Assembly: GCA_013286205.1 (NCBI GenBank) | Contig: JABDGD010000011.1 | Span: 90-64,089 of the forward strand | DNA from: Candidatus Firestoneibacteriota bacterium | GTDB lineage: Bacteria; Oederibacteriota; Muellerivitia; Muellerivitales; Muellerivitaceae | Reading direction: 5' to 3' | Length of the DNA: 64,000 bases | The notes under the pieces: model-generated | What the model was told of the DNA's origin: nothing | What the model saw: the letters and a program-made list of their open reading frames with translations, nothing else | Database searches by the model: none | Position numbers and translations under genes: made by a program | Shown here: positions 1-64,000 of the stretch, piece after piece | Layout of the letters: each line of letters opens with the position of its first letter | Position numbering within the stretch: position 1 is the first letter of the stretch

Positions 1-2012
1 GTTTGCCCGCCAAATTGCACAATGACGCCCTTGGGCTTTTCACGGTCAACAATATTCATGACGTCTTCAAAGGTCAGCGGTTCAAAATAAAGGCGGTTCG
101 AGGTGTCATAGTCCGTCGAAACCGTTTCAGGATTGTTGTTAACCATAATCACTTCAAAGCCATCCGCGCGCAGGGCAAAAGCGCCATGCACACAGCAATA
201 GTCAAACTCAATCCCCTGGCCAATACGGTTAGGCCCGCCGCCGAGGATCATGATCTTGTTTTGCTTGGTTGGGGCCGACTCGTTGTCTTTACCCGAGAAG
301 GATGATTTACCCAGTTCGTAGGTGGAGTAGAGATAAGGCGTGAAGGCCTCAAACTCCGCCGCGCAGGTATCCACCATTTTGAATACAGGCGTCACCTTGT
401 TCATCTTGCGGTAATTGCGAACCATGTGTTCTTTCGCGCCCGTCAAGAAAGACAGCTGAGCGTCCGAGAAACCCATGGCCTTCGCCCGGCGTAACAGATC
501 CACCGGCAACTTGGCCTTTAAGGTTCCCTTTTTCGAGGTCGCCTTTTCCAGTTCCCGTTCCAGATCCACAATTTCTTTAAGTTCATTGAGGAACCAGGGA
601 TCGATAGAGGTCAACTTGTAAATCTTCTCCACGTCATAACCCTGCCACATGGCCTGGCGCAGGAAAAAGTGGCGGATCGAGGTCGGCTTGCCCAATTGGG
701 CGTTGAGGATATCACCCGGTATGCGTCCCGGTTTGCGGGCTCCAGTTTTAATCCAACGACCCTGCTTAAACTCACGGCCATCCGCTCCATAACCGATGGT
801 TCCGGTTTCCATGGAACGAAGCGCCTTCTGGTAGCTTTCTTTAAAGGTACGGCCAATCGACATGGTCTCACCCACGCTCTTCATGGACGTGTTCAGAATA
901 TCCTCAGCGTCTGGGAACTTTTCAAAGGTGAAGCGTGGAATCTTGGTCACCACATAGTCAATCGACGGTTCAAAAGCCGCCTTGGTATAGCGGGTAATGT
1001 CGTTAAAAAGTTCATCCAGGGTGTAGCCCACCGCCAGCTTGGCGGCGATCTTGGCGATCGGAAAGCCGGTCGCCTTGGAGGCCAAAGCCGAAGAACGTGA
1101 CACACGAGGATTCATTTCAATCACAATCAAACGGCCTGTCTTGGGGTCCACTCCGAATTGAATGTTCGAACCGCCCGTATCGACACCAATCTCACGAATA
1201 CAGGCAATCGAAGCATCGCGCATGCGTTGGTATTCTTTGTCCGTCAAAGTTTGCGCCGGAGCCACAGTGACCGAGTCGCCGGTGTGAATACCCATCGGGT
1301 CCATGTTTTCGATGGAGCAGATGATGACCACGTTGTCTTTCAGGTCACGCATCACTTCCATTTCATATTCTTTCCAACCCAAAGCTGATTCTTCCACCAG
1401 GCATTGGTGAATGGGTGAAAGGTCTAAGCCCTTGGCCAGAATCTCTTCAAATTCCTGGCGGTTATAAGCGATACCGCCACCCGAGCCGCCCAAAGTAAAG
1501 GCGGGGCGGATAATGACCGGATAACCGTTGCCTTCGGCAAAGCCGATACCATCTTCCAGAGTTTTCACCGTGAGGGATTTAGGCAAGTCGAGGCCGATTT
1601 TCTGCATGGCTTCTTTGAATAACTGGCGATCTTCGGCCTTTTTAATCGCGGCCAGATTGGCGCCAATGAGTTCGACTTTAAATTGGTTTAACACGCCGCT
1701 TTCAGCCAAAGCCACAGCGGTATTGAGGGCCGTTTGGCCGCCCAGGGTCGGCAACAAAGCGTCCGGACGTTCTTTTTCGATAATCTTGGCGACCACATCC
1801 GGGGTAATGGGCTCCACATAGGTGCGGTGAGCGAATTCCGGATCAGTCATAATCGTAGCCGGGTTGGAGTTAATCAGGATAACTTCGTAGCCTTCTTCTT
1901 TAAGGGCCTTACAGCCCTGGGTACCCGAGTAGTCAAATTCGCAGGCTTGGCCAATCACAATGGGCCCCGCTCCGATGACCATGATTTTTTTGATGTCAGT
2001 CCGCTTTGGCAT
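1..2012 (-). CDS. carB: carbamoyl-phosphate synthase large subunit, N-terminal ~670 aa (C-terminal part lies off the window)
   Basis: Absent from the ORF track because it has no stop in the window. My minus-strand translation from ATG 2012..2010 reads [59 protein letters not shown]. It continues through [33 protein letters not shown] and the second-half start [24 protein letters not shown]. It sits downstream of carA. Confidence 0.95.
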
Positions 2013-2024
2013 AACTTTCCTTCG

Positions 2025-2321
2025 TTACTTAATTTCTAATCCACAGCCACAACATTTTTTAGTGAAATAGGCTGGTGGCCATTTCTTGTTTTGAAAAAAA
2101 TACTCAGAACACTTGGGACACTTGGTGCCCCAGAACCTCAAAAAAGAAACGCCAACAAGGACACAATAAATAAAAAAACCAATGTCCATGTTTCCGATTC
2201 CAAAAAAAGCACCAAAAAGAACTATAAAAAAAGGAAATAAAAAAAGAACGGCTATAAACAAAAGCCTTACAGCCTTTGCTTTTTTCAAAAAATCAGAATA
2301 ATTTAAATTCAATTCTTTCAC
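2025..2321 (-). CDS. small hypothetical membrane protein (2 predicted TM helices) with C-terminal Cys-pair zinc-ribbon-like tail
   Basis: 98-aa ORF packed 8 nt after the carA stop and 12 nt before the carB start. It has hydrophobic stretches LLFIAVLFLFPFFIVLFGAFFGI and FFIYCVLVGVSFL, then CPKC...CCGCG. It is visibly much more AT-rich than its flanks. I recognise no family. Confidence 0.55.
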   Translation of the reverse strand: MKELNLNYSDFLKKAKAVRLLFIAVLFLFPFFIVLFGAFFGIGNMDIGFFIYCVLVGVSFLRFWGTKCPKCSEYFFQNKKWPPAYFTKKCCGCGLEIK

Positions 2322-2329
2322 TTAAACCC

Positions 2330-3499
2330 TTAATTATTTTTCTCAATCATTTCCCTGAACTGTTTAAACAAGTACCTGGAGTCATGCGGCCCCGGAGCTG
2401 ATTCCGGGTGGTATTGCACACTGAAAACCGGATTGTTCTTCATGGCCAGGCCTTCGCTAGTGTTGTCGCTCAAGTTAATGTGGGTCGGAATGACCAACTC
2501 TTTATCCAGGCTGTCGTCATCCACCGCGAAGCCGTGGTTCTGGCTGGTGATTTCAATCTTGTTATTCAGGCGGTTCAGCACCGGCTGGTTGCCGCCGCGG
2601 TGACCGAACTTGAGTTTGTAGGTTTTGCCGCCCAGGGCCAGGCCTAACACCTGATGGCCTAAACAGATACCAAAGATAGAAATATTGCGGTGAATCAGGT
2701 CTCTAACCGTATCAGCCACATAAGGCACGCCTTCGGGATCGCCCGGGCCATTAGAGAGAAACACACCCTTCACCCCCGAGTTCAAAATCTCGCTGGCGCT
2801 GGTCGTCGCCGGGAAGACCGTCACATCAAACCCCTCAGCCGTTAAGCGGCGCAGGATGTTGTACTTGATACCGCAATCCAGCGCGGCGATTTTGATTTTC
2901 TTCCCCGGCGCTTCCAATCCTTCCAGTTTCATCTGGGCGCTAGGCGTGTGATCGGCGGCAGCAATGTTATAAGGCAGCTCCGTCCAGTGATAAGGTTTGG
3001 CACAAGTGACTTCTTTCACCAAATCCCGTCCCACCAAACCTTCGCTGTCTTTCGCCAGCTTCACGAGCTTCTTGGGGTTCAATTCGGTCGTGGAAATGAC
3101 ACCCTTCTTGGCGCCATGGGTGCGTAAGTGAGCGGTCAAAGCGCGGGTATCGAGACCTTCAATAGCGATAATGTTGTTCTTGCGAAGATAGTCGCCCAAA
3201 TGCGAGGTCATGCGGTAGTTCGACGGGTGTTTGCAGTATTCCTTCACCACAAAGCCGGACAAGAAGGGCTTACGGGATTCCACATCCACATGATTCACAC
3301 CCGTGTTACCGATCATCGGGTAAGTCATGGTCACAATCTGGCCGCAGTAAGAAGGATCAGTAAGAATTTCTTGATAGCCCGTCATCGAGGTATTAAAGAC
3401 CACCTCACCAAAAGCCTGTCCATCCGCCCCAAAAGCAAAACCCTCAAACCATGTTCCATCTTCTAACGCGAGTACTGCTTTTCTCAACTTTTGCGCCAT
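2330..3499 (-). CDS. carA: carbamoyl-phosphate synthase small (glutamine amidotransferase) subunit
   Basis: 389 aa. The N-terminus MAQKLRKAVLALEDGTWFEGFAFGA is typical of CarA. It carries the class-I GATase active-site region IFGICLGHQ and the C-terminal YHPESAPGPHD. Confidence 0.95.
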   Translation of the reverse strand: MAQKLRKAVLALEDGTWFEGFAFGADGQAFGEVVFNTSMTGYQEILTDPSYCGQIVTMTYPMIGNTGVNHVDVESRKPFLSGFVVKEYCKHPSNYRMTSHLGDYLRKNNIIAIEGLDTRALTAHLRTHGAKKGVISTTELNPKKLVKLAKDSEGLVGRDLVKEVTCAKPYHWTELPYNIAAADHTPSAQMKLEGLEAPGKKIKIAALDCGIKYNILRRLTAEGFDVTVFPATTSASEILNSGVKGVFLSNGPGDPEGVPYVADTVRDLIHRNISIFGICLGHQVLGLALGGKTYKLKFGHRGGNQPVLNRLNNKIEITSQNHGFAVDDDSLDKELVIPTHINLSDNTSEGLAMKNNPVFSVQYHPESAPGPHDSRYLFKQFREMIEKNN

Positions 3500-3555
3500 T
3501 TCACGCCCCGTTCAATAATTTTAAATTCTCAATGTTGAATTCTAAATTTCGGAAA

Positions 3556-3582
3556 GTTTCAATTTGAATTTCAAATTGAAAC
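3556..3582 (-). repeat. near-perfect palindrome (12-bp arms, 3-nt loop) in the AT-rich pyrC-carA spacer
   Basis: The sequence gtttcaatttga att tcaaattgaaac was read directly; the arms are exact reverse complements. No U-tract follows on the transcribed strand, so it is not called a terminator. Confidence 0.7.
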
Positions 3583-3630
3583 TCACAACAATTCAAAGTT
3601 TAAAATTCATAATTAAAAATTAACATCTCC

Positions 3631-4911
3631 TCAGTTGCCCTCGTACTTAATTTCTCCACTCACAATCGTCAATTCGCACCAACCCTTGAGGTTCCAGCCA
3701 TTGAAGGGCGAGTTGCGGCCCTTGCTTTTAAAGTTGTTCACATCCACTTTCTTTTCGGTGGTGATGTCGAAGATGGCCACATCGGCCTCGGCCCCTTCAG
3801 ACAAGGTGCCTTTGTTAATGCCCACGATCTTTGAGGGCGCGGTGGTCAGCAGTTCGATAGCCCGGGACAAGGACACCACACCCGGTTCGACCAGGTGGCT
3901 GTAAGTGACCGCGAAGAGCGTTTCGAGGCCCACGATACCGAAGGCCGCTTCATCAAACTCACATTGTTTTTCAGTGGAAGAGTGGGGCGCGTGGTCGGTG
4001 GCGATACAGTCGATGATGCCTTCTTTAAGGGCTTTGCGAATGGCCGCCACGTCGTCGTCGCTGCGCAGGGGCGGATTCATTTTGAAGTTCGCGTTGTAAT
4101 TCTTGATCGACTTGTCCGAAAGGCTCCAGTAATGGGGCGCGGTTTCGGCGGTGACATTGAGACCCTTCTTCTTCGCCTGGCGGACCAGTTCCACCGAGCC
4201 GGCGGTCGACATGTGAGCCACATGAAACTTGGCGCCGGTCATTTCGGCCAGCAGAATGTTGCGCGCGACCATGACGGTTTCAGAGGCCGCCGGGATACCC
4301 CTCAGACCCAGCACCGTGGAGGCGTGGCCTTCGTTCATCACACCCTGGTTCGACAAGTCCATATCCTCACAGTGGTCAATCACCACCAGGTCGTGCATCT
4401 TGGCATATTCCATCACCCGGCGCATCAGTTCAGCGTTCATGATCGGGGCGCCGTCGTCAGACAGGCCGACCGCTCCGGCTTTTTTCAGTTCGCCCACTTC
4501 CGACATCTCCGTGCCTTCGCGGCGTTTGGAGATACAGCCCACCGGGAACACATGGCAGTGGCCTTCTTTTTCAGCCTTGCTCTTGATGAAGTGAACGATG
4601 GCCTGGTCGTCAATCGGCGGGTTGGTGTTAGGCATGCAGGCTACCGAGGTGACCCCGCCCGCGACCGCCGCTAACGTGCCGGTAGCGATGGTTTCTTTAT
4701 ATTCAAAGCCCGGTTCGCGTAAGTGCACATGGATGTCGACTAAGCCCGGGGTGACGATTTTGCCTTTGGCGTTAATAGTCTGGTCCGCTTTGACCTTCAG
4801 GCCCTTGCCGACTTTGGCGATTTTACCGTCTTGGATGAATACATCCGCTTCGCCGTCAATTTGATTGGCCGGATCGACCACATGCCCGTTTTGGATAAGA
4901 ATTGACTTCAT
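3631..4911 (-). CDS. pyrC: dihydroorotase
   Basis: Carries the amidohydrolase metal motif DIHVHLREPG and later ATDHAPH. The ORF-track start at 4917 is TTG. The ATG at 4911 is preceded by AAGAGG 7 nt upstream, so I use that start. Confidence 0.93.
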   Translation of the reverse strand: MKSILIQNGHVVDPANQIDGEADVFIQDGKIAKVGKGLKVKADQTINAKGKIVTPGLVDIHVHLREPGFEYKETIATGTLAAVAGGVTSVACMPNTNPPIDDQAIVHFIKSKAEKEGHCHVFPVGCISKRREGTEMSEVGELKKAGAVGLSDDGAPIMNAELMRRVMEYAKMHDLVVIDHCEDMDLSNQGVMNEGHASTVLGLRGIPAASETVMVARNILLAEMTGAKFHVAHMSTAGSVELVRQAKKKGLNVTAETAPHYWSLSDKSIKNYNANFKMNPPLRSDDDVAAIRKALKEGIIDCIATDHAPHSSTEKQCEFDEAAFGIVGLETLFAVTYSHLVEPGVVSLSRAIELLTTAPSKIVGINKGTLSEGAEADVAIFDITTEKKVDVNNFKSKGRNSPFNGWNLKGWCELTIVSGEIKYEGN

Positions 4912-4927
4912 AAGCAAACCTCTTTTT

Positions 4928-5034
4928 CACCACCAAGGCACCAAAACACCAAGGAAGGCTTTGAAATTTTAAAATTTAAACCAGTTAATTCTTTTTTGTC
5001 TTTCGGTTTTCTTGGTGACTTGGTGTCTTGGTGG

Positions 5035-5035
<1 letters not shown>
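4928..5035 (-). repeat. long imperfect inverted repeat (~25-nt arms, ~56-nt AT-rich loop) spanning the pyrB stop to just before the pyrC RBS
   Basis: Plus-strand arms are caccaccaaggcaccaaaacaccaagg (4928-4954) and cttggtgacttggtgtcttggtggt (5011-5035). About 22 of 25 positions are complementary by eye. Each arm is itself built of CACCAAG-like direct repeats. Confidence 0.75.
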
Positions 5036-6572
<1,537 letters not shown>

Positions 6573-6583
6573 TTAGAGGGCAT

Positions 6584-6617
6584 AAAAAAGCCCGATTCAT
6601 CCAGAATGGATGTCGGG
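6584..6617 (-). terminator. intrinsic terminator of the pyr leader (attenuator)
   Basis: The minus strand reads cccgacatcc-attct-ggatgaatcggg followed by cttttttatg. This gives CCCGA/TCGGG plus CATCC/GGATG stems with an AA bulge and a U6 tract, located between the promoter and pyrR. Confidence 0.8.
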
Positions 6618-6667
6618 TTCAAGTGGTGCGAGTTTAAGTTGGCGCAGGCGTAAGCCATCGTCATTTT

Positions 6668-6697
6668 CCTTGGGAACCTCTCGGATTCCGTTAAAGG
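6668..6697 (-). promoter_or_regulatory. PyrR-binding stem-loop (anti-antiterminator element) in the pyr leader RNA
   Basis: The minus strand reads ccuuuaacGGAAUCCGAGAGGUUCCcaagg. The loop UCCGAGAGG closely matches the Bacillus-type PyrR box (ARUCCAGAGAGGYU, from memory). It is closed by GGAA/UUCC, with a lower CCUU/AAGG stem and an internal bulge. Confidence 0.8.
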
Positions 6698-6712
6698 TAA
6701 GCAACTGGGACC

Positions 6713-6740
6713 ATTCTAGAAGCTTTCAAACTCCTGTCAA
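6713..6740 (-). promoter_or_regulatory. sigma70-type promoter of the pyr operon
   Basis: The minus strand reads TTGACA (6740..6735), a 16-nt spacer, then TAGAAT (6718..6713). It lies about 20 nt upstream of the PyrR-binding loop. Confidence 0.7.
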
Positions 6741-6806
6741 GGTCTCTTTAAATGAGCCCGAGTAGTTGTTAACTCCACACCCAATCTTCAAATGACTGTT
6801 ATTGGC

Positions 6807-7520
6807 TTAAATTTCTTTAAAATAACTTTCAGTCGTGAGTTTATGATTTATAGGATAACCGCGCTGAGCGTATTGAGAACAACCTAGATCCGAAAACCGG
6901 AGCTGAACTGAAAACCTAATCTGCTTGGATGTATTAACTCCACTTTGATGAACCAGTTTTTGATTAAAAATCAAAGCTTCGCCAAAATTAACCGGACAGC
7001 TTTTAAACTCAAACTGAAATTCATCAGTAATAATTCCCTGTTTATTAGGATAAACGCCTTTTAAATGTGTTCCCGGCGCCACAAGCAGAGCCCCAGTGGA
7101 TTCATCTGTATTTTGCAGCGGAATCCACACAGTAACCGAATTATCACTTCCAATGTTGTAAGCATAATCCTGATGTTTCTCAAATATGATTTGTTCTTTG
7201 ATGGGCATATCGCAGCGAAGCAATGGGGGAAGTTCTAAAACAGGTCGCACAAATCCAAGCGAATCGAGAATTTCAGCAAAAACGTCATGCCCGGCAATCG
7301 AAAACAACTTAGCGGAACCCCATAAATGTTTCACGGCCTGATGTTGCTTTGGCTGATTAGTATTTCTGAAATTGATGACATCAAAATCATTTTTAATTTC
7401 ATTTCCGCCCGAAGACAAAGAAACAATATTAAAAACTTCATAGATTTCGGCCCGCAACTCCTCTAACAAAGGAACAATATTTGGGATCGGCGCGATGAAA
7501 TAGCCATTTTCGTTATACAT
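6807..7520 (-). CDS. Fe(II)/2-oxoglutarate-dependent oxygenase, phytanoyl-CoA dioxygenase (PhyH)-like
   Basis: Shows the facial-triad pattern HQD (in EKHQDYAY), a distal His in LVHQSG and Arg in RFSVQLRF, plus GALLVAPGTH. The ORF track starts at TTG 7532; the ATG at 7520 fits the promoter-derived 5' end better. The gene is visibly AT-rich. Confidence 0.7.
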   Translation of the reverse strand: MYNENGYFIAPIPNIVPLLEELRAEIYEVFNIVSLSSGGNEIKNDFDVINFRNTNQPKQHQAVKHLWGSAKLFSIAGHDVFAEILDSLGFVRPVLELPPLLRCDMPIKEQIIFEKHQDYAYNIGSDNSVTVWIPLQNTDESTGALLVAPGTHLKGVYPNKQGIITDEFQFEFKSCPVNFGEALIFNQKLVHQSGVNTSKQIRFSVQLRFSDLGCSQYAQRGYPINHKLTTESYFKEI

Positions 7521-7545
7521 AACCGCTCTCAAACAAAAGTTAGAA

Positions 7546-7573
7546 ACCGGGCCTAATTATAGGTCCATCAGAA
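7546..7573 (-). promoter_or_regulatory. near-consensus sigma70 promoter in front of the PhyH-like gene
   Basis: The minus strand reads TTGACG (7573..7568), a 16-nt spacer, then TATAAT (7551..7546). Confidence 0.7.
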
Positions 7574-7600
7574 GAATCGTCAAGAAGCCGAGCGACGGGA

Positions 7601-9211
7601 TCAATGTTCGGTTGGTTTTTCTGCTCCCAAGCCGGTATTGGCCCGAACGGTGAGTTCGGTAAATTTATCCTCAGCTGTTTTTTCACGGCCCGATAAGGTT
7701 CCTAAAATCGCCCCTAAAAAGCCGAGGGGGATGCTCAGAATGCCGGGGTTATCCAGCGGGAATAAAGGAGCGTGCTGAATAAAGTGACGAGCCGGACCCA
7801 CCACTGTTTCAGCGTCAACTCCCATAAAGGAAGGGCTTACCGCGATTAAAGCGATGGAAGAAAAAAGTCCGCTGGCCAAACCGCATACCGCCCCGCGGGT
7901 CGTAAAGCGTTTCCAAAAAAGTGAAAACAAAATGACCGGCAAGTTCGCCGAAGCCGCCACCGCGAAAGCCAAACCTACTAAGAAGGCGACGTTCGCCGTC
8001 GGCCCCAAAAGAATCGCGATGGTAATGGCAATGCCGCCCACCACAAAGGCCGTCACACGGGCGACTTTCACTTCTTCCCCAGCTTCACGTACTTTTCCGT
8101 GATGAATGACGTTAGTCCAAAAATCATGCGCGAAAGAAGTGGAGGCGCTGATGGTTAATCCCGCTACCACCGCCAGGATGGTCGCAAAGGCCACTGCCGA
8201 GATAAAGGCAAAGAATAAGTCGCCGCCCAAAGCCTGGGCTAAAAGCGGAGCGCTCATATTGATGCCGCCGTTGGCCGTAATAAAGTCTTTACCTACGATG
8301 GTCGCCGCGCCAAAACCTAAGAAGGTGGTCAGAATATAAAAGCCGCCAATGAGCACCATGGCCCAAACCACGCTGACCCGGGCGGTCTTGGCGTCTGGCA
8401 CGGTGTAAAAGCGAACCAGGATGTGCGGCAAGCCCGCTGTCCCCAGCACCAAAGCCAGACCCAGCGAGATCAAATCCCAGGGGCCGTAGGGCGGTTTGTA
8501 CTTTAAGCCGGGCGTTAAAAAGTTTTGAACTACTTCAGCGCCCGTCTTGTCGTGATAGTGAACCTGAGTGATGGCGTCAAAGAAGTTAGAGAGGCTGAAG
8601 CCGAAATGGGCCATGACCAGCAGGCTCAAAAGAATGGTGCCCGCGATCAACAAGATAGCCTTCACAATTTGCACCCAGGTGGTCGCCAGCATGCCGCCGA
8701 ACACCACATAGATGATCATCAGAATACCCACGCCAATGACCGCCACTTGAAAGCTAATGCCCGAACCCTTCAGCAGCAGAGCCACCAGCGTTCCCGCCCC
8801 CACCATCTGGGCGATCATGTAAAAGGTTGAGACCGTTAAAGTGCTCAAAGCCGCCATGGCCCGTACCGGTTTGGCCTTCATGCGGTAAGCCAACACATCC
8901 GCCATGGTGTATTTACCCGTATTGCGCAAAGGCTCAGCTACTACGAAAAGAACGGTCAGATAAGCGACCAAAAATCCAACGGAGTACATGAAGCCGTCAT
9001 AACCCGTAAAAGCGATCAGCCCCGCGATGCCCAAAAAGGAAGCCGCGCTCATATAGTCGCCCGCTACCGCAATACCGTTTTGCCAGCCCGTAATACGGCG
9101 GCCCGCCGCGAAGTAGCTGGTGGATCCTTTGCTTTTGCGTGAAGCCCACCAGGTGATACCCAAAGTGACAGCCACAAAGGCCACAAACATCACTAAGGAA
9201 GTGGAGATCAT
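7601..9211 (-). CDS. actP: cation/acetate symporter (sodium:solute symporter family, ActP-like)
   Basis: 536-aa polytopic protein. The N-terminus [43 protein letters not shown] is typical of ActP/SSF. Its start overlaps the stop of a DUF485/YjcH-like gene (ATGA), which is the canonical pairing. Confidence 0.88.
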
Positions 9212-9534
9212 GAGCGGCCTCCTTTGCCATGTTGAGTGTCTAAAACCTTGGCCGCTTCAATGTCAAACTGGCCGGCTTTCCAAACATAAACACCCGCCAA
9301 AATCCAGGCTACGAAAAATTGTGAAAGAGCGAAAAGATAAGCCCCGTTCACCTTTCCCCAGACCGGCTGATTCATGACTTCAGGAAAGAAACCCACCAGA
9401 ACCGGCAGGGCGAAATAATAGAGGATGAAGAAGATACAGACCGGCACGATGAACATGATTTTCTTGCGGACGAGCGCTTGATAGGCGGGACTTTTCTCTA
9501 TTTGCGGCCAATTCACTGAATCTTTATTCGCCAT
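9208..9534 (-). CDS. DUF485 (YjcH-like) inner-membrane protein, ActP partner
   Basis: Has two TM helices, the conserved AYQALVRKK region, and sits directly upstream of actP. The ATG at 9534 is preceded by AAGGAGA; the ORF-track start at 9576 is probably an over-extension. Confidence 0.8.
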
Positions 9535-9673
9535 TATCGTCTCCTTGCACCGGATTGTTTTTGACGGGTGATTCACGAAACCGCCACATTATCCAACCAG
9601 AAAGGCGTTCCTGAACACACTTATCTACTCGATGGCCTAAATTTAACATTGGTTGCTTGACCGAAAATAGGCT

Positions 9674-11965
9674 TTATGAAAGCGGCTGGTTTTTGAAGTC
9701 CATCATCCGCTTTAAATAAACATCAGCTTGAGGCCCCAAAATCTTACGGGCTTTCGTTAAATAAGACGCGGCTTTCGCGGATTGATTCATTTGAGAACAG
9801 AAAAGATTCATCAAAACGAAAGTCTCACCCCGCATTTCGAGAAAACGCCGGCTTTCATTCTTATTGCCTTTTTTCAAATAATGATGAGAGAGCAGATCAT
9901 ATTGCACCTCCGCTTTTTCCGCGGCAGCCTCAGCTTCGGGATATAACGACGGTTGACGGACATTTTTCACCAGAGCATTAAAAAATAAAAGGTTTGAACC
10001 TTCGTTTTCAAAATAACCCTTCACCGCCGTTAAACATTCGGCAGGGTCTTTATCGGCGGAAGCGAAATTCAAATAATTGACGTAGTAATCATTTTCAAGA
10101 AAGCTATCCCCCGCAAAAAGAGGTTTTAGCTCCACCCACTTCTTAGTAAAGGCTGGATCATTAAAATAAAGTTGATGATCCATCATCATCGATATAAAAC
10201 TTTCCAGGTTTTGGTGCGTGGTTAAAAGTCGGCGAGAGTCCTTCAGGGTTTCGGGCATTACATCCACGATCAATAAATAAGTATCCCCCTTGCGTTCTAA
10301 ATTCTCAGACAACCAATAAAACTGTCCTTTAGGGTACTTCTCCATCAATGACGGTTTTTCCTCCCGATCAACGAGAAGGGCAAACCAACTAGCGCTTTCC
10401 GGATTGAACTTTGAGTTTAAGGCCGCGTTATAGGGATAGGTCACCAGGGTCAGCGTTTGATCCCACATCGACTGATTAAAACAGGTGAAAATTAACCCGG
10501 GACCGCTTTGAGCCGCCTTTTCTTTCAAAATCTGCTCAGCGGCCCAATAGTCGTTTTGAAGTTCAGGGTTCTGCAATTGAATCCGCGCGCCTGACCATTG
10601 ATTGGCTACCGGCGCCAATAACAGATGATGAAAGTCCAATGAGGCCGAGCTCAGTAAAACTACGCCGACAAAACCACCCACAAGGATTGGTTTCAAATCG
10701 CGCAGTAAAGCCAGAAGACCAACGGTCACTATCACGCACAAAACTGGCAGAACGGCAGAGACGCGGCACAAAATAACATTGTTAAAAAACATCGCTAAAA
10801 CAAAGTAGCCAGTTATGCCCAAAACCATCCACCGCGCCAAAGACGATGCCCTATTTTTATAAAACTCAAGACAACCCATTAAAAACAGCGCCCCTATCAC
10901 AGGGTTCAGCATGCCGCCCCAAACAGGGCCAAAATAAATCTCGCCGCGATTGCCCCAAAATACCGAGGTGATGTAATTCACCTCTCGCCCCAAGAGGGTT
11001 AAAAATGATGTGTGCGTTCCGGAAGACAGAAGATATTGAGCGTAATGACCACCGTCTTGAACCAGAACACCCCAAACCAAAGGCAAAACGGTTAAAGCGG
11101 CGAAAACAAAGAACAACACTACCGGGCCCCATTTCCCCGATTTATTCTTTCGTTCGTTCCACACCATAAAGACCGCGATCAATAGCGTCATTAAAAGCCA
11201 GGGCAGATAAGCGTAAAAACCAAGACCGCATAGAACACCCAGTAAAACCGCCCAGCCCTTTTTCCTGTTCCGGCTTTTCAGATAACAGCCCAGAACAATA
11301 AAAACTAAAAACTCGATTACCCACATGAGGTTATTGGCTGAACAGGTTCGGGCGGTATAAGCCGACCAAAAGCCCAGACCATAGAACGCCGCGGCAATCA
11401 GGGCTGTTTGCGTTGAAAAAAATTGGCGAAAAGCGAAATAACAAAGAGGAATTGAAATAACCGACAGCAAAGCCGGAAAAAGGAGCAAACTCCAGTAAGA
11501 AGGACCGAAGACTTTAAAAAGACCCGTTACTCCCCAGACAGACAAAACGCCCAGATTGTCTCCCCTGATAATTTTCCAATTCCAATGATGAAGCAGATCG
11601 ATGGCGTTAAACCCCCAGATGCCGTCGTCCACGATGGGAAATTGGGTAAGTTCGGTAAGTTTGTAAAAACGAATCGCGAAAGACAGCGTCAAAACGAATA
11701 ACAAAAACCAGACCAAGAATAAATTTTGTTTTTCTTTTACCTTAAAGAGATCGGGACTTTTTTGATCGAATTTTTGAAAGGACAAAAAGAAAAGAACCGG
11801 GAAGAAAACACCTAAAAGAAAAACCAAAATATTGGGCAGAAGTGAAAATTGACAATATGAAAGAACCAGACCCGAGGCTAAAAAAATAAAAAAATAACCC
11901 CAGGGATAAAACAGCTTATTCCATTCGCCGGGCGCCGCCGGAAATTCCACGCCGAATAGTCGCAT
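9674..11965 (-). CDS. polytopic GT-C-type glycosyltransferase (PMT_2/ArnT-like, GT39/GT83-like) fused to a C-terminal soluble TPR-like region
   Basis: 763 aa, with about 12 hydrophobic segments in the first ~430 aa. An acidic pair follows an early TM (FPIVDDGIWGFNAIDLL), as in the DE/DD motif of ArnT/PMT. The C-terminal ~300 aa are hydrophilic and helical-repeat-like. The family call is from memory. Confidence 0.6.
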   Translation of the reverse strand: MRLFGVEFPAAPGEWNKLFYPWGYFFIFLASGLVLSYCQFSLLPNILVFLLGVFFPVLFFLSFQKFDQKSPDLFKVKEKQNLFLVWFLLFVLTLSFAIRFYKLTELTQFPIVDDGIWGFNAIDLLHHWNWKIIRGDNLGVLSVWGVTGLFKVFGPSYWSLLLFPALLSVISIPLCYFAFRQFFSTQTALIAAAFYGLGFWSAYTARTCSANNLMWVIEFLVFIVLGCYLKSRNRKKGWAVLLGVLCGLGFYAYLPWLLMTLLIAVFMVWNERKNKSGKWGPVVLFFVFAALTVLPLVWGVLVQDGGHYAQYLLSSGTHTSFLTLLGREVNYITSVFWGNRGEIYFGPVWGGMLNPVIGALFLMGCLEFYKNRASSLARWMVLGITGYFVLAMFFNNVILCRVSAVLPVLCVIVTVGLLALLRDLKPILVGGFVGVVLLSSASLDFHHLLLAPVANQWSGARIQLQNPELQNDYWAAEQILKEKAAQSGPGLIFTCFNQSMWDQTLTLVTYPYNAALNSKFNPESASWFALLVDREEKPSLMEKYPKGQFYWLSENLERKGDTYLLIVDVMPETLKDSRRLLTTHQNLESFISMMMDHQLYFNDPAFTKKWVELKPLFAGDSFLENDYYVNYLNFASADKDPAECLTAVKGYFENEGSNLLFFNALVKNVRQPSLYPEAEAAAEKAEVQYDLLSHHYLKKGNKNESRRFLEMRGETFVLMNLFCSQMNQSAKAASYLTKARKILGPQADVYLKRMMDFKNQPLS

Positions 11966-12017
11966 GCTGACCCTTTGTTGTTATTGCGAGACGGTCTATT
12001 TTTAGTCGAAAGAGCTT

Positions 12018-12389
12018 TTAAAGGGGTTTAATTTTTTGGTCGAGGCTTGTCAGCAGCTGAGTCACATTCCGCTTATTTTGGCCCCAATCGCCTTTGCCTG
12101 CTTTGGATTGGGACGTCATCTCCAGCGTGGTAACACCATCCACTCCCTGAACTACGTAAACATTAATTTCTTCCCCCAGGCCGATAAACCAACGGTGGCT
12201 TGCCCGAACCCGTCCTTGAATGGCTTTATGTTCTTCGTGTTTCCAGCCTGATAAGGACTCAATGGTTTCTTTGACCAGCTGAATCACTTCATCTTTGGGT
12301 TGGCTGTATTTGCGGGGCCTAAAGAAAGGATCAGGGTCACGGGGCGAGGTGACATAAACATTTTTGGTCAGCCAAACTTTTAAGCTCAT
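12018..12389 (-). CDS. hypothetical protein (possibly DUF1499-like)
   Basis: 123-aa ORF with a 4-nt overlap with the upstream gene. I am not confident about any motif match; the resemblance to DUF1499 is weak and from memory. Confidence 0.55.
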   Translation of the reverse strand: MSLKVWLTKNVYVTSPRDPDPFFRPRKYSQPKDEVIQLVKETIESLSGWKHEEHKAIQGRVRASHRWFIGLGEEINVYVVQGVDGVTTLEMTSQSKAGKGDWGQNKRNVTQLLTSLDQKIKPL

Positions 12390-13237
12390 GACTTTTCCCC
12401 TTCCGGTTCTACCGCGGCGCCAGGAATTCCTCCGTCCAAAATGGTTTGAGCGCTTAAAGCGCTGGCGCCCAGCGAAGTCAGCGCCAGTCCCATTTTGTCC
12501 GCCTGACCCACCAGAGGAACGGTGCTTTGAATACCCGCTTGAAAAGTGCCAATCAAACGGTCGGTATCTTTATAAATTTTTAGGGAAATCAGCAGCGCGG
12601 TCAAGCCCTGGAAATCTAAAATCATGATCCGGTAATTGCGCAAAGCGTCTATCCACTCTTTGTTTTCCTGACAGGCTTTAAATTGGCCGCCATTCACAAA
12701 ATAAAGAAACCCGCCCATAACCGGGTTGGCGTGAACCGACAAACGGTTTAACCAGCTTTTCATTTCACCGTCGGATAAGTTGTCGACTTTAGGGGTTTCA
12801 AAAACGGGGACCGCGCCCATATGGGTTTTAAAGTAAACGAAGCCGGGTTCATCCGCCTGAAAATCCTCGGGCAGCAAATAAAGTTTAACCAATTCCGCTA
12901 ATGGTTTTTGAATGACCGTCGGATGAATAGAACCCACCAGGGATTCCCGGACAGTTCGAAGGTTTTTAACCCCCTGAGGCAAACGGCCCGCTTCCAGCCG
13001 TAAATCTAAAAGCTCATGCTGAGCCGTTCCCAAAGGGTTTTCAGCGCTTTCAATCAGTTCTTCGATTTTGAGCTGGGATTCCATAATCCACTGATCAGCC
13101 AAACGAAAAGCCGGCTGAATGACCTGGGTTTGTTTATCGATTTTGGTTTGGCGGCTGATGCGCACAAAGAAATAGGAAACCAAGGCCCAGCCCAGAATAA
13201 ACAAAACCGATAGGATGACGATCAGCGGTAAATTCAC
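12386..13237 (-). CDS. hypothetical N-terminally membrane-anchored protein
   Basis: 283 aa. It has a single N-terminal TM (LPLIVILSVLFILGWALVSYFFV) followed by a helical region. It uses a GTG start. I recognise no family. Confidence 0.6.
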   Translation of the reverse strand: MNLPLIVILSVLFILGWALVSYFFVRISRQTKIDKQTQVIQPAFRLADQWIMESQLKIEELIESAENPLGTAQHELLDLRLEAGRLPQGVKNLRTVRESLVGSIHPTVIQKPLAELVKLYLLPEDFQADEPGFVYFKTHMGAVPVFETPKVDNLSDGEMKSWLNRLSVHANPVMGGFLYFVNGGQFKACQENKEWIDALRNYRIMILDFQGLTALLISLKIYKDTDRLIGTFQAGIQSTVPLVGQADKMGLALTSLGASALSAQTILDGGIPGAAVEPEGEKS

Positions 13238-13247
13238 GGATAAGCCT

Positions 13248-13595
13248 TTACAGGATTTCTTTGAGTCGTTCAGCGGGACGGGCCAAAATGGCCTTCGAGC
13301 CCTTTTCTACAATGGGTCTTTGCAGCAAATCCGGATGTTTAATCATCAAGGTGATCGCCTCATCATCCGAGACTTCTTTTTCACTCAGTTTTAACTTTTT
13401 ATAAATTTCTTCTTTTTTGCGGAACAACTCGGAAGCTTTAATACCCATCTTTTTAATCAGCTCTTTGAGCTTGGCCGCCGAAATCGGCTCAATGTAGTAA
13501 TTCACCGCTTCCATCTCCACGCCGCTTTCTTTTAAAGCGTTGAAGACCTGGCGGCAGGTAGTACAGGTGGGTTTTTGATATATGGTAATCTTCAC
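13248..13595 (-). CDS. ArsC/Spx/MgsR-family thioredoxin-fold protein
   Basis: 115 aa. The N-terminus MKITIYQKPTCTTCRQ (CxxC) and the region KHPDLLQRPIV are typical of the ArsC/Spx family. The GTG start is preceded by GGAGG. Confidence 0.8.
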   Translation of the reverse strand: MKITIYQKPTCTTCRQVFNALKESGVEMEAVNYYIEPISAAKLKELIKKMGIKASELFRKKEEIYKKLKLSEKEVSDDEAITLMIKHPDLLQRPIVEKGSKAILARPAERLKEIL

Positions 13596-13677
13596 TTCAG
13601 CCTCCAGAAACCGGGGTGAATGGCCGAATTAACTTAAACCATCCCTCCACCGATTTCCAGCTATCTGAAAGAGAAGA

Positions 13678-14763
13678 TCAGAGGATACCTGTAAGAAAAC
13701 GGCTGGTTTTCTTCTGCAGGAAGGTCTCAACAGAAGAAACAACTTTAGCCATCATCTCGACCGTTTCGGCAGGATATTCGCCCATAGCGGTTTCTTCGGA
13801 CAACATCACCGCGTCGGTACCGTCAAAAATGGCGTTCGCCACGTCAGTCACTTCAGCCCGGGTAGGACGAATGTTATGAACCATGGATTCGAGCATCTGG
13901 GTGGCCGTAATAACCGAAACACCCTTACGATTGGCCAAATAGATCAGGCGCTTTTGGACTACCGGCACATCTTCAATGGGAATCTGCACCCCTAAGTCGC
14001 CGCGGGCCACCATGACCGCGTCCGTCACCTGAAGAATGGAGTTAATGTTCTCCACCGCTTCCTGCCGCTCAATTTTAGCGACAGTGCGGATTTGAAACCC
14101 CTTCGCGCGGGCATAAGCCTTGAGCTTAATAATGTCGTCGTCCTTTTCCACAAAGGAAACGCCGTAGAGATTCACGCCTTCTTTCAAACCAAAGTCCACA
14201 CATTTCAAATCGTGTTCTGTAATGGGGTCCACAAACATTTTGGCCTCAGGCAAGTTGAGACCCTTGAAGGAATAAAGCTCCCCGCCGATCAAAACCTTGC
14301 AATAAACCACTTTGGCTTCAATGCGCAAAACCCTCAATTGTAAAAAGCCGTCGTTCAAATAAACCAGACCGCCCTTTTTGACGCTCTTCGTAATTTGGTC
14401 GTAATTAACCGGCAAAATTTTAGTGGTGCCCAGTACATCTTCAGTCGTCAACTTGACCGAATCACCGACTTTCAAATAAATAGGTTCTTTTTTGAGCTTG
14501 CCCAAACGAATTTTAGGACCCGGCAAGTCGATCAAAATAGCGCAGTGACGGCCCAGGCTTTTGGCCGCTTTGCGGACGTTGGCGATGTCTTTACCCTGCT
14601 GTTCAAAGTTGCCGTGGGCAAAATTGAGGCGGGCTACGGTCATACCGTTAAGCATGAGCTGCCGGAGCATTTTTTCGGAGCGGCAAGCGGGACCGATGGT
14701 GCAGACGATTTGGGTTTTAAGATTTTTTGATGTTTTTTTCATAAGTCCTCGTTTTGGTTTCAT
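13678..14763 (-). CDS. pyk: pyruvate kinase, A+B domains only (no C-terminal effector/tetramerisation domain)
   Basis: Motifs found: [37 protein letters not shown] and [32 protein letters not shown]. The protein ends about 25 aa after the last motif, at 361 aa. Its ATG overlaps the era stop (ATGA). Confidence 0.9.
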
Positions 14764-15668
14764 TTACGGGGTACGGAATAGCCCAATCTTTTTAACACAT
14801 CTTCATCTTTACGCCAATTTTTAAGAACCTTCACCCACAGCTCCAAAAACACTTTTCGGTCTAAAAGCTTTTCAATTTCCACGCGGGAAGCGCTTCCAAT
14901 GAGCTTTAACTGATTCCCGCCAGCCCCAATAATAATTCCCTTTTGGCTGTCCTTCTCCACAAAGATCGTCGCTTTAATCACCACCGGCGCCGGTAATTCT
15001 TTTTCCTCAAAAGAGTCGATTAAAACCGCCACACCATAAGGGATTTCTTCTTTGAGCTGCAAAAAGCACTGTTCACGGACCATTTCACCCGCGATATCAC
15101 GCATGGTTTTGTCGGTTAATTCATCCGCGGGGAAAAGCAGGGGCTGACGGGGTAGTATTTTTTTAAGCTCGGCAGCGACTTCAGGTACGCCCCGGCCCGA
15201 AATAGCGGCAGTTCGTAAAATCGACCATTGCGGCCATTCAGTTTTAATCTTTTCTTCCAAAGGCGCCAGTTTGTCGTCCAGCACGCCGTCAATCTTGTTC
15301 AAAACCACAAAAACCGGGCTCTTGAATTTTTGAAGCCATTCGGCCACCAGGTAATCTTCCTCGGTTAACCCTTCGCGCACGTCTACCAGAAACAAAGCGG
15401 CTTCCGAGCCTGCCAAAACCTCTTCCACCTGGCGGAGCATGAATTGGGAGAGTTTGTTTTTGGGTTGGTGAATCCCCGGCGTGTCATAGAAGACAATCTG
15501 GGCTTCATCATCTTGGAAAATACCCGCCATAGAACCGCGGGTCGTTTGGGGCCGGGGAGACACAATGGCGATTTTGGTTTGAAGGACAGAGTTCAGAAAG
15601 GTCGATTTACCCACATTCGGACGGCCCAGTACCGCTACCGCGCCGCAAATCAGGTCTTGATCGCCCAT
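14760..15668 (-). CDS. era: GTPase Era
   Basis: Carries the G1 motif [12 protein letters not shown], then DTPG and NKID, and a C-terminal KH domain. The real start is the ATG at 15668, which overlaps the stop of the PHP gene (TAATG). The ORF-track 5' extension to 15920 lies inside that upstream gene. Confidence 0.93.
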
Positions 15669-16432
15669 TAAGCGGCTTCGATCGAACGAGTAATGTCGAA
15701 CAAGCGTTCCGGCCCGACTCCAAACTTCTTCATCATTTCTTTGGGGTAATCCAACACACAGGTCTTGGCCGTATCGTGGCCGTCGGAACCGACGGAGAAT
15801 TTCACGCCAGCCGCCACGCCTTTTTGCATCAGGCGGTCGTAGGGAGTTTTCCAGCGGTTGGAAATTTCTAAAGCGACACCATTCTTGATCAAGATGGCCA
15901 AAAACTGGTCTTCCCACCACTCGGGGAAAATATCTTCCGGTTTGCCTAAAGCCAAAGGCGGAAGCATCGTCGGGTGGCCCAGGATGTCAAACTTCTGTGC
16001 GGCATATTCTTTTTCGAGCAACGCCAGATGAGCTTTAAAAAACACATCGAGACTTTTGATTTGAAGCAGCGGGTTATAAGTCGGCAGATCACCCCGGGTC
16101 CAGCTAATCAGCTGGGTAAAGCTGAGTCGGACGCCATCCACTTCCATGCCGTGGACCGATCCGATCATGTAATCAAACTTCTCGCGGGTTTGAGGTTGAA
16201 CGACAAAACTGCGGCCCAGATCCATTTCTAAACCACGGGCGACGGGATACTGGGTAAGAAAGTCAGCGTATGCTAAAAGACGGTCATTCGAATTAAGATA
16301 GTCACCCAAACCGGCGTGATCCGACAAACCCACCCGAACGCCTTCCAGCTTCGCCTTTTCAATCACCTGTTCGATGGATTGGCGCCCATCGGACCACTCC
16401 GCGGTGTGATTATGGCAGTCTAAATATTTCAC
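15668..16432 (-). CDS. PHP-domain metal-dependent phosphoesterase (histidinol-phosphatase-like)
   Basis: 254 aa. The N-terminus MKYLDCHNHT (HxH) and later GSDGHD are typical PHP-family metal ligands. Confidence 0.75.
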   Translation of the reverse strand: MKYLDCHNHTAEWSDGRQSIEQVIEKAKLEGVRVGLSDHAGLGDYLNSNDRLLAYADFLTQYPVARGLEMDLGRSFVVQPQTREKFDYMIGSVHGMEVDGVRLSFTQLISWTRGDLPTYNPLLQIKSLDVFFKAHLALLEKEYAAQKFDILGHPTMLPPLALGKPEDIFPEWWEDQFLAILIKNGVALEISNRWKTPYDRLMQKGVAAGVKFSVGSDGHDTAKTCVLDYPKEMMKKFGVGPERLFDITRSIEAA

Positions 16433-17844
16433 TTATTCACCTGTTCGTTGCCGGGTTTAGTTTTTTCATTTTCGACGCTGGCTACATGGACAATTTTTTC
16501 TTCCACCGGCGGAGGCAGTTTCACACGTTTTTTACGGCGCTTGGGAGCCACTACCACTTCAGGCTCCGGCTCAGGCAAAGGCACTTCCCGCTTCACAATT
16601 TTGATGCGGATCACTTTTTTGTCGCTGGCTTCCAAGATAGAAAACACCGCTTCAATATCCTCGATCACACGGCCTTTTTTAGGAACCCGGCCGGTTTTTT
16701 CGGTCACGTAGCCGCCCAGACTGGATACATCGCCCTTGGGCGCCAAATGGATTCCCAAAGTATCGTTCACTTCATCCAGAGAAACGCCCGCCTCTGCCAC
16801 CCAGGAGCCGTCTTCTTTCTTTTCGAGAACCTGTTCATCCACGTCATACTCGTCGCGAATTTCGCCGACAATTTCTTCCACCAGGTCTTCTAAGGTGACC
16901 AATCCAGCGGTACCGCCAAATTCATCCACCACGATGGCCATATGGATTTTGCCGCGTTGAAATTCCCTTAACAAACGGTCGACCCGCATGGTTTCGGGGG
17001 CGAAATAGGGTTTGTGCAAAAGATCCTTGAGCACAATGAGTTCTTTATTCTTCCAAATCGCCAACAAATCGCGGGTATTGATGATGCCCACAATGTTATC
17101 CACGCTTCCTTTATAAACCGGCATGCGGGAATAGCCATTTTGAATAATGTGATCGACCAGCACATCTAGGTTCGTGTTGATATCCACACTCACCATTTCA
17201 GTCCGTGGAATCATGACCGAATTGACCTTGGTATCGCTGAATTTGAAGATGGAATCGATCATGTTCTTTTCGTTTTCCTGAATCGTTCCGGCTTCCTGAC
17301 CCATTTCCATCATTTGTTTAATGTCTTCTTCCGTCACTTGAGAAACAGTCGCGTTTCCCATGCGGGGCAGCAATAAATGGAAAAGACGCACCAGAGCCCA
17401 GGTAAAGGGGGTCATCAACTTATCCAAAGCGTAAATGGGAACGACTAAGAGAGTGGCAATTTTCGTGGAGGCGTTACGGGCCATGATTTTCGGGAGAGCC
17501 TCGCAAAAAACCACAATGACAAAAGTAATCGAAACAGAAGAAACCGTGCCGGTAACAGCCAGGCTCCATTGATTGACCTGGGACAGGTGAACCGCCATGT
17601 AAGCCACCAGCGTCGTCGCGCCAACACTGACCGCGTTATTGCCAATCAGGATGGTGCTCAAGATGCGGTTAGGGTGATTCTGCCATTCTTTAAAGGCACG
17701 GCCCAACAGACCGCCTTTTTCGGCGTAGCCCTGAAGGATAGGTTTGGGGAAAGAAAGCAGACTGGTTTCAACCGCCGAAAAAAACATCGAGGCCAAAAGC
17801 AAGGTGCCCAAAATAATTAAATTAAGTGCTAAATAAACGTCCAT
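16429..17844 (-). CDS. CNNM/HlyC/CorC-family transporter (DUF21-CBS pair-CorC_HlyC) with a Pro/Lys-rich C-terminal tail
   Basis: 471 aa. It has an N-terminal 4-TM DUF21, CBS region motifs (MIPRTEM, YSRMPVY), and the CorC_HlyC region LVTLEDLVEEIVGEIRDEYD. About 60 extra C-terminal residues follow (PEPEPEVVVAPKRRKKRVKLPPP...). Confidence 0.88.
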   Translation of the reverse strand: MDVYLALNLIILGTLLLASMFFSAVETSLLSFPKPILQGYAEKGGLLGRAFKEWQNHPNRILSTILIGNNAVSVGATTLVAYMAVHLSQVNQWSLAVTGTVSSVSITFVIVVFCEALPKIMARNASTKIATLLVVPIYALDKLMTPFTWALVRLFHLLLPRMGNATVSQVTEEDIKQMMEMGQEAGTIQENEKNMIDSIFKFSDTKVNSVMIPRTEMVSVDINTNLDVLVDHIIQNGYSRMPVYKGSVDNIVGIINTRDLLAIWKNKELIVLKDLLHKPYFAPETMRVDRLLREFQRGKIHMAIVVDEFGGTAGLVTLEDLVEEIVGEIRDEYDVDEQVLEKKEDGSWVAEAGVSLDEVNDTLGIHLAPKGDVSSLGGYVTEKTGRVPKKGRVIEDIEAVFSILEASDKKVIRIKIVKREVPLPEPEPEVVVAPKRRKKRVKLPPPVEEKIVHVASVENEKTKPGNEQVNK

Positions 17845-17852
17845 TATATTTT

Positions 17853-18308
17853 CTAAACTCCAAATTTCTTTAACAGCGAATTTTGTAACCCAAACATCTC
17901 TTTTTCTTCCTTCAGCGTCACATGGTCATAACCCAGCAAATGCAAAATGCCATGAACCACTAACAACGCCAGCTCGTCGTTAAAATCTTTGCCATTCGCC
18001 TTGGCCTGCCGCTTGGTTTGCGGCACACTGACCACCACATCTCCCAGGGCCACCGCTTCTTTTTTATCTCCCGGAAACACAATGCCCTCTAACAGCGGAA
18101 ACGAAAGCACATCGGTCGTTTTGTTTTGGCCGCGGTAAAGACGGTTGAGCTTTTTCACCTCAGCGTCACCGGTTAAAACAATCGACAGCTCCGCCTTCCG
18201 TTCAAACCCGGCGCCCTTGACCGCTTTGACGGTTAACGAGGACAATTTTTTCAGCCAAACATCCGAAACAGGCTGTGGTTTTACCGACGAGCGGATCAAT
18301 ATCTTCAA
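17853..18308 (-). CDS. ybeY: endoribonuclease YbeY (rRNA maturation)
   Basis: 151 aa with the zinc motif HGILHLLGYDH. It lies between phoH and corC, the conserved arrangement. Confidence 0.93.
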   Translation of the reverse strand: MKILIRSSVKPQPVSDVWLKKLSSLTVKAVKGAGFERKAELSIVLTGDAEVKKLNRLYRGQNKTTDVLSFPLLEGIVFPGDKKEAVALGDVVVSVPQTKRQAKANGKDFNDELALLVVHGILHLLGYDHVTLKEEKEMFGLQNSLLKKFGV

Positions 18309-19291
18309 GAGGGTTTCTCGTTGATTTTTTCGTGCTGATTGTAAGCTTCCACAATGCTCTGCACTAAACGATGGCGCACCACGTCCTTGGGCGTAAAAGT
18401 AATAAATTCAATGCCCTTCACCTTCGACAGAATCCGTTGGATTTCTAAAAGCCCGGAGTTTTTACCCGTGGGCAAGTCGATCTGGGTCCCGTCCCCTGTC
18501 ACCACAATCTTGGAGCCGTTGCCCATGCGGGTCAGGAACATCTTCATCTGCTCAGGGCTGGTATTTTGCGCCTCGTCCAAAATGATAAAAGCGTTCGACA
18601 AGGTCCGTCCACGCATATAGGCCAGAGGAGCCACTTCGACCACCCGGGTTTGAAACAGCTTCTGTAATTTCTCGTATTCCACCATGTCGTAAAGCGCGTC
18701 ATAAAGGGGGCGCAAATAAGGGTCGACTTTATCCTGCAAATCACCCGGCAAGAAACCAAGCTTTTCTCCAGCCTCCACAGCCGGTCTGGTCAAAATCAGC
18801 CGCTCCACTTCGCCATTGCGAAGGGCGGCAATCGCCATAGCCATCGCCAGATAGGTCTTACCCGTTCCGGCCGGCCCCATACCAAACACGATGTCGTTGT
18901 TACGGATAGCTTCCACATACTTTTGCTGGTTTTCGGTGCGGGCCTGAATAGCCTTCTTGCGGGCGGAGATAAGAAGTGTTTCGTGTTCTTGCTCTTGAGC
19001 CACCGGCTTCAGGCCGCCTTTGGCCTCATCAATAAAGCGTTGAACCGCGCTAATGGTTAAATAACCCTCCTGGGCGCCGCCTTTTAATTGGCCTCGGAGA
19101 CCCTCAATGACCTGACTGGCATGGGAAACCTGAAGAGGTTCCCCGGACAGGATGATTTCGTTACCACGGGCGACCAGGGTAATGGGAAAGGCGTCTCTCA
19201 ACAAATTGAGGTTTTTGTCTTTTTCCCCAAACAATTGAACGCATTCTTGATGGTCATCCAGGGTGATGCGGCGGCTGACGACTTGAGACAA
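18305..19291 (-). CDS. phoH: PhoH-like ATPase (YbeZ)
   Basis: Carries Walker A GPAGTGKTYLAMA and the PhoH signature ILDEAQN. The TTG start is preceded by GGAGGA. Confidence 0.92.
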   Translation of the reverse strand: MSQVVSRRITLDDHQECVQLFGEKDKNLNLLRDAFPITLVARGNEIILSGEPLQVSHASQVIEGLRGQLKGGAQEGYLTISAVQRFIDEAKGGLKPVAQEQEHETLLISARKKAIQARTENQQKYVEAIRNNDIVFGMGPAGTGKTYLAMAMAIAALRNGEVERLILTRPAVEAGEKLGFLPGDLQDKVDPYLRPLYDALYDMVEYEKLQKLFQTRVVEVAPLAYMRGRTLSNAFIILDEAQNTSPEQMKMFLTRMGNGSKIVVTGDGTQIDLPTGKNSGLLEIQRILSKVKGIEFITFTPKDVVRHRLVQSIVEAYNQHEKINEKPS

Positions 19292-19362
19292 GGACTTATC
19301 CTCCGAACAGGCTATGAATTCTCCAGCTTTTCCACGGTTTTTACATCAAATCAGGGTTAAAT

Positions 19363-19400
19363 GAAAAACTCCCATTTCCCAACCATCGAGAAAGGGGAGT
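19363..19400 (-). terminator. terminator-like hairpin plus U5 in the aspS-phoH spacer (aspS terminator or phoH-leader attenuator)
   Basis: The minus strand reads ACUCCC-c-UUUC (11-nt loop) GAAA-u-GGGAGU followed by UUUUUCA. It lies downstream of the candidate promoter at 19423-19451 and about 70 nt upstream of the phoH start. Confidence 0.5.
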
Positions 19401-19422
19401 TCAGGGAGTTATCAGTGGGTTT

Positions 19423-19451
19423 ATTATGGGTTTTTGCAGAATTTTCGTCAA
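19423..19451 (-). promoter_or_regulatory. candidate sigma70 promoter for the phoH-ybeY-corC-PHP-era-pyk block
   Basis: The minus strand reads TTGACG (19451..19446), a 17-nt spacer, then CATAAT (19428..19423). Confidence 0.55.
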
Positions 19452-19499
19452 GAAAGACCACTGAAATAGGGCCAAATCACAATGAATTCGGCCCTAATT

Positions 19500-21278
19500 T
19501 TAGCTTAAATCTTCCAATTCGATCTTGATGTGGAGCTCATCCATCAGGTCTTGGTCAATGACCGAGGGTGACCCGGTCATCAGGTCCGTCGCCTTAGCCG
19601 TCTTCGGGAAGGCAATGACCTCGCGGATATTGTTGGTACCCGCCAGGAGCATGATGAGACGGTCCAGGCCGAAGGCCATCCCGCCGTGAGGAGGGGCGCC
19701 ATAGGACAGGGCCTTCAAGAGGAAGCCAAAACGCTCTTCCGCCTTTTCGGGGCTGATGTCGAGGATCTTAAAGATCTTGGACTGCAGATCCATATCGTGA
19801 ATACGAATGGAGCCGCCGCCAATTTCAAAGCCGTTCAACACAATGTCATAACCCTTGGACTTGGCTTTCATCGGGTCTGTATCGAGCAAGGCTAAGTCGG
19901 CCTCTTTGGGCGAAGTGAAGGGATGGTTCATCGAAAACACTCGGCCCTTTTCATCATGTCCGAACATCGGAATATCAACCACCCAGCAGAAGGCCCACTT
20001 GGGTCCCTTTTCAATCAAGCCCTTCTTTTTGGCAATCTCGACGCGCAACTGACCCAGCGACTCATTCACGGTGTCGATATGGTCCGCTCCAAAGAGGAAC
20101 AAGTCCCCTTCTTCACCCTTCAACGCGGTCAAAATTTCTTTTTGAACCTCTTCGTTGAAATACTTCACGATGTTGGAATCCAGCTTGCCGTCTTTCACCT
20201 TGAACCAGGCCATACCCTTCGCGCCGTACTTGGCGACAAAAGCGGTCAGGTCTTCCATGTCTTTACGGGAAAAGTCAGCGCAGCCCTTGGCGTTGAGGGC
20301 CTTCACCGCGTCACCGCGGGAAACCACATCTTTAAACACTTTAAAGTCGGACTTGGCGGCGATGGCCGTCACGTCCACCATCGGCATGTCAAAGCGCAGG
20401 TCCGGCTTGTCGTTGCCGTATTTGTTCATGGATTCTTCAAAGGTAATCCGGGGAAAGGGTGTCTTGATGTCTTCGCCCAGCACTTCTTTAAAAACGTTCT
20501 TCATGATGCCTTCACCCAAACCGTAAATGTCGTCTTCATCAATGAAAGACATTTCGATATCGACCTGGGTAAATTCGGGCTGACGATCCGCGCGGGGATC
20601 TTCATCGCGGAAACAACGGGCAATTTGGTAATAGCGGTCTAAGCCAGCGACCATCGAGAGCTGCTTGAAAATCTGCGGGCTTTGCGGCAAGACATAGAAC
20701 TTGCCCGGATATACACGGCTGGGCACCACATATTCGCGGGCGCCTTCCGGAGTGTTTTTAATGAGAATCGGCGTTTCAATTTCGAGGAAGCTTTGGTTGT
20801 TCATGTAAGAACGGATGGCCGTCGAGGTCTTGTGACGCATGACGATCTTGTCTTTCATGGAAGGACGGCGCAGATCTAAATAGCGGTGTTCTAGGCGGAC
20901 TTCTTCAGCCACTTCCACTTCATCCTCAATCGGAAAGACGGGCGTGAGGGACGAGTTGAGCACTTTTACTTCCTGGCACTTAACTTCAATTTCACCCGTA
21001 CCCAGCTTGGGGTTCACGGTGCCTTCGGGGCGGGCCATCACTTCACCTTTAATGGCCAAAACCCATTCATTGCGAACCAGATGGGATTGTTGATGGTCTT
21101 TGGGGTCAAACACGATCTGGGTAATGCCATAGCGGTCGCGAAGATCGACGAACACTAAGCCTCCGTGATCCCGGCGGCGGTGCACCCAGCCCATCAGGAT
21201 AACGGTCTTGCCTTTGTCGGCGCCCCGCAGGTCGCCGCAAGTATGTGTTCTTTTCCAGCCGCCTAAAAATTCCGCCAC
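19500..21278 (-). CDS. aspS: aspartate--tRNA ligase
   Basis: Class IIb motifs: FRDEDPRADRQPEFTQVD, GGGSIRIH and the C-terminal GLDRLIMLL. The likely start is the GTG at 21278, 6 nt after AGGAGA. The ORF-track extension to 21329 would run through a terminator hairpin. Confidence 0.95.
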   Translation of the reverse strand: MAEFLGGWKRTHTCGDLRGADKGKTVILMGWVHRRRDHGGLVFVDLRDRYGITQIVFDPKDHQQSHLVRNEWVLAIKGEVMARPEGTVNPKLGTGEIEVKCQEVKVLNSSLTPVFPIEDEVEVAEEVRLEHRYLDLRRPSMKDKIVMRHKTSTAIRSYMNNQSFLEIETPILIKNTPEGAREYVVPSRVYPGKFYVLPQSPQIFKQLSMVAGLDRYYQIARCFRDEDPRADRQPEFTQVDIEMSFIDEDDIYGLGEGIMKNVFKEVLGEDIKTPFPRITFEESMNKYGNDKPDLRFDMPMVDVTAIAAKSDFKVFKDVVSRGDAVKALNAKGCADFSRKDMEDLTAFVAKYGAKGMAWFKVKDGKLDSNIVKYFNEEVQKEILTALKGEEGDLFLFGADHIDTVNESLGQLRVEIAKKKGLIEKGPKWAFCWVVDIPMFGHDEKGRVFSMNHPFTSPKEADLALLDTDPMKAKSKGYDIVLNGFEIGGGSIRIHDMDLQSKIFKILDISPEKAEERFGFLLKALSYGAPPHGGMAFGLDRLIMLLAGTNNIREVIAFPKTAKATDLMTGSPSVIDQDLMDELHIKIELEDLS

Positions 21279-21296
21279 GTGGTTTCTCCTAGTAAT

Positions 21297-21317
21297 AAAA
21301 AAGGCCCTTAAGGGGCC
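21297..21317 (-). terminator. intrinsic terminator after the AT-rich hypothetical gene
   Basis: The minus strand reads GGCCC-cuuaa-GGGCC followed by UUUUUUAUU. It sits between the stop at 21382 and the aspS RBS. Confidence 0.55.
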
Positions 21318-21381
21318 GTATGATAACACAAGCTTTTGGGCCTATTAACTAGAAAAGCTACCCAAGCAATGAATCATCTAT

Positions 21382-22086
21382 TTAAAGTCTCCAATACTCA
21401 CTAATCAAAGTAATGTTATTGGACATCAGTTCATAAACCGCTTCTTTATCAGCTAAATCTTCATGTTTGTTAACAACAACGAATTTTCTGCCATTTATTT
21501 GAAAGTATTGTTCAAAGACAATTCTTCTGCCGACCTCATCACGTATCACGTTTACAATTCCGTCGTGCTTAACAATAACAATTGCAGGCGTAGTCTCGCC
21601 GCAGACACGGGTCGAAAGCATCTCTACAAATTCAACTGCATCTTTTTTGAAAAAGTAGGCACTATCAAATTTGTACTCATTTGGCGGCGGGCACTCATCT
21701 GTTTTCAATTTACCAAGACCACGTTTTATAGTTCCCTCGGCTTGTTTTTCGTCAATTTCGACCATTTGATTATCGGTTCGCATTTCCATTTCAGATCGCG
21801 CATTACCTCCCAGCGAAACAACATTAGCGCAAACCAAAACGGCATCTTCTTCAGCTTCCTTCTCTTGTTTTTTGGTTAAATTTAATTTATTCCAATCAAT
21901 ATCAAACGTTGGAGTGTCTTCGCTAAAACGATTCGGAACAATCTTGTATCCGCTCAGTGACGTTTCACCCAAATACTTGGAGTTAGAAAAAACATAAAAT
22001 TTCGTTTCGGGTTTCGGCAGCAGGTATTTACTTCCAATCGTCAGTGGAACTTTTGCAACCACACCAGTTTCCACATTCTTTATCAT
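21382..22086 (-). CDS. hypothetical protein; probably the 3' part of a frameshifted secreted-protein gene
   Basis: 234-aa ORF that is AT-rich and has no Shine-Dalgarno before its ATG. The ATG is the tail of an A7 run. See the companion ORF 22028..22267. Confidence 0.6.
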   Translation of the reverse strand: MIKNVETGVVAKVPLTIGSKYLLPKPETKFYVFSNSKYLGETSLSGYKIVPNRFSEDTPTFDIDWNKLNLTKKQEKEAEEDAVLVCANVVSLGGNARSEMEMRTDNQMVEIDEKQAEGTIKRGLGKLKTDECPPPNEYKFDSAYFFKKDAVEFVEMLSTRVCGETTPAIVIVKHDGIVNVIRDEVGRRIVFEQYFQINGRKFVVVNKHEDLADKEAVYELMSNNITLISEYWRL

Positions 22087-22267
22087 TTTTTTGTCTATCT
22101 AATAAAGACAAAATCAAATTGGCCGTTTCTTGGCTAGTTTTGTTTTGGTCAGCTAGGAGAGCATTTCCGTCAACAGAGAAGAATGAAAGGTTTTCAGTTT
22201 CAGCTATTAAGAATGAAGGTGTTAATGCGAAAATAAAAACAAGTACTAAATAAGCGCTCTTAAACAT
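22028..22267 (-). CDS. signal-peptide-bearing fragment; probably the 5' part of the same frameshifted gene
   Basis: Begins with a strong RBS (GGAGG, then 6 nt, then ATG). It has a Sec-type signal peptide MFKSAYLVLVFIFALTPSFLIAE. The frame closes 59 nt after the A7 run at 22086-22092. Confidence 0.5.
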   Translation of the reverse strand: MFKSAYLVLVFIFALTPSFLIAETENLSFFSVDGNALLADQNKTSQETANLILSLLDRQKNDKECGNWCGCKSSTDDWK

Positions 22268-22311
22268 CTAAACCTCCAATCAACGCGGGTATTAACAAGC
22301 GTTATATCAAC

Positions 22312-23775
22312 TTAGGAAAGTTTAGCCAAAAGTGTTTTTAACTGTTCGGCATTCATTTCGGTGTCCTGGCGATTCGAAAGCTGGCGAACCTTGAAGGTTT
22401 GAGCGCCCGGCACAAAGTCTGTAATGGCGTATTCCAAGCCGCTTCCCTGTGCCGCCACCAACTGCTTCACCTTATCCTTCTTCTCCAACCCGGTCTCCAC
22501 CGCAATACCGTGAGCCCGGAGGCTTTCGGCCAAAACTTGAATGTCTTTTTCGGACTTACCATCGTTCACAATATAAACGCGAGATTGCAGGGCCTTCGAA
22601 ATACCGCCCCGTTCCATCAAGATGGTCAAGATACGTTCAAAACCTAACGACAAGCCAACCGCTGGAGTATTTTTAGGTCCGCCTAATTTCTCAATGAGGC
22701 CGTCATACCGTCCCCCGCCGCCAATGGAAAAGGTGAAGTCTTGATCAATCACGTTTATTTCGAAAACAAGTCCAGTGTAATAATCAAACCCACGAACTAA
22801 AAGCGGATCAAAAACAACATTGGCGTCCTCATTAACCTCGCGAACCTTCTTCTTAATTGCGTCTATTTTTTGCCAAATCGCGTCAACGCCATTTTCCGCA
22901 AAATAACCGTCGCTCAACTTTCCAGCGAGCGCATCCCGAATAAAGTTAAATAGCTTTTTCGAAATGTCATCAGGAATTCCATAGCCTTCAATTTCGCGCC
23001 AAACCTGATTGAAATCTTGTTTATCAAGTTTATCGATAGCAACCAAAACGCCTGGCATTTTTTCAAGATTTACACCTACAGCAGTCAACATTTGAGGCAA
23101 CAACGACTTATCGTTAATTCGAATTTTAAACTTACCGATATTTAACGCTTTCAAAACACGGTCGGTCGCAAGTAAAAGTTCAATTTCACAATTCTCTGAA
23201 TCACTACCAACAATATCAATGTCGCATTGGTAAAACTCACGGAAGCGACCCTTTTGCGGACGATCCGCGCGCCAAACAGGGCCAATATGGTAACAACGAA
23301 ATGGTTTCGGCAGGTCGTTAGCGTGATTACCGTAGTAGCGAGCCAAAGGAACCGTCATATCGAAGCGAAGACCCATATCAGCAGTTTGCTTCATTTTTTC
23401 CATCAACTCGGCATGATTCCCGAAAGAAATCGACTGATTCCCTCTTTCGTCTTTGATAATTTTACCTTCACCAGGAGTGACAACATCTACTTGAGAACCT
23501 CCCTGGTCATTACCTTTAATATTAAACGTTCCCAAAAAGACTCTGTTTAAATCTTCGCCACGTTTTTCAACACGAAACATCAACTTCTCGTTTTCGCCGC
23601 CGCCCTTGCCCTGCAGCACTTCAATGTTTTCCATGACCGGCGTATCAATGGGTTGGAAACCGTAAAGCTGGTAATGGCTTTCAATCAAGCGGATGAGTTT
23701 TTGGCGCAGAAGGGTTTCTTGCGGAAGCCAGTCCCGCATACCCTTGGGAGGAACGAATTTAGAGTTGTCCGCCAC
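22312..23775 (-). CDS. hisS: histidine--tRNA ligase (with an extra ~55-aa insertion)
   Basis: Motifs found: KGMRDWLP, LRFDMTVPLARY, GRFREFYQCDIDIVG, RGFDYYTG and GGGRYD, plus an anticodon-binding C-terminus. The GTG start is preceded by AGGAG. Confidence 0.92.
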   Translation of the reverse strand: MADNSKFVPPKGMRDWLPQETLLRQKLIRLIESHYQLYGFQPIDTPVMENIEVLQGKGGGENEKLMFRVEKRGEDLNRVFLGTFNIKGNDQGGSQVDVVTPGEGKIIKDERGNQSISFGNHAELMEKMKQTADMGLRFDMTVPLARYYGNHANDLPKPFRCYHIGPVWRADRPQKGRFREFYQCDIDIVGSDSENCEIELLLATDRVLKALNIGKFKIRINDKSLLPQMLTAVGVNLEKMPGVLVAIDKLDKQDFNQVWREIEGYGIPDDISKKLFNFIRDALAGKLSDGYFAENGVDAIWQKIDAIKKKVREVNEDANVVFDPLLVRGFDYYTGLVFEINVIDQDFTFSIGGGGRYDGLIEKLGGPKNTPAVGLSLGFERILTILMERGGISKALQSRVYIVNDGKSEKDIQVLAESLRAHGIAVETGLEKKDKVKQLVAAQGSGLEYAITDFVPGAQTFKVRQLSNRQDTEMNAEQLKTLLAKLS

Positions 23776-23784
23776 GAAAAGCTC

Positions 23785-26115
23785 CTATTGAACCTGGTTC
23801 AGTTTGCCGCTTTCAATCTTCAAGACCGGCACCAGCTTATCCGCCTCGCCGTGACCGGCGAAATTGGTGATACCGCTGACACCATCATAATTGGTAATCG
23901 CCATCAGGTTGGCGCGAATATCATCCCGGCTGGACGACATTAATGTGGCTTTGAGCATCATATTCATGGCGTCATAGCTCTGAGCGGCCAAAAGATCGGG
24001 ACGCTTGTTAAAGCGCTTCAAGAAATCATCCGCGAATTTCTTCACCTTGCCCTGTGTGCTATCCACATAGAAACCCGTCACAAAATAGGAACCTTCCAGA
24101 TCTTTGCTGCCTTCCTGGCGGGCCGCGTCGTTTTGCCATAAATGGCCGCCCAAGAGAACGGGGTTTAAGCCGTAAAAGTGAACCTGTGAGGCGATTTGGG
24201 GAATTTCGACCGCTGTGTGACCCGGCAAATAAAGCGCCTGAATATTCTCTGTGTTTTGAGCGGCAGCCGTGGGCTTCACAGCGTTATAAAGAATCTTGTT
24301 TTGGTAAATCTTCACAAAACCTTTCGAAGCCGCGTCTAACTGATAGGCCTCGAAGTGAACCCCATAAAGCCAGACGGGTCCATAAATAGGATCTTTCGAT
24401 TCGTCGTCAAACACCTTGAGGGTGATGATTAAAGAAGCCTGGGTGTCCTGCGCCAGATCGCCCCATTGGGCTTTGGTCTCGGGATAAAAAACACCTTTGG
24501 GCAGGCGGGTAAAAGCCTGTTTCACTAAATCTTCGCTTCGCACCGCGAAGGACTGCTGGCCTTTTAGTGAAACCTTCACCGTATCCGCTAAAGAGTTGGA
24601 AATAGTCGGTTCGGCTTTGTCATTGCCCAAAACTTCCGGCAACACCACAAAAGCGATAGCCGGGCCCACTATAGGAGTGGGGGTTACAGAAGGATCAGGC
24701 GTCGGTGATTCCACAATTGGCTGAGAAGCCGTGACATCTTTGGACTTCACCAAAATCTTATCAATCTCTTTGCCGATCTTATAATTCAAGTCATCTAAAC
24801 GGCGTTTACCCTCACGGTCGCCTTCTTTCACCGCGCCCGGATCCTGCCCGCCCAGAGCCACCAGTTGCTCTCTAAAGTCGGTGGAGTTGGAGGGATAGGT
24901 TTGGACCGAGGCCACTGTGCCACCCGCGGCTTTCACCGCGTCGCCAAAAGCCTGGGCTAAAGTATTACCGTAATTATTGCTGTCGCTGTCATCCGGCGCC
25001 AAAATGCCGAAGCGTTTGAAACCTAAATGCTCAACGGCATACTTGGCCATGGCGCGGCCTTGCATTTCATTGGTCATGCTGTTGCTAAAAAGATAAGGCC
25101 CCAAAGTAGACAAACCATCATGCGGGTCCGAGGGACAAATCATCGTGATCTTGTTTTGATTGGCTAAAGAACCCACCACACTAAATTCCGAAGGAAGCAC
25201 CGGGCCCACAATGGCATCCAGCGTATTATCCGCGGTCATATCCTGAAACACTTTGGCGGCCTTCACCGGGTCGCCCGCCGTATCCCGAACCACCACCGTC
25301 ACCGTCTTATGCGTTGCGCCGGACTGTTCAGCTTCTTCCGCTGCCAACAAGACCCCGTTCATCACCGCCTCGCCAAAAGCTTTATAACGGCCGGTGGTCG
25401 GCACTAAAACCCCAATGCGCCAGGTTTTGTTGGAAGTCGTTTTAACTTGAAGGGACTGAAGCAGGGTTTGAGCCGCGCCCACCGAAGCGTCATTGGGACA
25501 CTGGCGGATGTAGTTATTTAAGTGATCGTAAGCCTCGGTTTGTAAACCCGCCTGGGCTTCCTTATTCCCCAATTGAAACAAAGCGGAACATTGAGAAGAG
25601 GAATCCGAATAATTGGTCACAAAGCTTTTGAGATCATCCAAACCTAAAAAGTGGGTGATAACAAACTCTGTCATTTGATGGCTCTGAGCGGCGTAAGTTG
25701 AATTGGGGTATTTGCTCATTAAGCTTTGAAAAGCGGCCAGGGACGGTAAATAGTCTTTTTTGTCGTAATAAATCTGTCCCACCATGTACTGGGACTTATC
25801 CTGCTGGGCGCCGGATAAAGAAGCCAGCTTCTGATAATTTTTCAGGGCGTTGGTAAAATCCGCGTGGTTGTATTGGTATTGGGCGATAGTTTGAGAATCT
25901 TCGACATTCGAATCATTCACTCCCGCTCCGCCATTGCGGGTCAAAGCAGCCTGGTAATCTTGATCACTGACAGCTTCATGCGTGTTGACTAAAGCGGGGG
26001 CCAAAACCGGAGCCGGTGTAGCCACGGCCGAAACTGAGTTTTGTTGAAGGGTGGCCCGGGGAGCGCAGCCTAAGCCTACTAAAGCGGTCATCAAAAATAA
26101 CCATCTGAGTTTCAC
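23785..26115 (-). CDS. lipoprotein with an N-terminal TPR/YbgF-like region and a type-I periplasmic-binding-protein (LivK/LpoA-like) domain
   Basis: Carries the lipobox LVGLGC at residues 12-17. A TPR-like region (YMVGQIYYDKKDYLPSLAAFQSLMSKYPNSTYA) follows. Then comes a PBP1-like region: WRIGVLVPTTGRYKAFGEAVMNGVLLA...VVRDTAGDP...AIVGPV. It uses a GTG start. Confidence 0.7.
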   Translation of the reverse strand: MKLRWLFLMTALVGLGCAPRATLQQNSVSAVATPAPVLAPALVNTHEAVSDQDYQAALTRNGGAGVNDSNVEDSQTIAQYQYNHADFTNALKNYQKLASLSGAQQDKSQYMVGQIYYDKKDYLPSLAAFQSLMSKYPNSTYAAQSHQMTEFVITHFLGLDDLKSFVTNYSDSSSQCSALFQLGNKEAQAGLQTEAYDHLNNYIRQCPNDASVGAAQTLLQSLQVKTTSNKTWRIGVLVPTTGRYKAFGEAVMNGVLLAAEEAEQSGATHKTVTVVVRDTAGDPVKAAKVFQDMTADNTLDAIVGPVLPSEFSVVGSLANQNKITMICPSDPHDGLSTLGPYLFSNSMTNEMQGRAMAKYAVEHLGFKRFGILAPDDSDSNNYGNTLAQAFGDAVKAAGGTVASVQTYPSNSTDFREQLVALGGQDPGAVKEGDREGKRRLDDLNYKIGKEIDKILVKSKDVTASQPIVESPTPDPSVTPTPIVGPAIAFVVLPEVLGNDKAEPTISNSLADTVKVSLKGQQSFAVRSEDLVKQAFTRLPKGVFYPETKAQWGDLAQDTQASLIITLKVFDDESKDPIYGPVWLYGVHFEAYQLDAASKGFVKIYQNKILYNAVKPTAAAQNTENIQALYLPGHTAVEIPQIASQVHFYGLNPVLLGGHLWQNDAARQEGSKDLEGSYFVTGFYVDSTQGKVKKFADDFLKRFNKRPDLLAAQSYDAMNMMLKATLMSSSRDDIRANLMAITNYDGVSGITNFAGHGEADKLVPVLKIESGKLNQVQ

Positions 26116-26235
26116 GGTGTTTCCTTTAATCGAGTTAGAAATGGACGGGCTCAGGCCCTAAGAAGGCTAAATCTTCCTTGGTTTTGGTGACTTTTGCAAG
26201 TTGAGAAGACAAGTTTGCGCCCAGAAATGGTTCAC

Positions 26236-26688
26236 TTATTGAATGCCGGTATGCCCAAAACCACCGCCGCCACGCGCCGTATCATCCAGACTATCAACTT
26301 GATCGATTTGAGCGTGAGCTACTGGTGAAATAAGAAGCTGGGCGATCCGGTCGCCGCGTTTGAGAACAACCGGCTCCTGGCCCAGATTAATTAAAAGAAC
26401 TTTAACCTCACCGCGGTAATCCGAATCGATCGTGCCGGGTGTATTGGCTACAGTCAGCCCCTGTTTCATTGCCAACCCGCTGCGGGGTCTGATGCCGCCT
26501 TCAAAACCAACCGGGATCGCCATTTTCAAACCTGTCGGCACCAGACCCCGTTCTCCGGGTTTTAAAGTAAAGGGTTCGGTTAACGCCGCCCGAAGATCTA
26601 ACCCCGCCGCGCCATCCGTGGCATAGGCCGGCAGGCCCAGATCATTGTTGCCCGGCAAAACTTCAATTTTCAAAGTCGGTTGTGTCAT
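26236..26688 (-). CDS. dut: dUTP diphosphatase
   Basis: Motifs AGLDLRA, PRSGLA and GTIDSDYRGE, with a Gly-rich C-terminus. The ATG at 26688 overlaps the upstream stop (ATGA); the ORF track starts 6 nt earlier. Confidence 0.95.
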   Translation of the reverse strand: MTQPTLKIEVLPGNNDLGLPAYATDGAAGLDLRAALTEPFTLKPGERGLVPTGLKMAIPVGFEGGIRPRSGLAMKQGLTVANTPGTIDSDYRGEVKVLLINLGQEPVVLKRGDRIAQLLISPVAHAQIDQVDSLDDTARGGGGFGHTGIQ

Positions 26689-28268
26689 TTCCATCCCTCG
26701 GCGAAGGCCCGTCTGATTTTTTCTTTCATGTCAGTGAAAACTTCCGGTTCAAAACAGAAGAAAGGATACTCGCGAAAAGCTAAAACGTCCCTGGTTTCTT
26801 TAACCGCCTGAGCGTCTAAAACCCCTTGTTCGATCACGGATAAAATTTCCCCATAGCTGGCGTAAAGCTCACCGTTAATTTCTTTAATGCGTTTAGCCGC
26901 CTGAGGCCGTTTCGCGGGATCCTTCAGCGAATTCACCGCCTCTTTCTTTTCATCAGCCAGCTTTCTCAAATTCTCATTTTGAAGACACTTTTCAAAAGAA
27001 CTATGCATGAAAGATGGTACGTCTCTTTTCCAATCCGCCTCGCGGGTAAAAAGATATTCGGGATTTTGTTCCAAGGCTCTGGCCCACAAACCCAAAATCC
27101 TCTCGTGATTCACGATCACGTCCAGTCCTTCACTCTCTTTGGAGTCGACCAGATAGGTTGCCGAGACAATTCCGTAAGCCGGAGGATCAATCTGGGTCGT
27201 TTTTTTAAAGAACAAGTCGACAACTTGTTCGTATACCCCGCCGCCAATGCCGTGAATAAAGAAGTCGCACAAATACATACGGCAAAAGAGGGTTTGAGGA
27301 ATGGCTTTGGGCCAGATTTTCAAAGGTGAGGCGCCTAATTGGGTTTTCAAATCATCCAAAAGAAAATCATGATGCCCCTCAACCCCTTTTACCTTGAGCG
27401 TCACTTTCTTGCCGTCTGTTTTGGCCCAGATGGTATCCCGATGGTGGCTTTTGGCGCTTCCCCAAAAAGGCGTCTCGAAATACCAATCCTCAAACTTCAG
27501 ATTGGGCACCGGTTCAATTTCGTGGGTAATGCCGTTAGTTTTGCGGTATTCATTGAGCGCCTCGTTGTACTGTTCTCCCAGTTCGGTCATGTGGCTCAGC
27601 CAATAAGTCACGAAGTTTAGAAAAGGCTCAGACGCCCAAAGCTGGCTGCCCACCAAAGTGGTTCTTTTAGTGCCGTCGATTTGATCCAATAGATCCAGCG
27701 AATGGCAGTGAAACTGATCCCAGCTGGTATTTACCTTCAGGCCTTTGATCAACTTGTCCTCAAAATATTTCACCGACTTGTGAGCCGAGGCGGGACCAAA
27801 GGCCGCCAAATCGGACAAAATTTTCTTAAGCGCCCCTTCGTCGGGAGCGGGCATAAAAGCATAAGGTGTCGAGCGTTCTTTGGTCTTAGCGTCTTTAGAA
27901 ATAAAAAAATCAACCTCGCTGCGGCGGGCTTTTCCTTTTTCGTTAATTTCCGGAATGAAGTGGGTAAACTCGGGCGAAAGCGCCGTATCAGTTAATTTGT
28001 GATAGGCCACGCCGGATACGGATAAGGCCAGCTGGCTGGCGGCGAGGCACTTGGCCCAGATACCGGGATAAAAGAAAACCGGCTGATGACCCGTTAAAAC
28101 AATCGGGCAATCAGTCGGCATTTTGAAGTGCTCGCGGACTTTAGAAGCCTTTTGGCCCCACAACGGAATGTTAAAGAATTTTTCTCTATTTCGCAGGACA
28201 GCGTTACGCCATTGGGTGGGTTCGGGCTCAAAGTAAAACTCGCCGTGATGTTTGGGTGTCTTTTCCAT
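26685..28268 (-). CDS. conserved-looking hypothetical protein, 527 aa (remote BshC-like pattern, unverified)
   Basis: Soluble protein. The segments IVLTGHQPVFFYPGIWAKCLAASQLA and FFIHGIGGGVYEQV recall, from memory, the GGQQ...LY and AGPGE regions of bacillithiol synthase BshC. No confident assignment is made. Confidence 0.6.
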   Translation of the reverse strand: MEKTPKHHGEFYFEPEPTQWRNAVLRNREKFFNIPLWGQKASKVREHFKMPTDCPIVLTGHQPVFFYPGIWAKCLAASQLALSVSGVAYHKLTDTALSPEFTHFIPEINEKGKARRSEVDFFISKDAKTKERSTPYAFMPAPDEGALKKILSDLAAFGPASAHKSVKYFEDKLIKGLKVNTSWDQFHCHSLDLLDQIDGTKRTTLVGSQLWASEPFLNFVTYWLSHMTELGEQYNEALNEYRKTNGITHEIEPVPNLKFEDWYFETPFWGSAKSHHRDTIWAKTDGKKVTLKVKGVEGHHDFLLDDLKTQLGASPLKIWPKAIPQTLFCRMYLCDFFIHGIGGGVYEQVVDLFFKKTTQIDPPAYGIVSATYLVDSKESEGLDVIVNHERILGLWARALEQNPEYLFTREADWKRDVPSFMHSSFEKCLQNENLRKLADEKKEAVNSLKDPAKRPQAAKRIKEINGELYASYGEILSVIEQGVLDAQAVKETRDVLAFREYPFFCFEPEVFTDMKEKIRRAFAEGWK

Positions 28269-28291
28269 CAGAGTCCTCGTAAAAGATTATC

Positions 28292-29005
28292 TCACTGACG
28301 GGTCGAAGAAAGTCCTAAAGTTTTAGCTTCCCTCTCCAAAACCTCTAAATAGTGGGTTAGGCGCTCGTCGCGGTTGGCGAATTGATTGTTAAAGTTGCGG
28401 CTGTAATCTTTGTAGATCAAAGGCACAGCGCACTCGTTAACCGTCAAACCCGCTTTCGCCGCTTGAAGCCAAAATTGAATAGGAAAACCATAATTAGTCT
28501 CGGTTAAATTCAGCTTACGCAAACCATCCACACGGTAGCCTTTAAACCCGCAGAAACTATCAGTCAGGTTGTAAGGTGTGATTTCACGGAGCTTATCCGT
28601 AATGATCTTATTCACTTCCAGCCTTTCGGGAGGCGGAACATCTTTGGAGAGCAGGTGGTCTAAATAACGGCTTCCCGAAACAATATCAAAACGGGAAAGT
28701 TTGTCGAGAAAACAGGGGATGAAGCTGGGCTCATGCTGTTCATCCGCGTCCATGGTGACGCAATATTCGTAGTTATGATTTTTAACGTAATTAAACCCAT
28801 CCATCAGCGACTGGCCATAACCTTTGTTTTGATCGTGCCGGAGAATAGCGTGAACTTTGATGCGTTCTAAAACCGAGGGAGTCGCGTCCGTTGAGCCGTC
28901 ATCCACCACCACCACATCGGCGTCTTTAAACTCAGCTAAACGGTTGACGACCTTTTCGAGGGTGGGAGCTTCGTTATAAACGGGCAAAATAATGGCAAAT
29001 TTCAT
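28292..29005 (-). CDS. GT2 glycosyltransferase, polyprenyl-phosphate sugar synthase-like (DPM1/Ppm1/DPG-synthase type, soluble form)
   Basis: 237 aa. Motifs: MKFAIILPVYNEA, VVVDDGSTDAT and MDADEQHEP (DXD region). The size and motifs match short DPM1-like GT2 enzymes. Confidence 0.75.
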   Translation of the reverse strand: MKFAIILPVYNEAPTLEKVVNRLAEFKDADVVVVDDGSTDATPSVLERIKVHAILRHDQNKGYGQSLMDGFNYVKNHNYEYCVTMDADEQHEPSFIPCFLDKLSRFDIVSGSRYLDHLLSKDVPPPERLEVNKIITDKLREITPYNLTDSFCGFKGYRVDGLRKLNLTETNYGFPIQFWLQAAKAGLTVNECAVPLIYKDYSRNFNNQFANRDERLTHYLEVLEREAKTLGLSSTRQ

Positions 29006-29104
29006 CTCTACTCCAAAAAGTCACAAGGGTTTTAACAGCGGCTAGAACAATAAGAAACATTCAAGAAATACTCAAGACAGGCTGGTGATTATTCAGCCCG
29101 GTTA

Positions 29105-30472
29105 TTATTTAGGAAGTCTTGGAACGTTGGATTGCGACGGCGTGGGTGTTGGAGCGTCGCCTACCGCCACCAAACCAGAAGGCGCTGGAGCCGCGGCGGA
29201 GGAAGAAGCCGCTGGCGCGGCGTTGTTACTTGTATCGACAGGAGCCACTCCCACCGACTGATTCGCGGGGGCAGCCGCGCCCACATCTATCGGCGCCACA
29301 CCTACGGGTTGCTCCACTTGAGCCGTCGGCTGAGCGGCAGGAGCGCCACCTACAGCGGTGGGAACTGGTACTGACGCGCTGGGATTGGAGTCCCAGGGAT
29401 TGGGAGGATTGCCATTATCCGCCGGCATCGCCAAGCTCGGATCGGGCGTGGGAGTGGACTGCTGCATGGCCGCATCTTTCATCTTCTTTTCCATTTCCAG
29501 CTGATCGATTTGCTTCTTGGACAAAAGAGGTTTACGGATGGTCTTAATGTGTTCCGCCGCCTCAAGATCTTTAGGATTAATTTCAGCGTATTTCTGCCAG
29601 TGGTACAAAGCCAAACCATATTGCTCGTCGCGTTCAAAAATCATGGCCAGCGCCTTATGCGCTTTAGCCTGCTGGTTATCTATATTGAGAATCATTAAGT
29701 AAAGACGCTTGGCGTTATTCCAATCCCGGATATCCACATAGTGCTCAGCCAAACGGTACTGGGCCGCGATGTTGGTCGGCGCTAAATCGGCGGAATATTT
29801 AAACTGCTCCACCGCTTTCTTCTCGTCGCCCAAGGCCAAATAAGACTCACCCAGCTTACCGCGGGCGGTCGCGTCCAGCGAATCCACATCCAAAGCTTGC
29901 CGGTAGTAGGCGACAGCTTCCTCGTGGCGGGCTTGGGCTTGATAAACATCGCCCAATTTTTCATAGACCGGCGCTTTGTCTTTATAACCGCGAATCGCCA
30001 TCTTTAATTCGGATACGGAGTTGGGATATTGCCTCAGACCCAAATAAGCCACACCCAAATTAAAATGCGCGGAGCCCGATTCCGGATCAATCTGAATGGC
30101 TTTTTTGGCGTAGAGAATCGCCTGGTTATAAATCCGCTTTTGGAGATAGAGGTAAGACTTGTTGTTGAGCGCGGGAACATAATTGGGCTGAACTTCTAAA
30201 ACTTTATCAAACTGCTCCATAGCCTCGTCAATGAGATTGCTTTTAGCGTACAGCTCGCCCAGGTTATTACGGGCCTGAACGTTGTAAGGATTTCTCTCGA
30301 TGGCTTCCCGGTAATACTTGATGGCGGTTTGGGACTTGCCTTCTTTAACGTAAAGATTGCCCTTGTCTAAATAATATTGATGGTCTGGCGACGAATCATC
30401 CGCCAAAAGTAACGAAGGGGTAACAGAACCCAGGGCCAAGAGACAGATCAACAAACGGGCTCGAAAAGACAT
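29105..30472 (-). CDS. secreted TPR-repeat protein with an Ala/Pro-rich low-complexity C-terminus
   Basis: Carries the signal peptide MSFRARLLICLLALGSVTPSLLLA. It has about 8 TPR-like units (for example AIKYYREAIERNPYNVQARNNLG). The tail reads ...GVAPIDVGAAAPANQSVGVAPVDTS.... Confidence 0.8.
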   Translation of the reverse strand: MSFRARLLICLLALGSVTPSLLLADDSSPDHQYYLDKGNLYVKEGKSQTAIKYYREAIERNPYNVQARNNLGELYAKSNLIDEAMEQFDKVLEVQPNYVPALNNKSYLYLQKRIYNQAILYAKKAIQIDPESGSAHFNLGVAYLGLRQYPNSVSELKMAIRGYKDKAPVYEKLGDVYQAQARHEEAVAYYRQALDVDSLDATARGKLGESYLALGDEKKAVEQFKYSADLAPTNIAAQYRLAEHYVDIRDWNNAKRLYLMILNIDNQQAKAHKALAMIFERDEQYGLALYHWQKYAEINPKDLEAAEHIKTIRKPLLSKKQIDQLEMEKKMKDAAMQQSTPTPDPSLAMPADNGNPPNPWDSNPSASVPVPTAVGGAPAAQPTAQVEQPVGVAPIDVGAAAPANQSVGVAPVDTSNNAAPAASSSAAAPAPSGLVAVGDAPTPTPSQSNVPRLPK

Positions 30473-30513
30473 CCTGGCTCCTTGGGAAATAGAAAAAGCT
30501 GAACAGAGGGAAG

Positions 30514-30542
30514 ATTTTACGGGAGGGCCGAAAACCCGTCAA
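30514..30542 (-). promoter_or_regulatory. candidate internal sigma70 promoter in front of the TPR gene
   Basis: The minus strand reads TTGACG (30542..30537), a 17-nt spacer, then TAAAAT (30519..30514). Confidence 0.55.
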
Positions 30543-30585
30543 CGACCAAGAAGCCCAACCGGCGAAAACGACGGCCTAAAACCCC

Positions 30586-31980
30586 TTAAAGCTTCGCTAA
30601 AGAGCGCGCGGCGGTCAAAAGACGCTGTAGTTCTTTGGGTGAGGGGCCTTCGGCATAAAGCCGCAGCAACGGCTCCGTACCCGAGGGACGCACCAAAAGC
30701 CAGCCTTGTTCCAGCTTCAACTTAACACCATCCAGCGTTTGAACCCCTGTCACCTTATGCCCGGCGATATGAGACGGCGGAGATTTTTTTAAACGGTTGA
30801 GAATGGCGTTCTGTCGGTCAAAAGGAACATTTTCCAGATCAATGCGGTCAGAATAAAAGGGCCCAAATTCTTTTTGAAGAAAACCGACCGCTTCCGTCAC
30901 TGATTTTTTCATGGTGACGAGAGCTTCCAATAAAAGCAGTCCGGACAAAAGGCCGTCTCTTTCAGGCAGGTGGCCCTTAATCGCGATACCGCCGCTTTCC
31001 TCGATGCCCAACAGCACATCTTCTTTAAGCATCACCCCGCCGATATATTTAAATCCAATCGGCGTTTCAAACAGAGGTATTCCCCACCGCTCGGCCATCC
31101 GTTGAATCATCAAGGTTCCTGAGACCGTCTTCACTACCGCGCCCCGCATACCCCGGTTGACCCAAAGGTGATAAAGCATCAGGGCATGGAGTTTGTGCAC
31201 ATCCACATATTTTCCTTTTTCGTCCACCATACCGATACGATCGCCGTCCCCATCCGTAGCGAAACCCACATCCGCCTTCCACACTTTCATTGCTTTAAAA
31301 AGCGGGCCCAGGTTCGCGCCGATCGGTTCGGGCTGACGGCCGCCAAAAAATATGTCACGGTTGCCCGCCACGGTTTTAGCCTTGGTTTTGGAACCGGAGA
31401 TGAGATTTTCAAAGTGGTTTTCGCCGACGCCGTGCATAGAGTCAATCGCCACCTTTAAACCGGCCTGGCGGATGGCTTTTAAATTCACTTTGGCCGAAAC
31501 CGCTTTTAAATAAAACGAAAGCCAATCTTTCTGTTCAATTTTATGGTCGGCGCCGGCTTCCGGCTCCTCGGACGGGATATTCTTTTCGACTAACTGGGTA
31601 AAAGAAGAAGGCGCGGACACACCCGGCGGAAGCTTAATTTTAAAACCGTTATAGTGGCCCGAATTATGGCTGGCCGTAATCATCACACCCGCGTCGGCCT
31701 TTTGGGCCTTAACCGCCAGGGACAAAGCGGGCGTGGGAAGTATTTTAGACGACAGAGTGACACGGTGCCCCAGCGAGGCCAATACCTGGGCCGCCGCCTG
31801 GGCATATTGATCGGAATAAAAGCGGGTGTCATAGCCCACAAAAATCTTAGCGTGTTTTTTCTTCCGGCGCAGGGCCAGACCTAATCCGTAAGCCGCCCGG
31901 CGCACGTTTGGAAAGTTAAACGTGGTCGTAATTTTTGAGCGCCAACCGTCAGTCCCAAAATGAATATCTGTCATTTTCAA
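30586..31980 (-). CDS. phosphomannomutase/phosphoglucomutase (alpha-D-phosphohexomutase family)
   Basis: Carries the active-site loop TASHNSGHYNGFK, the metal loop ATDGDGDR and the sugar loop GIEESGG. Its start overlaps the stop of paralogue 1 by 4 nt. Confidence 0.9.
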   Translation of the reverse strand: MKMTDIHFGTDGWRSKITTTFNFPNVRRAAYGLGLALRRKKKHAKIFVGYDTRFYSDQYAQAAAQVLASLGHRVTLSSKILPTPALSLAVKAQKADAGVMITASHNSGHYNGFKIKLPPGVSAPSSFTQLVEKNIPSEEPEAGADHKIEQKDWLSFYLKAVSAKVNLKAIRQAGLKVAIDSMHGVGENHFENLISGSKTKAKTVAGNRDIFFGGRQPEPIGANLGPLFKAMKVWKADVGFATDGDGDRIGMVDEKGKYVDVHKLHALMLYHLWVNRGMRGAVVKTVSGTLMIQRMAERWGIPLFETPIGFKYIGGVMLKEDVLLGIEESGGIAIKGHLPERDGLLSGLLLLEALVTMKKSVTEAVGFLQKEFGPFYSDRIDLENVPFDRQNAILNRLKKSPPSHIAGHKVTGVQTLDGVKLKLEQGWLLVRPSGTEPLLRLYAEGPSPKELQRLLTAARSLAKL

Positions 31981-33692
31981 TTGCCGTTTTCCCTTTTGAG
32001 TTTTAAATCAAAAACATTGTTTCCCAAATGATGGTCCAAAATCCATTGGGCGACTATTTTTTGATAATCAGGCTGATCAATCCCCCGCAGATTCCATCCG
32101 GGCGGGCCCGAAGTATAGTAGCCATTCAGAGTGGGAACGCCGGAAACAATCGCGACAAGCATCGCTCCGGTTTGACATTCACCTCTGTCCGCAAAGTAAC
32201 TATCCCCGGGAGTTCCTGAGATGTAAAAAGCGGTCGCGTCCTTAGGAATCATCTTGGCCAGTCTCATCGTATCATTTCGGGCATCGGTTACAGAAATAAC
32301 GCCACAGGGGCTCCCCCCCATTTGCTCAAACCATATTCCAGACAAAACCACTCCCATCAGCATCGCGGCGCCTATTTTTTTAACCGGCTCTTTAATCGCG
32401 GAAAAACACTCAATCCACCGCTGAACTTCAAAAGCGAAAATCATGCTCACCGGCAGCATCAAAACCACGCCAAATCTCGAAGTGCACAATACCGCTTTGC
32501 CGCCCGGCACCCAATTGTAAATCCACTGCCATAATATCGGCTGGCCATGACGTTTCAGAATCAACACCACGCAAAACCAAACACTTAAAATAACCAGTGT
32601 TTCAAAAACACTCTGACCCTGAGCTTTCGAATCCTTTCCAAAAGGAAACGCCGGCGCTTTTCCATGAGTCAAATTCGGAATATTTCTAACGGCCTTAACC
32701 GTCACCCATAGCCAAAACAAACTAAATAACAACCCCAAGCCCAATCGGTTTTCCCACTCACAGTCCATATTCGCGAAGCTATTAAAATGAGAAAGCCAAC
32801 CCCAAACATAATTTTTATCACTCATCCACATGAGCGCTTTCAAAGTAGGCATATTATTAATCACATCAGGCAAAGGCCTCGGGCCCTTCAGGTGCAATAC
32901 AGGCAGGTATAAAGCGAGAAACGGAATTAATCCGACCACTAAAATAAAAAGAGCCGCCAAATAGTTAAACCTCGACGGCGGAAAGACCGCCTTCCATGAT
33001 CTGCTAAAAAAATCTTTGTGCTCAAATATCAGAAACATAAAAATTAGCGCGATTCCCCAAATAGCCAAAAACCAGCCCATATAAAACGAAGTCAAAAGTT
33101 GAACATCGATTAAAACAGCCGCCAGCCAAAGGATTTTTATCTTTTCAGAAGTTTGGCTTGAGCGACGAATGAACAAAACGAAACACAAAAGAATGATCGG
33201 TAAAAAATAAAGCGCCTGAAAATCATAGTGTTCCAGTTGATTGTATTTAACGCTGTTAAACGTGAAAAAGGCTGCCCCAATTGAGGAGGGGAACGTCGTT
33301 AAATTGAACCCCTTTTTCAAAAACCAAAAGCAGGCCAAAAAATTCAAAATATTAAAAACAAGAACAGTGGCCAGAGTCGCGTTATACATATCCAGGTGCA
33401 ATAATCGAAACGAGCAATAAATCGGAGCCGCGCCCGCCATGGCATCGCAATACCCCAGAACGCCTTTGGTGGGATAAAAGATGGGTGGAGAAACAACGCT
33501 GGTGTGGCCCAACAACGCTTGAAAATAATTCTCGAATTGGAAAATGTGCTGCTGAGGATCGGTAGGGCCCTGCATCAGAGTGAATTTTGACATCACTTCA
33601 TAGTGATGAAATGTCCAAAAACCCCAGGCAAAAGGAATAAAGGCTAAAAAATAAATAAGAATTCGATTCTTATTTAAAGAAGATTGAGGCAT
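31977..33692 (-). CDS. polytopic membrane protein, tandem paralogue 1 of 3 (GT-C-like glycosyltransferase candidate; family not recognised)
   Basis: 571 aa with about 12 hydrophobic segments and a ~110-aa C-terminal soluble domain. The first external loop carries FYPTKGVLGYCDAMAG. It aligns end to end with the two genes upstream. Confidence 0.85.
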   Translation of the reverse strand: MPQSSLNKNRILIYFLAFIPFAWGFWTFHHYEVMSKFTLMQGPTDPQQHIFQFENYFQALLGHTSVVSPPIFYPTKGVLGYCDAMAGAAPIYCSFRLLHLDMYNATLATVLVFNILNFLACFWFLKKGFNLTTFPSSIGAAFFTFNSVKYNQLEHYDFQALYFLPIILLCFVLFIRRSSQTSEKIKILWLAAVLIDVQLLTSFYMGWFLAIWGIALIFMFLIFEHKDFFSRSWKAVFPPSRFNYLAALFILVVGLIPFLALYLPVLHLKGPRPLPDVINNMPTLKALMWMSDKNYVWGWLSHFNSFANMDCEWENRLGLGLLFSLFWLWVTVKAVRNIPNLTHGKAPAFPFGKDSKAQGQSVFETLVILSVWFCVVLILKRHGQPILWQWIYNWVPGGKAVLCTSRFGVVLMLPVSMIFAFEVQRWIECFSAIKEPVKKIGAAMLMGVVLSGIWFEQMGGSPCGVISVTDARNDTMRLAKMIPKDATAFYISGTPGDSYFADRGECQTGAMLVAIVSGVPTLNGYYTSGPPGWNLRGIDQPDYQKIVAQWILDHHLGNNVFDLKLKRENGN

Positions 33693-33706
33693 TTAAAAAC
33701 CATTCC

Positions 33707-35407
33707 TTAATAAAGATCGCCTTTTTTAAGTTCCAAATCAAAAACACGATCTCCCAATTGGTGATCCGTTATCCACTTCAATACTCTTTTATGGTAATCG
33801 GGGTGTTCTAAACCCTCAAGATTCCATCCCGGCGGAGCCGAAGAATTGTAACCATTCAGAGTGGGCACCCCAGAAACCGCCGCTATCAGCATGGCGTCAA
33901 TTTGATTAATATAACACCCGGGCATCTCAGAAACATAAAACGCGGTCGCGTTTGCGGGTATTCGGGCGGCCAACTTCAATATTTTCGCGCGATCCGCCGG
34001 GACTGAGAAAATACCGACCGGAGTCCCCCCCATTTGTTCAAACCACACTCCCGATAAAACCACACCGATCAACATCATGGCGCCTATTTTTTTAGCGGGT
34101 TCTTTTATCGCCGGAACACGAAGAATGAACCGCTGAACTTCAAAGGCAAAAATCATGCTCACTGGCAGCATCAAAACAATAGCGAACCTCGAAGTACAAA
34201 GTATGGCATTGCAGCCTGGCACCCAATAGTAAATCCATTGCCATAACAACGGCTGATAATGGCGTTTCAGAATCAAAATCAAACAAAACCAAACACTCAG
34301 AATAACCAGCGTTTCAAAAACACTTTGGCCCCGCGTTTCCGCGTTTTTTTCAAAGGGAAATGCCGGCGCCTTATTCCCTATCAAGTTTCGAATATTGCGA
34401 ATGGCTTTAACGGTGACAAATAACCAAAAAAGGCTAAATAACAATCCCAAACCCAGCCGGTTTTCCCACTGGCAGTCCATGTCCCTTATTTTTTCAAACT
34501 GAGAAAGCCAGCCCCAAACATAATTTCCATCACCCATCCACAGAAGCGCTTTGAAGGTCGGCATGTTGTGAACCACATCGGACAAAAGTCTCGGACCCTT
34601 CAGTTGAAGCACGGGCAAATACAAAGCAAAAAACGGAATAAAAGCCGCGACGAAAATGATACCAGCGGCCCAATAATAGGAACTTGGCGGCGGCGGCAAT
34701 TTTTTCAGTGATTTTTTAAAAAAAGTTTTCCATCTGAAAATCAAAAACATTAATCCCAGCACTATGCTCCAAATCCCAAAAAACCAGCCCATATAAAACG
34801 AGGTTAAAAATTGGGCGCCGATTAAAACAGCGGCCAGCCAAAGAACCCTTATCTTTCCCGGCGATTCATTCGAGCGGCGGATGAATAAGATGAAACACAA
34901 AACAATAACTGGTAAAAAATAAAGCGCCTGAAAATCATAGTGTTCTAATTGATTGTATTTGATGCTATTAAACGTGAAAAAAGCCGCCCCAATCGACGAG
35001 GGGAAAACTTTTAGATTGAACCCTTTTTTCAAAAGCAAAAAACAGGCTAAAAAATTCAAAATATCAAAAACAATTACCGCGGCCTGAGTCGCGTTATACA
35101 TATCCAGGTGCAATAACCGAAAGGAACAATAAATTGGGGCCGCACCGGCCATGGCATCGCAATATCCCAATACGCCTTTGGCTGGATAAAAATAAGGGGG
35201 GGAAACGACACTAGTGCGGCCCAGCAATGCCTGGAAATAGTTTTCGAACTGACTGATGTGAAAACGCGGGTCAGTGTCGCACTGCATCACATCAAAGCCC
35301 GATTGCAATTCAAAATGGTGGAATGTCCAAAAGCCCCAGGCAAAAGGAACGAAGCTTAAAAGGACGAGAAGAGCACAATTTATTTTTTTCGTAGCTGATG
35401 GCGTCAT
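33707..35407 (-). CDS. polytopic membrane protein, tandem paralogue 2 of 3 (GT-C-like candidate)
   Basis: 566 aa. It has the same architecture and shares long identical blocks with the other two copies (NQLEHYDFQALYFLP, CQWENRLGLGLLFSLFW, VLMLPVSMIFAFEVQR). Confidence 0.85.
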   Translation of the reverse strand: MTPSATKKINCALLVLLSFVPFAWGFWTFHHFELQSGFDVMQCDTDPRFHISQFENYFQALLGRTSVVSPPYFYPAKGVLGYCDAMAGAAPIYCSFRLLHLDMYNATQAAVIVFDILNFLACFLLLKKGFNLKVFPSSIGAAFFTFNSIKYNQLEHYDFQALYFLPVIVLCFILFIRRSNESPGKIRVLWLAAVLIGAQFLTSFYMGWFFGIWSIVLGLMFLIFRWKTFFKKSLKKLPPPPSSYYWAAGIIFVAAFIPFFALYLPVLQLKGPRLLSDVVHNMPTFKALLWMGDGNYVWGWLSQFEKIRDMDCQWENRLGLGLLFSLFWLFVTVKAIRNIRNLIGNKAPAFPFEKNAETRGQSVFETLVILSVWFCLILILKRHYQPLLWQWIYYWVPGCNAILCTSRFAIVLMLPVSMIFAFEVQRFILRVPAIKEPAKKIGAMMLIGVVLSGVWFEQMGGTPVGIFSVPADRAKILKLAARIPANATAFYVSEMPGCYINQIDAMLIAAVSGVPTLNGYNSSAPPGWNLEGLEHPDYHKRVLKWITDHQLGDRVFDLELKKGDLY

Positions 35408-35437
35408 TAAAACCTACTAAAGATTCTGATGTATTTT

Positions 35438-37141
35438 TTATTCACCATCATCCTCTTTAATATTTAAATCAAAAACATTGGTGCCCAAATGGTGGTCAGA
35501 GATCCATTTGTTCACTCTTTCGTGATAGTCCGGGTGAGCCAAACCGTCCAAATTCCATCCCGGCGGTCCGGAAGTATAGTAACCATTCAGGGTGGGAACA
35601 CCTGAGATAGACGCTATCAGCATGGCATCAATTTGATTAAGTCCATAGCCATCGTCCCGTCCCGAGAGATAAAAAGCCGTCGCGTCTTTTGGAACCCGGG
35701 CGGCCAGCTTTACCATTTTAGCGCGATCCTTCGAAACTGAAAAAACCCCGACCGGAGTATCAGCCATTTGTTCAACCCACACTCCGGATAAAAGCACTCC
35801 CATCAACATCATGGCACCTGTTTTTTTAGCGGGTTCTTTCATGTCCGAAACACGGAGAATAAAACGCTGAACCTCAAAAGCAAAAATCATGCTCACCGGC
35901 AGCATCAAGACCACGCCAAACCGGGAAGTGCACAACACCGCCTTACAACCTGGCAGCCAATAGTAAATCCATTGCCATAACAACGGCTGATAGTGGCGTT
36001 TCAAAATTAAGATCAAACAAAACCAAACACTCAATATAACCAGCGTTTCAAAAATGCTTTGCTTCTGTATTTCTGAGTTTTTTTCAAAGGGGAACGCTGG
36101 CGCCCTTTTCCGGGCCAAGTTCGGGATATTTCTAACAGCTTTAATGGTTACCCATAGCCAAAACAAACTAAATAACAGTCCCAACCCCAGCCGGTTTTCC
36201 CACTGGCAGTCCATGTTGCTCATTTTTTTAAACTGAGCGAGCCAGCCCCAAACATAATTCCCTTCGCCCATCCACATGAGCGCTTTAAAGGTAGGCATGT
36301 TGTCGACCACATCCGACAAAAGTCTTGGGCCCTTCAGATGTAATACCGGCAGGTACAAAGCAAAAAACGGAATCATTCCCACCGCTAAAATAAAAAGTGC
36401 CACTCCATAGTTAAATCTCGACGAGGGAAATAGCCTCTTCCATGATCCGCTGAAAAAATATTGACGCTCGAATAACAGAAACATAAAAATCAGAACAATG
36501 CTCCAAATAGCCAAAAACCAACCCATGTAAAACGAAGTTAAAAATTGAATGTCGATTAAAACAGCGGCCAGCCAAAGAATTTTTATTTTTCCGGGGGTTT
36601 CACTTGGGCGGCGGATAAATAAAACAAAACACAAAAGAATCATCGGCAGAAAATAGAGCGCCTGAAAATCGTAATGTTCGAGCTGGTTGTATTTGATGCT
36701 GTTAAACGCGAAAAAGGCCGCCCCTATGGACGAGGGGAAGACTTTCAGGCCAAACCCTTTTTTCAAAAGCCAAAAACAAGCCAGAAAATTCAAAATATCA
36801 AAAACGATCACAGCGACTTGGGTCGCGTTATACATGTCCAAATTCAAAAATCTGAAAGAACAATAAATCGGAGACACGCCCGCCATCGCGTCGCAGTAGC
36901 CCAGCACGCCTTTCGTGGGATAGAAGATGGGCGGCGAAACAACGCTGGTATGCCCCAGTAACGCTTGAAAATAGTTTTCAAATTGAAAAATGTGCTGCCG
37001 CGGATCGGTTTTGCCCTGCATCACATCAAGACGTGATTCCAATTCAAAATGATGAAAGGTCCAAAAACCCCAGACAAAGGGTATGAAAGCTAAAAGAAGG
37101 ATAAAAAAGTTGTGCCTTTTATTTAAAGAAAAGCGGGACAT
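35438..37141 (-). CDS. polytopic membrane protein, tandem paralogue 3 of 3 (GT-C-like candidate)
   Basis: 567 aa. About 83% of a ~205-residue N-terminal stretch is identical to paralogue 2 by my manual count. It has the same motif set. Confidence 0.85.
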   Translation of the reverse strand: MSRFSLNKRHNFFILLLAFIPFVWGFWTFHHFELESRLDVMQGKTDPRQHIFQFENYFQALLGHTSVVSPPIFYPTKGVLGYCDAMAGVSPIYCSFRFLNLDMYNATQVAVIVFDILNFLACFWLLKKGFGLKVFPSSIGAAFFAFNSIKYNQLEHYDFQALYFLPMILLCFVLFIRRPSETPGKIKILWLAAVLIDIQFLTSFYMGWFLAIWSIVLIFMFLLFERQYFFSGSWKRLFPSSRFNYGVALFILAVGMIPFFALYLPVLHLKGPRLLSDVVDNMPTFKALMWMGEGNYVWGWLAQFKKMSNMDCQWENRLGLGLLFSLFWLWVTIKAVRNIPNLARKRAPAFPFEKNSEIQKQSIFETLVILSVWFCLILILKRHYQPLLWQWIYYWLPGCKAVLCTSRFGVVLMLPVSMIFAFEVQRFILRVSDMKEPAKKTGAMMLMGVLLSGVWVEQMADTPVGVFSVSKDRAKMVKLAARVPKDATAFYLSGRDDGYGLNQIDAMLIASISGVPTLNGYYTSGPPGWNLDGLAHPDYHERVNKWISDHHLGTNVFDLNIKEDDGE

Positions 37142-37183
37142 TTAAAACCTCGGCAGATGATTTGAAATACAAAAACTGCGACG

Positions 37184-38257
37184 TTATTTCTTCAAACCAG
37201 CTTTCAGTTGATCAATGAGACCGATTGAGGTGGGGTTCAGCCCCTTCAAAAAGGCTAAATAGACTGAAACAAAATCCCCGAGATAAACCATCCACAGGGT
37301 CTGAGACAAAAGAGAGTTTCCTTCAGCCCAAACCTCACTCACCTGGTTTTTCTTGAGCCCGGATATTTTTTTAAAAATGGCGAACCGCTTTTGAACACGG
37401 TCGTTTTCATACTTTTCGCTTCTGAGCAGAAGTACGGCAGCATTCTTCACAAATGAATCCTGAACTGTATAGGACAAGATTTCATTGTGATTCATTTCGG
37501 GTATGGCGTTGACATGCGCCATTTGTTTCGCGTTTTCATTAAACTGGCATTTCCAACGATAAGCGGTTGTGCCCAGGCAATTCTCACTGGCGTAAATCAC
37601 AGGGTTTTTGCCGTGAAAAAATAAAGCTAACTGTTTCGCCAAGTTCTTTTTGGAATCATTAAACAAATTAAACTCAAACATCGTCTTTTCCAACAAAAGG
37701 ACGGCTTCTTCAATTTCTCCATCCATTGAAGGCAGCAGTTTCGCGCTTTCCAGCATGGTTAGCAGAGTGATCACGGAATAATTCAGCGTCGTACGGGGTT
37801 GAACACCCCCCGGCATTTCGTAATAGGGCAATTTGTGTTTTCGCGCTTCTTTTAAAAGCGTCCCACCCGAGCTGATCACGACTATATTCAGCTTTCTGGC
37901 CAGAGCCTGTTTAAAAGCGGATAAGGTTTCTTCGGTATCACCCGAATGGCTGGAGCAAATCACCAGGGTTTGACGGTCAACCCAGGCAGGCAAAGCATAG
38001 TCCCGGTTCACGTAAACGGGAATTTTCAAAACCGATCTTAAGTAATTGGCGACCATTTCCCCGCCGATGGCTGACCCACCCACGCCGCAAATGACCAATG
38101 AATCAATTTTGGAGGAATTCAGTTTTATTTTATTGAGAAGAGCCTGGTGGCGGGCATCCCGGCATTGCTGGGGCACCGTTTCCACCAAATGGAGCATATG
38201 TTGGGGATCGAGCTTATAAATTTGATCGGGATTATCCAGAGTATGTTTTTTCATCAA
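37184..38257 (-). CDS. bifunctional phosphoglucose/phosphomannose isomerase (SIS-domain PGI/PMI family)
   Basis: 357 aa with two SIS-like halves. Motifs: ICGVGGSAIGG and the SIS motif SSHSGDTEET. The size and layout match the archaeal-type PGI/PMI. Confidence 0.8.
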   Translation of the reverse strand: MMKKHTLDNPDQIYKLDPQHMLHLVETVPQQCRDARHQALLNKIKLNSSKIDSLVICGVGGSAIGGEMVANYLRSVLKIPVYVNRDYALPAWVDRQTLVICSSHSGDTEETLSAFKQALARKLNIVVISSGGTLLKEARKHKLPYYEMPGGVQPRTTLNYSVITLLTMLESAKLLPSMDGEIEEAVLLLEKTMFEFNLFNDSKKNLAKQLALFFHGKNPVIYASENCLGTTAYRWKCQFNENAKQMAHVNAIPEMNHNEILSYTVQDSFVKNAAVLLLRSEKYENDRVQKRFAIFKKISGLKKNQVSEVWAEGNSLLSQTLWMVYLGDFVSVYLAFLKGLNPTSIGLIDQLKAGLKK

Positions 38258-38356
38258 AACCTCGGTGAATTGGGAAGGCGAGCCATATGTTAGCTGGTTT
38301 GAGGGAACAATTTAACCGAAATTGAGGTGAAATCCGCGTCTATATAAGGTTTTTGA

Positions 38357-38668
38357 TTAAAACTTAATCCAAACAACCCCATCTTCAACCACAGTAGGAA
38401 AAGTATTGAGCTTCATATCCGGTTCTTCCAGACATTCACCCGTTTTAATATTCGACCGGTAACCATGAGCTTTACAGATGATCAGATCGCCCGCGGTATT
38501 CCGCGGATCAAGTCTCACTTCGGCATGAGGACAGTAAACGCCGGTCGCGTAAACCATTTCGCCGCGACGGTGCAGCATGACCGCCATATTCTCCACTTCC
38601 ATCTCAACGCTTTTGTTGTCGATGAGTTGGTTGAAAAGAGCGGCTTTTTTAAATCCCGGCTGATCCAT
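38357..38668 (-). CDS. Rieske [2Fe-2S] ferredoxin-like protein (NirD-type small Rieske)
   Basis: Carries the Rieske ligand pattern CPH-x16-CKAH (VYCPHAEVRLDPRNTAGDLIICKAHG). The start was chosen at the Met of MDQPGF (38668) so that it does not overlap the upstream gene; the ORF track runs to 38704. Confidence 0.75.
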   Translation of the reverse strand: MDQPGFKKAALFNQLIDNKSVEMEVENMAVMLHRRGEMVYATGVYCPHAEVRLDPRNTAGDLIICKAHGYRSNIKTGECLEEPDMKLNTFPTVVEDGVVWIKF

Positions 38669-38675
38669 AAAACCT

Positions 38676-39710
38676 CTAGAGACTGTTGTTGTCGCCCAAA
38701 ACACTGCCCTTATCCAAAGGCTTTTTCACTTTGCAGCGGCGGCCCAGCACCACTTCATCTAAATGAATATCCGCCGCCACCGAGACTCCATCCCATAACA
38801 GGCTTTTCGAAACTGAACTGCCCGGGCCCAGCTTGCACTTTTTACCCAAGACAGAATAAGGAAGCACTTTGGCTCCCTTGGCGATAACACACCCATCCTC
38901 CAGAATGGCCGGCCCTTGAATCACAGCGCCCTTGGCCACCTTCACCCCTTTTCCCAAATAAACCTTTTTCGAATTTCGCTTCAATTTAGCGTAAACCGGA
39001 AAAGCCCCTCGGAGCACATCCCAATGGGTCGTCAAATATTTATAAGGCGTCCCAATGTCCTGCCAGTAGCCTTCGCTCACAAAACCGCCCATGGGCCGCT
39101 TCGCTTTTAAAATATCGGGGAACACCACCCGTTCCACTGAGCAAGGAACCACATCAGGAATAAAATCGAAAACCTCGGGTTCAAACACATAAACCCCGGC
39201 GTTAATGGTGTCGGTCACCACTTTATCCGGCGAGGGTTTTTCTAAAAATTGAGTAACACGATTTTGATGGTTCAGTAAAACCAAACCGTACATCGTCGGA
39301 TCTTCGGCGTGAACCAATCCCAATGTGACCAAATTCTTATGCTTGCGGTGAAACCGGATCATCTGGGTTAAAGACAAGGCCGTCAAAATATCACCGTTCA
39401 ACACTACCACCGGTGAGCCCTTGACGAACTTCTCACAGTTCTTGATGGCCCCCGCGGTTCCCAAAGGTGTTTTTTCCAGGGCATAGTGAATCTTCACCCC
39501 GTGCTTGCGGCCATCGCCGTAAACTTTTTTGATGTCCTGGGGCCGATAACCGATTGAAAAGACAATTTCTTTAATGCCCGCGCTTTTGAGATATTCAATT
39601 TGGTAGGTCAAAAAAGGAACGCCGCAAAGAGGCACGATGTTTTTGGGAAGGCGGTTGGTCAGGGGCCGCATACGGGTTCCCTGTCCGCCTACGAGGATAA
39701 TGGCTTTCAT
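38676..39710 (-). CDS. sugar-1-phosphate nucleotidyltransferase with C-terminal left-handed beta-helix (mannose-1-phosphate guanylyltransferase-like)
   Basis: Carries the N-terminus MKAIILVGGQGTRMRPLTNRLPKN and a C-terminal hexapeptide-repeat region. The context (PMI, PMM, gmd, fcl) favours GDP-mannose synthesis. Confidence 0.8.
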   Translation of the reverse strand: MKAIILVGGQGTRMRPLTNRLPKNIVPLCGVPFLTYQIEYLKSAGIKEIVFSIGYRPQDIKKVYGDGRKHGVKIHYALEKTPLGTAGAIKNCEKFVKGSPVVVLNGDILTALSLTQMIRFHRKHKNLVTLGLVHAEDPTMYGLVLLNHQNRVTQFLEKPSPDKVVTDTINAGVYVFEPEVFDFIPDVVPCSVERVVFPDILKAKRPMGGFVSEGYWQDIGTPYKYLTTHWDVLRGAFPVYAKLKRNSKKVYLGKGVKVAKGAVIQGPAILEDGCVIAKGAKVLPYSVLGKKCKLGPGSSVSKSLLWDGVSVAADIHLDEVVLGRRCKVKKPLDKGSVLGDNNSL

Positions 39711-39723
39711 AACGTTTCCTTAG

Positions 39724-40644
39724 TTATCGAGGCTTTCGATAATACTCGACAGTTTCCTTCAACCCCGCCTTCAAATCATAGCTGGGTTCCCATTTTAAAA
39801 GCTGCTGGGCCTTAGCGCTGTTTAAAACGCTTCGGTGCAAGTCGCCTAAACGCGGCACAATGCGCAGGGCTTGTTTGGAATAGCCGGTCAAAGAAGCCAG
39901 CGTATCAAACAATTGATTCGTTGTGGTTTCCTGGCCCGTACCAATATTGAAAGCATCGTTTTTCGGGTAGCTCAGGGCCAGCAAATTGGCCTTCGCCACA
40001 TCTTTCACGTAAACATAATCACGGACATTAAACCCGTCGCCGAAAATTTGAAGTTCCGCTCCATGCAGCATCCCATGGGTAAAAATGGCCACCACACCGC
40101 CTTCCCCTAAAGCATCCTGCCGGGGACCGTAAACGTTGGCATAGCGAAGAACCACATATTCCATCCCAAAGTTTTGGGAAAAAACATCGGCATAGCTTTC
40201 CACCGTCATCTTGCTGGCGCCATAAACCGAGAAGGGTCTGGGCTTTTGTTCTTCCGTAAAGGGTTTGTCCGCAGCCTCGCCATACATGGCGCCGCCCGAA
40301 GAGGCGTAAATAAACTTATGAACGCCGGAGCGGCGGCAAAGGTCCAGCAAAAGTACCGAACCCAAAACATTCACCTTCACATCAAAGTAAGGATCTTCCA
40401 GAGAGGCTTTGACCTTAATTTGCGCGGCGTGATGATTAACCACCTGAATCTTTTCATCCTGAAGAACTTGCTGAACTTTATCGTCCAGAATATCCATTTG
40501 ATAGAACTTGGCTTTGGGGTTGAGATTTTCTTTTTTGCCTGTGGAAAGATCATCAACGATAACCACTTCATGACCCGCTTCAAGATAGGTGTCCACCACA
40601 TGGCTGCCGATAAAGCCGGCGCCGCCGGTCACAAGTATTTTCAC
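39724..40644 (-). CDS. NAD-dependent nucleotide-sugar epimerase/dehydratase (GalE family, SDR)
   Basis: Carries the Rossmann motif VTGGAGFIGSH and the catalytic YGASK. It uses a GTG start. Confidence 0.88.
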   Translation of the reverse strand: MKILVTGGAGFIGSHVVDTYLEAGHEVVIVDDLSTGKKENLNPKAKFYQMDILDDKVQQVLQDEKIQVVNHHAAQIKVKASLEDPYFDVKVNVLGSVLLLDLCRRSGVHKFIYASSGGAMYGEAADKPFTEEQKPRPFSVYGASKMTVESYADVFSQNFGMEYVVLRYANVYGPRQDALGEGGVVAIFTHGMLHGAELQIFGDGFNVRDYVYVKDVAKANLLALSYPKNDAFNIGTGQETTTNQLFDTLASLTGYSKQALRIVPRLGDLHRSVLNSAKAQQLLKWEPSYDLKAGLKETVEYYRKPR

Positions 40645-40663
40645 AAATTCGTCCTTTTAGACA

Positions 40664-42058
40664 TTAGTAGGCATGCTCATGTTCAAGAATATCTAAAATG
40701 GTTCGAATAATAATTTTGACATCGAGCCCCAGACTCCAATTCTCAATGTAATAAATGTCATATTTAATCCGCTCGTGAAGCGAGGTATTGCCGCGAAAGC
40801 CGTTCACTTGCGCCCAGCCCGTAATGCCCGACTTCACCTGATGGCGCTCGAAATAACGCGGGATCTCTTTCTCAAACTTCTCCACCAAACCCGGAACCTC
40901 GGGGCGCGGACCCACCAGACTCATATCCCCCATCAAAACATTAAAGATCTGGGGCAATTCATCCAAACTGGTTTTACGAATAAAACTTCCGAACTTGGTA
41001 ACGCGGGGATCATTTTTAGCGGTAAAGGCCACCGTTTCAGTGCCAGCCGCCATGGAACGGAACTTCAACATTGAAAAATGCTTTCCATCACGCCCTACTC
41101 GCTTTTGCCTGAAAAATATCGGTCCTCGGGAGGAGAGTTTGACCCCTAACGCCAACAAAGGCAAAACCGGCACAACTGTTAAGAGAACAACGCCAATTAA
41201 AGCCGCGCCGAAGTCAAAAAGTCTCTTCATCAAACGGTTATACCAGGAATTTAGCGGAGCTTCTTTCATTTGGAAGATGGGCATATCCAGCAAGACATCG
41301 TTTTCCAGCGGATGTGTGATCAATCCAAAAAGATCTGAAACAATTTTATATTTCACTTGTCCATTTTGAAGCAGGACCAGCATGGGGATCAATTGAGCGT
41401 GGGCGGTTGCTGGAAGGGCGAAAATCACTTCAGCCGGATTCAACTTCTTCACCAGCTGGGAAAAATGCGACAAGATTCCCACAATTTTAAAACCTTCCAC
41501 TTCACCGGACGACTTGCTTTCGGAAACAACACCGATAACGCGATAGCCCAGTCCCGGATTCTTATGCAGCCGCTGTATCAACACCCGGGCGGTTTCACCC
41601 GATCCCACAATGAGCACCCGGGTCACGCCGATACCCCGCCGTCTTAAATAAACCTGTGTCCGGCGCAATAAAGTTCTGCCGATCCAAACCGTGACCGTGA
41701 TTAAAATGGCTGAAAAGACAATAACCAAACGGGAAAAAGCCAGAAACTTGGTCAAAAAAGTTAAGGCCGAAAGAACAATCGACGCGATAAAAACCCCTTG
41801 AAGCACTTTCGAAAGTTCATCCACGCTCGAAAGACCGCGTCTTTGACGGTAAAGACCCGCGTATTTAAAGACCACCAAATAAACCAGAATAAATGAGGCC
41901 AAAAAAGTCCGGTAATGGGGATAGGACGTCACGGACCAAACTTGAATCCATCCGGAATGAAACCGAATCCAGTTCGCGCCCATAAACGAGATCGCTACCA
42001 TCAAGCCATCCAGAAAAAAGCTGATGAGCGAAAACAAAGACCGAATATGAATTTTCAT
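40664..42058 (-). CDS. polyprenyl-phosphate hexose-1-phosphate transferase (WbaP/EpsB-type priming sugar transferase)
   Basis: 464 aa with an N-terminal 4-5 TM segments and a central Rossmann-like region (VLIVGSG). The C-terminal bacterial sugar-transferase domain reads RLFDFGAALIGV...GPIFFRQKRVG...MSLVGPRPE. Confidence 0.88.
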   Translation of the reverse strand: MKIHIRSLFSLISFFLDGLMVAISFMGANWIRFHSGWIQVWSVTSYPHYRTFLASFILVYLVVFKYAGLYRQRRGLSSVDELSKVLQGVFIASIVLSALTFLTKFLAFSRLVIVFSAILITVTVWIGRTLLRRTQVYLRRRGIGVTRVLIVGSGETARVLIQRLHKNPGLGYRVIGVVSESKSSGEVEGFKIVGILSHFSQLVKKLNPAEVIFALPATAHAQLIPMLVLLQNGQVKYKIVSDLFGLITHPLENDVLLDMPIFQMKEAPLNSWYNRLMKRLFDFGAALIGVVLLTVVPVLPLLALGVKLSSRGPIFFRQKRVGRDGKHFSMLKFRSMAAGTETVAFTAKNDPRVTKFGSFIRKTSLDELPQIFNVLMGDMSLVGPRPEVPGLVEKFEKEIPRYFERHQVKSGITGWAQVNGFRGNTSLHERIKYDIYYIENWSLGLDVKIIIRTILDILEHEHAY

Positions 42059-42142
42059 AACACCTCAAGTTCAAATCAAATCGAAGTCTAGTTTATACGC
42101 CCGGGCCAAACCCAGTAAATATCTACTTAACTATAGTTAAAA

Positions 42143-43255
42143 TCAGACTTTATTGTTATCCGCGATGGTGGGAATGCCGTAAAGTTTGCGGAAATAAATC
42201 TGAGCGCGGAACAAAAACCGCTCTTTCGAGAAAGAATTCGCTTTTTGACGCAATACTTGCGGGTCAAAGGTCATGGTTTCAAAACGATCCATCGCTTCTT
42301 CAAGGGCCTTTTCGGTCTGTTCAAAGAAAAAAACACCTGTTTTCCCGTCTTCCGCACTGTCTAAAACACCGCCTTTGCCGAACGCGATAACCGGGCAGCC
42401 CGAAGCCATGGATTCTACGGGCACGATTCCAAAATCCTCTTTGCCGGGAAATAGCAGGGCCTTCGCCTTGTCATAATATTGAGGCATCTCCTCATCCGAA
42501 ACCCATCCTTTAAAACTAATGGTAGGACCCGCGATGGACTTCAGTTTCTTTTCTTCGCTCCCCTTGCCCACCACCACTAGCGGCCAGTTTCTTTTCGTGC
42601 ATACCTTTACAGCCAGATCCACTTTTTTATAAGGAACCAAAGCGGAAATAATCAAAAAGTAATCGCCCTTGCCGGTTTTAATTCTAAATTTATCTACATC
42701 CACAGGCGGGTGAAGCACTTCGGACTCCCGTCCATAAATTCGTTTAATCCGATTTTGAACTTCAGTGGAGTTAGCTAAAAAATGGGTAACACCTTTATTT
42801 GACCTCAAGTCGCACCATTGCAAATAAGGGCGGAACAACTTCGCGAACCACCGAACAGGAGCCGCCGCGGAGGGGCCAAAATAATCGTCAAATAAATCCC
42901 AGATATACCGCATGGGCGTATGGCAATAACAAACATGGATGGCGTTTTTAGGATTTCGAACCCATTTGGCGCAGGCCGAGCTGGACGATACGATCAAATC
43001 GTAATCCGACACATTTAAGCCGGCTGTCAGACCCCAAAACAGCGGCAGGTAATACTGATATTTGGTTTTTCCAAAAGGAAGGTGCTGGAGAGCGGACGTG
43101 GTTATCTTTTGTTTTTTAACAACGGGATCCATCCGCTCTGGAATATAGACCAGTGTAAAAATGTCAGCTCCGGGGAAAAGTTCCAAAAGGCTCAAAAGAA
43201 CTTTCTCGCCGCCCCGCATCCCGGTCATCCAGTCATGAACAATCGCTATACGCAT
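42143..43255 (-). CDS. GT4-family glycosyltransferase
   Basis: Carries the N-terminus MRIAIVHDWMTGMRGGEKV and the GT-B C-terminal motif EDFGIVPVESMASGCPVIA. Confidence 0.85.
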   Translation of the reverse strand: MRIAIVHDWMTGMRGGEKVLLSLLELFPGADIFTLVYIPERMDPVVKKQKITTSALQHLPFGKTKYQYYLPLFWGLTAGLNVSDYDLIVSSSSACAKWVRNPKNAIHVCYCHTPMRYIWDLFDDYFGPSAAAPVRWFAKLFRPYLQWCDLRSNKGVTHFLANSTEVQNRIKRIYGRESEVLHPPVDVDKFRIKTGKGDYFLIISALVPYKKVDLAVKVCTKRNWPLVVVGKGSEEKKLKSIAGPTISFKGWVSDEEMPQYYDKAKALLFPGKEDFGIVPVESMASGCPVIAFGKGGVLDSAEDGKTGVFFFEQTEKALEEAMDRFETMTFDPQVLRQKANSFSKERFLFRAQIYFRKLYGIPTIADNNKV

Positions 43256-43305
43256 TCAAAACCTTTTTTCGAAATAGAAGAAAAAGAGAGGAAAAAACCA
43301 ACAAC

Positions 43306-43647
43306 CTAAAACACGAATAAATTTAAAGCGAAAAGAACAACACCGATGGCCAGGGCGGCCAAAAAGCCGGCCAGAGCGATTCTGGGCAAGTCCCAATTCA
43401 GGTTTTTCTCTTTTTGACTGAAGCTCACATTGGTCAAGCCGTCATTTTCAGCTAAATGAGCACAGCGGTCAGCCGAGAATGATTTTGAAGCCCAGGCGGT
43501 TGTCCAGCATTGGCGGCAAACCTTTTGGGCGCAGTGGGGGCATTCAGCGAAGTCCTTCGGATAAAGCGTCAGCTTGGTATCGCAAATCTGACAGCGATTT
43601 TCACCCGCGACAACTGTAGAGTTTTTTCTGGATAGCTTGTTGGACAA
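43306..43647 (-). CDS. tail-anchored hypothetical protein: N-terminal triple CxxC zinc-ribbon-like domain plus a C-terminal TM helix
   Basis: 113 aa. It has the Cys pairs CQIC...CPHC...CRQC, then IALAGFLAALAIGVVLFALNLFVF at the extreme C-terminus. The TTG start makes the coding call less certain. Confidence 0.5.
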   Translation of the reverse strand: MSNKLSRKNSTVVAGENRCQICDTKLTLYPKDFAECPHCAQKVCRQCWTTAWASKSFSADRCAHLAENDGLTNVSFSQKEKNLNWDLPRIALAGFLAALAIGVVLFALNLFVF

Positions 43648-43768
43648 CTGTTTCGCCCTCGTTTTTTATAGCGGATTTTCGTTGGATCGACCGTGAAAGT
43701 TTACTATCGGGAAGGTGTTTTTTAAACTCTATTCGCCATTTCATTGGACTGGCGCGAAAAACCAAACT

Positions 43769-44704
43769 CTATTGGCGCAGCTTTCCTGAGGACATTTCCT
43801 CCAGATAGCTTTGATAGGTTAACCGGATGCCCTCTTGAAGGCTGACCTTGGCTTTCCATCCCAGCGCGGTTAATCGGGATACATCCATCAACTTCCGCGG
43901 CGTTCCATCCGGCTTAGTCGTATCCCAACTCACTTCACCCGGATAGCCAACCATCCCAGCTACCCCTAAGGCCAATTCATTAATCGACACATCCTCGCCC
44001 AGACCGACGTTTACCAGATCGGGAGGGTTATCAAGACCCAGCAAAAAAGCACAGGCATCCGCCAAATCATCCACATACAAAAATTCCCGTTTCGGAGTAC
44101 CCGTTCCCCACAAAACCACTTTTGAATTTCCAGAAGCCTTGGCCTCGTGGAACTTGCGAATCAAAGCGGGCAGAACGTGCGAATTCTGAAGATGGTAATT
44201 ATCGCCAGGTCCATAAAGATTGGTCGGCATCGCGGAATGAAAAAGAACCCCGTACTGTTTTCTATAATATTCGCACATCTTCAATCCCGCGATCTTAGCG
44301 ATGGCGTAGGCTTCGTTGGTCGGTTCTAACGGACCAGTTAAAAGACTGTCTTCCGGCATGGGTTGAGGCGCCAACTTGGGATAGATACAGGAACTTCCCA
44401 AAAAAAGCAGACGTTTCACACAGGCGCGATGGGCGCCTTCAATGCAATGGGTGGCTATGGCGAGATTTTGAAGAAGAAATTCGGCTGGATAGGTGTTATT
44501 CGCCAGAATGCCTCCAACCTTCGCCGCCGCGATAATGGCCGTATCCGGTTTTTCTTTTTCATAAAAATCAAAAACCTGCTTTTGGTTCGCTAAGTCCAAT
44601 TGGTTACGATCCCTCAGTAAAAGTTCCACGCCTTTCTCCGCGCGGAAACGTCTTACCAGGGCCGAGCCCACCATGCCTTTATGCCCAGCGATAAATAGTT
44701 TCAA
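43769..44704 (-). CDS. fcl: GDP-L-fucose synthase (GDP-4-keto-6-deoxymannose 3,5-epimerase/4-reductase)
   Basis: Motifs: [20 protein letters not shown] and YAIAKIAG. It sits immediately downstream of gmd and uses a TTG start. Confidence 0.9.
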
Positions 44705-44750
44705 TGATGACCCTTACTTTGAAATTCTGAACGCCTGAGTCGACCGTTGA

Positions 44751-45761
44751 TTAGGCGTCTCTCTTCTTTTCTTTAACGGCCATTTCCATGTCATGGGCCA
44801 CCATGCGATGCACCAATTGCTCGAATGAGGTCTCATTGCGCCATCCCAAAACACGGCGGGCTTTAGTCGAATCGCCCTTGAGGTAATCCACTTCAGTGGG
44901 CCGCAAGTAGCGAGCGTCAAACTTGACGTATTTTTTCCAGTCCAGTTTGGCGCAGTCAAAAGCTACTTTTAAAAAGTCTTTCACTGAATAGGTTTCACCC
45001 GTAGCGATGACGTAATCATCAGCCTTCTTTTGCTGAAGCATGAGCCACATGCCCCTGACAAATTCCTTGGCGTCGCCCCAGTCTCTCTGCGCGTCCAAAT
45101 TGCCAAGATAAAGCTCTTTTTGAAGACCCAATTTGATTCGTCCCAGCGCCCGGGTAATTTTGCGGGTCACAAAGGTCTCTCCACGCCGTTCGCTTTCGTG
45201 GTTGAAAAGGATGCCGTTAGAAATATGAAGGCCGTAAGCTTCTCTGTAATTTTTGGCGGCCCAAAAAGAATAGAGTTTCGCTACCCCGTAAGGGCTGCGC
45301 GGATAAAAGGGACTCTTTTCGTTATAGCCTTTTTTAGGACAATCCAACCCGCCATAAAGTTCCGAACTGCTGGCTTGATAAAACTTGGCTTTCGGGCAGG
45401 CGGAACGCATAGCTTCCAAAAGCTTGAGGGTGCCGATACCGGTCACTTCCCCGGTGTATTCGGGCTGGTCAAAAGAAACGCGAACATGACTTTGAGCGCC
45501 CAGATTATAAATTTCATCCGGTTTAATTTGGTGAAGCAGTTTGAAAAGCCCTGAAGAGTCGGACAGGTCGCCGAAATGAAGAAACATTCTCACGCCATGG
45601 ACATGGGAATCCTGATAGATATGGTCAATCCGCTGGGTATTGAAGGAAGAAGACCGGCGCACCATGCCGTGAACTTCGTAACCCTTTTCCAGGAGAAAAT
45701 CCGCCAGCCAGGAGCCATCCTGACCCGTAATACCTGTAATAAACGCCTTTTTCTTTTTCAT
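44751..45761 (-). CDS. gmd: GDP-mannose 4,6-dehydratase
   Basis: Motifs: [40 protein letters not shown] and NHESERRG. Confidence 0.95.
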
Positions 45762-45848
45762 GGTTTCCTTAGTCGGGTGAAAATATTTTTAAATACCCTG
45801 TTTGGGGATTAATCATAGGTGCTTCCAAAATCCGGCGCAACCGAGACT

Positions 45849-47054
45849 TCACGGCGCCAGAAGTTTTTTAAGTTCGCTTTCCCAACCATCCAACACGGCC
45901 TTTTTCGAGAAATACTTTTGATAAGTGTTATGACAATGCGTAAAAAGTTCCAACTTACGGCGATTATCCATGGAAAAAGCCGTCATATCGGCGGCAATTT
46001 CATTGGTGTTTTTATCCGTCAAAACCCAGCCCAGACCATATTGCCGAATCCATCCGGCAATCGCCGAAACTTCATCGCCCTCAAAAAGAATGGGCCGGCC
46101 TACGGCTAAAGCCCCAAAGAATTTAGAGGGAACCGCCACGCCCGTATAGGAAGACTTCAGTGACACTATATGGATATCGGGAGCGGACAAGCGGTCCATC
46201 AGCTTGTCGACAGAAGCAAAAGGCACAAAACGAATATTGGTGTCCTTCTCCGTCAAATAGGATTTCAAAACTTCTACCCGCTTGCCTCGCGCGCTAAAAA
46301 CAAAGCTGGCGGCTTCGCCCATTTTTCTGGCCAGGGTCACTGTTTTCTCAAACTCATGTGGATGACTAAGATTGCCGGAATAAAGCAAACCCAAAGAAGA
46401 GTTTCCGAATAGGTTTTTTCTTTCATCCGCGTCAAACGACAACGCGACCGCAGGTTCTTCAAGCGCCCATGGCGTCAAAGTAGCGTTTTCACGAATGGGA
46501 TATTCCTCTAACTTTTTCCGCATGCAGGCGCCTAAATCAACAACCACATCACACTTCCGATAAGCCCATCGGAGCATTTTCTTTAAGAAACGAACCACCC
46601 CACTGTTTTCGGAAATAAGTCCCTCAGCCACCGCGTATTCGGGATAAAGGTCAAAACACCAATGGGCTATTTTTGTTCGGGGCCATCGCAGTTTGAGGAA
46701 AGGAACCAACAGCACGGCAAAAATGGGATCGGTACCGATCACGACAGCGTCGGGACTTCTGGTCAAGAAAGCCCGAAACAACCAGGCCATTTCTACCCAG
46801 GCGGCATTGAGAACGCGGCCGATAAACCGATGCTGGTTGAAAGCCGGACGCCAAACCCGCCGTATCAAAACCCCATCCGCTTTTTCTGATTTTAAAGAGT
46901 AGTTTTGATCCTCGTGGTGACAGCTTCGGTTGCAGGGCCAGGTTTCCACTTCCCAGTTTTTAGCCGACAACCCTTCACCCAGACCCGTAAATTGCAAAGC
47001 ACTGACCACATCATCGGGACGGTAATATTGATAAAGGAGAAGAACTTTGGGCAC
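45849..47054 (-). CDS. GT4-like glycosyltransferase (WcaI-like)
   Basis: 401 aa. The N-terminus KVLLLYQYYRPD resembles WcaI-type GT-B enzymes. It uses a GTG start. The family call is from memory. Confidence 0.7.
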   Translation of the reverse strand: MPKVLLLYQYYRPDDVVSALQFTGLGEGLSAKNWEVETWPCNRSCHHEDQNYSLKSEKADGVLIRRVWRPAFNQHRFIGRVLNAAWVEMAWLFRAFLTRSPDAVVIGTDPIFAVLLVPFLKLRWPRTKIAHWCFDLYPEYAVAEGLISENSGVVRFLKKMLRWAYRKCDVVVDLGACMRKKLEEYPIRENATLTPWALEEPAVALSFDADERKNLFGNSSLGLLYSGNLSHPHEFEKTVTLARKMGEAASFVFSARGKRVEVLKSYLTEKDTNIRFVPFASVDKLMDRLSAPDIHIVSLKSSYTGVAVPSKFFGALAVGRPILFEGDEVSAIAGWIRQYGLGWVLTDKNTNEIAADMTAFSMDNRRKLELFTHCHNTYQKYFSKKAVLDGWESELKKLLAP

Positions 47055-47101
47055 GGGTTAGGAATCCTTTGACTGAATCATGGGCGCGGATAAAAGACAG
47101 C

Positions 47102-48064
47102 TCAACGCTTTTTATCCACCAGCTTTTGTAACGCTGACTTCATCACCTTCGGATGAGCCGCGCCCCTCGCCGGGTAAGGTACATAGGGAATGAGGTTTCG
47201 CGATACTCCCTCTTCTTGTTTAAGGCCTATCCAATAAAAGTAAATCCCATGAAGAAAAGCGTAGCGAAAACCAGTTTTTCCATCCAGAAAACCTAATTTC
47301 ACGATGTAGCGGTAAAGAAAAAATAAGAAGTGCCGTAAGGGGAATTTCCAAAAGAAACGCCTCAGCCACATGCGTCTTTGATCCGCCTCCCCAAACAAAC
47401 GGGGTTTCACATCCCCGGTAACATTGCCTTCCATCATAGCCGCCGCTTCCATGGAGGAATAACGGTTATGCTTTTCAATCCAATCCGCTAATCCCTTACT
47501 ATTTTCATTCAAATGGTCCACGAAACTATGGAACCGGATGGTTTTTCCCTTCACGAGCGCGTGTTCATTCACAGACCGGTTTTCAAACGCCGCTTTGCCC
47601 GATTTCCACAAGCGCAGGTCGTAATTGTTAGTCGTGCCACCCCAGCGAAGCCGGTGACCCATAAAAATCATGGCCCGGCGGAAGTAAACACCTTCCGCAT
47701 CCTGTTCAGCCGCGCTCCAAAAAGCTTCAGCTTCTTTTTTAAATGCAGGGGTCACCCGTTCATCCGCGTCCAGTTTCAGCGTCCAGGCGCCTTTGATCGG
47801 CAAGTGACGAAGCGCCCAGTTCCATTGGCTGGAGTAATTCTCAAAACGGTGTTGAACCACGCCGACCCCATCCCTGCTTCGCGACAGGGCGATGTCGACC
47901 GTTCGGTCAGTGCTGTAAGAATCCACCACGAAAATCTCGCGGGCCCAACCCGAGACCGAATCCAGGCATTCGGACAAATTTCTTTCCTCGTTAAAGGTCA
48001 TCACAATAACGGTCAGATCGGTCATGGTCGGATTTTCACTTTTGCTTTTTGATTTCAGAACCAT
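47102..48064 (-). CDS. GT2-family glycosyltransferase
   Basis: Motifs: TVIVMTFNEERNL, VVDSYSTDRT and LDADE (DXD). Confidence 0.85.
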   Translation of the reverse strand: MVLKSKSKSENPTMTDLTVIVMTFNEERNLSECLDSVSGWAREIFVVDSYSTDRTVDIALSRSRDGVGVVQHRFENYSSQWNWALRHLPIKGAWTLKLDADERVTPAFKKEAEAFWSAAEQDAEGVYFRRAMIFMGHRLRWGGTTNNYDLRLWKSGKAAFENRSVNEHALVKGKTIRFHSFVDHLNENSKGLADWIEKHNRYSSMEAAAMMEGNVTGDVKPRLFGEADQRRMWLRRFFWKFPLRHFLFFLYRYIVKLGFLDGKTGFRYAFLHGIYFYWIGLKQEEGVSRNLIPYVPYPARGAAHPKVMKSALQKLVDKKR

Positions 48065-48834
48065 TATTTCGATCTCTGAAAGAGCGCGTCAATTTGAACA
48101 ATTTCTTCTTGATCATTCTTATAAAAATCCAACACCTGAACAAATTGAAACCCTTCAGATCTTAAAAAATCCTCAATTTCAGGAAAAAGGGCCTCCCCTT
48201 CATAAATAGGCTTAAAAACTGTTTCTATCAGAATGAAATCCACCTTCCGAAGTGTTTTCACTCCGCCGCGAAGCGCTTCTAACTCGAACCCCTGTAAATC
48301 CAGCTTCAATAAAACAGGTCCCTCGAGGGTTTCCTTTTCCAACACCTCATCCAGCGTGACCAACGGCACTTCCACATCACCCGCGTTTCGCGCTTCCGGA
48401 AATTGTTTTTGATAGTCCTTATTAAATGGCAGTGCGGAGGAAGATTGATATTTTTCATTCAAAGACGAAACCGAGGATGAATGGGAATGGGTATTGCGGT
48501 GAAAAGTAATTTTTCCGCTTTTACTGCCCAGCGCCGAGGAGATCAGTTTAATTTTCGGAGAGCCACTCAGGTTTTTCTTTAATATTTCCGTAATATCCGG
48601 CAAAGGCTCAAAAGCGATAACCCTGGCCTCAGGAAAGGTTTCAGCGACCGACCGGCTGAACTGGCCGATATTGGCCCCGCCATCAATGATCGTTTTAAAA
48701 GGGATTCCCAAATTTTTGATTCGGCGAGCCATATAAAAAGAAGAAATGGAAAAAGGTTTCCAATTCGAAAAGGCTTTTCGCCCTTCCTTGTCCTTCAAAA
48801 CCTTCACTAAATCCAAAATTTGATTTATTTTCAT
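48064..48834 (-). CDS. FkbM-family SAM-dependent methyltransferase
   Basis: Carries IIDGGANIGQFS, with the typical FkbM length and layout. Confidence 0.8.
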   Translation of the reverse strand: MKINQILDLVKVLKDKEGRKAFSNWKPFSISSFYMARRIKNLGIPFKTIIDGGANIGQFSRSVAETFPEARVIAFEPLPDITEILKKNLSGSPKIKLISSALGSKSGKITFHRNTHSHSSSVSSLNEKYQSSSALPFNKDYQKQFPEARNAGDVEVPLVTLDEVLEKETLEGPVLLKLDLQGFELEALRGGVKTLRKVDFILIETVFKPIYEGEALFPEIEDFLRSEGFQFVQVLDFYKNDQEEIVQIDALFQRSK

Positions 48835-48850
48835 ATTTTCTCAGTTAGTT

Positions 48851-49999
48851 TTAATCAAAACGCATGAAAGAGGGTGCCTGTCCCCCACTTAAAACCCATT
48901 CGTACAATGCTTTCATTTTTTGAGCGATCGAGTCCCATGAATATTTTTCCTCGACCAGCTGTCTGCCCCTTTTGCCCATAGCTCTTCGTTCCTCATCGGA
49001 TGCTTCCGTAGCCAAACGCAAGGTTTTCACCAGCGGATCAACCCCAATGGGTATCCACCAGCCGCAATTTCTATCATTCAATTCGTTCCAGGGCGTGCCT
49101 TCGGTCGTAATCACCGGCAATCCGCAGGCCATGGCTTCGGGTATTACCATACCAAAGTTTTCCGTAAAGGTCGGCAGGATAAAAAGGTCGGCGTTACGGT
49201 AAATATCCCACTTAGCTTCCCCGTAAACGGGTTCTTGAAAAACAAACTCGCTTTCCAAACCCTTCTTCTGAATCGCTTCTTTGACGACCTTCCCATAACC
49301 TTCCGTATCAGGTCCCACAATCAACATGCGCCAACCCTTAGGACGGACAATGGACCAAGCCTCAACTAGATTCAACAAACCTTTTTTCAGGTGAATGCGG
49401 GAGAGAAAAAGCGCGGTACGAACGGGCTTAGAGCTGGTGTTCGGTTCTTTCCATTCAGGAATCTCTGAACCATTAGGAATGAGAGCCAACGGCCCTTTGT
49501 AGCCGATTTTCCGAAGATCGTCGCCTTCACTATCCGAAGTGATGTGCACGGCCCGTGCCGTATCCAGGTCGCTTTTCTGATAAAACCACCAGGCGGGCCG
49601 CTTTTTCCAGGACTTATGACTGAAATGCCAGCTGGTCAGCATGCCATGCGGTGTAATCACATGGGGAATCTTGAGCGCCCTCGCCACTTGAACCGCCCGA
49701 TGCGTTTGCCAAACCCCGTGGACATGAATCAGCTCGATTTTCTCTTTACGGCAGAGGCTCTTCAGAACAAAAGGCAATTGGGGCGCCCAACGAAAAATGG
49801 AAAATTTAAATCCATCCACGTTATGAACCCGGACTAATTTCGGATCTGGGAAAATGGATTCCCCGTCCTGCTTCATTTGAACATTCACCAATAAATCATT
49901 CGCGCTCACACGGCTCAGGGCGTTGCATAATTCGGGCACACAGCTCGATGTTCCGCCCGATGCTTTGGAGAGTCCGTTAATGAATTCTAATGTTTTCAC
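48851..49999 (-). CDS. GT4-family glycosyltransferase
   Basis: Carries the C-terminal GT-B motif ENFGMVIPEAMACGLPVITTEG. It uses a GTG start. Confidence 0.85.
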   Translation of the reverse strand: MKTLEFINGLSKASGGTSSCVPELCNALSRVSANDLLVNVQMKQDGESIFPDPKLVRVHNVDGFKFSIFRWAPQLPFVLKSLCRKEKIELIHVHGVWQTHRAVQVARALKIPHVITPHGMLTSWHFSHKSWKKRPAWWFYQKSDLDTARAVHITSDSEGDDLRKIGYKGPLALIPNGSEIPEWKEPNTSSKPVRTALFLSRIHLKKGLLNLVEAWSIVRPKGWRMLIVGPDTEGYGKVVKEAIQKKGLESEFVFQEPVYGEAKWDIYRNADLFILPTFTENFGMVIPEAMACGLPVITTEGTPWNELNDRNCGWWIPIGVDPLVKTLRLATEASDEERRAMGKRGRQLVEEKYSWDSIAQKMKALYEWVLSGGQAPSFMRFD

Positions 50000-50021
50000 A
50001 ATGTTCTTTTCATGGCTTTGA

Positions 50022-51248
50022 TTATTCGGAAGACCGGTAAATGAAATTTGGACAATAAATTAATAACTTAATAAGAATCTTATCCAAATAATTAAAGTCC
50101 AGATGGTTTGTCTTAAAAGCATAGTCGCCCGCTTTTTTAATACTTTTACCAAAGTTTTCGGGCGACCATTCACTCACTATTCTCTGACTTTGCTTTCCCA
50201 TCACGTTCAACTTCGCCTTTTGAACCGAGATTCGAATCATCAAGTCACTGAGTTTTTTCCGATCATAGGGATCAAACTGAAAACCATTCACTCCGTTTTT
50301 CGCCAAATCAGGCGCGCAGCCGCATTTTTTAGACACTAATACGGGAAGACCGGCTGCCATGGCCTCATTGACCACCAATCCCCACTGCTCAGTCGTGCTG
50401 GGCAAGATAAATACTTTAGCCAATCCGTAATAAATCGGCAGTTGATTGTATTGGATATAACCCGGCATTTTCACCAGATCATTCAGGCCAAGTTCTTTGA
50501 TTAAAGCAACCATTTCGCTTTTCAGAGGCCCATCTCCCGCCAAAACAAGGCTCCAGGGCTTCTTCACTTTTTGGGCGTAATCGGCATAGGACAGCAGAAG
50601 TGTTTTAAGATTTTTCTTTTGAATGAAGCGGCAAGAGGTAAAAAAATAATTTTCAGGCAGACCCAATGATTTACGGAACCTGGCCGCGAATTTCCTCGCC
50701 AAGGCTGAGCCCTTTTGAAAGTGCGAGTTATCCACTACGTCGTAATAAATCCCCAGCGGATTGTATTTAAAATCCAGCTTTTCGAAATACTGTTTGGAGA
50801 GCTTCCCCCCCGCCACCCCGGAATGGCAGCACTTAAGGATTCTTCTCTTAACAAACTCTTTGATGCCCTTCCGCTGAAAATCCATCTCATTGCTTTCAGT
50901 CATCATGATCCGTGGAACGTTATGCTCTATACCCCAGAGCAGCATGGATAACGCGACCTTCTCATACCATCCCGTAATCGCGAGTAGATCCGGTTTAAAA
51001 ATGTCCAACGTGTCAAAAACCTTCTTTTTAATCACCGCCGGGGGCACAGTTTGAAGATAGGAATCATCTTTGAACAAAGTGATCTTTTGATAACGGGCGC
51101 CCGCGCCGGCATTTTTCCAATGGTGGCTTTTATCGTCGCCGTTGCTTTCAAGGTAGGTCACCTCAAAGTGAGGCAGCAAAGAATTAACCCTGGCATGTTG
51201 ATAAGGCCCAATACGGCCAAACGAAATGGTGATTTTAGGTTTTTTCAT
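50022..51248 (-). CDS. GT4-family glycosyltransferase
   Basis: Carries the C-terminal GT-B motif EQWGLVVNEAMAAGLPVLVSKKCG. Confidence 0.85.
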   Translation of the reverse strand: MKKPKITISFGRIGPYQHARVNSLLPHFEVTYLESNGDDKSHHWKNAGAGARYQKITLFKDDSYLQTVPPAVIKKKVFDTLDIFKPDLLAITGWYEKVALSMLLWGIEHNVPRIMMTESNEMDFQRKGIKEFVKRRILKCCHSGVAGGKLSKQYFEKLDFKYNPLGIYYDVVDNSHFQKGSALARKFAARFRKSLGLPENYFFTSCRFIQKKNLKTLLLSYADYAQKVKKPWSLVLAGDGPLKSEMVALIKELGLNDLVKMPGYIQYNQLPIYYGLAKVFILPSTTEQWGLVVNEAMAAGLPVLVSKKCGCAPDLAKNGVNGFQFDPYDRKKLSDLMIRISVQKAKLNVMGKQSQRIVSEWSPENFGKSIKKAGDYAFKTNHLDFNYLDKILIKLLIYCPNFIYRSSE

Positions 51249-51271
51249 TAAAAGCCCGTCAACAGGATCGT

Positions 51272-52504
51272 TTATGTTTTAGCCGTTACCCGGGAAAGCC
51301 GGGAAAGAGCCGTGATCAAACCATAAAAGATCAGAATTTGATAACCGAGGGTCATATTAATATAACCCTCAAAAAAGGAACCGACAAAATAAGAGCAAAA
51401 GCAGGCAAAAAGCAGCCTCTCGGCATTTTTCAAAAACGGTTTCTGGTGATCCATTAAGTATTTTAAGTTTTTGAAAATAAGAAACCAAACCAGTAAAAGC
51501 AGAGCCAGACCGACTATACCACCCCGCAAAGCGATCCAAAGGTAAGAGTTCTCCGAGGCTTGGATTTCATTCGTCGGCAAACCAAAAACAGGGTTTTGCG
51601 TGAACTGCGACCAGAGCAGCGACCAGGAGGCCGCCCGGGTATTAGCGCCGCTCAACACCCGGTTGATCGCGATCGTGAACTCTGGAAGCAAGTTAGAAAC
51701 CGCCAAAAGCGGAATCGCTAACAGCCCCACGCAGAGGAAAACCAGCCCTTTTCTCGTGGAAAAAATGTAAACACCCACCCCCACGACTGCCATTAAAAAG
51801 CCCGTTCGGGATCCTGTCCAGACCAGTCCAATACCACACAACAGCGTTAACAGAATCCAGAAATACCTTTCGCGTTTTCCCAGCACGCTTTGCGACAGCC
51901 ACAAACAGACGAGAACGGAGATGGAGAACATTACCGCGGCAAAATTGGGGTGAGCCGAAACGCCAAAAAGCCTCCCATTCCAAACCTCTTGCGACGGATC
52001 CCATAAAAACTGGATGGCTGTCGCGGCAAGGAATAAAATGGTGCCGCCCGCCACACTGCGGAAAAACCATTGAACATCCTCGAAATTATTAATCCAGGAA
52101 GCAACCACCATCCCCATCGAAAACAGGAAAAGCAAATCAATCAACGCTCTTTGATAAATTTCCTGGTCGTTGATAAAAGAAATCCTGAAAAAATCGACGG
52201 CCAGCAAAAAGAGTTGAAGACTCATTAACGTCGCGAAAGCTAAAGACGGCTTCACCCCCAGCCAGCCGCTTTTCTTTCTATTAAAAAAAGGCAGGCAGAT
52301 CACGGCCAAAAGGCAAAGAAGCCTGCTTTTACCCCTGATGATTTCCAGTGGTTCGGCTAAAAAAAGCGCCTCACTTGGTTTAGTCATATTTGAGATAAAA
52401 AGAACAAATGAAAGGAGAGCCCATTTTCGGTTGGGAGAAAATATCAAATACAGTAAAAAAGCGATGGCCGACGCGCCCAGTAAAATGTCTATCAATATGT
52501 TCAT
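51272..52504 (-). CDS. O-antigen ligase/polymerase-family membrane protein (Wzy_C domain type)
   Basis: 410 aa with about 10-12 TM segments. It carries the characteristic WTGSRTGFLMAVVG segment and a periplasmic loop. Confidence 0.75.
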   Translation of the reverse strand: MNILIDILLGASAIAFLLYLIFSPNRKWALLSFVLFISNMTKPSEALFLAEPLEIIRGKSRLLCLLAVICLPFFNRKKSGWLGVKPSLAFATLMSLQLFLLAVDFFRISFINDQEIYQRALIDLLFLFSMGMVVASWINNFEDVQWFFRSVAGGTILFLAATAIQFLWDPSQEVWNGRLFGVSAHPNFAAVMFSISVLVCLWLSQSVLGKRERYFWILLTLLCGIGLVWTGSRTGFLMAVVGVGVYIFSTRKGLVFLCVGLLAIPLLAVSNLLPEFTIAINRVLSGANTRAASWSLLWSQFTQNPVFGLPTNEIQASENSYLWIALRGGIVGLALLLLVWFLIFKNLKYLMDHQKPFLKNAERLLFACFCSYFVGSFFEGYINMTLGYQILIFYGLITALSRLSRVTAKT

Positions 52505-52527
52505 GTCGCCATTTCAGTCACGGAAAT

Positions 52528-53712
52528 TTATGATCGGTTTAATTTCTTATTTCCCACCAGAACTAGTCCACCCATCGTAGCCAAAATCCAAATCGCGGGC
52601 ACCAGCCCGTAATAAATATGAAAAAATTCCAGTAACAATCCGTCCTGAACCCTGGTTTGTAAAAAATCGATGATCCGGCTGAAGTAACAGGTCAGGAAGA
52701 GACAAAGGATCAGTAGAATTTTAAACCATCTCAGCTTGAAAGAAGATTCAAACAGAAGGATCAACGGGAAAATCACAATCACCAGATCATAGGCCCGGTG
52801 ATAAATCACCAATACGGAAATAAACCCCAAAACAGTCAAAACTAATAAATCGTTCGATTTTCTATTCAAAAAACAAACGAGGGTCGCGGCCAAAAGTAAT
52901 ATTCCAGATAAAAACGCCGGAATCAGGGCTGGAATGTGGGAATCCATTTGCGCGCAGAGACTGAAAAAATCGATATAGCCATCGGTGAGCAGCCCCGAAG
53001 AACACATCAGCGGTTCTTTAATCAGATCGATTGGATTGGCGTTGATCCAATAGGCCGCAAACAGATGCAAACACAAATGAATACCCACCGCGACGAACAA
53101 AGGCTGGAATCGTCTTTTATAAATGAAATAAATGGCTAGTGGAATGATCGTGGCGTATTTGAAAAAAGACAGGGCCAGAAAAACACCTGAAAGTACGGGC
53201 TTCTTATCTAACACCAGCAGCGCCAATGAGAAAAAACAAAGACTGAACATGGTGTGCTGTCCGTTTCCCACTAAATTTCTCCAGGGGGTACTCATCAAGA
53301 ACAAACAGGAAATCACCAGGTAAACAAAGGGCGACTGATTCTTTAAAAAAACCTTAAACAAGGCGAAAAGGGATAAAGCGGTAAATACAAGATTGGACCC
53401 CAGCCACAGCCATTTCGCTATCGGCCAAGAAAATAACGCGTAAGGCCATAAGAGCATTAAACAGGATGGAAACTGATTGGGGCTGAGCGGATGCGGCATA
53501 TAACTATCTGAATCCACCGTTTGATGGGAAAGAACCATCTCATAAGGATTTTTCTGCTCCAACAAAACCCTGGCCGAGTCCCATTGAAAATCCATACTGC
53601 TCACTTGAACGAAAACCGCGTTGCGAATACCCGCCGCCAAGGAAATTGCGGTTAAAAAAACCAGGACAACGGAAATGAATTTTTTAGAACAAAAAATACT
53701 TTTTAAATTCAA
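52528..53712 (-). CDS. polytopic membrane protein, GT87/DUF2029-like (GT-C) glycosyltransferase candidate
   Basis: 394 aa. An early acidic loop (SSMDFQWDS) and NLVGNGQHTMFSL resemble the GQ-containing motif of DUF2029/GT87, from memory. The TTG start overlaps the GT9 stop. Confidence 0.6.
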   Translation of the reverse strand: MNLKSIFCSKKFISVVLVFLTAISLAAGIRNAVFVQVSSMDFQWDSARVLLEQKNPYEMVLSHQTVDSDSYMPHPLSPNQFPSCLMLLWPYALFSWPIAKWLWLGSNLVFTALSLFALFKVFLKNQSPFVYLVISCLFLMSTPWRNLVGNGQHTMFSLCFFSLALLVLDKKPVLSGVFLALSFFKYATIIPLAIYFIYKRRFQPLFVAVGIHLCLHLFAAYWINANPIDLIKEPLMCSSGLLTDGYIDFFSLCAQMDSHIPALIPAFLSGILLLAATLVCFLNRKSNDLLVLTVLGFISVLVIYHRAYDLVIVIFPLILLFESSFKLRWFKILLILCLFLTCYFSRIIDFLQTRVQDGLLLEFFHIYYGLVPAIWILATMGGLVLVGNKKLNRS

Positions 53713-54785
53713 TTAACCCTCTTTAAAATATCTTCACAGGCTTGAAAAACCTCATCTACCCCAAAAGAGAGAATACATTTCATTTTTTCAACCACACACT
53801 CTCCCAGTTCACAACCTTCACACTCCACTTTGGCCCTAAATACCTTTTTACGCTGGGTGTAGGGATACCACAGCCCGGCCATTTGCCGTGACGAAAATAT
53901 GGAGACGCAATAGGTTTGAACGGCCGCCGCCAAATGCATGGCCCCGGTGTCATTTCCTAAACAAAGGGCGCAGCGTTCCAGCCCTACCGCTGTTTCACGA
54001 ACGGATAATTGTCCCGCCAGGTTATAGCCCCGACCCCAAACTTTGATGAATTGATCGCCCAATAGCTTTTCCGCTTCGCCCCCAAAAACCACCGGCCAAA
54101 TGTCAAACTCGGCGATGAGCCGTGACACCACTTCCTGGTAACGTTCGGGAGCCCACTTGTTAGAGGCGAAATTGGTTCCAGGGCTGACCCCAATCCACTT
54201 TCGACCGCCATCAGACGTTAATTTTGAAAGTTTAGCGGCGAATTCAGTCTTCTCATTAGGCTGTAACTTCAAATCCATCCGACCTTGCCCAGCAGCCGGC
54301 ACCGCAAGTCCGGAAACCCGTAGTCTTTCCAAAATCAGATCCGCCTGAGGCGGCATTTCAGGCAAGGGTGCGCCGTTGTTTTTGACAGAAACGGGAACGA
54401 ATCCATCCATACCGATGAACCTTTTAATACCCGCTAACCGGTAAAGAAACTTGTCTCTTTTAACTTCGGATGGCTTGGTGGTCGCCAGTACCAAATAAGC
54501 GAGGGCGTCAAACCGGTACTTTCTTAAACCATAGACCATTTTCAGCAAACGCAAACCCTGCAGAAAACGGCTAGAACCGTGAATGGATTTATAAACCAGG
54601 ACTTCTTTAAACAATTTCGAATTTTCTAGCACCTCACGGCTTAAGTTGCCTTTCGTGCCTTCGTGACTCAACAAATAAAGATCGGCGTCCGGAAAGTTCT
54701 CACGAACCGCCCAAATGGCAGGCAGCGCGACAACCGTATCCCCTATGGCGCCTTTACATTGAATGATGATCTTTTCTTTTTTCAA
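53709..54785 (-). CDS. GT9-family glycosyltransferase (heptosyltransferase-like)
   Basis: Motifs: GAIGDTVVALPAIWAVRENFPDA, GNDTGAMHLAAA and the C-terminal Cys cluster CEGCELGEC. Confidence 0.85.
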   Translation of the reverse strand: MKKEKIIIQCKGAIGDTVVALPAIWAVRENFPDADLYLLSHEGTKGNLSREVLENSKLFKEVLVYKSIHGSSRFLQGLRLLKMVYGLRKYRFDALAYLVLATTKPSEVKRDKFLYRLAGIKRFIGMDGFVPVSVKNNGAPLPEMPPQADLILERLRVSGLAVPAAGQGRMDLKLQPNEKTEFAAKLSKLTSDGGRKWIGVSPGTNFASNKWAPERYQEVVSRLIAEFDIWPVVFGGEAEKLLGDQFIKVWGRGYNLAGQLSVRETAVGLERCALCLGNDTGAMHLAAAVQTYCVSIFSSRQMAGLWYPYTQRKKVFRAKVECEGCELGECVVEKMKCILSFGVDEVFQACEDILKRVN

Positions 54786-54829
54786 GCGCTGATCTTTTCA
54801 AAAAATGATAACAAACACAGCGGTTTCAT

Positions 54830-55684
54830 CTAACCCAAGACTAAATAAAGAAATCTCTTAGTTAAATAAGTGACCCAAAACAAAGGCCATAAAAAGCGGC
54901 TATGTTGTTTATAAAAATAAAGGGTTTCCGACACTGGAGAACCCTTGGGATGTTTGATCGCCTTCCATCTTTCGCCAAACGACTTCTTCTTAGAGCTTGT
55001 TACATTTTCATCGCAGCAACCGACATAACCCGGCGTCAGCCAAATCGGTATCTTTTTCGCGGTAGCCCTCAAACCTAAATCAATATCACCCATATTGTGA
55101 GTAAATCTTTTGTCGAAGCCGTTCAAACGATCCATGGTTTTTTTGGAGATCAAAACACAATTGCAATTAAAAGTATCGCAGGGGAGAGGCTGTCCCGAAG
55201 GGCCAATAATTTTCAAAGCGAGTGGCCGGAATCGGCTGATTTTGATCATTCCACCATAAGTCGTAGTCGTCCGGTCATTCGATTGAATCGCCCCCACAAT
55301 AATGGGCTCGGTTGGATTTTGTTTTAATGACCACTCCCAAGTACTTAAAAGATCTTTAACCGCGGTCGGGTCCAGAACCACATCATCATTCAACAACAAC
55401 ACTAAATCATTGTCATTCCCCTTATATTCAGACCAAAGCTTGCGCATCGCGCCGCACCAGAAGTAATTGCCATCCCCTGTGATGATTTCATCGGCCAATT
55501 TTTCACTCATGACAGAACCCGCCGTTCCATCGGAACTGCCGTCATCAAAAAGCGTGACTTTCTTTTCAATATTGCCCGGCAGACCTTCTTGGCTGCGGAA
55601 ACTCTTTAAACATTTAAGGGTTTTTTCCCGGCGGTTATAGCAGGCCAACAACGCGTGTAAAATCATTTCGTTCTCTCTGGGCAC
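54830..55684 (-). CDS. GT2-family glycosyltransferase
   Basis: Motifs: LLACYNRREKT, LFDDGSSDGT and LLNDDV. An alternative ATG start lies at 55666. Confidence 0.8.
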   Translation of the reverse strand: MPRENEMILHALLACYNRREKTLKCLKSFRSQEGLPGNIEKKVTLFDDGSSDGTAGSVMSEKLADEIITGDGNYFWCGAMRKLWSEYKGNDNDLVLLLNDDVVLDPTAVKDLLSTWEWSLKQNPTEPIIVGAIQSNDRTTTTYGGMIKISRFRPLALKIIGPSGQPLPCDTFNCNCVLISKKTMDRLNGFDKRFTHNMGDIDLGLRATAKKIPIWLTPGYVGCCDENVTSSKKKSFGERWKAIKHPKGSPVSETLYFYKQHSRFLWPLFWVTYLTKRFLYLVLG

Positions 55685-55712
55685 TGAGTTTCGGACATTT
55701 TCAACACCTTGA

Positions 55713-57569
55713 TTATTGCACGACTTGAAACAGATATACCGTTCCAGTTCCAGGCGTCAGCTGATAAGGCCGTCTTTCATACTGTATCGTTGCAATGGTT
55801 TTCACCGGCGTCATGGCGGTAAATTTGCCATACATGGATTCTCCCATAACCCCATAACGGACATGATAATGATCAAGAGAAGTTTTTATTTCATCAGGAC
55901 TTACAATTAAAAGATATTGAACCGGCATGACAATCGGGTGCTTCTTAACCGCATCGTAGGTTAGGTCATCCATAATCATCGGTTCGGTCGGAGCTATATG
56001 TTCATCCTGAAGCGCCCTCTGAATCTTTACGTCTAATGCGTTTCTATCCGTCCAGAAGGACTGACTTGGCCCCTCATACCCCGCAAGAAATTCTTTCGTA
56101 AAGTTGCAATAAACTAGCGCCAAACACAAAACAGCGGTTATCAGCATATAACAGTAAAAACCCGCAGATAATAACGGTTTAAATTTATCATAAGCCGCGA
56201 TTTTGGACGTCCCGGGAAACATCAGCTTGAGAGGCCATAAAAACGCGGCCAAAACCATCACCACGAATAGAAGTAATGAAATTTTATAATAGTGTTTCGT
56301 GATATTAAGGATGAATGGAATAAAAAACGAAAGGAATAAAGCCGATAAAAAGTAAAGTCGCTTTTTCTCGGCCTCATTTATCTTTGAGGGCCATCGAAAA
56401 GCCGCTTCGAAAGGCCAAAGCAATAAGCCCACAACCATGAGCGAACAGACAAAAAATGAAATCTCGTAGAAGCTTTCAGTTATGTTAAACGCAAATGGCA
56501 CAAACAACGAAATCATAATGGACACAATCAGATAAAATTGTTTTCTTTCCTCGTCGCCCTTTAAAAAGCAAAAACAAGCAATCAATTTCCACAAAACATA
56601 AAAAATAAAGAAGATAACCGTCGTTTCAATTAGCGCATCAGCTAAAGAATCAAAAATATTTGTCGACTCTTTTTCCGGCAAGAAATTCGACTGATAAGAT
56701 TTTTGAAACCACATCCGATCAAATGTATCCCGCGTTATGTGCTCACGATACGACAACGAAAGTTCCTCTTTAAATTGTTCGGGTGCCCGAAACAAATCCA
56801 TTGGATTAACCGCTTGTTTCCCCATGTTTTGGGCAATACCAGAAACAGATCCACAAGACAAAAACTGTTTATTGTGCATGTCGAGAGATGCGCGAATGAT
56901 TAACAATGTGGCGATCATAAAAATCAAAACATAAAAAATACGATGAATTCTTTTTTTAAGTTTGGCTGCCGCCATAACAAAAGACACAGCTAAAACTAAA
57001 AACAGATACAAAGCCTTGGGATGTACATAAGTAATTAGGCTGAACAACAGCAACATCACGAACGAATAAATGTAGATGACCGAGCTTTTACGGGTCAAAA
57101 GCATGCACCGAGCAATCACAAATAGGCACACACACACAGTGATGATGAGTATTTCCGGCCGAAGCATTACAAACCCGTATAACACCGGACCCATTGTCAT
57201 CAGCAAAAGAAGCGGCCAAAAATCCAGCGAGCCCTTTCGAAGGTTGTGAATAATCAAAACAATATAGATGGTAAACAACCCTACATAAGGAATAATTCGA
57301 TAAGAGAACCAGTCGCTGCCGAACTGGCTGATGACTGACCAAAATGCCGCGGCTGGAATCAGTAACAAACCAGGTCGCACTAAAAAGCCTTCAGGACAAA
57401 ATGGCGTCACCGACTGTTTGAAGCCGCCATTAATAAAAAAACGTTCAAGAAATAATTTGTAGGAAAATTCGTCCTGGTACAGAGGAGAAAAAAGGGTAAG
57501 ACCGATAGCGATTAAAATGACAGATAAAACCAGAAATGACGGAAGCGACTGTTTGATGATTCGCATCAT
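55713..57569 (-). CDS. polytopic membrane protein with a DE motif after TM1 (ArnT/GtrC-like GT-C candidate) and an internal tandem duplication
   Basis: About 618 aa from ATG 57569 (RBS GGGAAG). TM1 is followed by PLYQDEFSYKLF. It has at least 12 hydrophobic segments and a ~130-aa C-terminal soluble domain. It follows directly after the aminotransferase gene. Confidence 0.8.
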   Translation of the reverse strand: MMRIIKQSLPSFLVLSVILIAIGLTLFSPLYQDEFSYKLFLERFFINGGFKQSVTPFCPEGFLVRPGLLLIPAAAFWSVISQFGSDWFSYRIIPYVGLFTIYIVLIIHNLRKGSLDFWPLLLLMTMGPVLYGFVMLRPEILIITVCVCLFVIARCMLLTRKSSVIYIYSFVMLLLFSLITYVHPKALYLFLVLAVSFVMAAAKLKKRIHRIFYVLIFMIATLLIIRASLDMHNKQFLSCGSVSGIAQNMGKQAVNPMDLFRAPEQFKEELSLSYREHITRDTFDRMWFQKSYQSNFLPEKESTNIFDSLADALIETTVIFFIFYVLWKLIACFCFLKGDEERKQFYLIVSIMISLFVPFAFNITESFYEISFFVCSLMVVGLLLWPFEAAFRWPSKINEAEKKRLYFLSALFLSFFIPFILNITKHYYKISLLLFVVMVLAAFLWPLKLMFPGTSKIAAYDKFKPLLSAGFYCYMLITAVLCLALVYCNFTKEFLAGYEGPSQSFWTDRNALDVKIQRALQDEHIAPTEPMIMDDLTYDAVKKHPIVMPVQYLLIVSPDEIKTSLDHYHVRYGVMGESMYGKFTAMTPVKTIATIQYERRPYQLTPGTGTVYLFQVVQ

Positions 57570-57574
57570 TGAAA

Positions 57575-58660
57575 TTACTTCCCAATCATTTGACACGCAG
57601 AAATTACTTTATTGATGTTTTCTTCCGGCATATGCGGCGTAAGCGGCAAACTGAGCACCTCGCGGCTTAGCTCTTCCGCGACGGGATATGATTTTGATAA
57701 ACCATATGCCGGTTGTGCGTGCGGCGGCATCGGATAATGAAGTAATGTTTCCATACCCAGCCCCAGCAAGCGTTCGCGCAATTGGTCGCGTTTTGGACTT
57801 CGAACGACAAATAAATGCCACACCGGCTCGGCCCAGCTGGGCACTTGAGGCAAAATCAGGCTGCAGTCTTTAAGCCCTTTTAGATAGGCCGACGCAATCG
57901 TGCGGCGGCTGGCGTTATCCTCATCAAGCACCGCTAATTTAACGCGTAAAAAAGCCGCCTGAAGTTCATCCAATCGCGAATTAAAGCCTTTTTCGTCATG
58001 CTGGTATTTAACGGCCGATCCGTAATTGCGCAATGATTTGATTTTGTCGGCCAATTGGACATCGTCAGTCGTGATGGCTCCTCCATCCCCCAGCGCGCCC
58101 AGGTTTTTCCCTGGATAAAAACTGAAAGCAGCCGCGTGACCCAATCCGCCTACTCTTTTGCCGCGATATCGCGCGCCATGGGCTTGGGCCGCATCTTCCA
58201 GCACTTTCAGTCCATGTTTTTTAGCGATCGACATCACCGCGTCCATATCCGCAGGTTGACCATATAAATGAACAGGAATGATCGCTTTGGTACGCGGTGT
58301 AATCGCCGCTTCAATCTGAAGAGGATCAATATTATAAGTAGCGGGGTCTGGCTCTACGGCCACCGGAGTAGCGCCGACCTGGCTAACGGCGAGCCATGTG
58401 GCGATAAAGGTATTAGAAGGAACAATAACTTCATCCCCCGGACCAACGCCCCAGGCTTGCAACACCAGGTGCAAAGCTTCCAAGCCATTGCCGACACCCA
58501 TGCAATATTGAACCTGGCAATAACCGGCGAATTCTTTTTCAAAAGCTTCCACTTCTTTACCCAGCACAAACCAACCCGAATCCAGTACGCGATCCAGCGC
58601 GGCGTGCAATTCTTTGCGAAAACGGTTATTAACGGATTTTATGTCGAGAAAAGGAATCAT
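57575..58660 (-). CDS. DegT/DnrJ/EryC1/StrS-family PLP-dependent nucleotide-sugar aminotransferase (FdtB/QdtB-like by context)
   Basis: Carries the N-terminus [14 protein letters not shown]...[17 protein letters not shown] and the PLP-lysine region [16 protein letters not shown]. It has a 4-nt overlap with the ketoisomerase gene. Confidence 0.9.
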
Positions 58661-59094
58661 TTAACCGCGTCTTTTGAAGGTTGGTTGACGATCTTCAAAA
58701 ATTCATCGTAATCACGGATGTAATCCGCCTCATCAAAATAGTCTGAGGCAAGCACCATGCAAACCGCGCCGGAAGAAAAGTTATTCACTTCCCGCCAAAT
58801 GTAGGGACAGATGGTAAGGCCCGAATAGCTCCGGTTTAACTGGACTGTTTTTCTTTCTTTTCCATCATCGAGAACGATGTCAAAGGAACCCGACATAGCG
58901 ATAACGAACTGGTGCAGGGCCTTATGCGCGTGTCCGCCACGATCAGAACCGCCCGGCACGTCATAAAGATAATAAACACGTTTGATTAAAAAATTGACTT
59001 GCCGCTCAGATTCCAGATAGGTCAAATTTCCGCGAGGGTCGGAAATCTTGGGAAGTTGGATGAGTTTGCAGTCGTGGATGGTGCCTTTGGGCAT
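58657..59094 (-). CDS. dTDP-4-dehydro-6-deoxyglucose 3,4-ketoisomerase (FdtA/QdtA, WxcM-like cupin)
   Basis: Shows close motif agreement with FdtA as I remember it: [32 protein letters not shown] and [19 protein letters not shown]. Confidence 0.88.
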
Positions 59095-59471
59095 TACTTA
59101 GTCCTTCCTACCAGAAACCATTTATTCAGCGCGTAAGTAAAAGGTAGCAAAATAACAACATTTAAAAGCGGCGCGACCCGCGCATCGATGCGCAACAGAT
59201 TCACCGCCACAAATAACAATCCTAATCCGATTAGATATTGGCCCACATACACCAGTGGGTATTGCGCAATCTTTGCCCATGAAAACGGCGTTTTAAACAC
59301 AAAGAAGCTGTTCAACCCGTAGGCAATAAAAATACCCACAATAAAGGAAACGGTAAAGGCGATTTTATAATCAAAAAATTGAATAACTGCTAGATAAAGC
59401 AAATATGTGATAACTGTATTTGTTCCTCCGACCAGCAAAAACCGAAAAAACGGTTTTTTAAATAACTTCAT
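59094..59471 (-). CDS. GtrA-family small membrane protein (polyprenyl-phosphate-sugar flippase family)
   Basis: Has 4 TM segments and the signature N-terminus KKPFFRFLLVGGTNTVITYLLY. The Met at 59471 gives about 125 aa; the ORF track extends to 59531. Confidence 0.85.
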   Translation of the reverse strand: MKLFKKPFFRFLLVGGTNTVITYLLYLAVIQFFDYKIAFTVSFIVGIFIAYGLNSFFVFKTPFSWAKIAQYPLVYVGQYLIGLGLLFVAVNLLRIDARVAPLLNVVILLPFTYALNKWFLVGRTK

Positions 59472-60381
59472 CAATAACCACTTCCGGACGTTTATTAACT
59501 TCATCGAAAATCCGCCAGAGATACTCTCCAATCACCCCCAGCATAATAATAATCAAACCAAGCAGAAAGGTAATGAGGGCTGTCAGCGTGGCAAAGCCTG
59601 GCACGGGTATTTTCCCAAACAGGGCATGCAACACCACACTCACACCGTAAGAAAAACTGACGAGCGATACAAACGCGCCGATGGTAGAAATAAGCCGAAT
59701 AGGCGTCACCGAAAAACCTAACATCACATCAAGAAATGCCTTAACTTTTTTAGAAAACGTCCAGCGAGATTTACCGTGTAATCGCTTAGCGCGATTGTAA
59801 TGAATGACTTCCGGTTTGAACCCCAGCCAATAAGCCAAAAGAGGGGTGTAAAGATTTTTAGAGCTTTGTTGCATATGAGGCAGAAGCGCTTTGTCCATAA
59901 GGGCCATGTCATATCCACCACTGGGATAATCACTTAAAACCAACTTGTGCAGAAACCAGTAATAAAGGACGGCGAAAAACTTAGTCACCGGCGGATCATG
60001 GCGGCTGACACGTTCACAAATAGTAAATTTCGAACCAGCCTTCCACTTATCCGCCATTTGCAAAATAAGTTCAGGTGGATCCTGTAAATCCGCGGCCAAT
60101 GTCGTGAAACAGTCCCCGGTCACAAACTGCATTCCACATTTGGAAGCGTGGACAGCGCCAAAATTCCGGGTCAATTTAATGATTTTGGTTTCCGGTCTCG
60201 TTTTTTTAATACGAAGCAGTTCTTCTTGAGAGGTGTCGCCCGACCCGTCATTGACAAAAATCAATTCCAATGCCAAATCTCGAGTTTTAAGTTTGCTTTC
60301 AATCCCCTGTAACTGCTCAAAAAGAATCGGCAGGGACTCGGCGTTAAAATAAACTGGCACGATGATTGATACTTTTTTCAT
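59458..60381 (-). CDS. GT2 polyprenyl-phosphate glycosyltransferase (GtrB/ArnC/DPM1-like, two C-terminal TM helices)
   Basis: Motifs: VSIIVPVYFNAE, FVNDGSGDTS and LAADLQDPP. Two TM helices follow, then the family-typical GEYLWRIFDEVNKRPEVVIDE. Confidence 0.9.
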   Translation of the reverse strand: MKKVSIIVPVYFNAESLPILFEQLQGIESKLKTRDLALELIFVNDGSGDTSQEELLRIKKTRPETKIIKLTRNFGAVHASKCGMQFVTGDCFTTLAADLQDPPELILQMADKWKAGSKFTICERVSRHDPPVTKFFAVLYYWFLHKLVLSDYPSGGYDMALMDKALLPHMQQSSKNLYTPLLAYWLGFKPEVIHYNRAKRLHGKSRWTFSKKVKAFLDVMLGFSVTPIRLISTIGAFVSLVSFSYGVSVVLHALFGKIPVPGFATLTALITFLLGLIIIMLGVIGEYLWRIFDEVNKRPEVVIDEVI

Positions 60382-61316
60382 TGGATTACCATTTCATAGT
60401 GATCGTGAACCACGGCCCGCGCTCCGAAACCTTCCTTCTGCTCTACCAATCCCACATTCAACACTTTGCCATCCTCTTCCGTCGAAATACCAAAATCGAA
60501 ATAGGGATGGTCCGCGTACACCGTCTCTATTAATTCAGCAAACAGCAGGTCTAGCGCGCCCAACTCTTTTCCATTTTCACTGGCGGAAATATATTGAACG
60601 TGCGCCACACGATCCGTAGCATAAACCACCACACCCGCTAACATCGTCTTATCCTCAAAACAGCCAAACAGGTGAATATGATCAGGAAAACGCGAAGCCA
60701 GTAACTCTATTTCAGCCAGACTATGTACCGGCTTAACGTTATAACGCTGACGCAGGTTTTCTTCCAGAATCGTCCAAAAAACTCCAAAATCTTGGCTTTT
60801 CACCACTTTCAACCCGGCATTTCGAGCTTGCTTGATTTTACGTAAGCGGCGTTCCTGATAGGGCTGCCGATGGGATTGCTGAATCACCGCCATGACGTCG
60901 CGGCGGAATAATACAGCACCCTGGCGAAATAAGGCGTAACGATCCTCTTCTGCGGGAACGCGGCTATAAATATACGGAATCGTTTTATAAACGAGATTTT
61001 TGATACCCGCGGATCGGGCATAAGGATGAAACGTGTCAAACACTTCGAGCATACGCGGCGTCGTCATCGACGCGTCCGATACTAGTCCGCCATAAGTAAG
61101 ACCGCCATGGCTGAAAAGTCTATGTTCTTTCTCGTTAGCCGGCATAACGGCTAAGAGCTTGTCTTTATCATCTATAAATAACAGACTGTGATCGGTAAAG
61201 CGGTCAGCGTGATAATCCATATAATCGCGTTTAATAAGAAACGTTCCGTTTTTAGAAGTGTCAATAAACGCGTCCCAACGCGATTTCATTTCAGGCTTGT
61301 AGCGAATGATGTTCAT
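60378..61316 (-). CDS. FemAB-like / tandem GNAT-fold acyltransferase-family protein
   Basis: 312 aa. The pattern RWDAFIDTSKNGTFLIKRDYMDYHADRFTDHSLLF...GGLTYGG... matches polysaccharide-cluster proteins usually annotated as GNAT/FemAB-like, from memory. It has 4-nt overlaps on both sides. Confidence 0.6.
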   Translation of the reverse strand: MNIIRYKPEMKSRWDAFIDTSKNGTFLIKRDYMDYHADRFTDHSLLFIDDKDKLLAVMPANEKEHRLFSHGGLTYGGLVSDASMTTPRMLEVFDTFHPYARSAGIKNLVYKTIPYIYSRVPAEEDRYALFRQGAVLFRRDVMAVIQQSHRQPYQERRLRKIKQARNAGLKVVKSQDFGVFWTILEENLRQRYNVKPVHSLAEIELLASRFPDHIHLFGCFEDKTMLAGVVVYATDRVAHVQYISASENGKELGALDLLFAELIETVYADHPYFDFGISTEEDGKVLNVGLVEQKEGFGARAVVHDHYEMVIQ

Positions 61317-62233
61317 CCGATTAACTCCGCCACAGCGAATCCTTCGCGTCCAAAATCATTGCCGTTATAAAAACAATAGGTTTTAGCGCCGATAGTAATC
61401 ACAGCCGCGTACATAATCGCTTGGCTGTCGAATTGGCCAGCCGACACATCTAACCCCATCTCATGATCTTTACGAGTCCAATGAAGTCCATCTTTCGATT
61501 CAGCGTAGCCCATGCGGTAAGCACCGAGCGAACGCTTGCGGATGGAGTAAAAAAGCTGATAGTCCTCGGCGCCGCGCTGAACCACCCAGGGACGTCCAAA
61601 ACCATGTTCATCGGGGTTTGTCACCGTCAGCGATAATCGACCCGCTTTTTGCCAGGTTAATCCGTCGCCTGATTCTTGATATCTCAAATCGTAAACCGGC
61701 ATCGATTTGCCGTCCAAATCGATCCACTGATTTCCGCCAATGTACCAGAGACGCATGCGGTTCTGTTGCCACAAAGCAAAGGGCCCGCATCGAAAATAGA
61801 GTTCTTCATCCGAACGTTCCAGAACCGGCGTATGGCCTAGACGTTTAAAGGTCAGCCCCCCGTCATCACTGACAGCAACACCCGTTAATAATCGATAACG
61901 GATTTGGGTGCCTAACTCAAAGCCCACGTAATACATAAAGTAGCGTGATCCTACCGCCACAACACTGCATGGCAGCACACCGTTCTCGTCAAATGTTCCC
62001 GGCAGGCCAATGTCAAATAGCGGCGCGGATGAAACCGAAATCACTTCCAAGGGATTTTCTGGATTGAGATCAACATAGCCTGGACGGCCCACCATCTTTT
62101 CGTCGCACATCGCGCAATAAACACGCAAAACATTGTTATTCATCAAAACCGGAGTGGGAATCATGGCATGTGATTTAGCCCAGGGTTTGCTTCCGTCCGG
62201 CGTATAGACAATGCCCAGTTTACGCCATTTCAT
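61313..62233 (-). CDS. beta-propeller protein (GH43/32/68/130-superfamily-like fold), function unknown
   Basis: 306 aa with a recurring blade signature: SDDGGLTF, SGDGLTW, SKDGLHW. I recognise no catalytic assignment. Confidence 0.6.
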   Translation of the reverse strand: MKWRKLGIVYTPDGSKPWAKSHAMIPTPVLMNNNVLRVYCAMCDEKMVGRPGYVDLNPENPLEVISVSSAPLFDIGLPGTFDENGVLPCSVVAVGSRYFMYYVGFELGTQIRYRLLTGVAVSDDGGLTFKRLGHTPVLERSDEELYFRCGPFALWQQNRMRLWYIGGNQWIDLDGKSMPVYDLRYQESGDGLTWQKAGRLSLTVTNPDEHGFGRPWVVQRGAEDYQLFYSIRKRSLGAYRMGYAESKDGLHWTRKDHEMGLDVSAGQFDSQAIMYAAVITIGAKTYCFYNGNDFGREGFAVAELIG

Positions 62234-62913
62234 TAGAGGTCATCTTTCACGCGATTTAAACGACGGGCATTACCTCGCGCTTCTCCTGCGGCCCCTTGGA
62301 CAATACTGTCTTCCGCCACATCCTTCATGACCAGCGCGCCCGCGCCAATCACACAGTCCTTGCCGATCAAAACATTATTGGCCACTGTGGCGTTGACACC
62401 CACAAAACAACCCTGCCCCACTGTGACAAAACCCGAAATAACCGCATGGGAGGCGACAAAGCAATGATCCTGGATAGTGGAATGATGTCCAATATGATTG
62501 CCGCTCCACAGCACCACGTTCGTGCCGAGCTTGACGAAAGGTTGAACCACGTTATTTTCAAAAATAAAGCAATGTTCTCCTACCTCTACATTAGGCCAGA
62601 CAAAAGCACGGCTGCTGATATAGGAAGCGGGGGCAAAACCCTTCTCTTTTGCCGCGCGGTATAAGCGGGTTCGCAAACGATTGAGATTGGTATAAACCAA
62701 CGCGGCAAAAAAAGAATGTTCCTTTGGTTCGAATTGCTTTTCCAGGGATTCAAAAGCAACTACCGGCAAACCAAACAGTGTGTTTTGTTTTAAAAACGCT
62801 TCCTCAACGCTGAAAGCCACCACTTCGTATTCCGAATCATGCGTAAAATACTCATAGGCGATCTGCGCAAAAGCCGAATCACCCAAAATCACAAGTTTGC
62901 GTTTTTTTGACAT
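62233..62913 (-). CDS. NeuD/PglD-family sugar N-/O-acyltransferase (N-terminal Rossmann-like domain plus left-handed beta-helix)
   Basis: Carries the N-terminus KLVILGDSAFAQIAYEYF...YEVVAF and the C-terminal hexapeptide repeats IGHHSTIQDHCFVASHAVISGFVTVGQGCFVGVNATVANNVLIG. Confidence 0.85.
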   Translation of the reverse strand: MSKKRKLVILGDSAFAQIAYEYFTHDSEYEVVAFSVEEAFLKQNTLFGLPVVAFESLEKQFEPKEHSFFAALVYTNLNRLRTRLYRAAKEKGFAPASYISSRAFVWPNVEVGEHCFIFENNVVQPFVKLGTNVVLWSGNHIGHHSTIQDHCFVASHAVISGFVTVGQGCFVGVNATVANNVLIGKDCVIGAGALVMKDVAEDSIVQGAAGEARGNARRLNRVKDDL

Positions 62914-62918
62914 CGTGT

Positions 62919-63686
62919 TTATGGCCTCACAATGAGAATGTCTTCACGACGGTTGGCCATCGGCAAATCATTAGCCTGCGGCACCACATAGGCATGAAAG
63001 CCAGCCAGCCGCGCCCTTTGCAGAACAGACAGCACAACCGAATCGTCTAGACTTCCCTCTTTAATTCGAGTCAATTCAGCAGGAGGCTTTTCATTAGTAC
63101 CTGTAAATTCCCGGTGGCTGGCAAGACCCGCTTCACTCTCAAAAAACCGCTTCCTCATGCTGACATTAGGAATATCGCCGATCAACATCCGCCCCTGAGG
63201 CGCCAGCAATGTTAATGACTTATCGAGAAAATCGAACGGGTCGGCTTCAGCAAATATGTACTGAAAAACCGAATAAACGATAATCGCGCTTGTTTTTCCC
63301 GTATAGCGTTCAAATAATTCCGGGCAATCTGGATAGCGTGCCGCTATTTTACGGACAGATGCGGACTCGCCGGACAATTGATCCAGCATTTCCTTTGAAT
63401 CAATCAATATAAGTGTTTGTGACTTTTGCTCGGCTCTTTCCATCAGAAACCGTGGAATATCGCTGCATCCACAGCCGATATCGATGATGGTGCTCTTGTC
63501 GCCTTGGAGCGCCGGAAGCTTTGATTCCATATCCTGAAAAATGAGTTTTTCTTTACCCGCCCGGTAAGTATCAGGAAATCCGACTTTTTCATAACGGCTC
63601 AGTGCCGCATCCTTCGCCATGGAGCGAAAATCTTCAAAACCTATATTATTAAAACGCTCAAAATTATCTTTTCGGGGTTCTGTCAT
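62919..63686 (-). CDS. class I SAM-dependent methyltransferase
   Basis: Carries motif I IIDIGCGCSD. The 255-aa protein has a Rossmann-fold methyltransferase layout. Confidence 0.75.
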   Translation of the reverse strand: MTEPRKDNFERFNNIGFEDFRSMAKDAALSRYEKVGFPDTYRAGKEKLIFQDMESKLPALQGDKSTIIDIGCGCSDIPRFLMERAEQKSQTLILIDSKEMLDQLSGESASVRKIAARYPDCPELFERYTGKTSAIIVYSVFQYIFAEADPFDFLDKSLTLLAPQGRMLIGDIPNVSMRKRFFESEAGLASHREFTGTNEKPPAELTRIKEGSLDDSVVLSVLQRARLAGFHAYVVPQANDLPMANRREDILIVRP

Positions 63687-63734
63687 GAACGATATTGTAC
63701 ATTGACAACCAACATCACAATGACAAAAGCGATT

Positions 63735-63761
63735 AAAAAATCTATCCGTTTTAAAAACGGA
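63735..63761 (-). terminator. weak terminator-like hairpin after the partial upstream gene
   Basis: The minus strand reads UCCGUU-uuuaa-AACGGA followed by UAGAUUUUUUAAUC. The stem is AU-rich and only 6 bp, so this is tentative. Confidence 0.35.
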
Positions 63762-63801
63762 ACAGTCGCCAGATTCCTACAAATCGTGGTATTTCGCTCA
63801 G

Positions 63802-64000
63802 GCTATCTTCTTTTCAAGCCCGCCTTCGACAATATTCGCCTAGTGGCCGCCACAACCTCTTTAGGTTTGACCTGAAGGATGCAATGCGGAATATCTGCTT
63901 CGCAAGCGTCAACACAAGGAAGCTTGGCGTGTTTGGGTTGGACAATAATATTTGGTACGCCCCAGGGGCCAAAACGTTTGGGTGAGTTGGCATGCGATTT
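63802..64000 (-). CDS. C-terminal end of a gene running in from beyond the window (GT9 heptosyltransferase-like tail)
   Basis: My minus-strand translation reads ...NVLAPGGVPNIIVQPKHAKLPCVDACEADIPHCILQVKPKEVVAATRRILSKAGLKRR*. The stop TAG is at 63804..63802. The Cys cluster followed by I..V..V resembles the C-terminus of the GT9 protein at 53709-54785. Confidence 0.5.

Follow-up and report, generated by a model that had tools for sequence, protein, structure and literature searches.

Given that three consecutive genes for large membrane proteins lie beside genes of apparent sugar activation in the stretch of DNA analysed here (the window, 64,000 nucleotides of contig JABDGD010000011.1), we wondered which class of enzyme these proteins belong to, which donor and acceptors they may use, and whether the three copies differ in function. 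The core of the proteins is recognised by no Pfam, NCBIfam or PDB sequence model, permissive thresholds included. Apparently, the host is a diderm bacterium that carries LPS-type genes and belongs to a candidate phylum, in a lineage resembling candidate division FCPU426.

Table 1. Triplet genes and neighbouring features discussed in the text
Feature	Position	Strand	Remarks
Conserved soluble protein, 527 aa	26685-28268	minus	same syntenic block; L004 and L005, 48-50% identity
GT2, 237 aa, soluble	28292-29005	minus	Pfam Glycos_transf_2; candidate polyprenyl-phosphate-sugar synthase (DPM1/PpgS type)
Secreted TPR protein	29105-30472	minus	TPR Pfam families; 125-aa Pro/Ala/Ser/Thr-rich tail
Phosphohexomutase (PGM/PMM/GlmM family)	30586-31980	minus	four PGM_PMM Pfam domains
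Copy C	31977-33692	minus	571 aa; most diverged paralogue
Copy B	33707-35407	minus	566 aa; paralogue of copy A
Copy A	35438-37141	minus	567 aa; ORF call; predicted GT-C-fold membrane glycosyltransferase, unclassified family
Bifunctional phosphoglucose/phosphomannose isomerase (PGI/PMI)	37184-38257	minus	Pfam bact-PGI_C and SIS; sugar supply
Small Rieske [2Fe-2S] protein	38357-38704	minus	Pfam Rieske; inserted together with PGI/PMI gene
Sugar-1-phosphate nucleotidyltransferase, LbH tail, ManC-like	38676-39710	minus	Pfam NTP_transferase
GalE-like epimerase, WcaJ-type polyprenyl glycosylphosphotransferase, GT4	39724-43255	minus	Pfam and NCBIfam; upstream part of conserved block

Divergence and selection within the gene triplet

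The original prediction described three tandem genes of 571, 566 and 567 aa whose products align from end to end, and the open reading frames reproduce this arrangement, with 30 nt between copies A and B, 14 nt between B and C, and a 4-nt overlap between copy C and the downstream mutase gene. Pairwise alignment gave full-length amino acid identities of 74.9% (A-B), 74.4% (A-C) and 69.9% (B-C) at nucleotide identities of 73-76%, and the approximately 83% identity counted by hand over some 205 residues of two copies corresponds to a best 205-column window of 82.9% between A and B. An assembly duplicate is excluded because the DNA has truly diverged (dS 1.15-1.24 and dN/dS 0.13-0.16 among the paralogues; 1.17 and 0.13 for A-B). 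Contigs of three other metagenome samples carry the triplet too, with unchanged lengths and gene order (567/566/571). Orthologues of the triplet at locus L001 are 94.5-95.4% identical (94.5% for copy B), and dN/dS for orthologue pairs is 0.07-0.17. All three copies are under purifying selection.

As had been noted, the differences concentrate in the N-terminus and the C-terminal domain (residues 460-567), where three-way identity falls to 20% and 46%, respectively, compared with 76% for loop EL1 and 93% for EL2; each of the three copies contains the motif FYP-x4-LGYCDAMAG without change. Among the internal loops, residues 225-241 vary most (29% identity), and the predicted topology puts them in the cytoplasm. 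Copy C carries the small C-terminal insertion reported earlier (FADRG, 4-5 aa) and private substitutions at two near-invariant positions (R48Q and D505G). No 30-codon window of the triplet alignment reached a pN/pS above 0.5, and thus no positive-selection signature of acceptor diversification was seen.

Predicted fold and topology

Foldseek searches of the PDB with two independent AlphaFold (AF2) models (pLDDT 79 and 93, the latter with a pTM of 0.93) returned exclusively GT-C glycosyltransferases at probabilities of 0.92-1.0, more than 15 structures reaching 1.0 (E 1e-6 to 1e-2; TM-scores up to 0.54, mostly 0.3-0.5). These matches comprise STT3, PglB, AglB, DPY19, ArnT, AftA, AftD, Pmt1, PimE and ALG3/6/9, with STT3, PglB and AglB at the top (E 1e-6 to 1e-4, TM-score ~0.5) and ArnT and Aft behind them. 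With both models, neither GT-C_B members (RodA, WaaL) nor transporters rose above noise, the latter staying at probabilities of at most 0.3 and TM-scores of 0.1-0.24. The GT-C-like fold suspected at the outset is thus the one that both models show. At the profile level, hhalign aligned TM2-TM6 with a PMT_2/ArnT-like profile (probability 74.5%, E 2.7e-5), leaving the catalytic loop uncovered, and several family members give sub-threshold YfhO and PMT_2 matches over the same region.

The predicted topology has 11 transmembrane (TM) helices with the N-terminus inside, rather than the roughly 12 hydrophobic segments first counted. Lysine and arginine account for 23% of the residues in segments predicted to be cytoplasmic and for ~9% of those in periplasmic segments. 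This bias, combined with the number of helices and the inward N-terminus, puts the first loop, with its conserved acidic residues D46, E55 and D84, and the C-terminal domain of the model on the periplasmic side, in line with every solved GT-C enzyme and as expected for the conserved acidic loop. Six residues (D46, E55, Y205, R407, E457, N519) are invariant in 100 diverse family members and in all three copies; two near-invariant ones are lost in the triplet (H56 to N, R403 to L). Conserved residues concentrate on the predicted periplasmic face, and those invariant in the C-terminal domain include PTxNG and W529.

Sugar-activation genes around the triplet

A PMI and a ManC-like gene had been placed upstream of the triplet, and HMM searches recovered both. 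The former is a bifunctional PGI/PMI that passes its NCBIfam subfamily cut-off (NF006426, 341.9 bits against 295). The latter has man1P_GTase_Rv as its best NCBIfam match (285.8 bits, under the cut-off of 440) and most resembles a mannose-1-phosphate guanylyltransferase; its L001 orthologue carries GMPPB_C, and the gene is syntenic in the single-copy relatives L004 and L005 (62-63% identity). The PGI/PMI gene is missing at this position from both relatives, having been inserted beside the array only in the lineage with the triplication, and the Rieske gene, found in L001, likewise has no counterpart there. The epimerase, phosphotransferase and GT4 stretch is syntenic in L001, L004 and L005 (69-77% identity). 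The surrounding cluster as a whole encodes Wzy_C, GT9, GT4, Gmd, Fcl and WcaJ-type proteins.

On the other side of the triplet, the overlapping gene had been called a phosphomannomutase. Its overlap and PGM/PMM-family membership stand, and it is syntenic in L004 (68.5% identity), but its best NCBIfam match is the archaeal GlmM type, with 296 bits against a cut-off of 439, a score too low to assign the sugar. The DPM1/Ppm1-like GT2 described as lying 3 kb downstream is found 2,972 nt away. It has no predicted TM segments, and its best NCBIfam matches (PpgS, AglJ, Dol-P-hexose transferase and ArnC, all under cut-offs) are without exception polyprenyl-phosphate-sugar synthases; a GtrB-type HMM picks out this gene alone among the four GT2 genes in the window, and its synteny extends to L004 and L005 (76-77% identity). 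Between the GT-C gene and this GT2, both relatives also keep the gene for the TPR protein (47-52% identity), whose N-terminal hydrophobic segment spans residues 5-25 and which, it is tempting to speculate, might be a partner or acceptor of the GT-C enzymes. The 527-aa protein has no match in Pfam, NCBIfam or PDB, and neither GtrA nor another flippase was found in the window. A neighbouring 776-aa periplasmic binding protein has a Ser/Thr/Pro-rich linker.

Distribution and genomic partners of the family

An exhaustive profile search recovered ~2,500 full-length representative clusters at E ≤ 1e-30, nearly all labelled "hypothetical", with one member bearing an automatic 'RgtA/B/C/D-like' label in UniRef. 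The suggestion of an undescribed family holds for the curated libraries (Pfam, NCBIfam, PDB sequence), which gave no hit, but the family is large, not rare. Its tandem triplication is lineage-specific, a single copy being present in ~40 other loci. Some relatives carry extra C-terminal modules (CBM_4_9, Ig-like, DUF4214 or DUF7024), and many homologues lie in unrelated contexts, for example adjoining uvrC in L003.

Across the family, members are linked to lipid-phosphate-sugar genes, in agreement with the association with sugar activation that had been anticipated. GT2 genes of the GtrB type, whose products end in two TM helices, directly adjoin the member in L006, L008, L011, L016, L026 and L027; GtrA stands as its own gene in L026, forms the N-terminal part of the GT-C protein by fusion in L006 and L008, and occurs in one further fusion among 70 members. 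On a Sphingomonadaceae plasmid, PAP2 and UbiA genes flank the member, and the phosphomannomutase gene CpsG adjoins a distant one. Shorter DPM1/GtrB-like GT2 genes lie within ~5 kb in L004, L005, L021, L033, L035, L038 and the window, and in L031 a further GT2 follows 155 nt downstream of the family member. FCPU426-type relatives preserve the synteny of the GT-C gene with the nucleotidyltransferase, the mutase and the DPM1-like GT2. Neighbours of the GtrB, GtrA or UbiA kind occur at loci of a distant subfamily (22-25% identity) without E55, so that transfer of the donor class to the triplet rests on family-level conservation and on the DPM1-like GT2 3 kb away.

Proposed function

Taken together, these results lead us to favour, with moderate confidence, active paralogous GT-C transferases that act in the periplasm on a lipid-phosphate-linked sugar, probably mannose, and serve different acceptors or positions of an envelope glycan. 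Each protein would have 11 TM helices and a cytoplasmic N-terminus, while its first loop, which is helical, and its C-terminal alpha/beta domain of ~110 aa would be exposed to the periplasm. By analogy with solved GT-C enzymes, the sugar would be taken up on polyprenyl monophosphate and transferred at the periplasmic face; the same analogy suggests D46, the invariant Asp just after TM1, as catalytic base and the conserved R97, H156, Y205 and R407 as the residues that may hold the lipid phosphate. Judging from the gene content, the PGI/PMI, the mutase and the ManC-like enzyme would make GDP-mannose, the soluble DPM1/PpgS-like GT2 would load mannose onto polyprenyl phosphate, and after flipping the three paralogues would attach it to different positions or acceptors of the glycan, most likely the polysaccharide or LPS made by the cluster in which they lie.

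Mannose is favoured because the PGI/PMI passes its cut-off and is inserted only in the triplication lineage, because the nucleotidyltransferase is nearest to mannose-1-phosphate guanylyltransferases, and because CpsG lies beside a distant member. Against mannose stand the archaeal-GlmM-like best match of the mutase and the sugar-specific models of the mutase, nucleotidyltransferase and GT2, all of which stay under their cut-offs; moreover, these supply genes need not serve the GT-C enzymes, since Gmd and Fcl of the cluster also require GDP-mannose. One donor with different acceptors fits the near-identical donor-side loops EL1 and EL2 and the less conserved C-terminal domain, whose divergence in sequence is consistent with differing acceptors or linkages among the copies. 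A glycan acceptor is favoured by the CBM_4_9, Ig-like, DUF4214 and DUF7024 modules of relatives and by the polysaccharide cluster in the window. Points that weigh against the overall reading are the loss of H56 and R403 in the triplet, the flippase missing from the window, the pN/pS values without a sign of positive selection, and the many homologues in unrelated contexts.

Alternative readings

Several other readings share much of this evidence. The paralogues could be protein O-mannosyltransferases with the same donor and mechanism, acting on Ser/Thr-rich periplasmic or surface proteins like PMT, mycobacterial Pmt or TMTC, each copy having its own substrates and the secreted TPR protein being a substrate-binding partner or a substrate. 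TPR modules accompany several protein-directed GT-C enzymes (TMTC), and the position and Pro/Ala/Ser/Thr-rich tail of the TPR protein, the linker of the 776-aa binding protein and the presence of Pmt1 among the structural matches agree with this. We nevertheless hold it to be rather unlikely, given a partial Pmt1 match (288 aligned columns, TM-score 0.30), Pfam PMT and PMT_2 models that do not match, accessory modules of the carbohydrate-binding type in relatives, and a TPR neighbour that is confined to the FCPU426-type clade and missing from the flank census. The best structural matches are oligosaccharyltransferases, users of pyrophosphate-linked oligosaccharides, which counts against the favoured reading. 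Transfer en bloc of an undecaprenyl-pyrophosphate-linked oligosaccharide to protein or another acceptor, as by PglB, AglB and STT3, could draw on oligosaccharide pre-assembled by the adjacent WcaJ-type phosphotransferase and GT4 enzymes, whose genes are syntenic with the GT-C gene in L001, L004 and L005, and the conserved periplasmic domain after the last TM helix, with its invariant PTxNG and W529, is arranged as in these enzymes. However, none of the three copies and none of 100 family members has the GT66 hallmark WWDxG, no PDB oligosaccharyltransferase matches at the sequence level, TM-scores differ little among GT-C_A classes, and members are fused to GtrA or adjoin GtrB-type or UbiA-type monophosphate-sugar synthases; we regard this mode of transfer as distinctly improbable.

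The same low standing is given to the idea that the paralogues are subunits of a single complex with one activity, like EmbA-EmbB or Pmt1-Pmt2. Emb and PMT complexes provide a precedent for hetero-oligomeric GT-C enzymes, and order and lengths are fixed in all four samples, with tight gene coupling and comparable purifying selection on all three genes. Yet every copy keeps the complete set of invariant catalytic-site residues, so that none looks like a degenerate scaffold subunit, and the family works as a single gene in the ~40 other loci. The paralogues might also be polysaccharide polymerases or ligases that act on pyrophosphate-linked repeat units, resembling CAZy clan GT-C3 (GT122-124), whose bacterial polysaccharide polymerases have a long N-terminal loop and a conserved D, H and two R (PMC10920833). 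With D46, H56/H156, R97 and R407, the family has residues of these kinds, and the window genes lie inside a Wzy-type polysaccharide cluster. That cluster already has a Wzy_C protein, however, three polymerases in tandem would be unusual, the structural matches are GT-C_A enzymes, and relatives often lie outside polysaccharide clusters and have GtrA, GtrB and UbiA as fusion partners or neighbours; the triplet proteins also carry a conserved soluble C-terminal domain, which Wzy-type polymerases are not known to have. We therefore judge this reading very improbable. A transporter or other polytopic protein that merely resembles the GT-C fold has in its favour only the absence of a curated family assignment, and the Foldseek contrast between transporters and GT-C structures, together with the clustering of conserved residues on the periplasmic face, leaves it next to no credence.

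Comparison with known systems

With the GtrA/GtrB/Gtr(type) systems of Salmonella and Shigella and CsbB-GtcA-YfhO of Firmicutes (three-component periplasmic glycosylation, reviewed in PMC11127046), the family shares relatives that adjoin GtrB-type GT2 or GtrA genes or are fused to GtrA. The window differs in that no Pfam Gtr-type or YfhO GT-C model matches above threshold, the GT2 is soluble, of DPM1/PpgS type and 3 kb off instead of an adjacent GtrB, no GtrA is detectable, and three tandem GT-C genes replace one. In mycobacteria, a short soluble GT2 supplies the polyprenyl-phosphate-sugar to a separate GT-C enzyme (PpgS, Rv3631, with Rv3779; Ppm1 with PimE or Pmt). In NCBIfam the 237-aa GT2 comes closest to PpgS, and PimE is among the structural matches, but the PpgS match reaches just 78 bits against an equivalog cut-off of 370, the sequences of the window proteins do not resemble GT87/PimE, and the host appears to be a diderm. 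The embC-embA-embB genes likewise are three tandem GT-C paralogues under purifying selection, with a presumed common lipid-phosphate donor, differing acceptors and a C-terminal periplasmic domain involved in acceptor binding, paralleled here by a predicted domain. Emb proteins, however, have ~1,100 aa, 15 TM helices and CBMs, compared with ~570 aa, 11 TM helices and a 110-aa alpha/beta domain in the window proteins, which use another donor pathway by this reckoning and show no Arabinose_trans match in a full Pfam scan.

Enzymes acting on lipid-linked sugars offer further parallels. Like the triplet proteins, oligosaccharyltransferases (STT3, PglB, AglB; GT66) have a TM core that leads into a conserved C-terminal domain on the periplasmic side, and they are the best structural matches, yet they have 13 TM helices instead of 11 and the WWDxG motif, share no sequence-level similarity, and differ from the triplet family in that the genomic partners of the latter suggest monosaccharides carried on a monophosphate as donors. 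ArnT and RgtA-D (PMT_2, GT83) are bacterial GT-C enzymes that modify LPS with undecaprenyl- or dodecaprenyl-phosphate sugars, and ArnT is both a structural match and partially similar over TM2-TM6; the Pfam PMT_2 model nonetheless misses the window proteins (best among 70 members E=0.0099, in one member), and the hhalign probability is just 74.5% with the catalytic loop outside the alignment. Similar architecture is reported for CAZy GT136 (Citrobacter youngae O1 ORF12), which has 11 TM helices, a small helical domain after TM1, a catalytic Asp immediately following that helix, and an additional periplasmic domain beyond TM11, and whose donor is supplied by a UbiA-type polyprenyl-phosphoribose synthase and 5'-phosphatase steps (PMC11127046). 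One subfamily member with PAP2 and UbiA genes parallels this supply. By residue spacing, however, the essential D31, E34, H106 and R349 of ORF12 do not map onto D46, E55, R97, H156 and R407, and GT136 is partnered by a PRPP-dependent synthase and a flippase of the MATE or SMR type, not by a GT2.

The finding is real and useful, yet it reveals no new kind of biology: the triplet proteins belong to a branch of a familiar enzyme class that is large and widespread but has not yet been given a name.

Layout and divergence of the three paralogous genes

The three tandem genes (copies A, B and C) can be aligned end to end, are separated by gaps of 30 and 14 nt, and are followed by a phosphohexomutase gene that copy C overlaps by 4 nt. 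The lengths and spacing of the original prediction were thereby reproduced; its hand count of about 83% identity over some 205 aa came out at 82.9% when measured, and its invariant motif, FYP-x4-LGYCDAMAG, is present unchanged in all three copies. Amino acid identity is 74.9% between A and B, 74.4% between A and C and 69.9% between B and C, and nucleotide identity is 73–76%, with a near-saturated dS of 1.15–1.24 and dN/dS of 0.13–0.16. The same 567/566/571 triplet, with its order and context kept, lies on contigs of three other metagenome samples (four samples in all); on one of them, the 12.5-kb contig L001, each copy has an orthologue of 94.5–95.4% identity, with dN/dS of 0.07–0.17. Near-saturated dS, low dN/dS and recurrence in other samples together point to a triplication that is old, as had been claimed from the divergence of the DNA, and to selection that maintains all three copies.

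Other histories of the array were rejected. An assembly duplicate is ruled out by a dS of ~1.2 and by the recurrence of the triplet in four samples, and recent gene conversion among the copies by the fact that none of the windows along them has a near-zero pS. Horizontal acquisition was likewise discarded: GC is 0.43–0.44 over positions 32001–38000 (0.47–0.50 in the flanks) and the plus-strand AT skew rises to +0.19 over the triplet, a shift in keeping with minus-strand genes for Phe/Leu/Ile-rich membrane proteins and not with a foreign source, and the gene shares its synteny with the single-copy relatives and forms a monophyletic group with them. A purine-rich element precedes the start codons, inside a GGTTTT(T)AA-ATG junction common to the copies, and a promoter scan found promoter-like sites not in excess; from these two observations we infer that the triplet is co-transcribed as one operon. 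Matches of a terminator scan fall within T-rich membrane-protein coding sequence.

Coordinates of the three paralogues, of further genes in the window and of family members at other loci
Feature	Sequence	Position	Strand	Length or content
Copy A	window	35438-37141	minus	567 aa
Copy B	window	33707-35407	minus	566 aa
Copy C	window	31977-33692	minus	571 aa
PGI/PMI gene and small Rieske [2Fe-2S] protein	window	37184-38704	minus	
Secreted TPR protein	window	29105-30472	minus	last 125 residues Pro/Ala/Ser/Thr/Val-rich, low complexity
unk527, soluble protein	window	26685-28268	minus	527 aa
Periplasmic binding protein	window	23785-26115		776 aa
unk627, polytopic protein	window	55713-57596	minus	627 aa; at least 10 hydrophobic segments, ~120-aa soluble C-terminal domain
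PMT_2/ArnT-like protein	window	9674-11965	minus	763 aa
GT87-like protein	window	52528-53712	minus	394 aa
ORF with zinc-ribbon-like cysteines (CxxC...CxxC)	window	43306-43647	minus	113 aa; C-terminal TM helix
GT-C gene	L004	9878-11683		
GT-C gene	L005	9986-11689		
GtrA/GT-C fusion	L006	9416-11959		
GtrA/GT-C fusion	L008	9431-11596		
Member with PAP2 and UbiA genes	L032 (CP099620.1)	5523-10521		

Predicted fold, topology and conserved residues

Two AlphaFold models, one from a 10-sequence alignment (pLDDT 79, pTM 0.84) and one from a 70-sequence alignment (pLDDT 93.1, pTM 0.93), agree in their secondary-structure layout. In Foldseek searches of the PDB with both models, all significant matches were GT-C glycosyltransferases, the top 22 at a probability of 0.92–1.0: STT3 was the best (E ~1e-6, TM-score 0.50–0.54), further matches were PglB, AglB, the C-mannosyltransferase DPY19, ArnT, AftA, AftD and Pmt1, followed by PimE, ALG3, ALG6 and ALG9, and GT-C_B proteins (RodA, WaaL) were absent from the matches of either model. 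A transporter fold was rejected, since transporters and GPCRs reached a Foldseek probability of at most 0.3 and TM-scores of 0.1–0.24 only, which is noise level.

The predicted structure has 11 TM helices, within the range of 7 to 13 or more of the GT-C fold class (GT-C_A type). With the N-terminus inside, lysine and arginine account for 13 of 57 residues (23%) in cytoplasmic segments and 24 of 266 (9%) in periplasmic ones. This bias on the 11-helix model places the helical first loop (EL1, residues 36–102, numbered as in copy A) and the C-terminal alpha/beta domain (460–567) in the periplasm, as in all solved GT-C enzymes, and the conserved acidic loop is thus predicted on the side that the first reading of the sequence had assumed. 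The loop holds two helices in the model (46–61 and 90–98). Six residues are invariant in 100 diverse members (D46, E55, Y205, R407, E457 and N519) and others are near-invariant (H56, F73, P75, Y82, R97, H156, W208, Y263, E315, R403, Q458 and D505, and, in the C-terminal domain, the PTxNG motif at 516–520, P526 and W529). D46, kept in 100 of 100 members and also in the distant subfamily (members with GtrB, GtrA or UbiA neighbours), lies ~11 residues past TM1, where the first loop helix begins, which is the position of the catalytic acid in solved GT-C enzymes (PMC11127046). The model thus presents the extracytoplasmic helical first loop with a conserved acidic residue that is characteristic of GT-C enzymes, with D46 as the putative catalytic residue. 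We conclude with high confidence that the triplet proteins have the GT-C fold and work as enzymes on the periplasmic side of the membrane.

A large family outside the curated libraries

None of the three copies matched a Pfam or NCBIfam model at E ≤1, and searches of PDB sequences with phmmer and with profiles of 10 and 70 sequences returned noise (nanobodies) or no match. A word-indexed homology search of 5.8 billion proteins found 10 matches only, but the tiny family that this implied was overturned when 1.84 billion cluster representatives were searched exhaustively with a HMMER profile: 8,738 proteins matched at E ≤1e-3, of which 5,593 reach E ≤1e-10 and 2,504 reach E ≤1e-30; the best 150 of the 8,738 are almost all single and full-length. 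Judged by these profile matches, the GT-C family of the triplet is large and widespread, ranging over Proteobacteria, Acidobacteria, Myxococcota, Gemmatimonadota, Bdellovibrionota and candidate phyla. Its public names read 'hypothetical protein', the sole exception being an automatic UniRef label, 'RgtA/B/C/D-like domain'. A Pfam scan of 70 diverse members left the ~550-aa core without any domain, as it did in ten more distant members, and identified accessory C-terminal modules (DUF4214, Ig-like, DUF7024 and CBM_4_9) as well as one GtrA fusion. DUF7024 (PF22895) is the C-terminal periplasmic module at three loci, L006, L027 and L031 (best in L031, E 2.5e-26), and its recurrence in this position of a GT-C family suggests that it may be an acceptor- or carbohydrate-binding domain. 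A search of the phage collection found no homologue, so that nothing points to a mobile cassette of the seroconversion type.

The triplet fails each curated-family test that was run, for GT66, PMT_2, YfhO and Emb. The GT66 motif WWDxG, sought as WW[DE]xG, occurs in 0 of 100 family members and 0 of the 3 copies, and STT3-type similarity was absent both from all PDB sequences (no OST match at E ≤10) and from Pfam (no STT3 match). PMT_2 (PF13231) has no match at E ≤1 in the three copies and one among the 70 members (E=0.0099); a hhalign comparison of the family profile with a PMT_2/ArnT-like profile, for which the 763-aa PMT_2 protein of the window was the starting point, aligned 117 columns in TM2–TM6 only (probability 74.5%, E 2.7e-5), a profile similarity that indicates distant relatedness, not membership. 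For YfhO (PF09586, gathering score 28.5 bits), the window proteins have no match and distant members score below threshold (14–16.8 bits, E 0.002–0.017), all on the TM5–TM7 region, where sub-threshold PMT_2 matches of several members likewise fall. The Emb family (Arabinose_trans) was absent from the whole-Pfam scan of the three copies.

Relatives, synteny and copy number

Loci elsewhere were scanned with alignment A2, alignment A4 being too diverse for that. Among reference genomes, the nearest two come from candidate division FCPU426 (L004, a MAG) and from an uncultured bacterium (L005); they have in common with the window a block of GT4, phosphotransferase, epimerase, nucleotidyltransferase, GT-C, (mutase), TPR, GT2, unk527, dUTPase and periplasmic binding protein genes, so that the window's lineage lies within or near theirs. 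Each has one GT-C gene, 39–41% identical to the triplet, and the syntenic neighbours are 47–77% identical; the GT-C gene therefore evolves much faster than its neighbours. The PGI/PMI and Rieske genes, which stand between the nucleotidyltransferase and the GT-C array in the triplication lineage only (window and L001), are missing from the block in L004 and L005.

In a neighbour-joining tree, the six A/B/C genes of the window and its orthologues form one clade with 100% bootstrap, as does each orthologue pair, and this clade is nested in an FCPU426-type clade with L004, L005 and a further relative, P0004 (100%); the order of the two duplications divides the bootstrap 59 to 41. Copy number varies among homologues, as had been thought worth checking: three in the triplet lineage, and one at ~40 independent other loci (23 in reference genomes, 12 in metagenomes and several identified by other look-ups). 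On this distribution, the tandem triplication is lineage-specific.

Putative sugar supply and donor-type partners

Around the triplet lies a polysaccharide/LPS cluster of more than 30 kb, entirely on the minus strand. In order, it runs through DegT aminotransferase, GT2s, GT9 heptosyltransferase, GT87-like GT-C, Wzy_C, GT4s, FkbM methyltransferase, Gmd and Fcl; then GT4, WcaJ-type phosphoglycosyltransferase, GalE-like epimerase, ManC-like nucleotidyltransferase, the small Rieske protein and a bifunctional PGI/PMI; and, after the triplet, a PGM/PMM-family mutase, the secreted TPR protein, a 237-aa GT2, unk527 and dUTPase. The original prediction had described these surroundings as GDP-mannose supply genes. 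It had the gene families right, but the sugar is less certain, since most models score under their cut-offs: PGI/PMI is above its curated NCBIfam cut-off, the nucleotidyltransferase is nearest to mannose-1-phosphate guanylyltransferase yet under that model's cut-off, and the mutase has an archaeal GlmM-type model as its best match. The 237-aa GT2, 2,972 nt downstream of the triplet and inside the conserved syntenic block, has PpgS, AglJ, dolichyl-phosphate hexose transferase and ArnC as best NCBIfam models, all of them polyprenyl-phosphate-sugar synthases and all far under their cut-offs. It was also the only one of the window's four GT2 genes to match a GtrB-type HMM, which makes this HMM reasonably specific. 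As in Gtr-type systems, a predicted polyprenyl-phosphate-sugar synthase GT2 is thus encoded with the GT-C genes; a GtrA-like flippase ORF was found neither in the 64-kb window (jackhmmer) nor among the Pfam census families listed.

Distant members, at 22–33% identity to the triplet, have neighbours that point repeatedly, by gene content, to lipid-monophosphate-sugar donors. At six loci (L006, L008, L011, L016, L026 and L027) the member abuts or overlaps a GT2 gene whose product has the C-terminal pair of TM helices typical of GtrB/ArnC, and in one of them, Paraburkholderia eburnea (L026), GT2, GtrA and GT-C genes are consecutive. At L006 and L008 an N-terminal GtrA domain is fused to the GT-C core, with a C-terminal DUF7024 added in L006, and a GtrB-type GT2 starts 1 nt after the gene (L006) or precedes and overlaps it (L008), so each locus appears to hold a complete three-component system within two genes. 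On the Sphingomonadaceae plasmid CP099620.1, a member is translationally coupled to a PAP2 phosphatase gene through a 4-nt overlap, with a UbiA-family prenyltransferase 1 kb off, and plasmids CP099622.1 and CP099616.1 are arranged similarly. The polyprenyl-phosphoribose pathway uses this same set of genes, UbiA and PAP2 (PMC11127046), which suggests that these plasmids encode a polyprenyl-phosphate-pentofuranose glycosylation system using this GT-C family. A deltaproteobacterial plasmid clusters its member with phosphomannomutase CpsG, glycosyltransferases and an ABC transporter; a shorter DPM1/GtrB-like GT2 lies within ~5 kb in L004, L005, L021, L033, L035, L038 and the window, and L031 has a further GT2 155 nt downstream. 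Overall, the expected association with lipid-phosphate-sugar genes was borne out at ~14 of ~40 loci, many contigs being too short to reveal a partner; some members stand in unrelated contexts.

Several other genes of the window deserve mention. In FCPU426-type relatives, the TPR protein keeps its position between the GT-C/mutase genes and the GT2, and it may be a partner or O-glycosylation substrate of the GT-C enzymes; its tail is resembled by the SPTPDPSVTPTP linker of the periplasmic binding protein. Directly after the DPM1-like GT2, unk527 (48–50% identical in L004/L005; no Pfam, NCBIfam or PDB sequence match) may belong to the same module as the GT2 and GT-C genes. Within the polysaccharide cluster, unk627 has no Pfam, NCBIfam or PDB match and neither the family HMM nor hhalign (probability 0.2%) places it in the triplet family; its candidate roles are those of a further unclassified GT-C enzyme, a polymerase or a flippase. 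Counting the triplet, the PMT_2/ArnT-like and the GT87-like genes, the 64-kb window has at least five GT-C enzymes. The 113-aa ORF, to which no family could be assigned, lies between a GT4 and the Fcl gene, and the window contains no tRNAs.

How the copies differ, and what they may do

Three-way identity is 93% in EL2 (149–163, including H156), 76% in EL1 and 52–87% in the TM helices, and falls to 46% in the C-terminal periplasmic domain, 29% in the cytoplasmic loop 225–241 and 20% in the N-terminal tail, in agreement with the clustering of differences that had been noticed by eye. The further idea of diversifying loops did not hold: at 30-codon resolution diversifying selection is ruled out, no window exceeding a pN/pS of 0.5. 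All three copies retain the strict invariants. H56 is replaced by N throughout the FCPU426-type subclade, R403 by L in the triplet only (K in L004 and L005), and copy C alone carries R48Q and D505G. In sequence terms, the pattern fits a conserved donor and catalytic face combined with a relaxed or divergent C-terminal domain, that is, one donor and different acceptor sites.

As an overall reading, we favour with moderate confidence polyprenyl-phosphate-sugar (mannose) GT-C enzymes working on the cluster's polysaccharide. PGI/PMI, the mutase, the ManC-like enzyme and the DPM1/PpgS-like GT2 would supply the mannose donor, and the triplet would transfer the polyprenyl-monophosphate sugar at the periplasmic face. 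The donor class is probably right; that the sugar is mannose, judged from those flanking genes, is an evenly balanced call, and that the three copies act on different positions of the polysaccharide is a tentative suggestion that we rate somewhat lower still.

Among the rival explanations, OST-like en bloc transfer is favoured by the top structural matches, but the missing WWDxG motif and the GtrA, GtrB and UbiA partners speak against it. The same GtrA and GtrB linkage of relatives, together with the separate Wzy_C gene of the cluster, argues against a polysaccharide polymerase of the GT-C3 type, the clan of GT122-124 (PMC10920833). The secreted TPR protein, with its conserved synteny and its Pro/Ala/Ser/Thr-rich tail, hints at protein O-mannosylation, and in a further rival the three paralogues would act as one hetero-oligomer.

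Relation to known systems and significance

The triplet locus looks functionally like a periplasmic glycosylation system of the Gtr, YfhO or Emb type. The likeness to Emb is confined to the tandem-paralogue arrangement, Emb proteins being about twice as long. The founder of GT136 (C. youngae O1 ORF12) combines 11 TM helices with a helical loop behind TM1 and an additional domain behind TM11 (PMC11127046); compared by description, the overall layout of the triplet proteins is very similar, but the essential residues are spaced differently. Because the layouts are so similar, overlap with GT136 is the main threat to family-level novelty. The triplet family is without a curated name, GT136 and GT122-124 having been compared by description, and its fold, sidedness and system logic are established biology.

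A more ambitious joint reading, which we advance as possible though rather doubtful as a whole, is that of a CAZy-level new GT-C family, distinct from GT136, GT122-124 and any Pfam-covered family. It would have its own signature (D46...E55-H56 in loop 1, R97, H156, Y205-x2-W, R403-x3-R407, E457-Q and a C-terminal PTxNG...PxGW), flexible pairing with at least three kinds of synthase (GtrB-type GT2, soluble DPM1-type GT2, and UbiA plus PAP2), and a previously undescribed FCPU426-like periplasmic mannosylation module made up of the three-enzyme array, the secreted TPR protein and the 527-aa protein.

Outside the cytoplasm, GT-C enzymes add sugars to LPS, capsules, teichoic acids, cell-wall glycans and proteins, and they are a driving force behind antigenic diversity, phage resistance and antibiotic tolerance. 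The triplet reveals neither a new mechanism nor a new kind of system. Its family, however, comprises ~2,500 representative clusters (E ≤1e-30) that no curated library names, and genome annotation therefore misses a whole class of envelope-modifying enzymes; the characterisation of a single member would be likely to establish a CAZy family, through which thousands of proteins now called 'hypothetical' could receive an annotation. The lineage-specific triplet is a tidy case of paralogue specialisation in a candidate phylum, and its ancient retention makes it a natural experiment on the evolution of acceptor specificity while the donor-binding scaffold stays fixed, offering a first glimpse of the envelope glycobiology of an uncultured candidate division.

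Follow-up and report, generated by a model that had tools for sequence, protein, structure and literature searches.

A nine-gene operon from an uncultured soil bacterium that probably makes a modified 3-amino-3,6-dideoxy sugar and delivers it to an envelope glycan through a lipid carrier

The locus described here raises the question of whether genes that make a dTDP-3-amino sugar and genes of a lipid-linked glycosylation system, found side by side, serve one and the same pathway. In the window analysed, a 64,000-nt stretch of DNA from an uncultured soil bacterium, nine co-directional genes run from 63686 to 55713 on the minus strand (Table 1). The original prediction had singled out five of them, all on the minus strand and encoding a GT2 glycosyltransferase, a GtrA protein, an FdtA-type ketoisomerase, a DegT aminotransferase and a 618-aa polytopic protein, and their coordinates, overlaps and motifs were found as it had described them. 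Their successive junctions measure -14 (or +19 with a TTG start of GtrA), -1, -4 and +5 nt. Four further genes lie upstream and are equally tightly coupled (+5, -1, -4 and -4 nt), which places all junctions of the nine genes between -14 and +5 nt. The coupling described for the five-gene unit thus stands but its size does not, as the conserved unit comprises nine genes, the four upstream ones travelling with the others. A terminator-like hairpin in the spacer of about 125 nt upstream of the methyltransferase gene no more than hints at an operon or cassette boundary, since such sites in the region are no more numerous in total than expected from shuffled sequence. The best explanation of the locus, which we consider probable, is that the nine genes form a single glycan-decoration unit with a sugar-making part and a lipid-linked delivery part.

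Table 1. Features of the nine-gene block and its surroundings.
Feature	Coordinates	Strand	Evidence
SAM-dependent methyltransferase, 255 aa, first gene of the block	62919..63686	-	weak Pfam Methyltransf_12/23/25
Left-handed beta-helix N-acyltransferase, NeuD/PglB/VioB family, 226 aa	62233..62913	-	TIGR03570
GH130-like five-bladed beta-propeller protein, 306 aa	61313..62233	-	orthologue profile
FemAB-like / GNAT (Acetyltransf_6) protein, 312 aa	60378..61316	-	PF13480, TIGR03019
GtrB/ArnC-type GT2 polyprenyl-phosphate glycosyltransferase, 307 aa	59458..60381	-	PF00535, phmmer
Small membrane protein of the GtrA family, 125 aa counted from Met21	59094..59471	-	PF04138
FdtA/QdtA-type dTDP-4-keto-6-deoxyglucose 3,4-ketoisomerase, 145 aa	58657..59094	-	PF05523
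DegT-family PLP-dependent aminotransferase, 361 aa	57575..58660	-	PF01041
Polytopic GT-C-fold protein (AlphaFold2 model), 618 aa from ATG	55713..57569	-	AlphaFold2 model + Foldseek
Two-helix segment duplicated in tandem within the GT-C gene	56199..56561	-	local alignment
Terminator-like hairpin, weak feature	63745..63761	-	consensus scan

Two enzymes predicted to be central to sugar synthesis have solved relatives. FdtA (Pfam E 9e-57) aligned without gaps to 5tpu, 7n67 and FdtA 2pa7 and matched QdtA too. Its catalytic His pair is conserved, H55 and H57 aligning with the HAH of FdtA, and H55 corresponds to the His mutated in entry 2pae. In the same way, the nearest solved relatives of the DegT protein (Pfam E 3e-123) were DesV (2oga, E 2e-128) and QdtB (3frk, E 9e-128), which we take to be C-3 aminotransferases of dTDP-keto sugars; judged by these relatives, it aminates a dTDP-sugar at C-3. 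Both families had been named beforehand. As had also been anticipated, neither rmlA nor rmlB was found by family and similarity searches of the window (the whole contig measures 64261 nt), in which the sole 4,6-dehydratase is Gmd (TIGR01472, above cutoff), the sole nucleotidyltransferase is ManC-like, and bona fide RmlA and RmlB of a related locus used as queries gave no match above 29% identity.

The four upstream genes probably extend the sugar-making part. The N-acyltransferase scored 183 bits against its NCBIfam model, above the cutoff of 160.8, and has perosamine N-acetyltransferase PerB, PglD and VioB as nearest solved relatives; this PglD/PerB-type enzyme probably N-acylates the dTDP-3-amino sugar. 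A four-orthologue profile of the GH130-like protein matched beta-1,2-mannoside phosphorylases of GH130 (E 1.8e-14 and 2.5e-13), with GH117, GH43 and GH32 ranking after them; its single-sequence AF2 model reached a pLDDT of only 31. The FemAB-like protein was recognized by PF13480 (E 8e-7), by the FemAB family model TIGR03019 below cutoff (E 1.4e-14) and by a weak PDB match to an aminoacyl-tRNA-dependent peptide synthase (E 0.05-0.2), and possibly transfers an aminoacyl or acyl group. Together with the methyltransferase, these two proteins probably tailor the sugar further.

The delivery part begins with the GT2 (Pfam E 1.5e-18), for which full-length phmmer matches were obtained to GtrB (5eke/5ekp, E 2e-52), ArnC (E 1e-33) and DPMS (E 1e-10). 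It aligned end to end with the NCBIfam models PgfS and ArnC, at scores under the equivalog cutoffs. Its C-terminus reads ...GEYLWRIFDEVNKRPEVVIDEVI, and the hydropathy profile has two C-terminal hydrophobic peaks (about 233-255 and 258-292), in line with the two transmembrane helices expected of a GtrB/ArnC-type enzyme. On sequence grounds, it groups with polyprenyl-phosphate glycosyltransferases and not with enzymes that act on non-lipid acceptors. Characterised relatives use UDP-Glc or UDP-Ara4FN as donor. The next protein belongs to the GtrA family, as proposed (Pfam E 2e-18), and is presumably a flippase or accessory component; another gene caller placed its start at an alternative TTG at 59438, giving 114 aa.

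The idea of decoration with a lipid-linked 3-amino sugar is not new. The original prediction, which was aware of no description of such a donor, overlooked wxcK-wxcO of Xanthomonas campestris, a precedent that is genetic only, the lipid-linked sugar of the wxc system never having been isolated to our knowledge. The same logic is found in wxc region 3 (wxcK/L/M/N/O) of this species (PMC4878081, PMC13133917). Mutants in wxcK and wxcN lost the FucNAc side branches and kept the rhamnan backbone, although the authors themselves remarked on possible polar effects (PMC4878081). In wxcL, wxcK and wxcM median identities were about 98-99%, while wxcO identity went down to 26% (PMC13133917). This pattern of similar donor enzymes and a divergent final transferase is shared by Gtr systems, the Xanthomonas wxc genes and the block in the window.

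Recurrence of the block in other genomes was indeed observed, at five other loci: a Rickettsiales MAG, two Polynucleobacter genomes and two metagenome contigs. The same genes in the same order are present in the Rickettsiales MAG (L001, eight genes) and in a Polynucleobacter MAG (L006, nine genes), with GtrA between the GT2 and FdtA genes at 48% identity. L002 and L021 contain the set in another arrangement, each having rmlA and rmlB in the vicinity, and L021 is complete except for GtrA (8/9 genes). A Polynucleobacter isolate (L007) has a partial set made of GtrB-like GT2, GtrA, FdtA, DegT and GT-C, and L022 has FdtA as an adjacent gene. The GT2 orthologues are 74% (L001), 71% (L006), 69% (L021) and 49% (L002) identical, and FdtA and DegT of L001 reach 78% and 72%. 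GT-C identity falls to 41% in L001, 28% in L002 and 24% in L006. Among the upstream genes, the methyltransferase has orthologues in the block of L006 (55%), L002 (48%) and L021 (57%), whereas the N-acyltransferase (51-68% identity), the GH130-like protein (36-66%) and the FemAB-like protein (44-58%) are kept in L001, L002, L006, L021 and a Ruegeria locus (L015).

This last locus, from Ruegeria sp. TM1040, lends itself to another reading, in which two unrelated systems are interleaved: the dTDP-sugar would enter a repeat unit through a cytoplasmic Leloir glycosyltransferase, and the GT2, GtrA and GT-C trio would carry glucose or GlcNAc as in classical Gtr systems. Its six-gene sugar-making set stands beside a soluble Leloir GT2, with no GtrA, GtrB or GT-C at the locus, which indicates that the sugar does not need a lipid route. 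Moreover, FdtA and DegT are usually found with Wzx and Leloir glycosyltransferases, the window contains at least seven more glycosyltransferase genes downstream of the block, and close GT-C homologues occur with FdtA, DegT and GtrB all missing within 10 kb (L003, L004, L012). Nevertheless, the order GT2-GtrA-FdtA-DegT-GT-C with overlapping stop and start codons is common to the window, L001 and L006, and the same genes are also together in L002, L007 and L021. The L001 cassette stands alone with no other glycosyltransferase nearby, leaving its GtrB-like GT2 as the sole transferase available for the sugar. From locus to locus, the identity of the GT2 rises and falls with that of FdtA and DegT, and the GtrA-like wxcN mutant of Xanthomonas loses FucNAc specifically (PMC4878081). 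Finally, none of six plasmid-borne FdtA-DegT control loci, which carry Wzx and Leloir glycosyltransferases, contains GtrB, GtrA or this GT-C, so that FdtA and DegT are not linked to these genes by default. Two interleaved systems are on this balance unlikely.

The 618-aa protein had no match in Pfam, NCBIfam or PDB sequences, and sequence searches gave no link to any GT-C family. Its AlphaFold2 model (pLDDT 83.9, pTM 0.86) retrieved exclusively GT-C glycosyltransferases as its top 19 Foldseek matches in the PDB, ArnT 5f15 being the best (E 6e-6), followed by STT3, ALG9, ALG3 and EmbA/B/C. Probabilities were at least 0.98 over these 19 and at most 0.15 thereafter, with modest TM-scores of 0.35-0.45. 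The model shows about 13 TM helices and, at the C-terminus (residues ~509-618), an alpha/beta domain. In the motif that had drawn attention to the protein, LYQDEFSY (residues 30-37), D33 and E34 directly follow TM1 and are invariant in 46 diverse members of the family, as are E139, H183, P298 and Y538. From the model helices and the positive-inside rule, we infer that the charged invariant residues and the C-terminal domain lie on the outer face, and the protein is presumed to be a periplasmic transferase of GT-C fold. Of note, residues ~337-396 and 398-457 repeat each other (local alignment score 127, against 26.7 +/- 5.4 in shuffles); within alignment A1, the window protein and P0002 are the only members with the extra two-helix segment, and the duplicated stretch has low pLDDT.

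The rank of ArnT raises the possibility that the same mechanism serves lipid A or LPS core as acceptor, which would tune envelope charge and resistance to cationic peptides. The GT2 is likewise a full-length homologue of ArnC, GT9 heptosyltransferase-family genes flank the block (one immediately upstream, another just downstream), and a GT9 gene immediately precedes that of the GT-C protein in L012. However, STT3, ALG and Emb enzymes score nearly as high as ArnT, and by sequence the 618-aa protein resembles neither ArnT nor PMT_2. A neutral sugar is probable, because the N-acyltransferase is conserved and an ArnD-type deacylase is lacking. In addition, the rapid divergence of the GT-C protein (24-53% identity) fits variable polysaccharides better than conserved lipid A. 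Lipid A or LPS core is, overall, an improbable acceptor. Less likely still, the 618-aa protein would be a Wzy-like polymerase, ligase or transporter and the GT2 and GtrA would use another partner, such as the GT87-family GT-C protein (53712..52528) that belongs with a Wzy_C protein to the same operon: the lack of a sequence family and the modest TM-scores allow it, but MFS and other transporters fall below the 19 confident GT-C matches, the D-E pair occupies the GT-C position after TM1, GT-C enzymes typically have a periplasmic C-terminal domain like the one modelled here, it is the 618-aa gene rather than the GT87 gene that accompanies GT2, FdtA and DegT elsewhere, and distant family members adjoin GtrB-like GT2 genes (L008, L013) or DprE1/DprE2-like genes (L014).

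In the single-unit reading that we favour, RmlA and RmlB encoded elsewhere would make dTDP-4-keto-6-deoxyglucose, which the FdtA/QdtA-type enzyme would convert to the 3-keto sugar for amination at C-3 by the DegT enzyme. The 3-amino sugar would be N-acylated by the PglD/PerB-type acyltransferase and probably modified by the three accessory proteins before the dTDP-sugar is used by the GT2 to load undecaprenyl phosphate on the inner side of the membrane, which would give the putative donor. GtrA would help the lipid-linked sugar to reach the outer face, where the 618-aa enzyme, with D33 or E34 of the first periplasmic loop probably acting as catalytic acid or base, would transfer it to an envelope glycan in the periplasm. 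The likely acceptor is a polysaccharide built by the glycosyltransferases encoded further down the same operon.

As a whole, the original interpretation is supported, the fold of the 618-aa protein, the grouping of the GT2 and the recurrence of the block all having come out in its favour. The operon appears as a variation on the design of known three-component glycosylation systems. What is new here is the GT-C family of the 618-aa protein, so far unnamed, which comprises 753 representative clusters at E<=1e-3.

The five open reading frames originally predicted to form a Gtr/Arn-like module fused to a 3-amino-3,6-dideoxyhexose pathway were found on the minus strand exactly where they had been placed, with junctions of -14, -1, -4 and +5 nt that agree with the overlaps described for them. 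The motifs were also recovered, as the C-terminus of the GT2 reads GEYLWRIFDEVNKRP... and QDEFSY occupies residues 32-37 of the 618-aa polytopic protein. The genes are coupled as described and recur elsewhere, but the unit is bigger than five genes: four more coupled genes lie upstream, and the junctions through them are equally tight (+5, -1, -4 and -4 nt). The resulting nine-gene block adds a methyltransferase, an acyltransferase, a GH130-like protein and a FemAB-like protein to the module. For the GH130-like protein, a single-sequence AF2 model reached a pLDDT of 31 and was unusable. A promoter and terminator scan returned no more sites than in shuffled sequence.

Features of the window discussed in the text, in transcriptional order for the nine-gene block and then by position
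Feature	Coordinates	Strand	Length	Assignment
Methyltransferase	63686..62919	minus		first gene of the coupled block
Acyltransferase	62913..62233	minus		NeuD/PglB/VioB family, above TIGR03570 cutoff; best solved relatives PerB, PglD, VioB
GH130-like protein		minus	306 aa	four-orthologue profile matches GH130 beta-1,2-mannoside phosphorylases, E 1.8e-14
FemAB-like/GNAT protein	61316..60378	minus		Pfam/NCBIfam matches
GT2	60381..59458	minus	307 aa	PF00535, E 1.5e-18
GtrA	59471..59094	minus	125 aa from Met21	PF04138, E 2e-18, above gathering score
FdtA	59094..58657	minus	145 aa	PF05523, E 9e-57
DegT	58660..57575	minus	361 aa	PF01041, E 3e-123
Polytopic protein, predicted GT-C	57569..55713	minus	618 aa	no Pfam/NCBIfam match
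Duplication within the polytopic protein	56199..56561	minus	~60-aa segment	residues 337-396 and 398-457
GT87-family GT-C	52528..53712	minus	394 aa	three genes downstream of the module
Wzy_C/O-antigen-ligase-like protein	51272..52504	minus	410 aa
Gmd	45761..44751		336 aa	PF16363; TIGR01472 at 513 bits (cutoff 415)
ManC-like nucleotidyltransferase	39710..38676
GDP-L-fucose supply route in the same long operon	37184..45761	minus
Three tandem polytopic paralogues	31977..37141	minus	571, 566 and 567 aa	no Pfam/NCBIfam match
Phosphomannomutase (PMM)	30586..31980
Short soluble-type GT2, then second protein	26685..29005	minus	237 aa; 527 aa	second protein without Pfam match
PMT_2 (ArnT/PMT-like) protein	9674..11965	minus	763 aa

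The GT2 had been proposed to be of the lipid-loading type, and it does align end to end with GtrB and ArnC. Residues 4-304 align with residues 28-327 of the solved GtrB entries 5eke/5ekp (E 2e-52), ArnC aligns over the whole length (E 1e-33), and dolichol-phosphate mannose synthase aligns over the catalytic domain. Hydropathy indicates two hydrophobic C-terminal helices, with peaks at 233-292. This whole-length similarity and the two helices argue, at the level of sequence, that the enzyme belongs among those that load sugars onto lipid phosphate. No homologue of GtrA was found anywhere in the 21.7-kb L021 locus, a metagenome contig whose gene set is otherwise complete and in which (7398..11674) just 139 nt separate the GT2 and FdtA genes. 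GtrA may therefore be dispensable or supplied in trans.

Concerning the sugar-making enzymes, FdtA consists of the PF05523 cupin domain, in which the pair H55/H57 falls on the catalytic His pair (HAH) of solved FdtA, with H55 corresponding to the residue replaced in mutant entry 2pae. Its best match, 5tpu, is functionally unnamed, and the scores for FdtA and QdtA are similar. The best solved relatives of the DegT protein are DesV (2oga, E 2e-128) and QdtB (3frk, E 9e-128), while comparison with the C-4 aminotransferases ArnB and perosamine synthase gave E values of 1e-62 to 1e-71; it reaches no NCBIfam equivalog cutoff. We take DesV and QdtB, its closest solved relatives, to act at C-3 of dTDP-3-keto-6-deoxyhexoses.

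The genes rmlA and rmlB had been reported as missing, and indeed none lies within the window, where true RmlA and RmlB queries from a related locus reach at most 29% identity; the contig, of 64261 nt, hardly extends past the window. Several candidates were rejected. The nucleotidyltransferase is ManC-like, and a PF16363 protein considered as RmlB is Gmd, whose neighbour scores 482 bits with the GDP-fucose synthase model, slightly below the cutoff of 500. A 306-aa SDR carries the motif SSGGAMYGE, which we read as epimerase-type and not dehydratase-type.

For the 618-aa protein, an assignment by sequence to ArnT/GT83 (PMT_2 superfamily) was rejected: none of 19 family members matches a Pfam model at E<=10, the PMT, PMT_2 and ArnT models included, and when the family was compared by hhalign with the PMT_2 protein encoded in the window, the probability was 0.4%. 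Against the window's GT87 protein this probability was <1%, and a family profile run against all PDB sequences retrieved nothing. The 567-aa tandem polytopic, GT87 and Wzy_C proteins were also considered as paralogues and set aside, as no similarity was observed.

The fold is where a relationship appears. An AlphaFold2 model built from 19 homologues (pLDDT 83.9, pTM 0.86) was compared with the PDB by Foldseek, and the first 19 matches to this predicted model were all GT-C glycosyltransferases, each with a probability of at least 0.98, in agreement with the GT-C fold that had been foreseen. ArnT 5f15 came top (E 6e-6), followed by STT3, ALG9, ALG3 and EmbA/B/C, and the matches after these 19 were MFS-type transporters at a probability of at most 0.15. 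The TM-scores were modest (0.35-0.45), a level that is normal between GT-C families, and they let the model point to the GT-C fold and not to a given family.

According to the model helices read by the positive-inside rule, the N-terminus would be inside and the first loop and a C-terminal alpha/beta domain outside. Six residues are invariant in 46 diverse relatives, namely D33 and E34 just past the first TM helix, E139, H183, P298 and Y538. The protein also contains an internal duplication of a two-TM-helix segment, with an alignment score of 127 against 26.7 +/- 5.4 for shuffles, a DNA identity of ~60% and a low pLDDT in that region. This extra segment is restricted to the window protein and P0002, its closest homologue, and the topology would be preserved because the number of added helices is even.

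An exhaustive profile search placed the protein in a family of 753 representative clusters at E<=1e-3 (234 at E<=1e-30), whose members are mostly ~550 aa long; a further sequence search with a wider family alignment added few proteins. Ten representatives looked up by name were all nameless or called 'hypothetical protein', and none came from Xanthomonas. A profile search of genome contigs with the family alignment, under a strict pattern, returned one locus, and tblastn of plasmid and phage collections with the GT-C gave no match. Distant members have neighbours of related kinds: a GtrB-like GT2, a DHQS-like gene, an SDR and a C-methyltransferase in L008; two GtrB-like GT2 genes, rmlA, rmlC and an aminotransferase in L013; DprE1/DprE2-like genes in L014. 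Such adjacency to genes of lipid-linked sugars fits a family of polyprenyl-phosphate-sugar-dependent transferases with varied donors.

The block recurs in other genomes, as a conserved unit should. The three-component genes are linked and co-inherited: L001 and L006 keep them collinear, and L002, L007 and L021 have them in one locus. In the Polynucleobacter MAG L006, all nine of the nine genes are present and collinear, with apparent frameshifts in the assembly. The Rickettsiales MAG L001 holds eight collinear genes, and no other glycosyltransferases were found nearby. Another metagenome contig (L002) has the nine genes rearranged and adjoining rmlA and rmlB; L021 has all of them except GtrA, and no more than 10 kb away lie rmlA, rmlB and an rmlC-like gene. 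In the cultured isolate Polynucleobacter sp. AP-Kolm-20A-A1 (L007; CP061315) a GtrB-like GT2 gene stands on each side of the GT-C gene and GtrA-FdtA-DegT lies 5 kb off, and in the metagenome contig L022 the GT-C gene is followed directly by FdtA. Block genes were not found within reach of the close GT-C homologues in L003, L004 and L012. It was also observed that the FdtA, DegT and GT-C matches in L006 (8416..10200) are each split over two frames, which is probably a sequencing or assembly error of the MAG and not pseudogenisation.

Sequence divergence is uneven along the block. The donor side stays similar across loci (GT2 74%, FdtA 78% and DegT 72% identity between the window and L001), while GT-C identity falls to 41%, 28% and 24% in L001, L002 and L006. 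Stable donor enzymes with a drifting GT-C form the pattern expected of a conserved donor and variable acceptors.

The sugar-making set is an independent, portable unit. On megaplasmid NC_008043.1 of Ruegeria sp. TM1040, a cultured marine bacterium (L015, 445506..450579), FdtA and DegT adjoin orthologues of the acyltransferase (53% identity), the GH130-like protein (36%) and the FemAB-like protein (44%), and these sugar genes are paired with a soluble GT2, without GtrA, GtrB or GT-C. The set can therefore feed a Leloir transferase or a lipid route. In the same way, GtrB, GtrA and this GT-C are absent from all five further plasmid FdtA-DegT loci, three of which carry Wzx with Leloir glycosyltransferases and two Leloir glycosyltransferases with no annotated Wzx. 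The linkage to delivery genes seen in the window is thus a minority arrangement and not the default.

A cassette-type difference was seen in the related soil contig L012. Downstream of its GT-C gene, the GT2 and GT9 products are 89% and 99% identical to those of the window at the amino acid level, and the gene directly 5' of the GT-C gene matches the window-end fragment 64000..63840 with 83% nucleotide identity. The GT-C proteins themselves are just 53% identical, and L012 (2867..3092) is without the methyltransferase-to-DegT stretch of eight genes (window 57575..63686, ~6.1 kb). With the flanks matched and the eight genes absent, the window therefore holds them, relative to L012, as an insertion between the GT9 and GT-C genes; the difference is a cassette-type insertion or deletion at a glycan locus, accompanied by replacement of the allele.

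The closest precedent for the whole arrangement is wxc region 3 of Xanthomonas campestris, where a DegT-type wxcK, a GT2 wxcL, an FdtA-type wxcM and wxcN, for a small GtrA-like membrane protein, are accompanied by a variable membrane protein, wxcO. In both systems conserved donor genes thus stand beside a variable membrane protein. Unlike Xanthomonas, the window adds methyltransferase, GH130-like and FemAB-like genes, and WxcM fuses the isomerase and acetyltransferase that are encoded by separate genes in the window. We know of no biochemical demonstration of a lipid-linked donor for either system. In X. campestris pv. campestris the region was assigned to the addition of FucNAc side branches to the finished rhamnan O-chain, and wxcK and wxcN mutants lost these branches and kept the rhamnan backbone, polar effects being possible (PMC4878081). 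In addition, wxcO is hypervariable and wxcK, wxcL and wxcM are conserved (PMC13133917). The remark in the original prediction that such a donor was not known from earlier descriptions thus has to be qualified, because the concept has a genetic precedent in Xanthomonas (PMC4878081); the lipid-linked sugar itself is not known to have been demonstrated. Apart from the Xanthomonas genetics, the literature searched reported neither Fuc3N nor Qui3N as a lipid-linked donor.

Three-component systems include O-antigen glucosylation by GtrA/GtrB/GtrC of Shigella and Salmonella and the galactose addition of Klebsiella, as far as Mann and Whitfield 2016 is represented by its citation in PMC11127046. The window shares with GtrABC a GT2 that ends in TM helices and whose best solved relative is sll0501, the GtrB homologue of Synechocystis (5eke/5ekp), a GtrA-family protein, a periplasmic transferase of predicted GT-C fold, and conserved donor genes with a variable transferase. 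By sequence and model, the window trio would thus have the make-up of a Gtr-type system, with a GT2, a GtrA and a putative GT-C that bears an acidic residue in its first loop. GtrABC and the Klebsiella system use a housekeeping UDP-hexose, whereas the window operon has a built-in multi-enzyme pathway for a dTDP-3-amino-3,6-dideoxyhexose derivative. Moreover, its GT-C matches no family of Pfam or NCBIfam, and hence none of the GtrC-type models that these may include.

The ArnC/ArnE-ArnF/ArnT system, which modifies lipid A with Ara4N, is similar in that the GT2 is homologous to ArnC over its full length, no PDB structure matches the GT-C model better than ArnT, and an amino sugar is made by a DegT-family aminotransferase (ArnB is among the DegT matches) and N-acylated before lipid loading. 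Nevertheless, the window GT-C is without the ArnT/PMT_2 sequence signature, GtrA takes the place of ArnE/ArnF, a dTDP-6-deoxyhexose that of a UDP-pentose, and no ArnD-type deformylase is present.

A third comparison concerns the GT136 pentofuranose system of Citrobacter youngae (Kelly et al. 2024), a newly recognised GT-C unrelated in sequence to older families (PMC11127046). It has 11 TM helices, with a small helical domain in the periplasm after TM1 and a further periplasmic domain at the C-terminus, and D31 and E34, a few residues past TM1, are essential; a phosphoribose synthase makes its donor from PRPP, a MATE protein flips it, and DprE1/DprE2-like genes are linked to Araf-adding systems (PMC11127046). 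Set against this published description, the window GT-C has a very similar architecture and an Asp/Glu pair after TM1, but it is served by a GT2 with GtrA and not by a PRPP-derived donor with a MATE flippase. The adjacency of the distant member L014 to DprE1/DprE2-like genes is a further likeness. In that Alphaproteobacteria MAG (RGZA01000013.1, 5845..10602), the GT-C gene is flanked by DprE1-like (FAD_binding_4), DprE2-like (short-chain dehydrogenase) and 259-aa GT2 genes, an arrangement that resembles the lipid-linked pentofuranose epimerisation systems of GT136 and of mycobacterial arabinan. The window's GT-C family is unannotated and may be new; GT136 was set beside it by published description and WxcO by gene logic.

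Altogether, the gene linkage recognised in the original prediction is real and its interpretation is supported. In what is the most likely pathway, RmlA and RmlB encoded elsewhere would provide dTDP-4-keto-6-deoxyglucose, which FdtA would convert to its 3-keto isomer; the DegT enzyme would aminate C-3 and the PglD-type acyltransferase would N-acylate the amino sugar, of Fuc3N or Qui3N configuration. The methyltransferase, GH130-like and FemAB-like proteins would tailor the sugar, the GT2 would move it onto undecaprenyl phosphate, GtrA would assist its flip, and the GT-C would attach it to a glycan in the periplasm. Of this scheme, the family and fold assignments, the coupling and the co-conservation were observed, and the GT2 donor specificity, the flip, the acceptor, the sugar configuration and the accessory steps are inferred.

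As to the acceptor, the remaining genes of the operon point to a heteropolysaccharide or a glycan of LPS type: they encode GT2, GT9, GT87-like and Wzy_C/ligase-like proteins, two GT4 enzymes, an FkbM methyltransferase, a WcaJ-type initiating transferase and the pathway to GDP-fucose. The acceptor may instead be lipid A or core.

Beyond transfer to a polysaccharide or LPS-type glycan, a broader proposal can be put forward tentatively, at clearly less than even confidence. The 618-aa protein would be the founding member of a GT-C family new at CAZy level, with about 750 clusters, whose donors are unusual sugars on polyprenyl phosphate. As a conserved set of six genes, FdtA, DegT, the PglD-type acyltransferase, the methyltransferase and the GH130-like and FemAB-like proteins would build an undescribed 3-amino-3,6-dideoxyhexose derivative, one possibility being an amino acid added by FemAB to the 3-amino group, and the product would be delivered to the surface as an undecaprenyl-phosphate sugar.

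The window is chromosomal, as it encodes carA, pyrB, pyrC, aspS, hisS and pyk; its source is an uncultured bacterium and the sequence occurs in soil metagenome runs. The AspRS shares 83-93% identity with MAG proteins and about 55-57% with the closest matches that have a lineage name. With GT87, Wzy_C and PMT_2 proteins besides the module, this genome seems to lean heavily on lipid-linked sugar donors. The long operon contains a GDP-L-fucose set in which a bifunctional PGI/PMI and a ManC-like guanylyltransferase are joined by Gmd, which exceeds its equivalog cutoff, and Fcl, which falls slightly short of its own, as well as by a WcaJ-type undecaprenyl-phosphate glucose phosphotransferase, with PMM encoded further down. 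The main glycan is therefore probably fucose-containing and begun with Glc-1-P. Between the phosphomannomutase and PGI/PMI genes, the three tandem polytopic paralogues are 69-75% mutually identical, have no similarity to the 618-aa GT-C, and may be another nameless membrane glycosyltransferase or polymerase family grown by duplication. The short GT2 and the 527-aa protein that follows it might be another lipid-sugar synthase/transferase pair. In L010, an independent assembly of the same organism that is 100% identical to the window, positions 11807..12861 join window position 48010 to an inverted 46826..47880; this inversion, next to the genes for the FkbM methyltransferase and GT2, is either real or due to a difference in assembly.

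Three-component systems are the route by which many bacteria add serotype-defining side branches after polysaccharide export. To our knowledge, the characterised donors are nearly all common UDP-hexoses, Ara4N and, lately, pentofuranoses. The window locus together with the Xanthomonas wxc precedent indicates the same route for elaborate dTDP-derived amino sugars, so that the principle itself is not new; what would be new is the accessory sugar chemistry and the GT-C family. This unannotated family of hundreds of clusters comes with a candidate catalytic pair, D33/E34, that is open to direct assay, and the portable six-gene sugar-making unit brings GH130-like and FemAB-like enzymes of unfamiliar nucleotide-sugar chemistry. 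Assigning the genes of the block would better annotate the glycan loci of uncultured bacteria and would give glycoengineering more donors and transferases.
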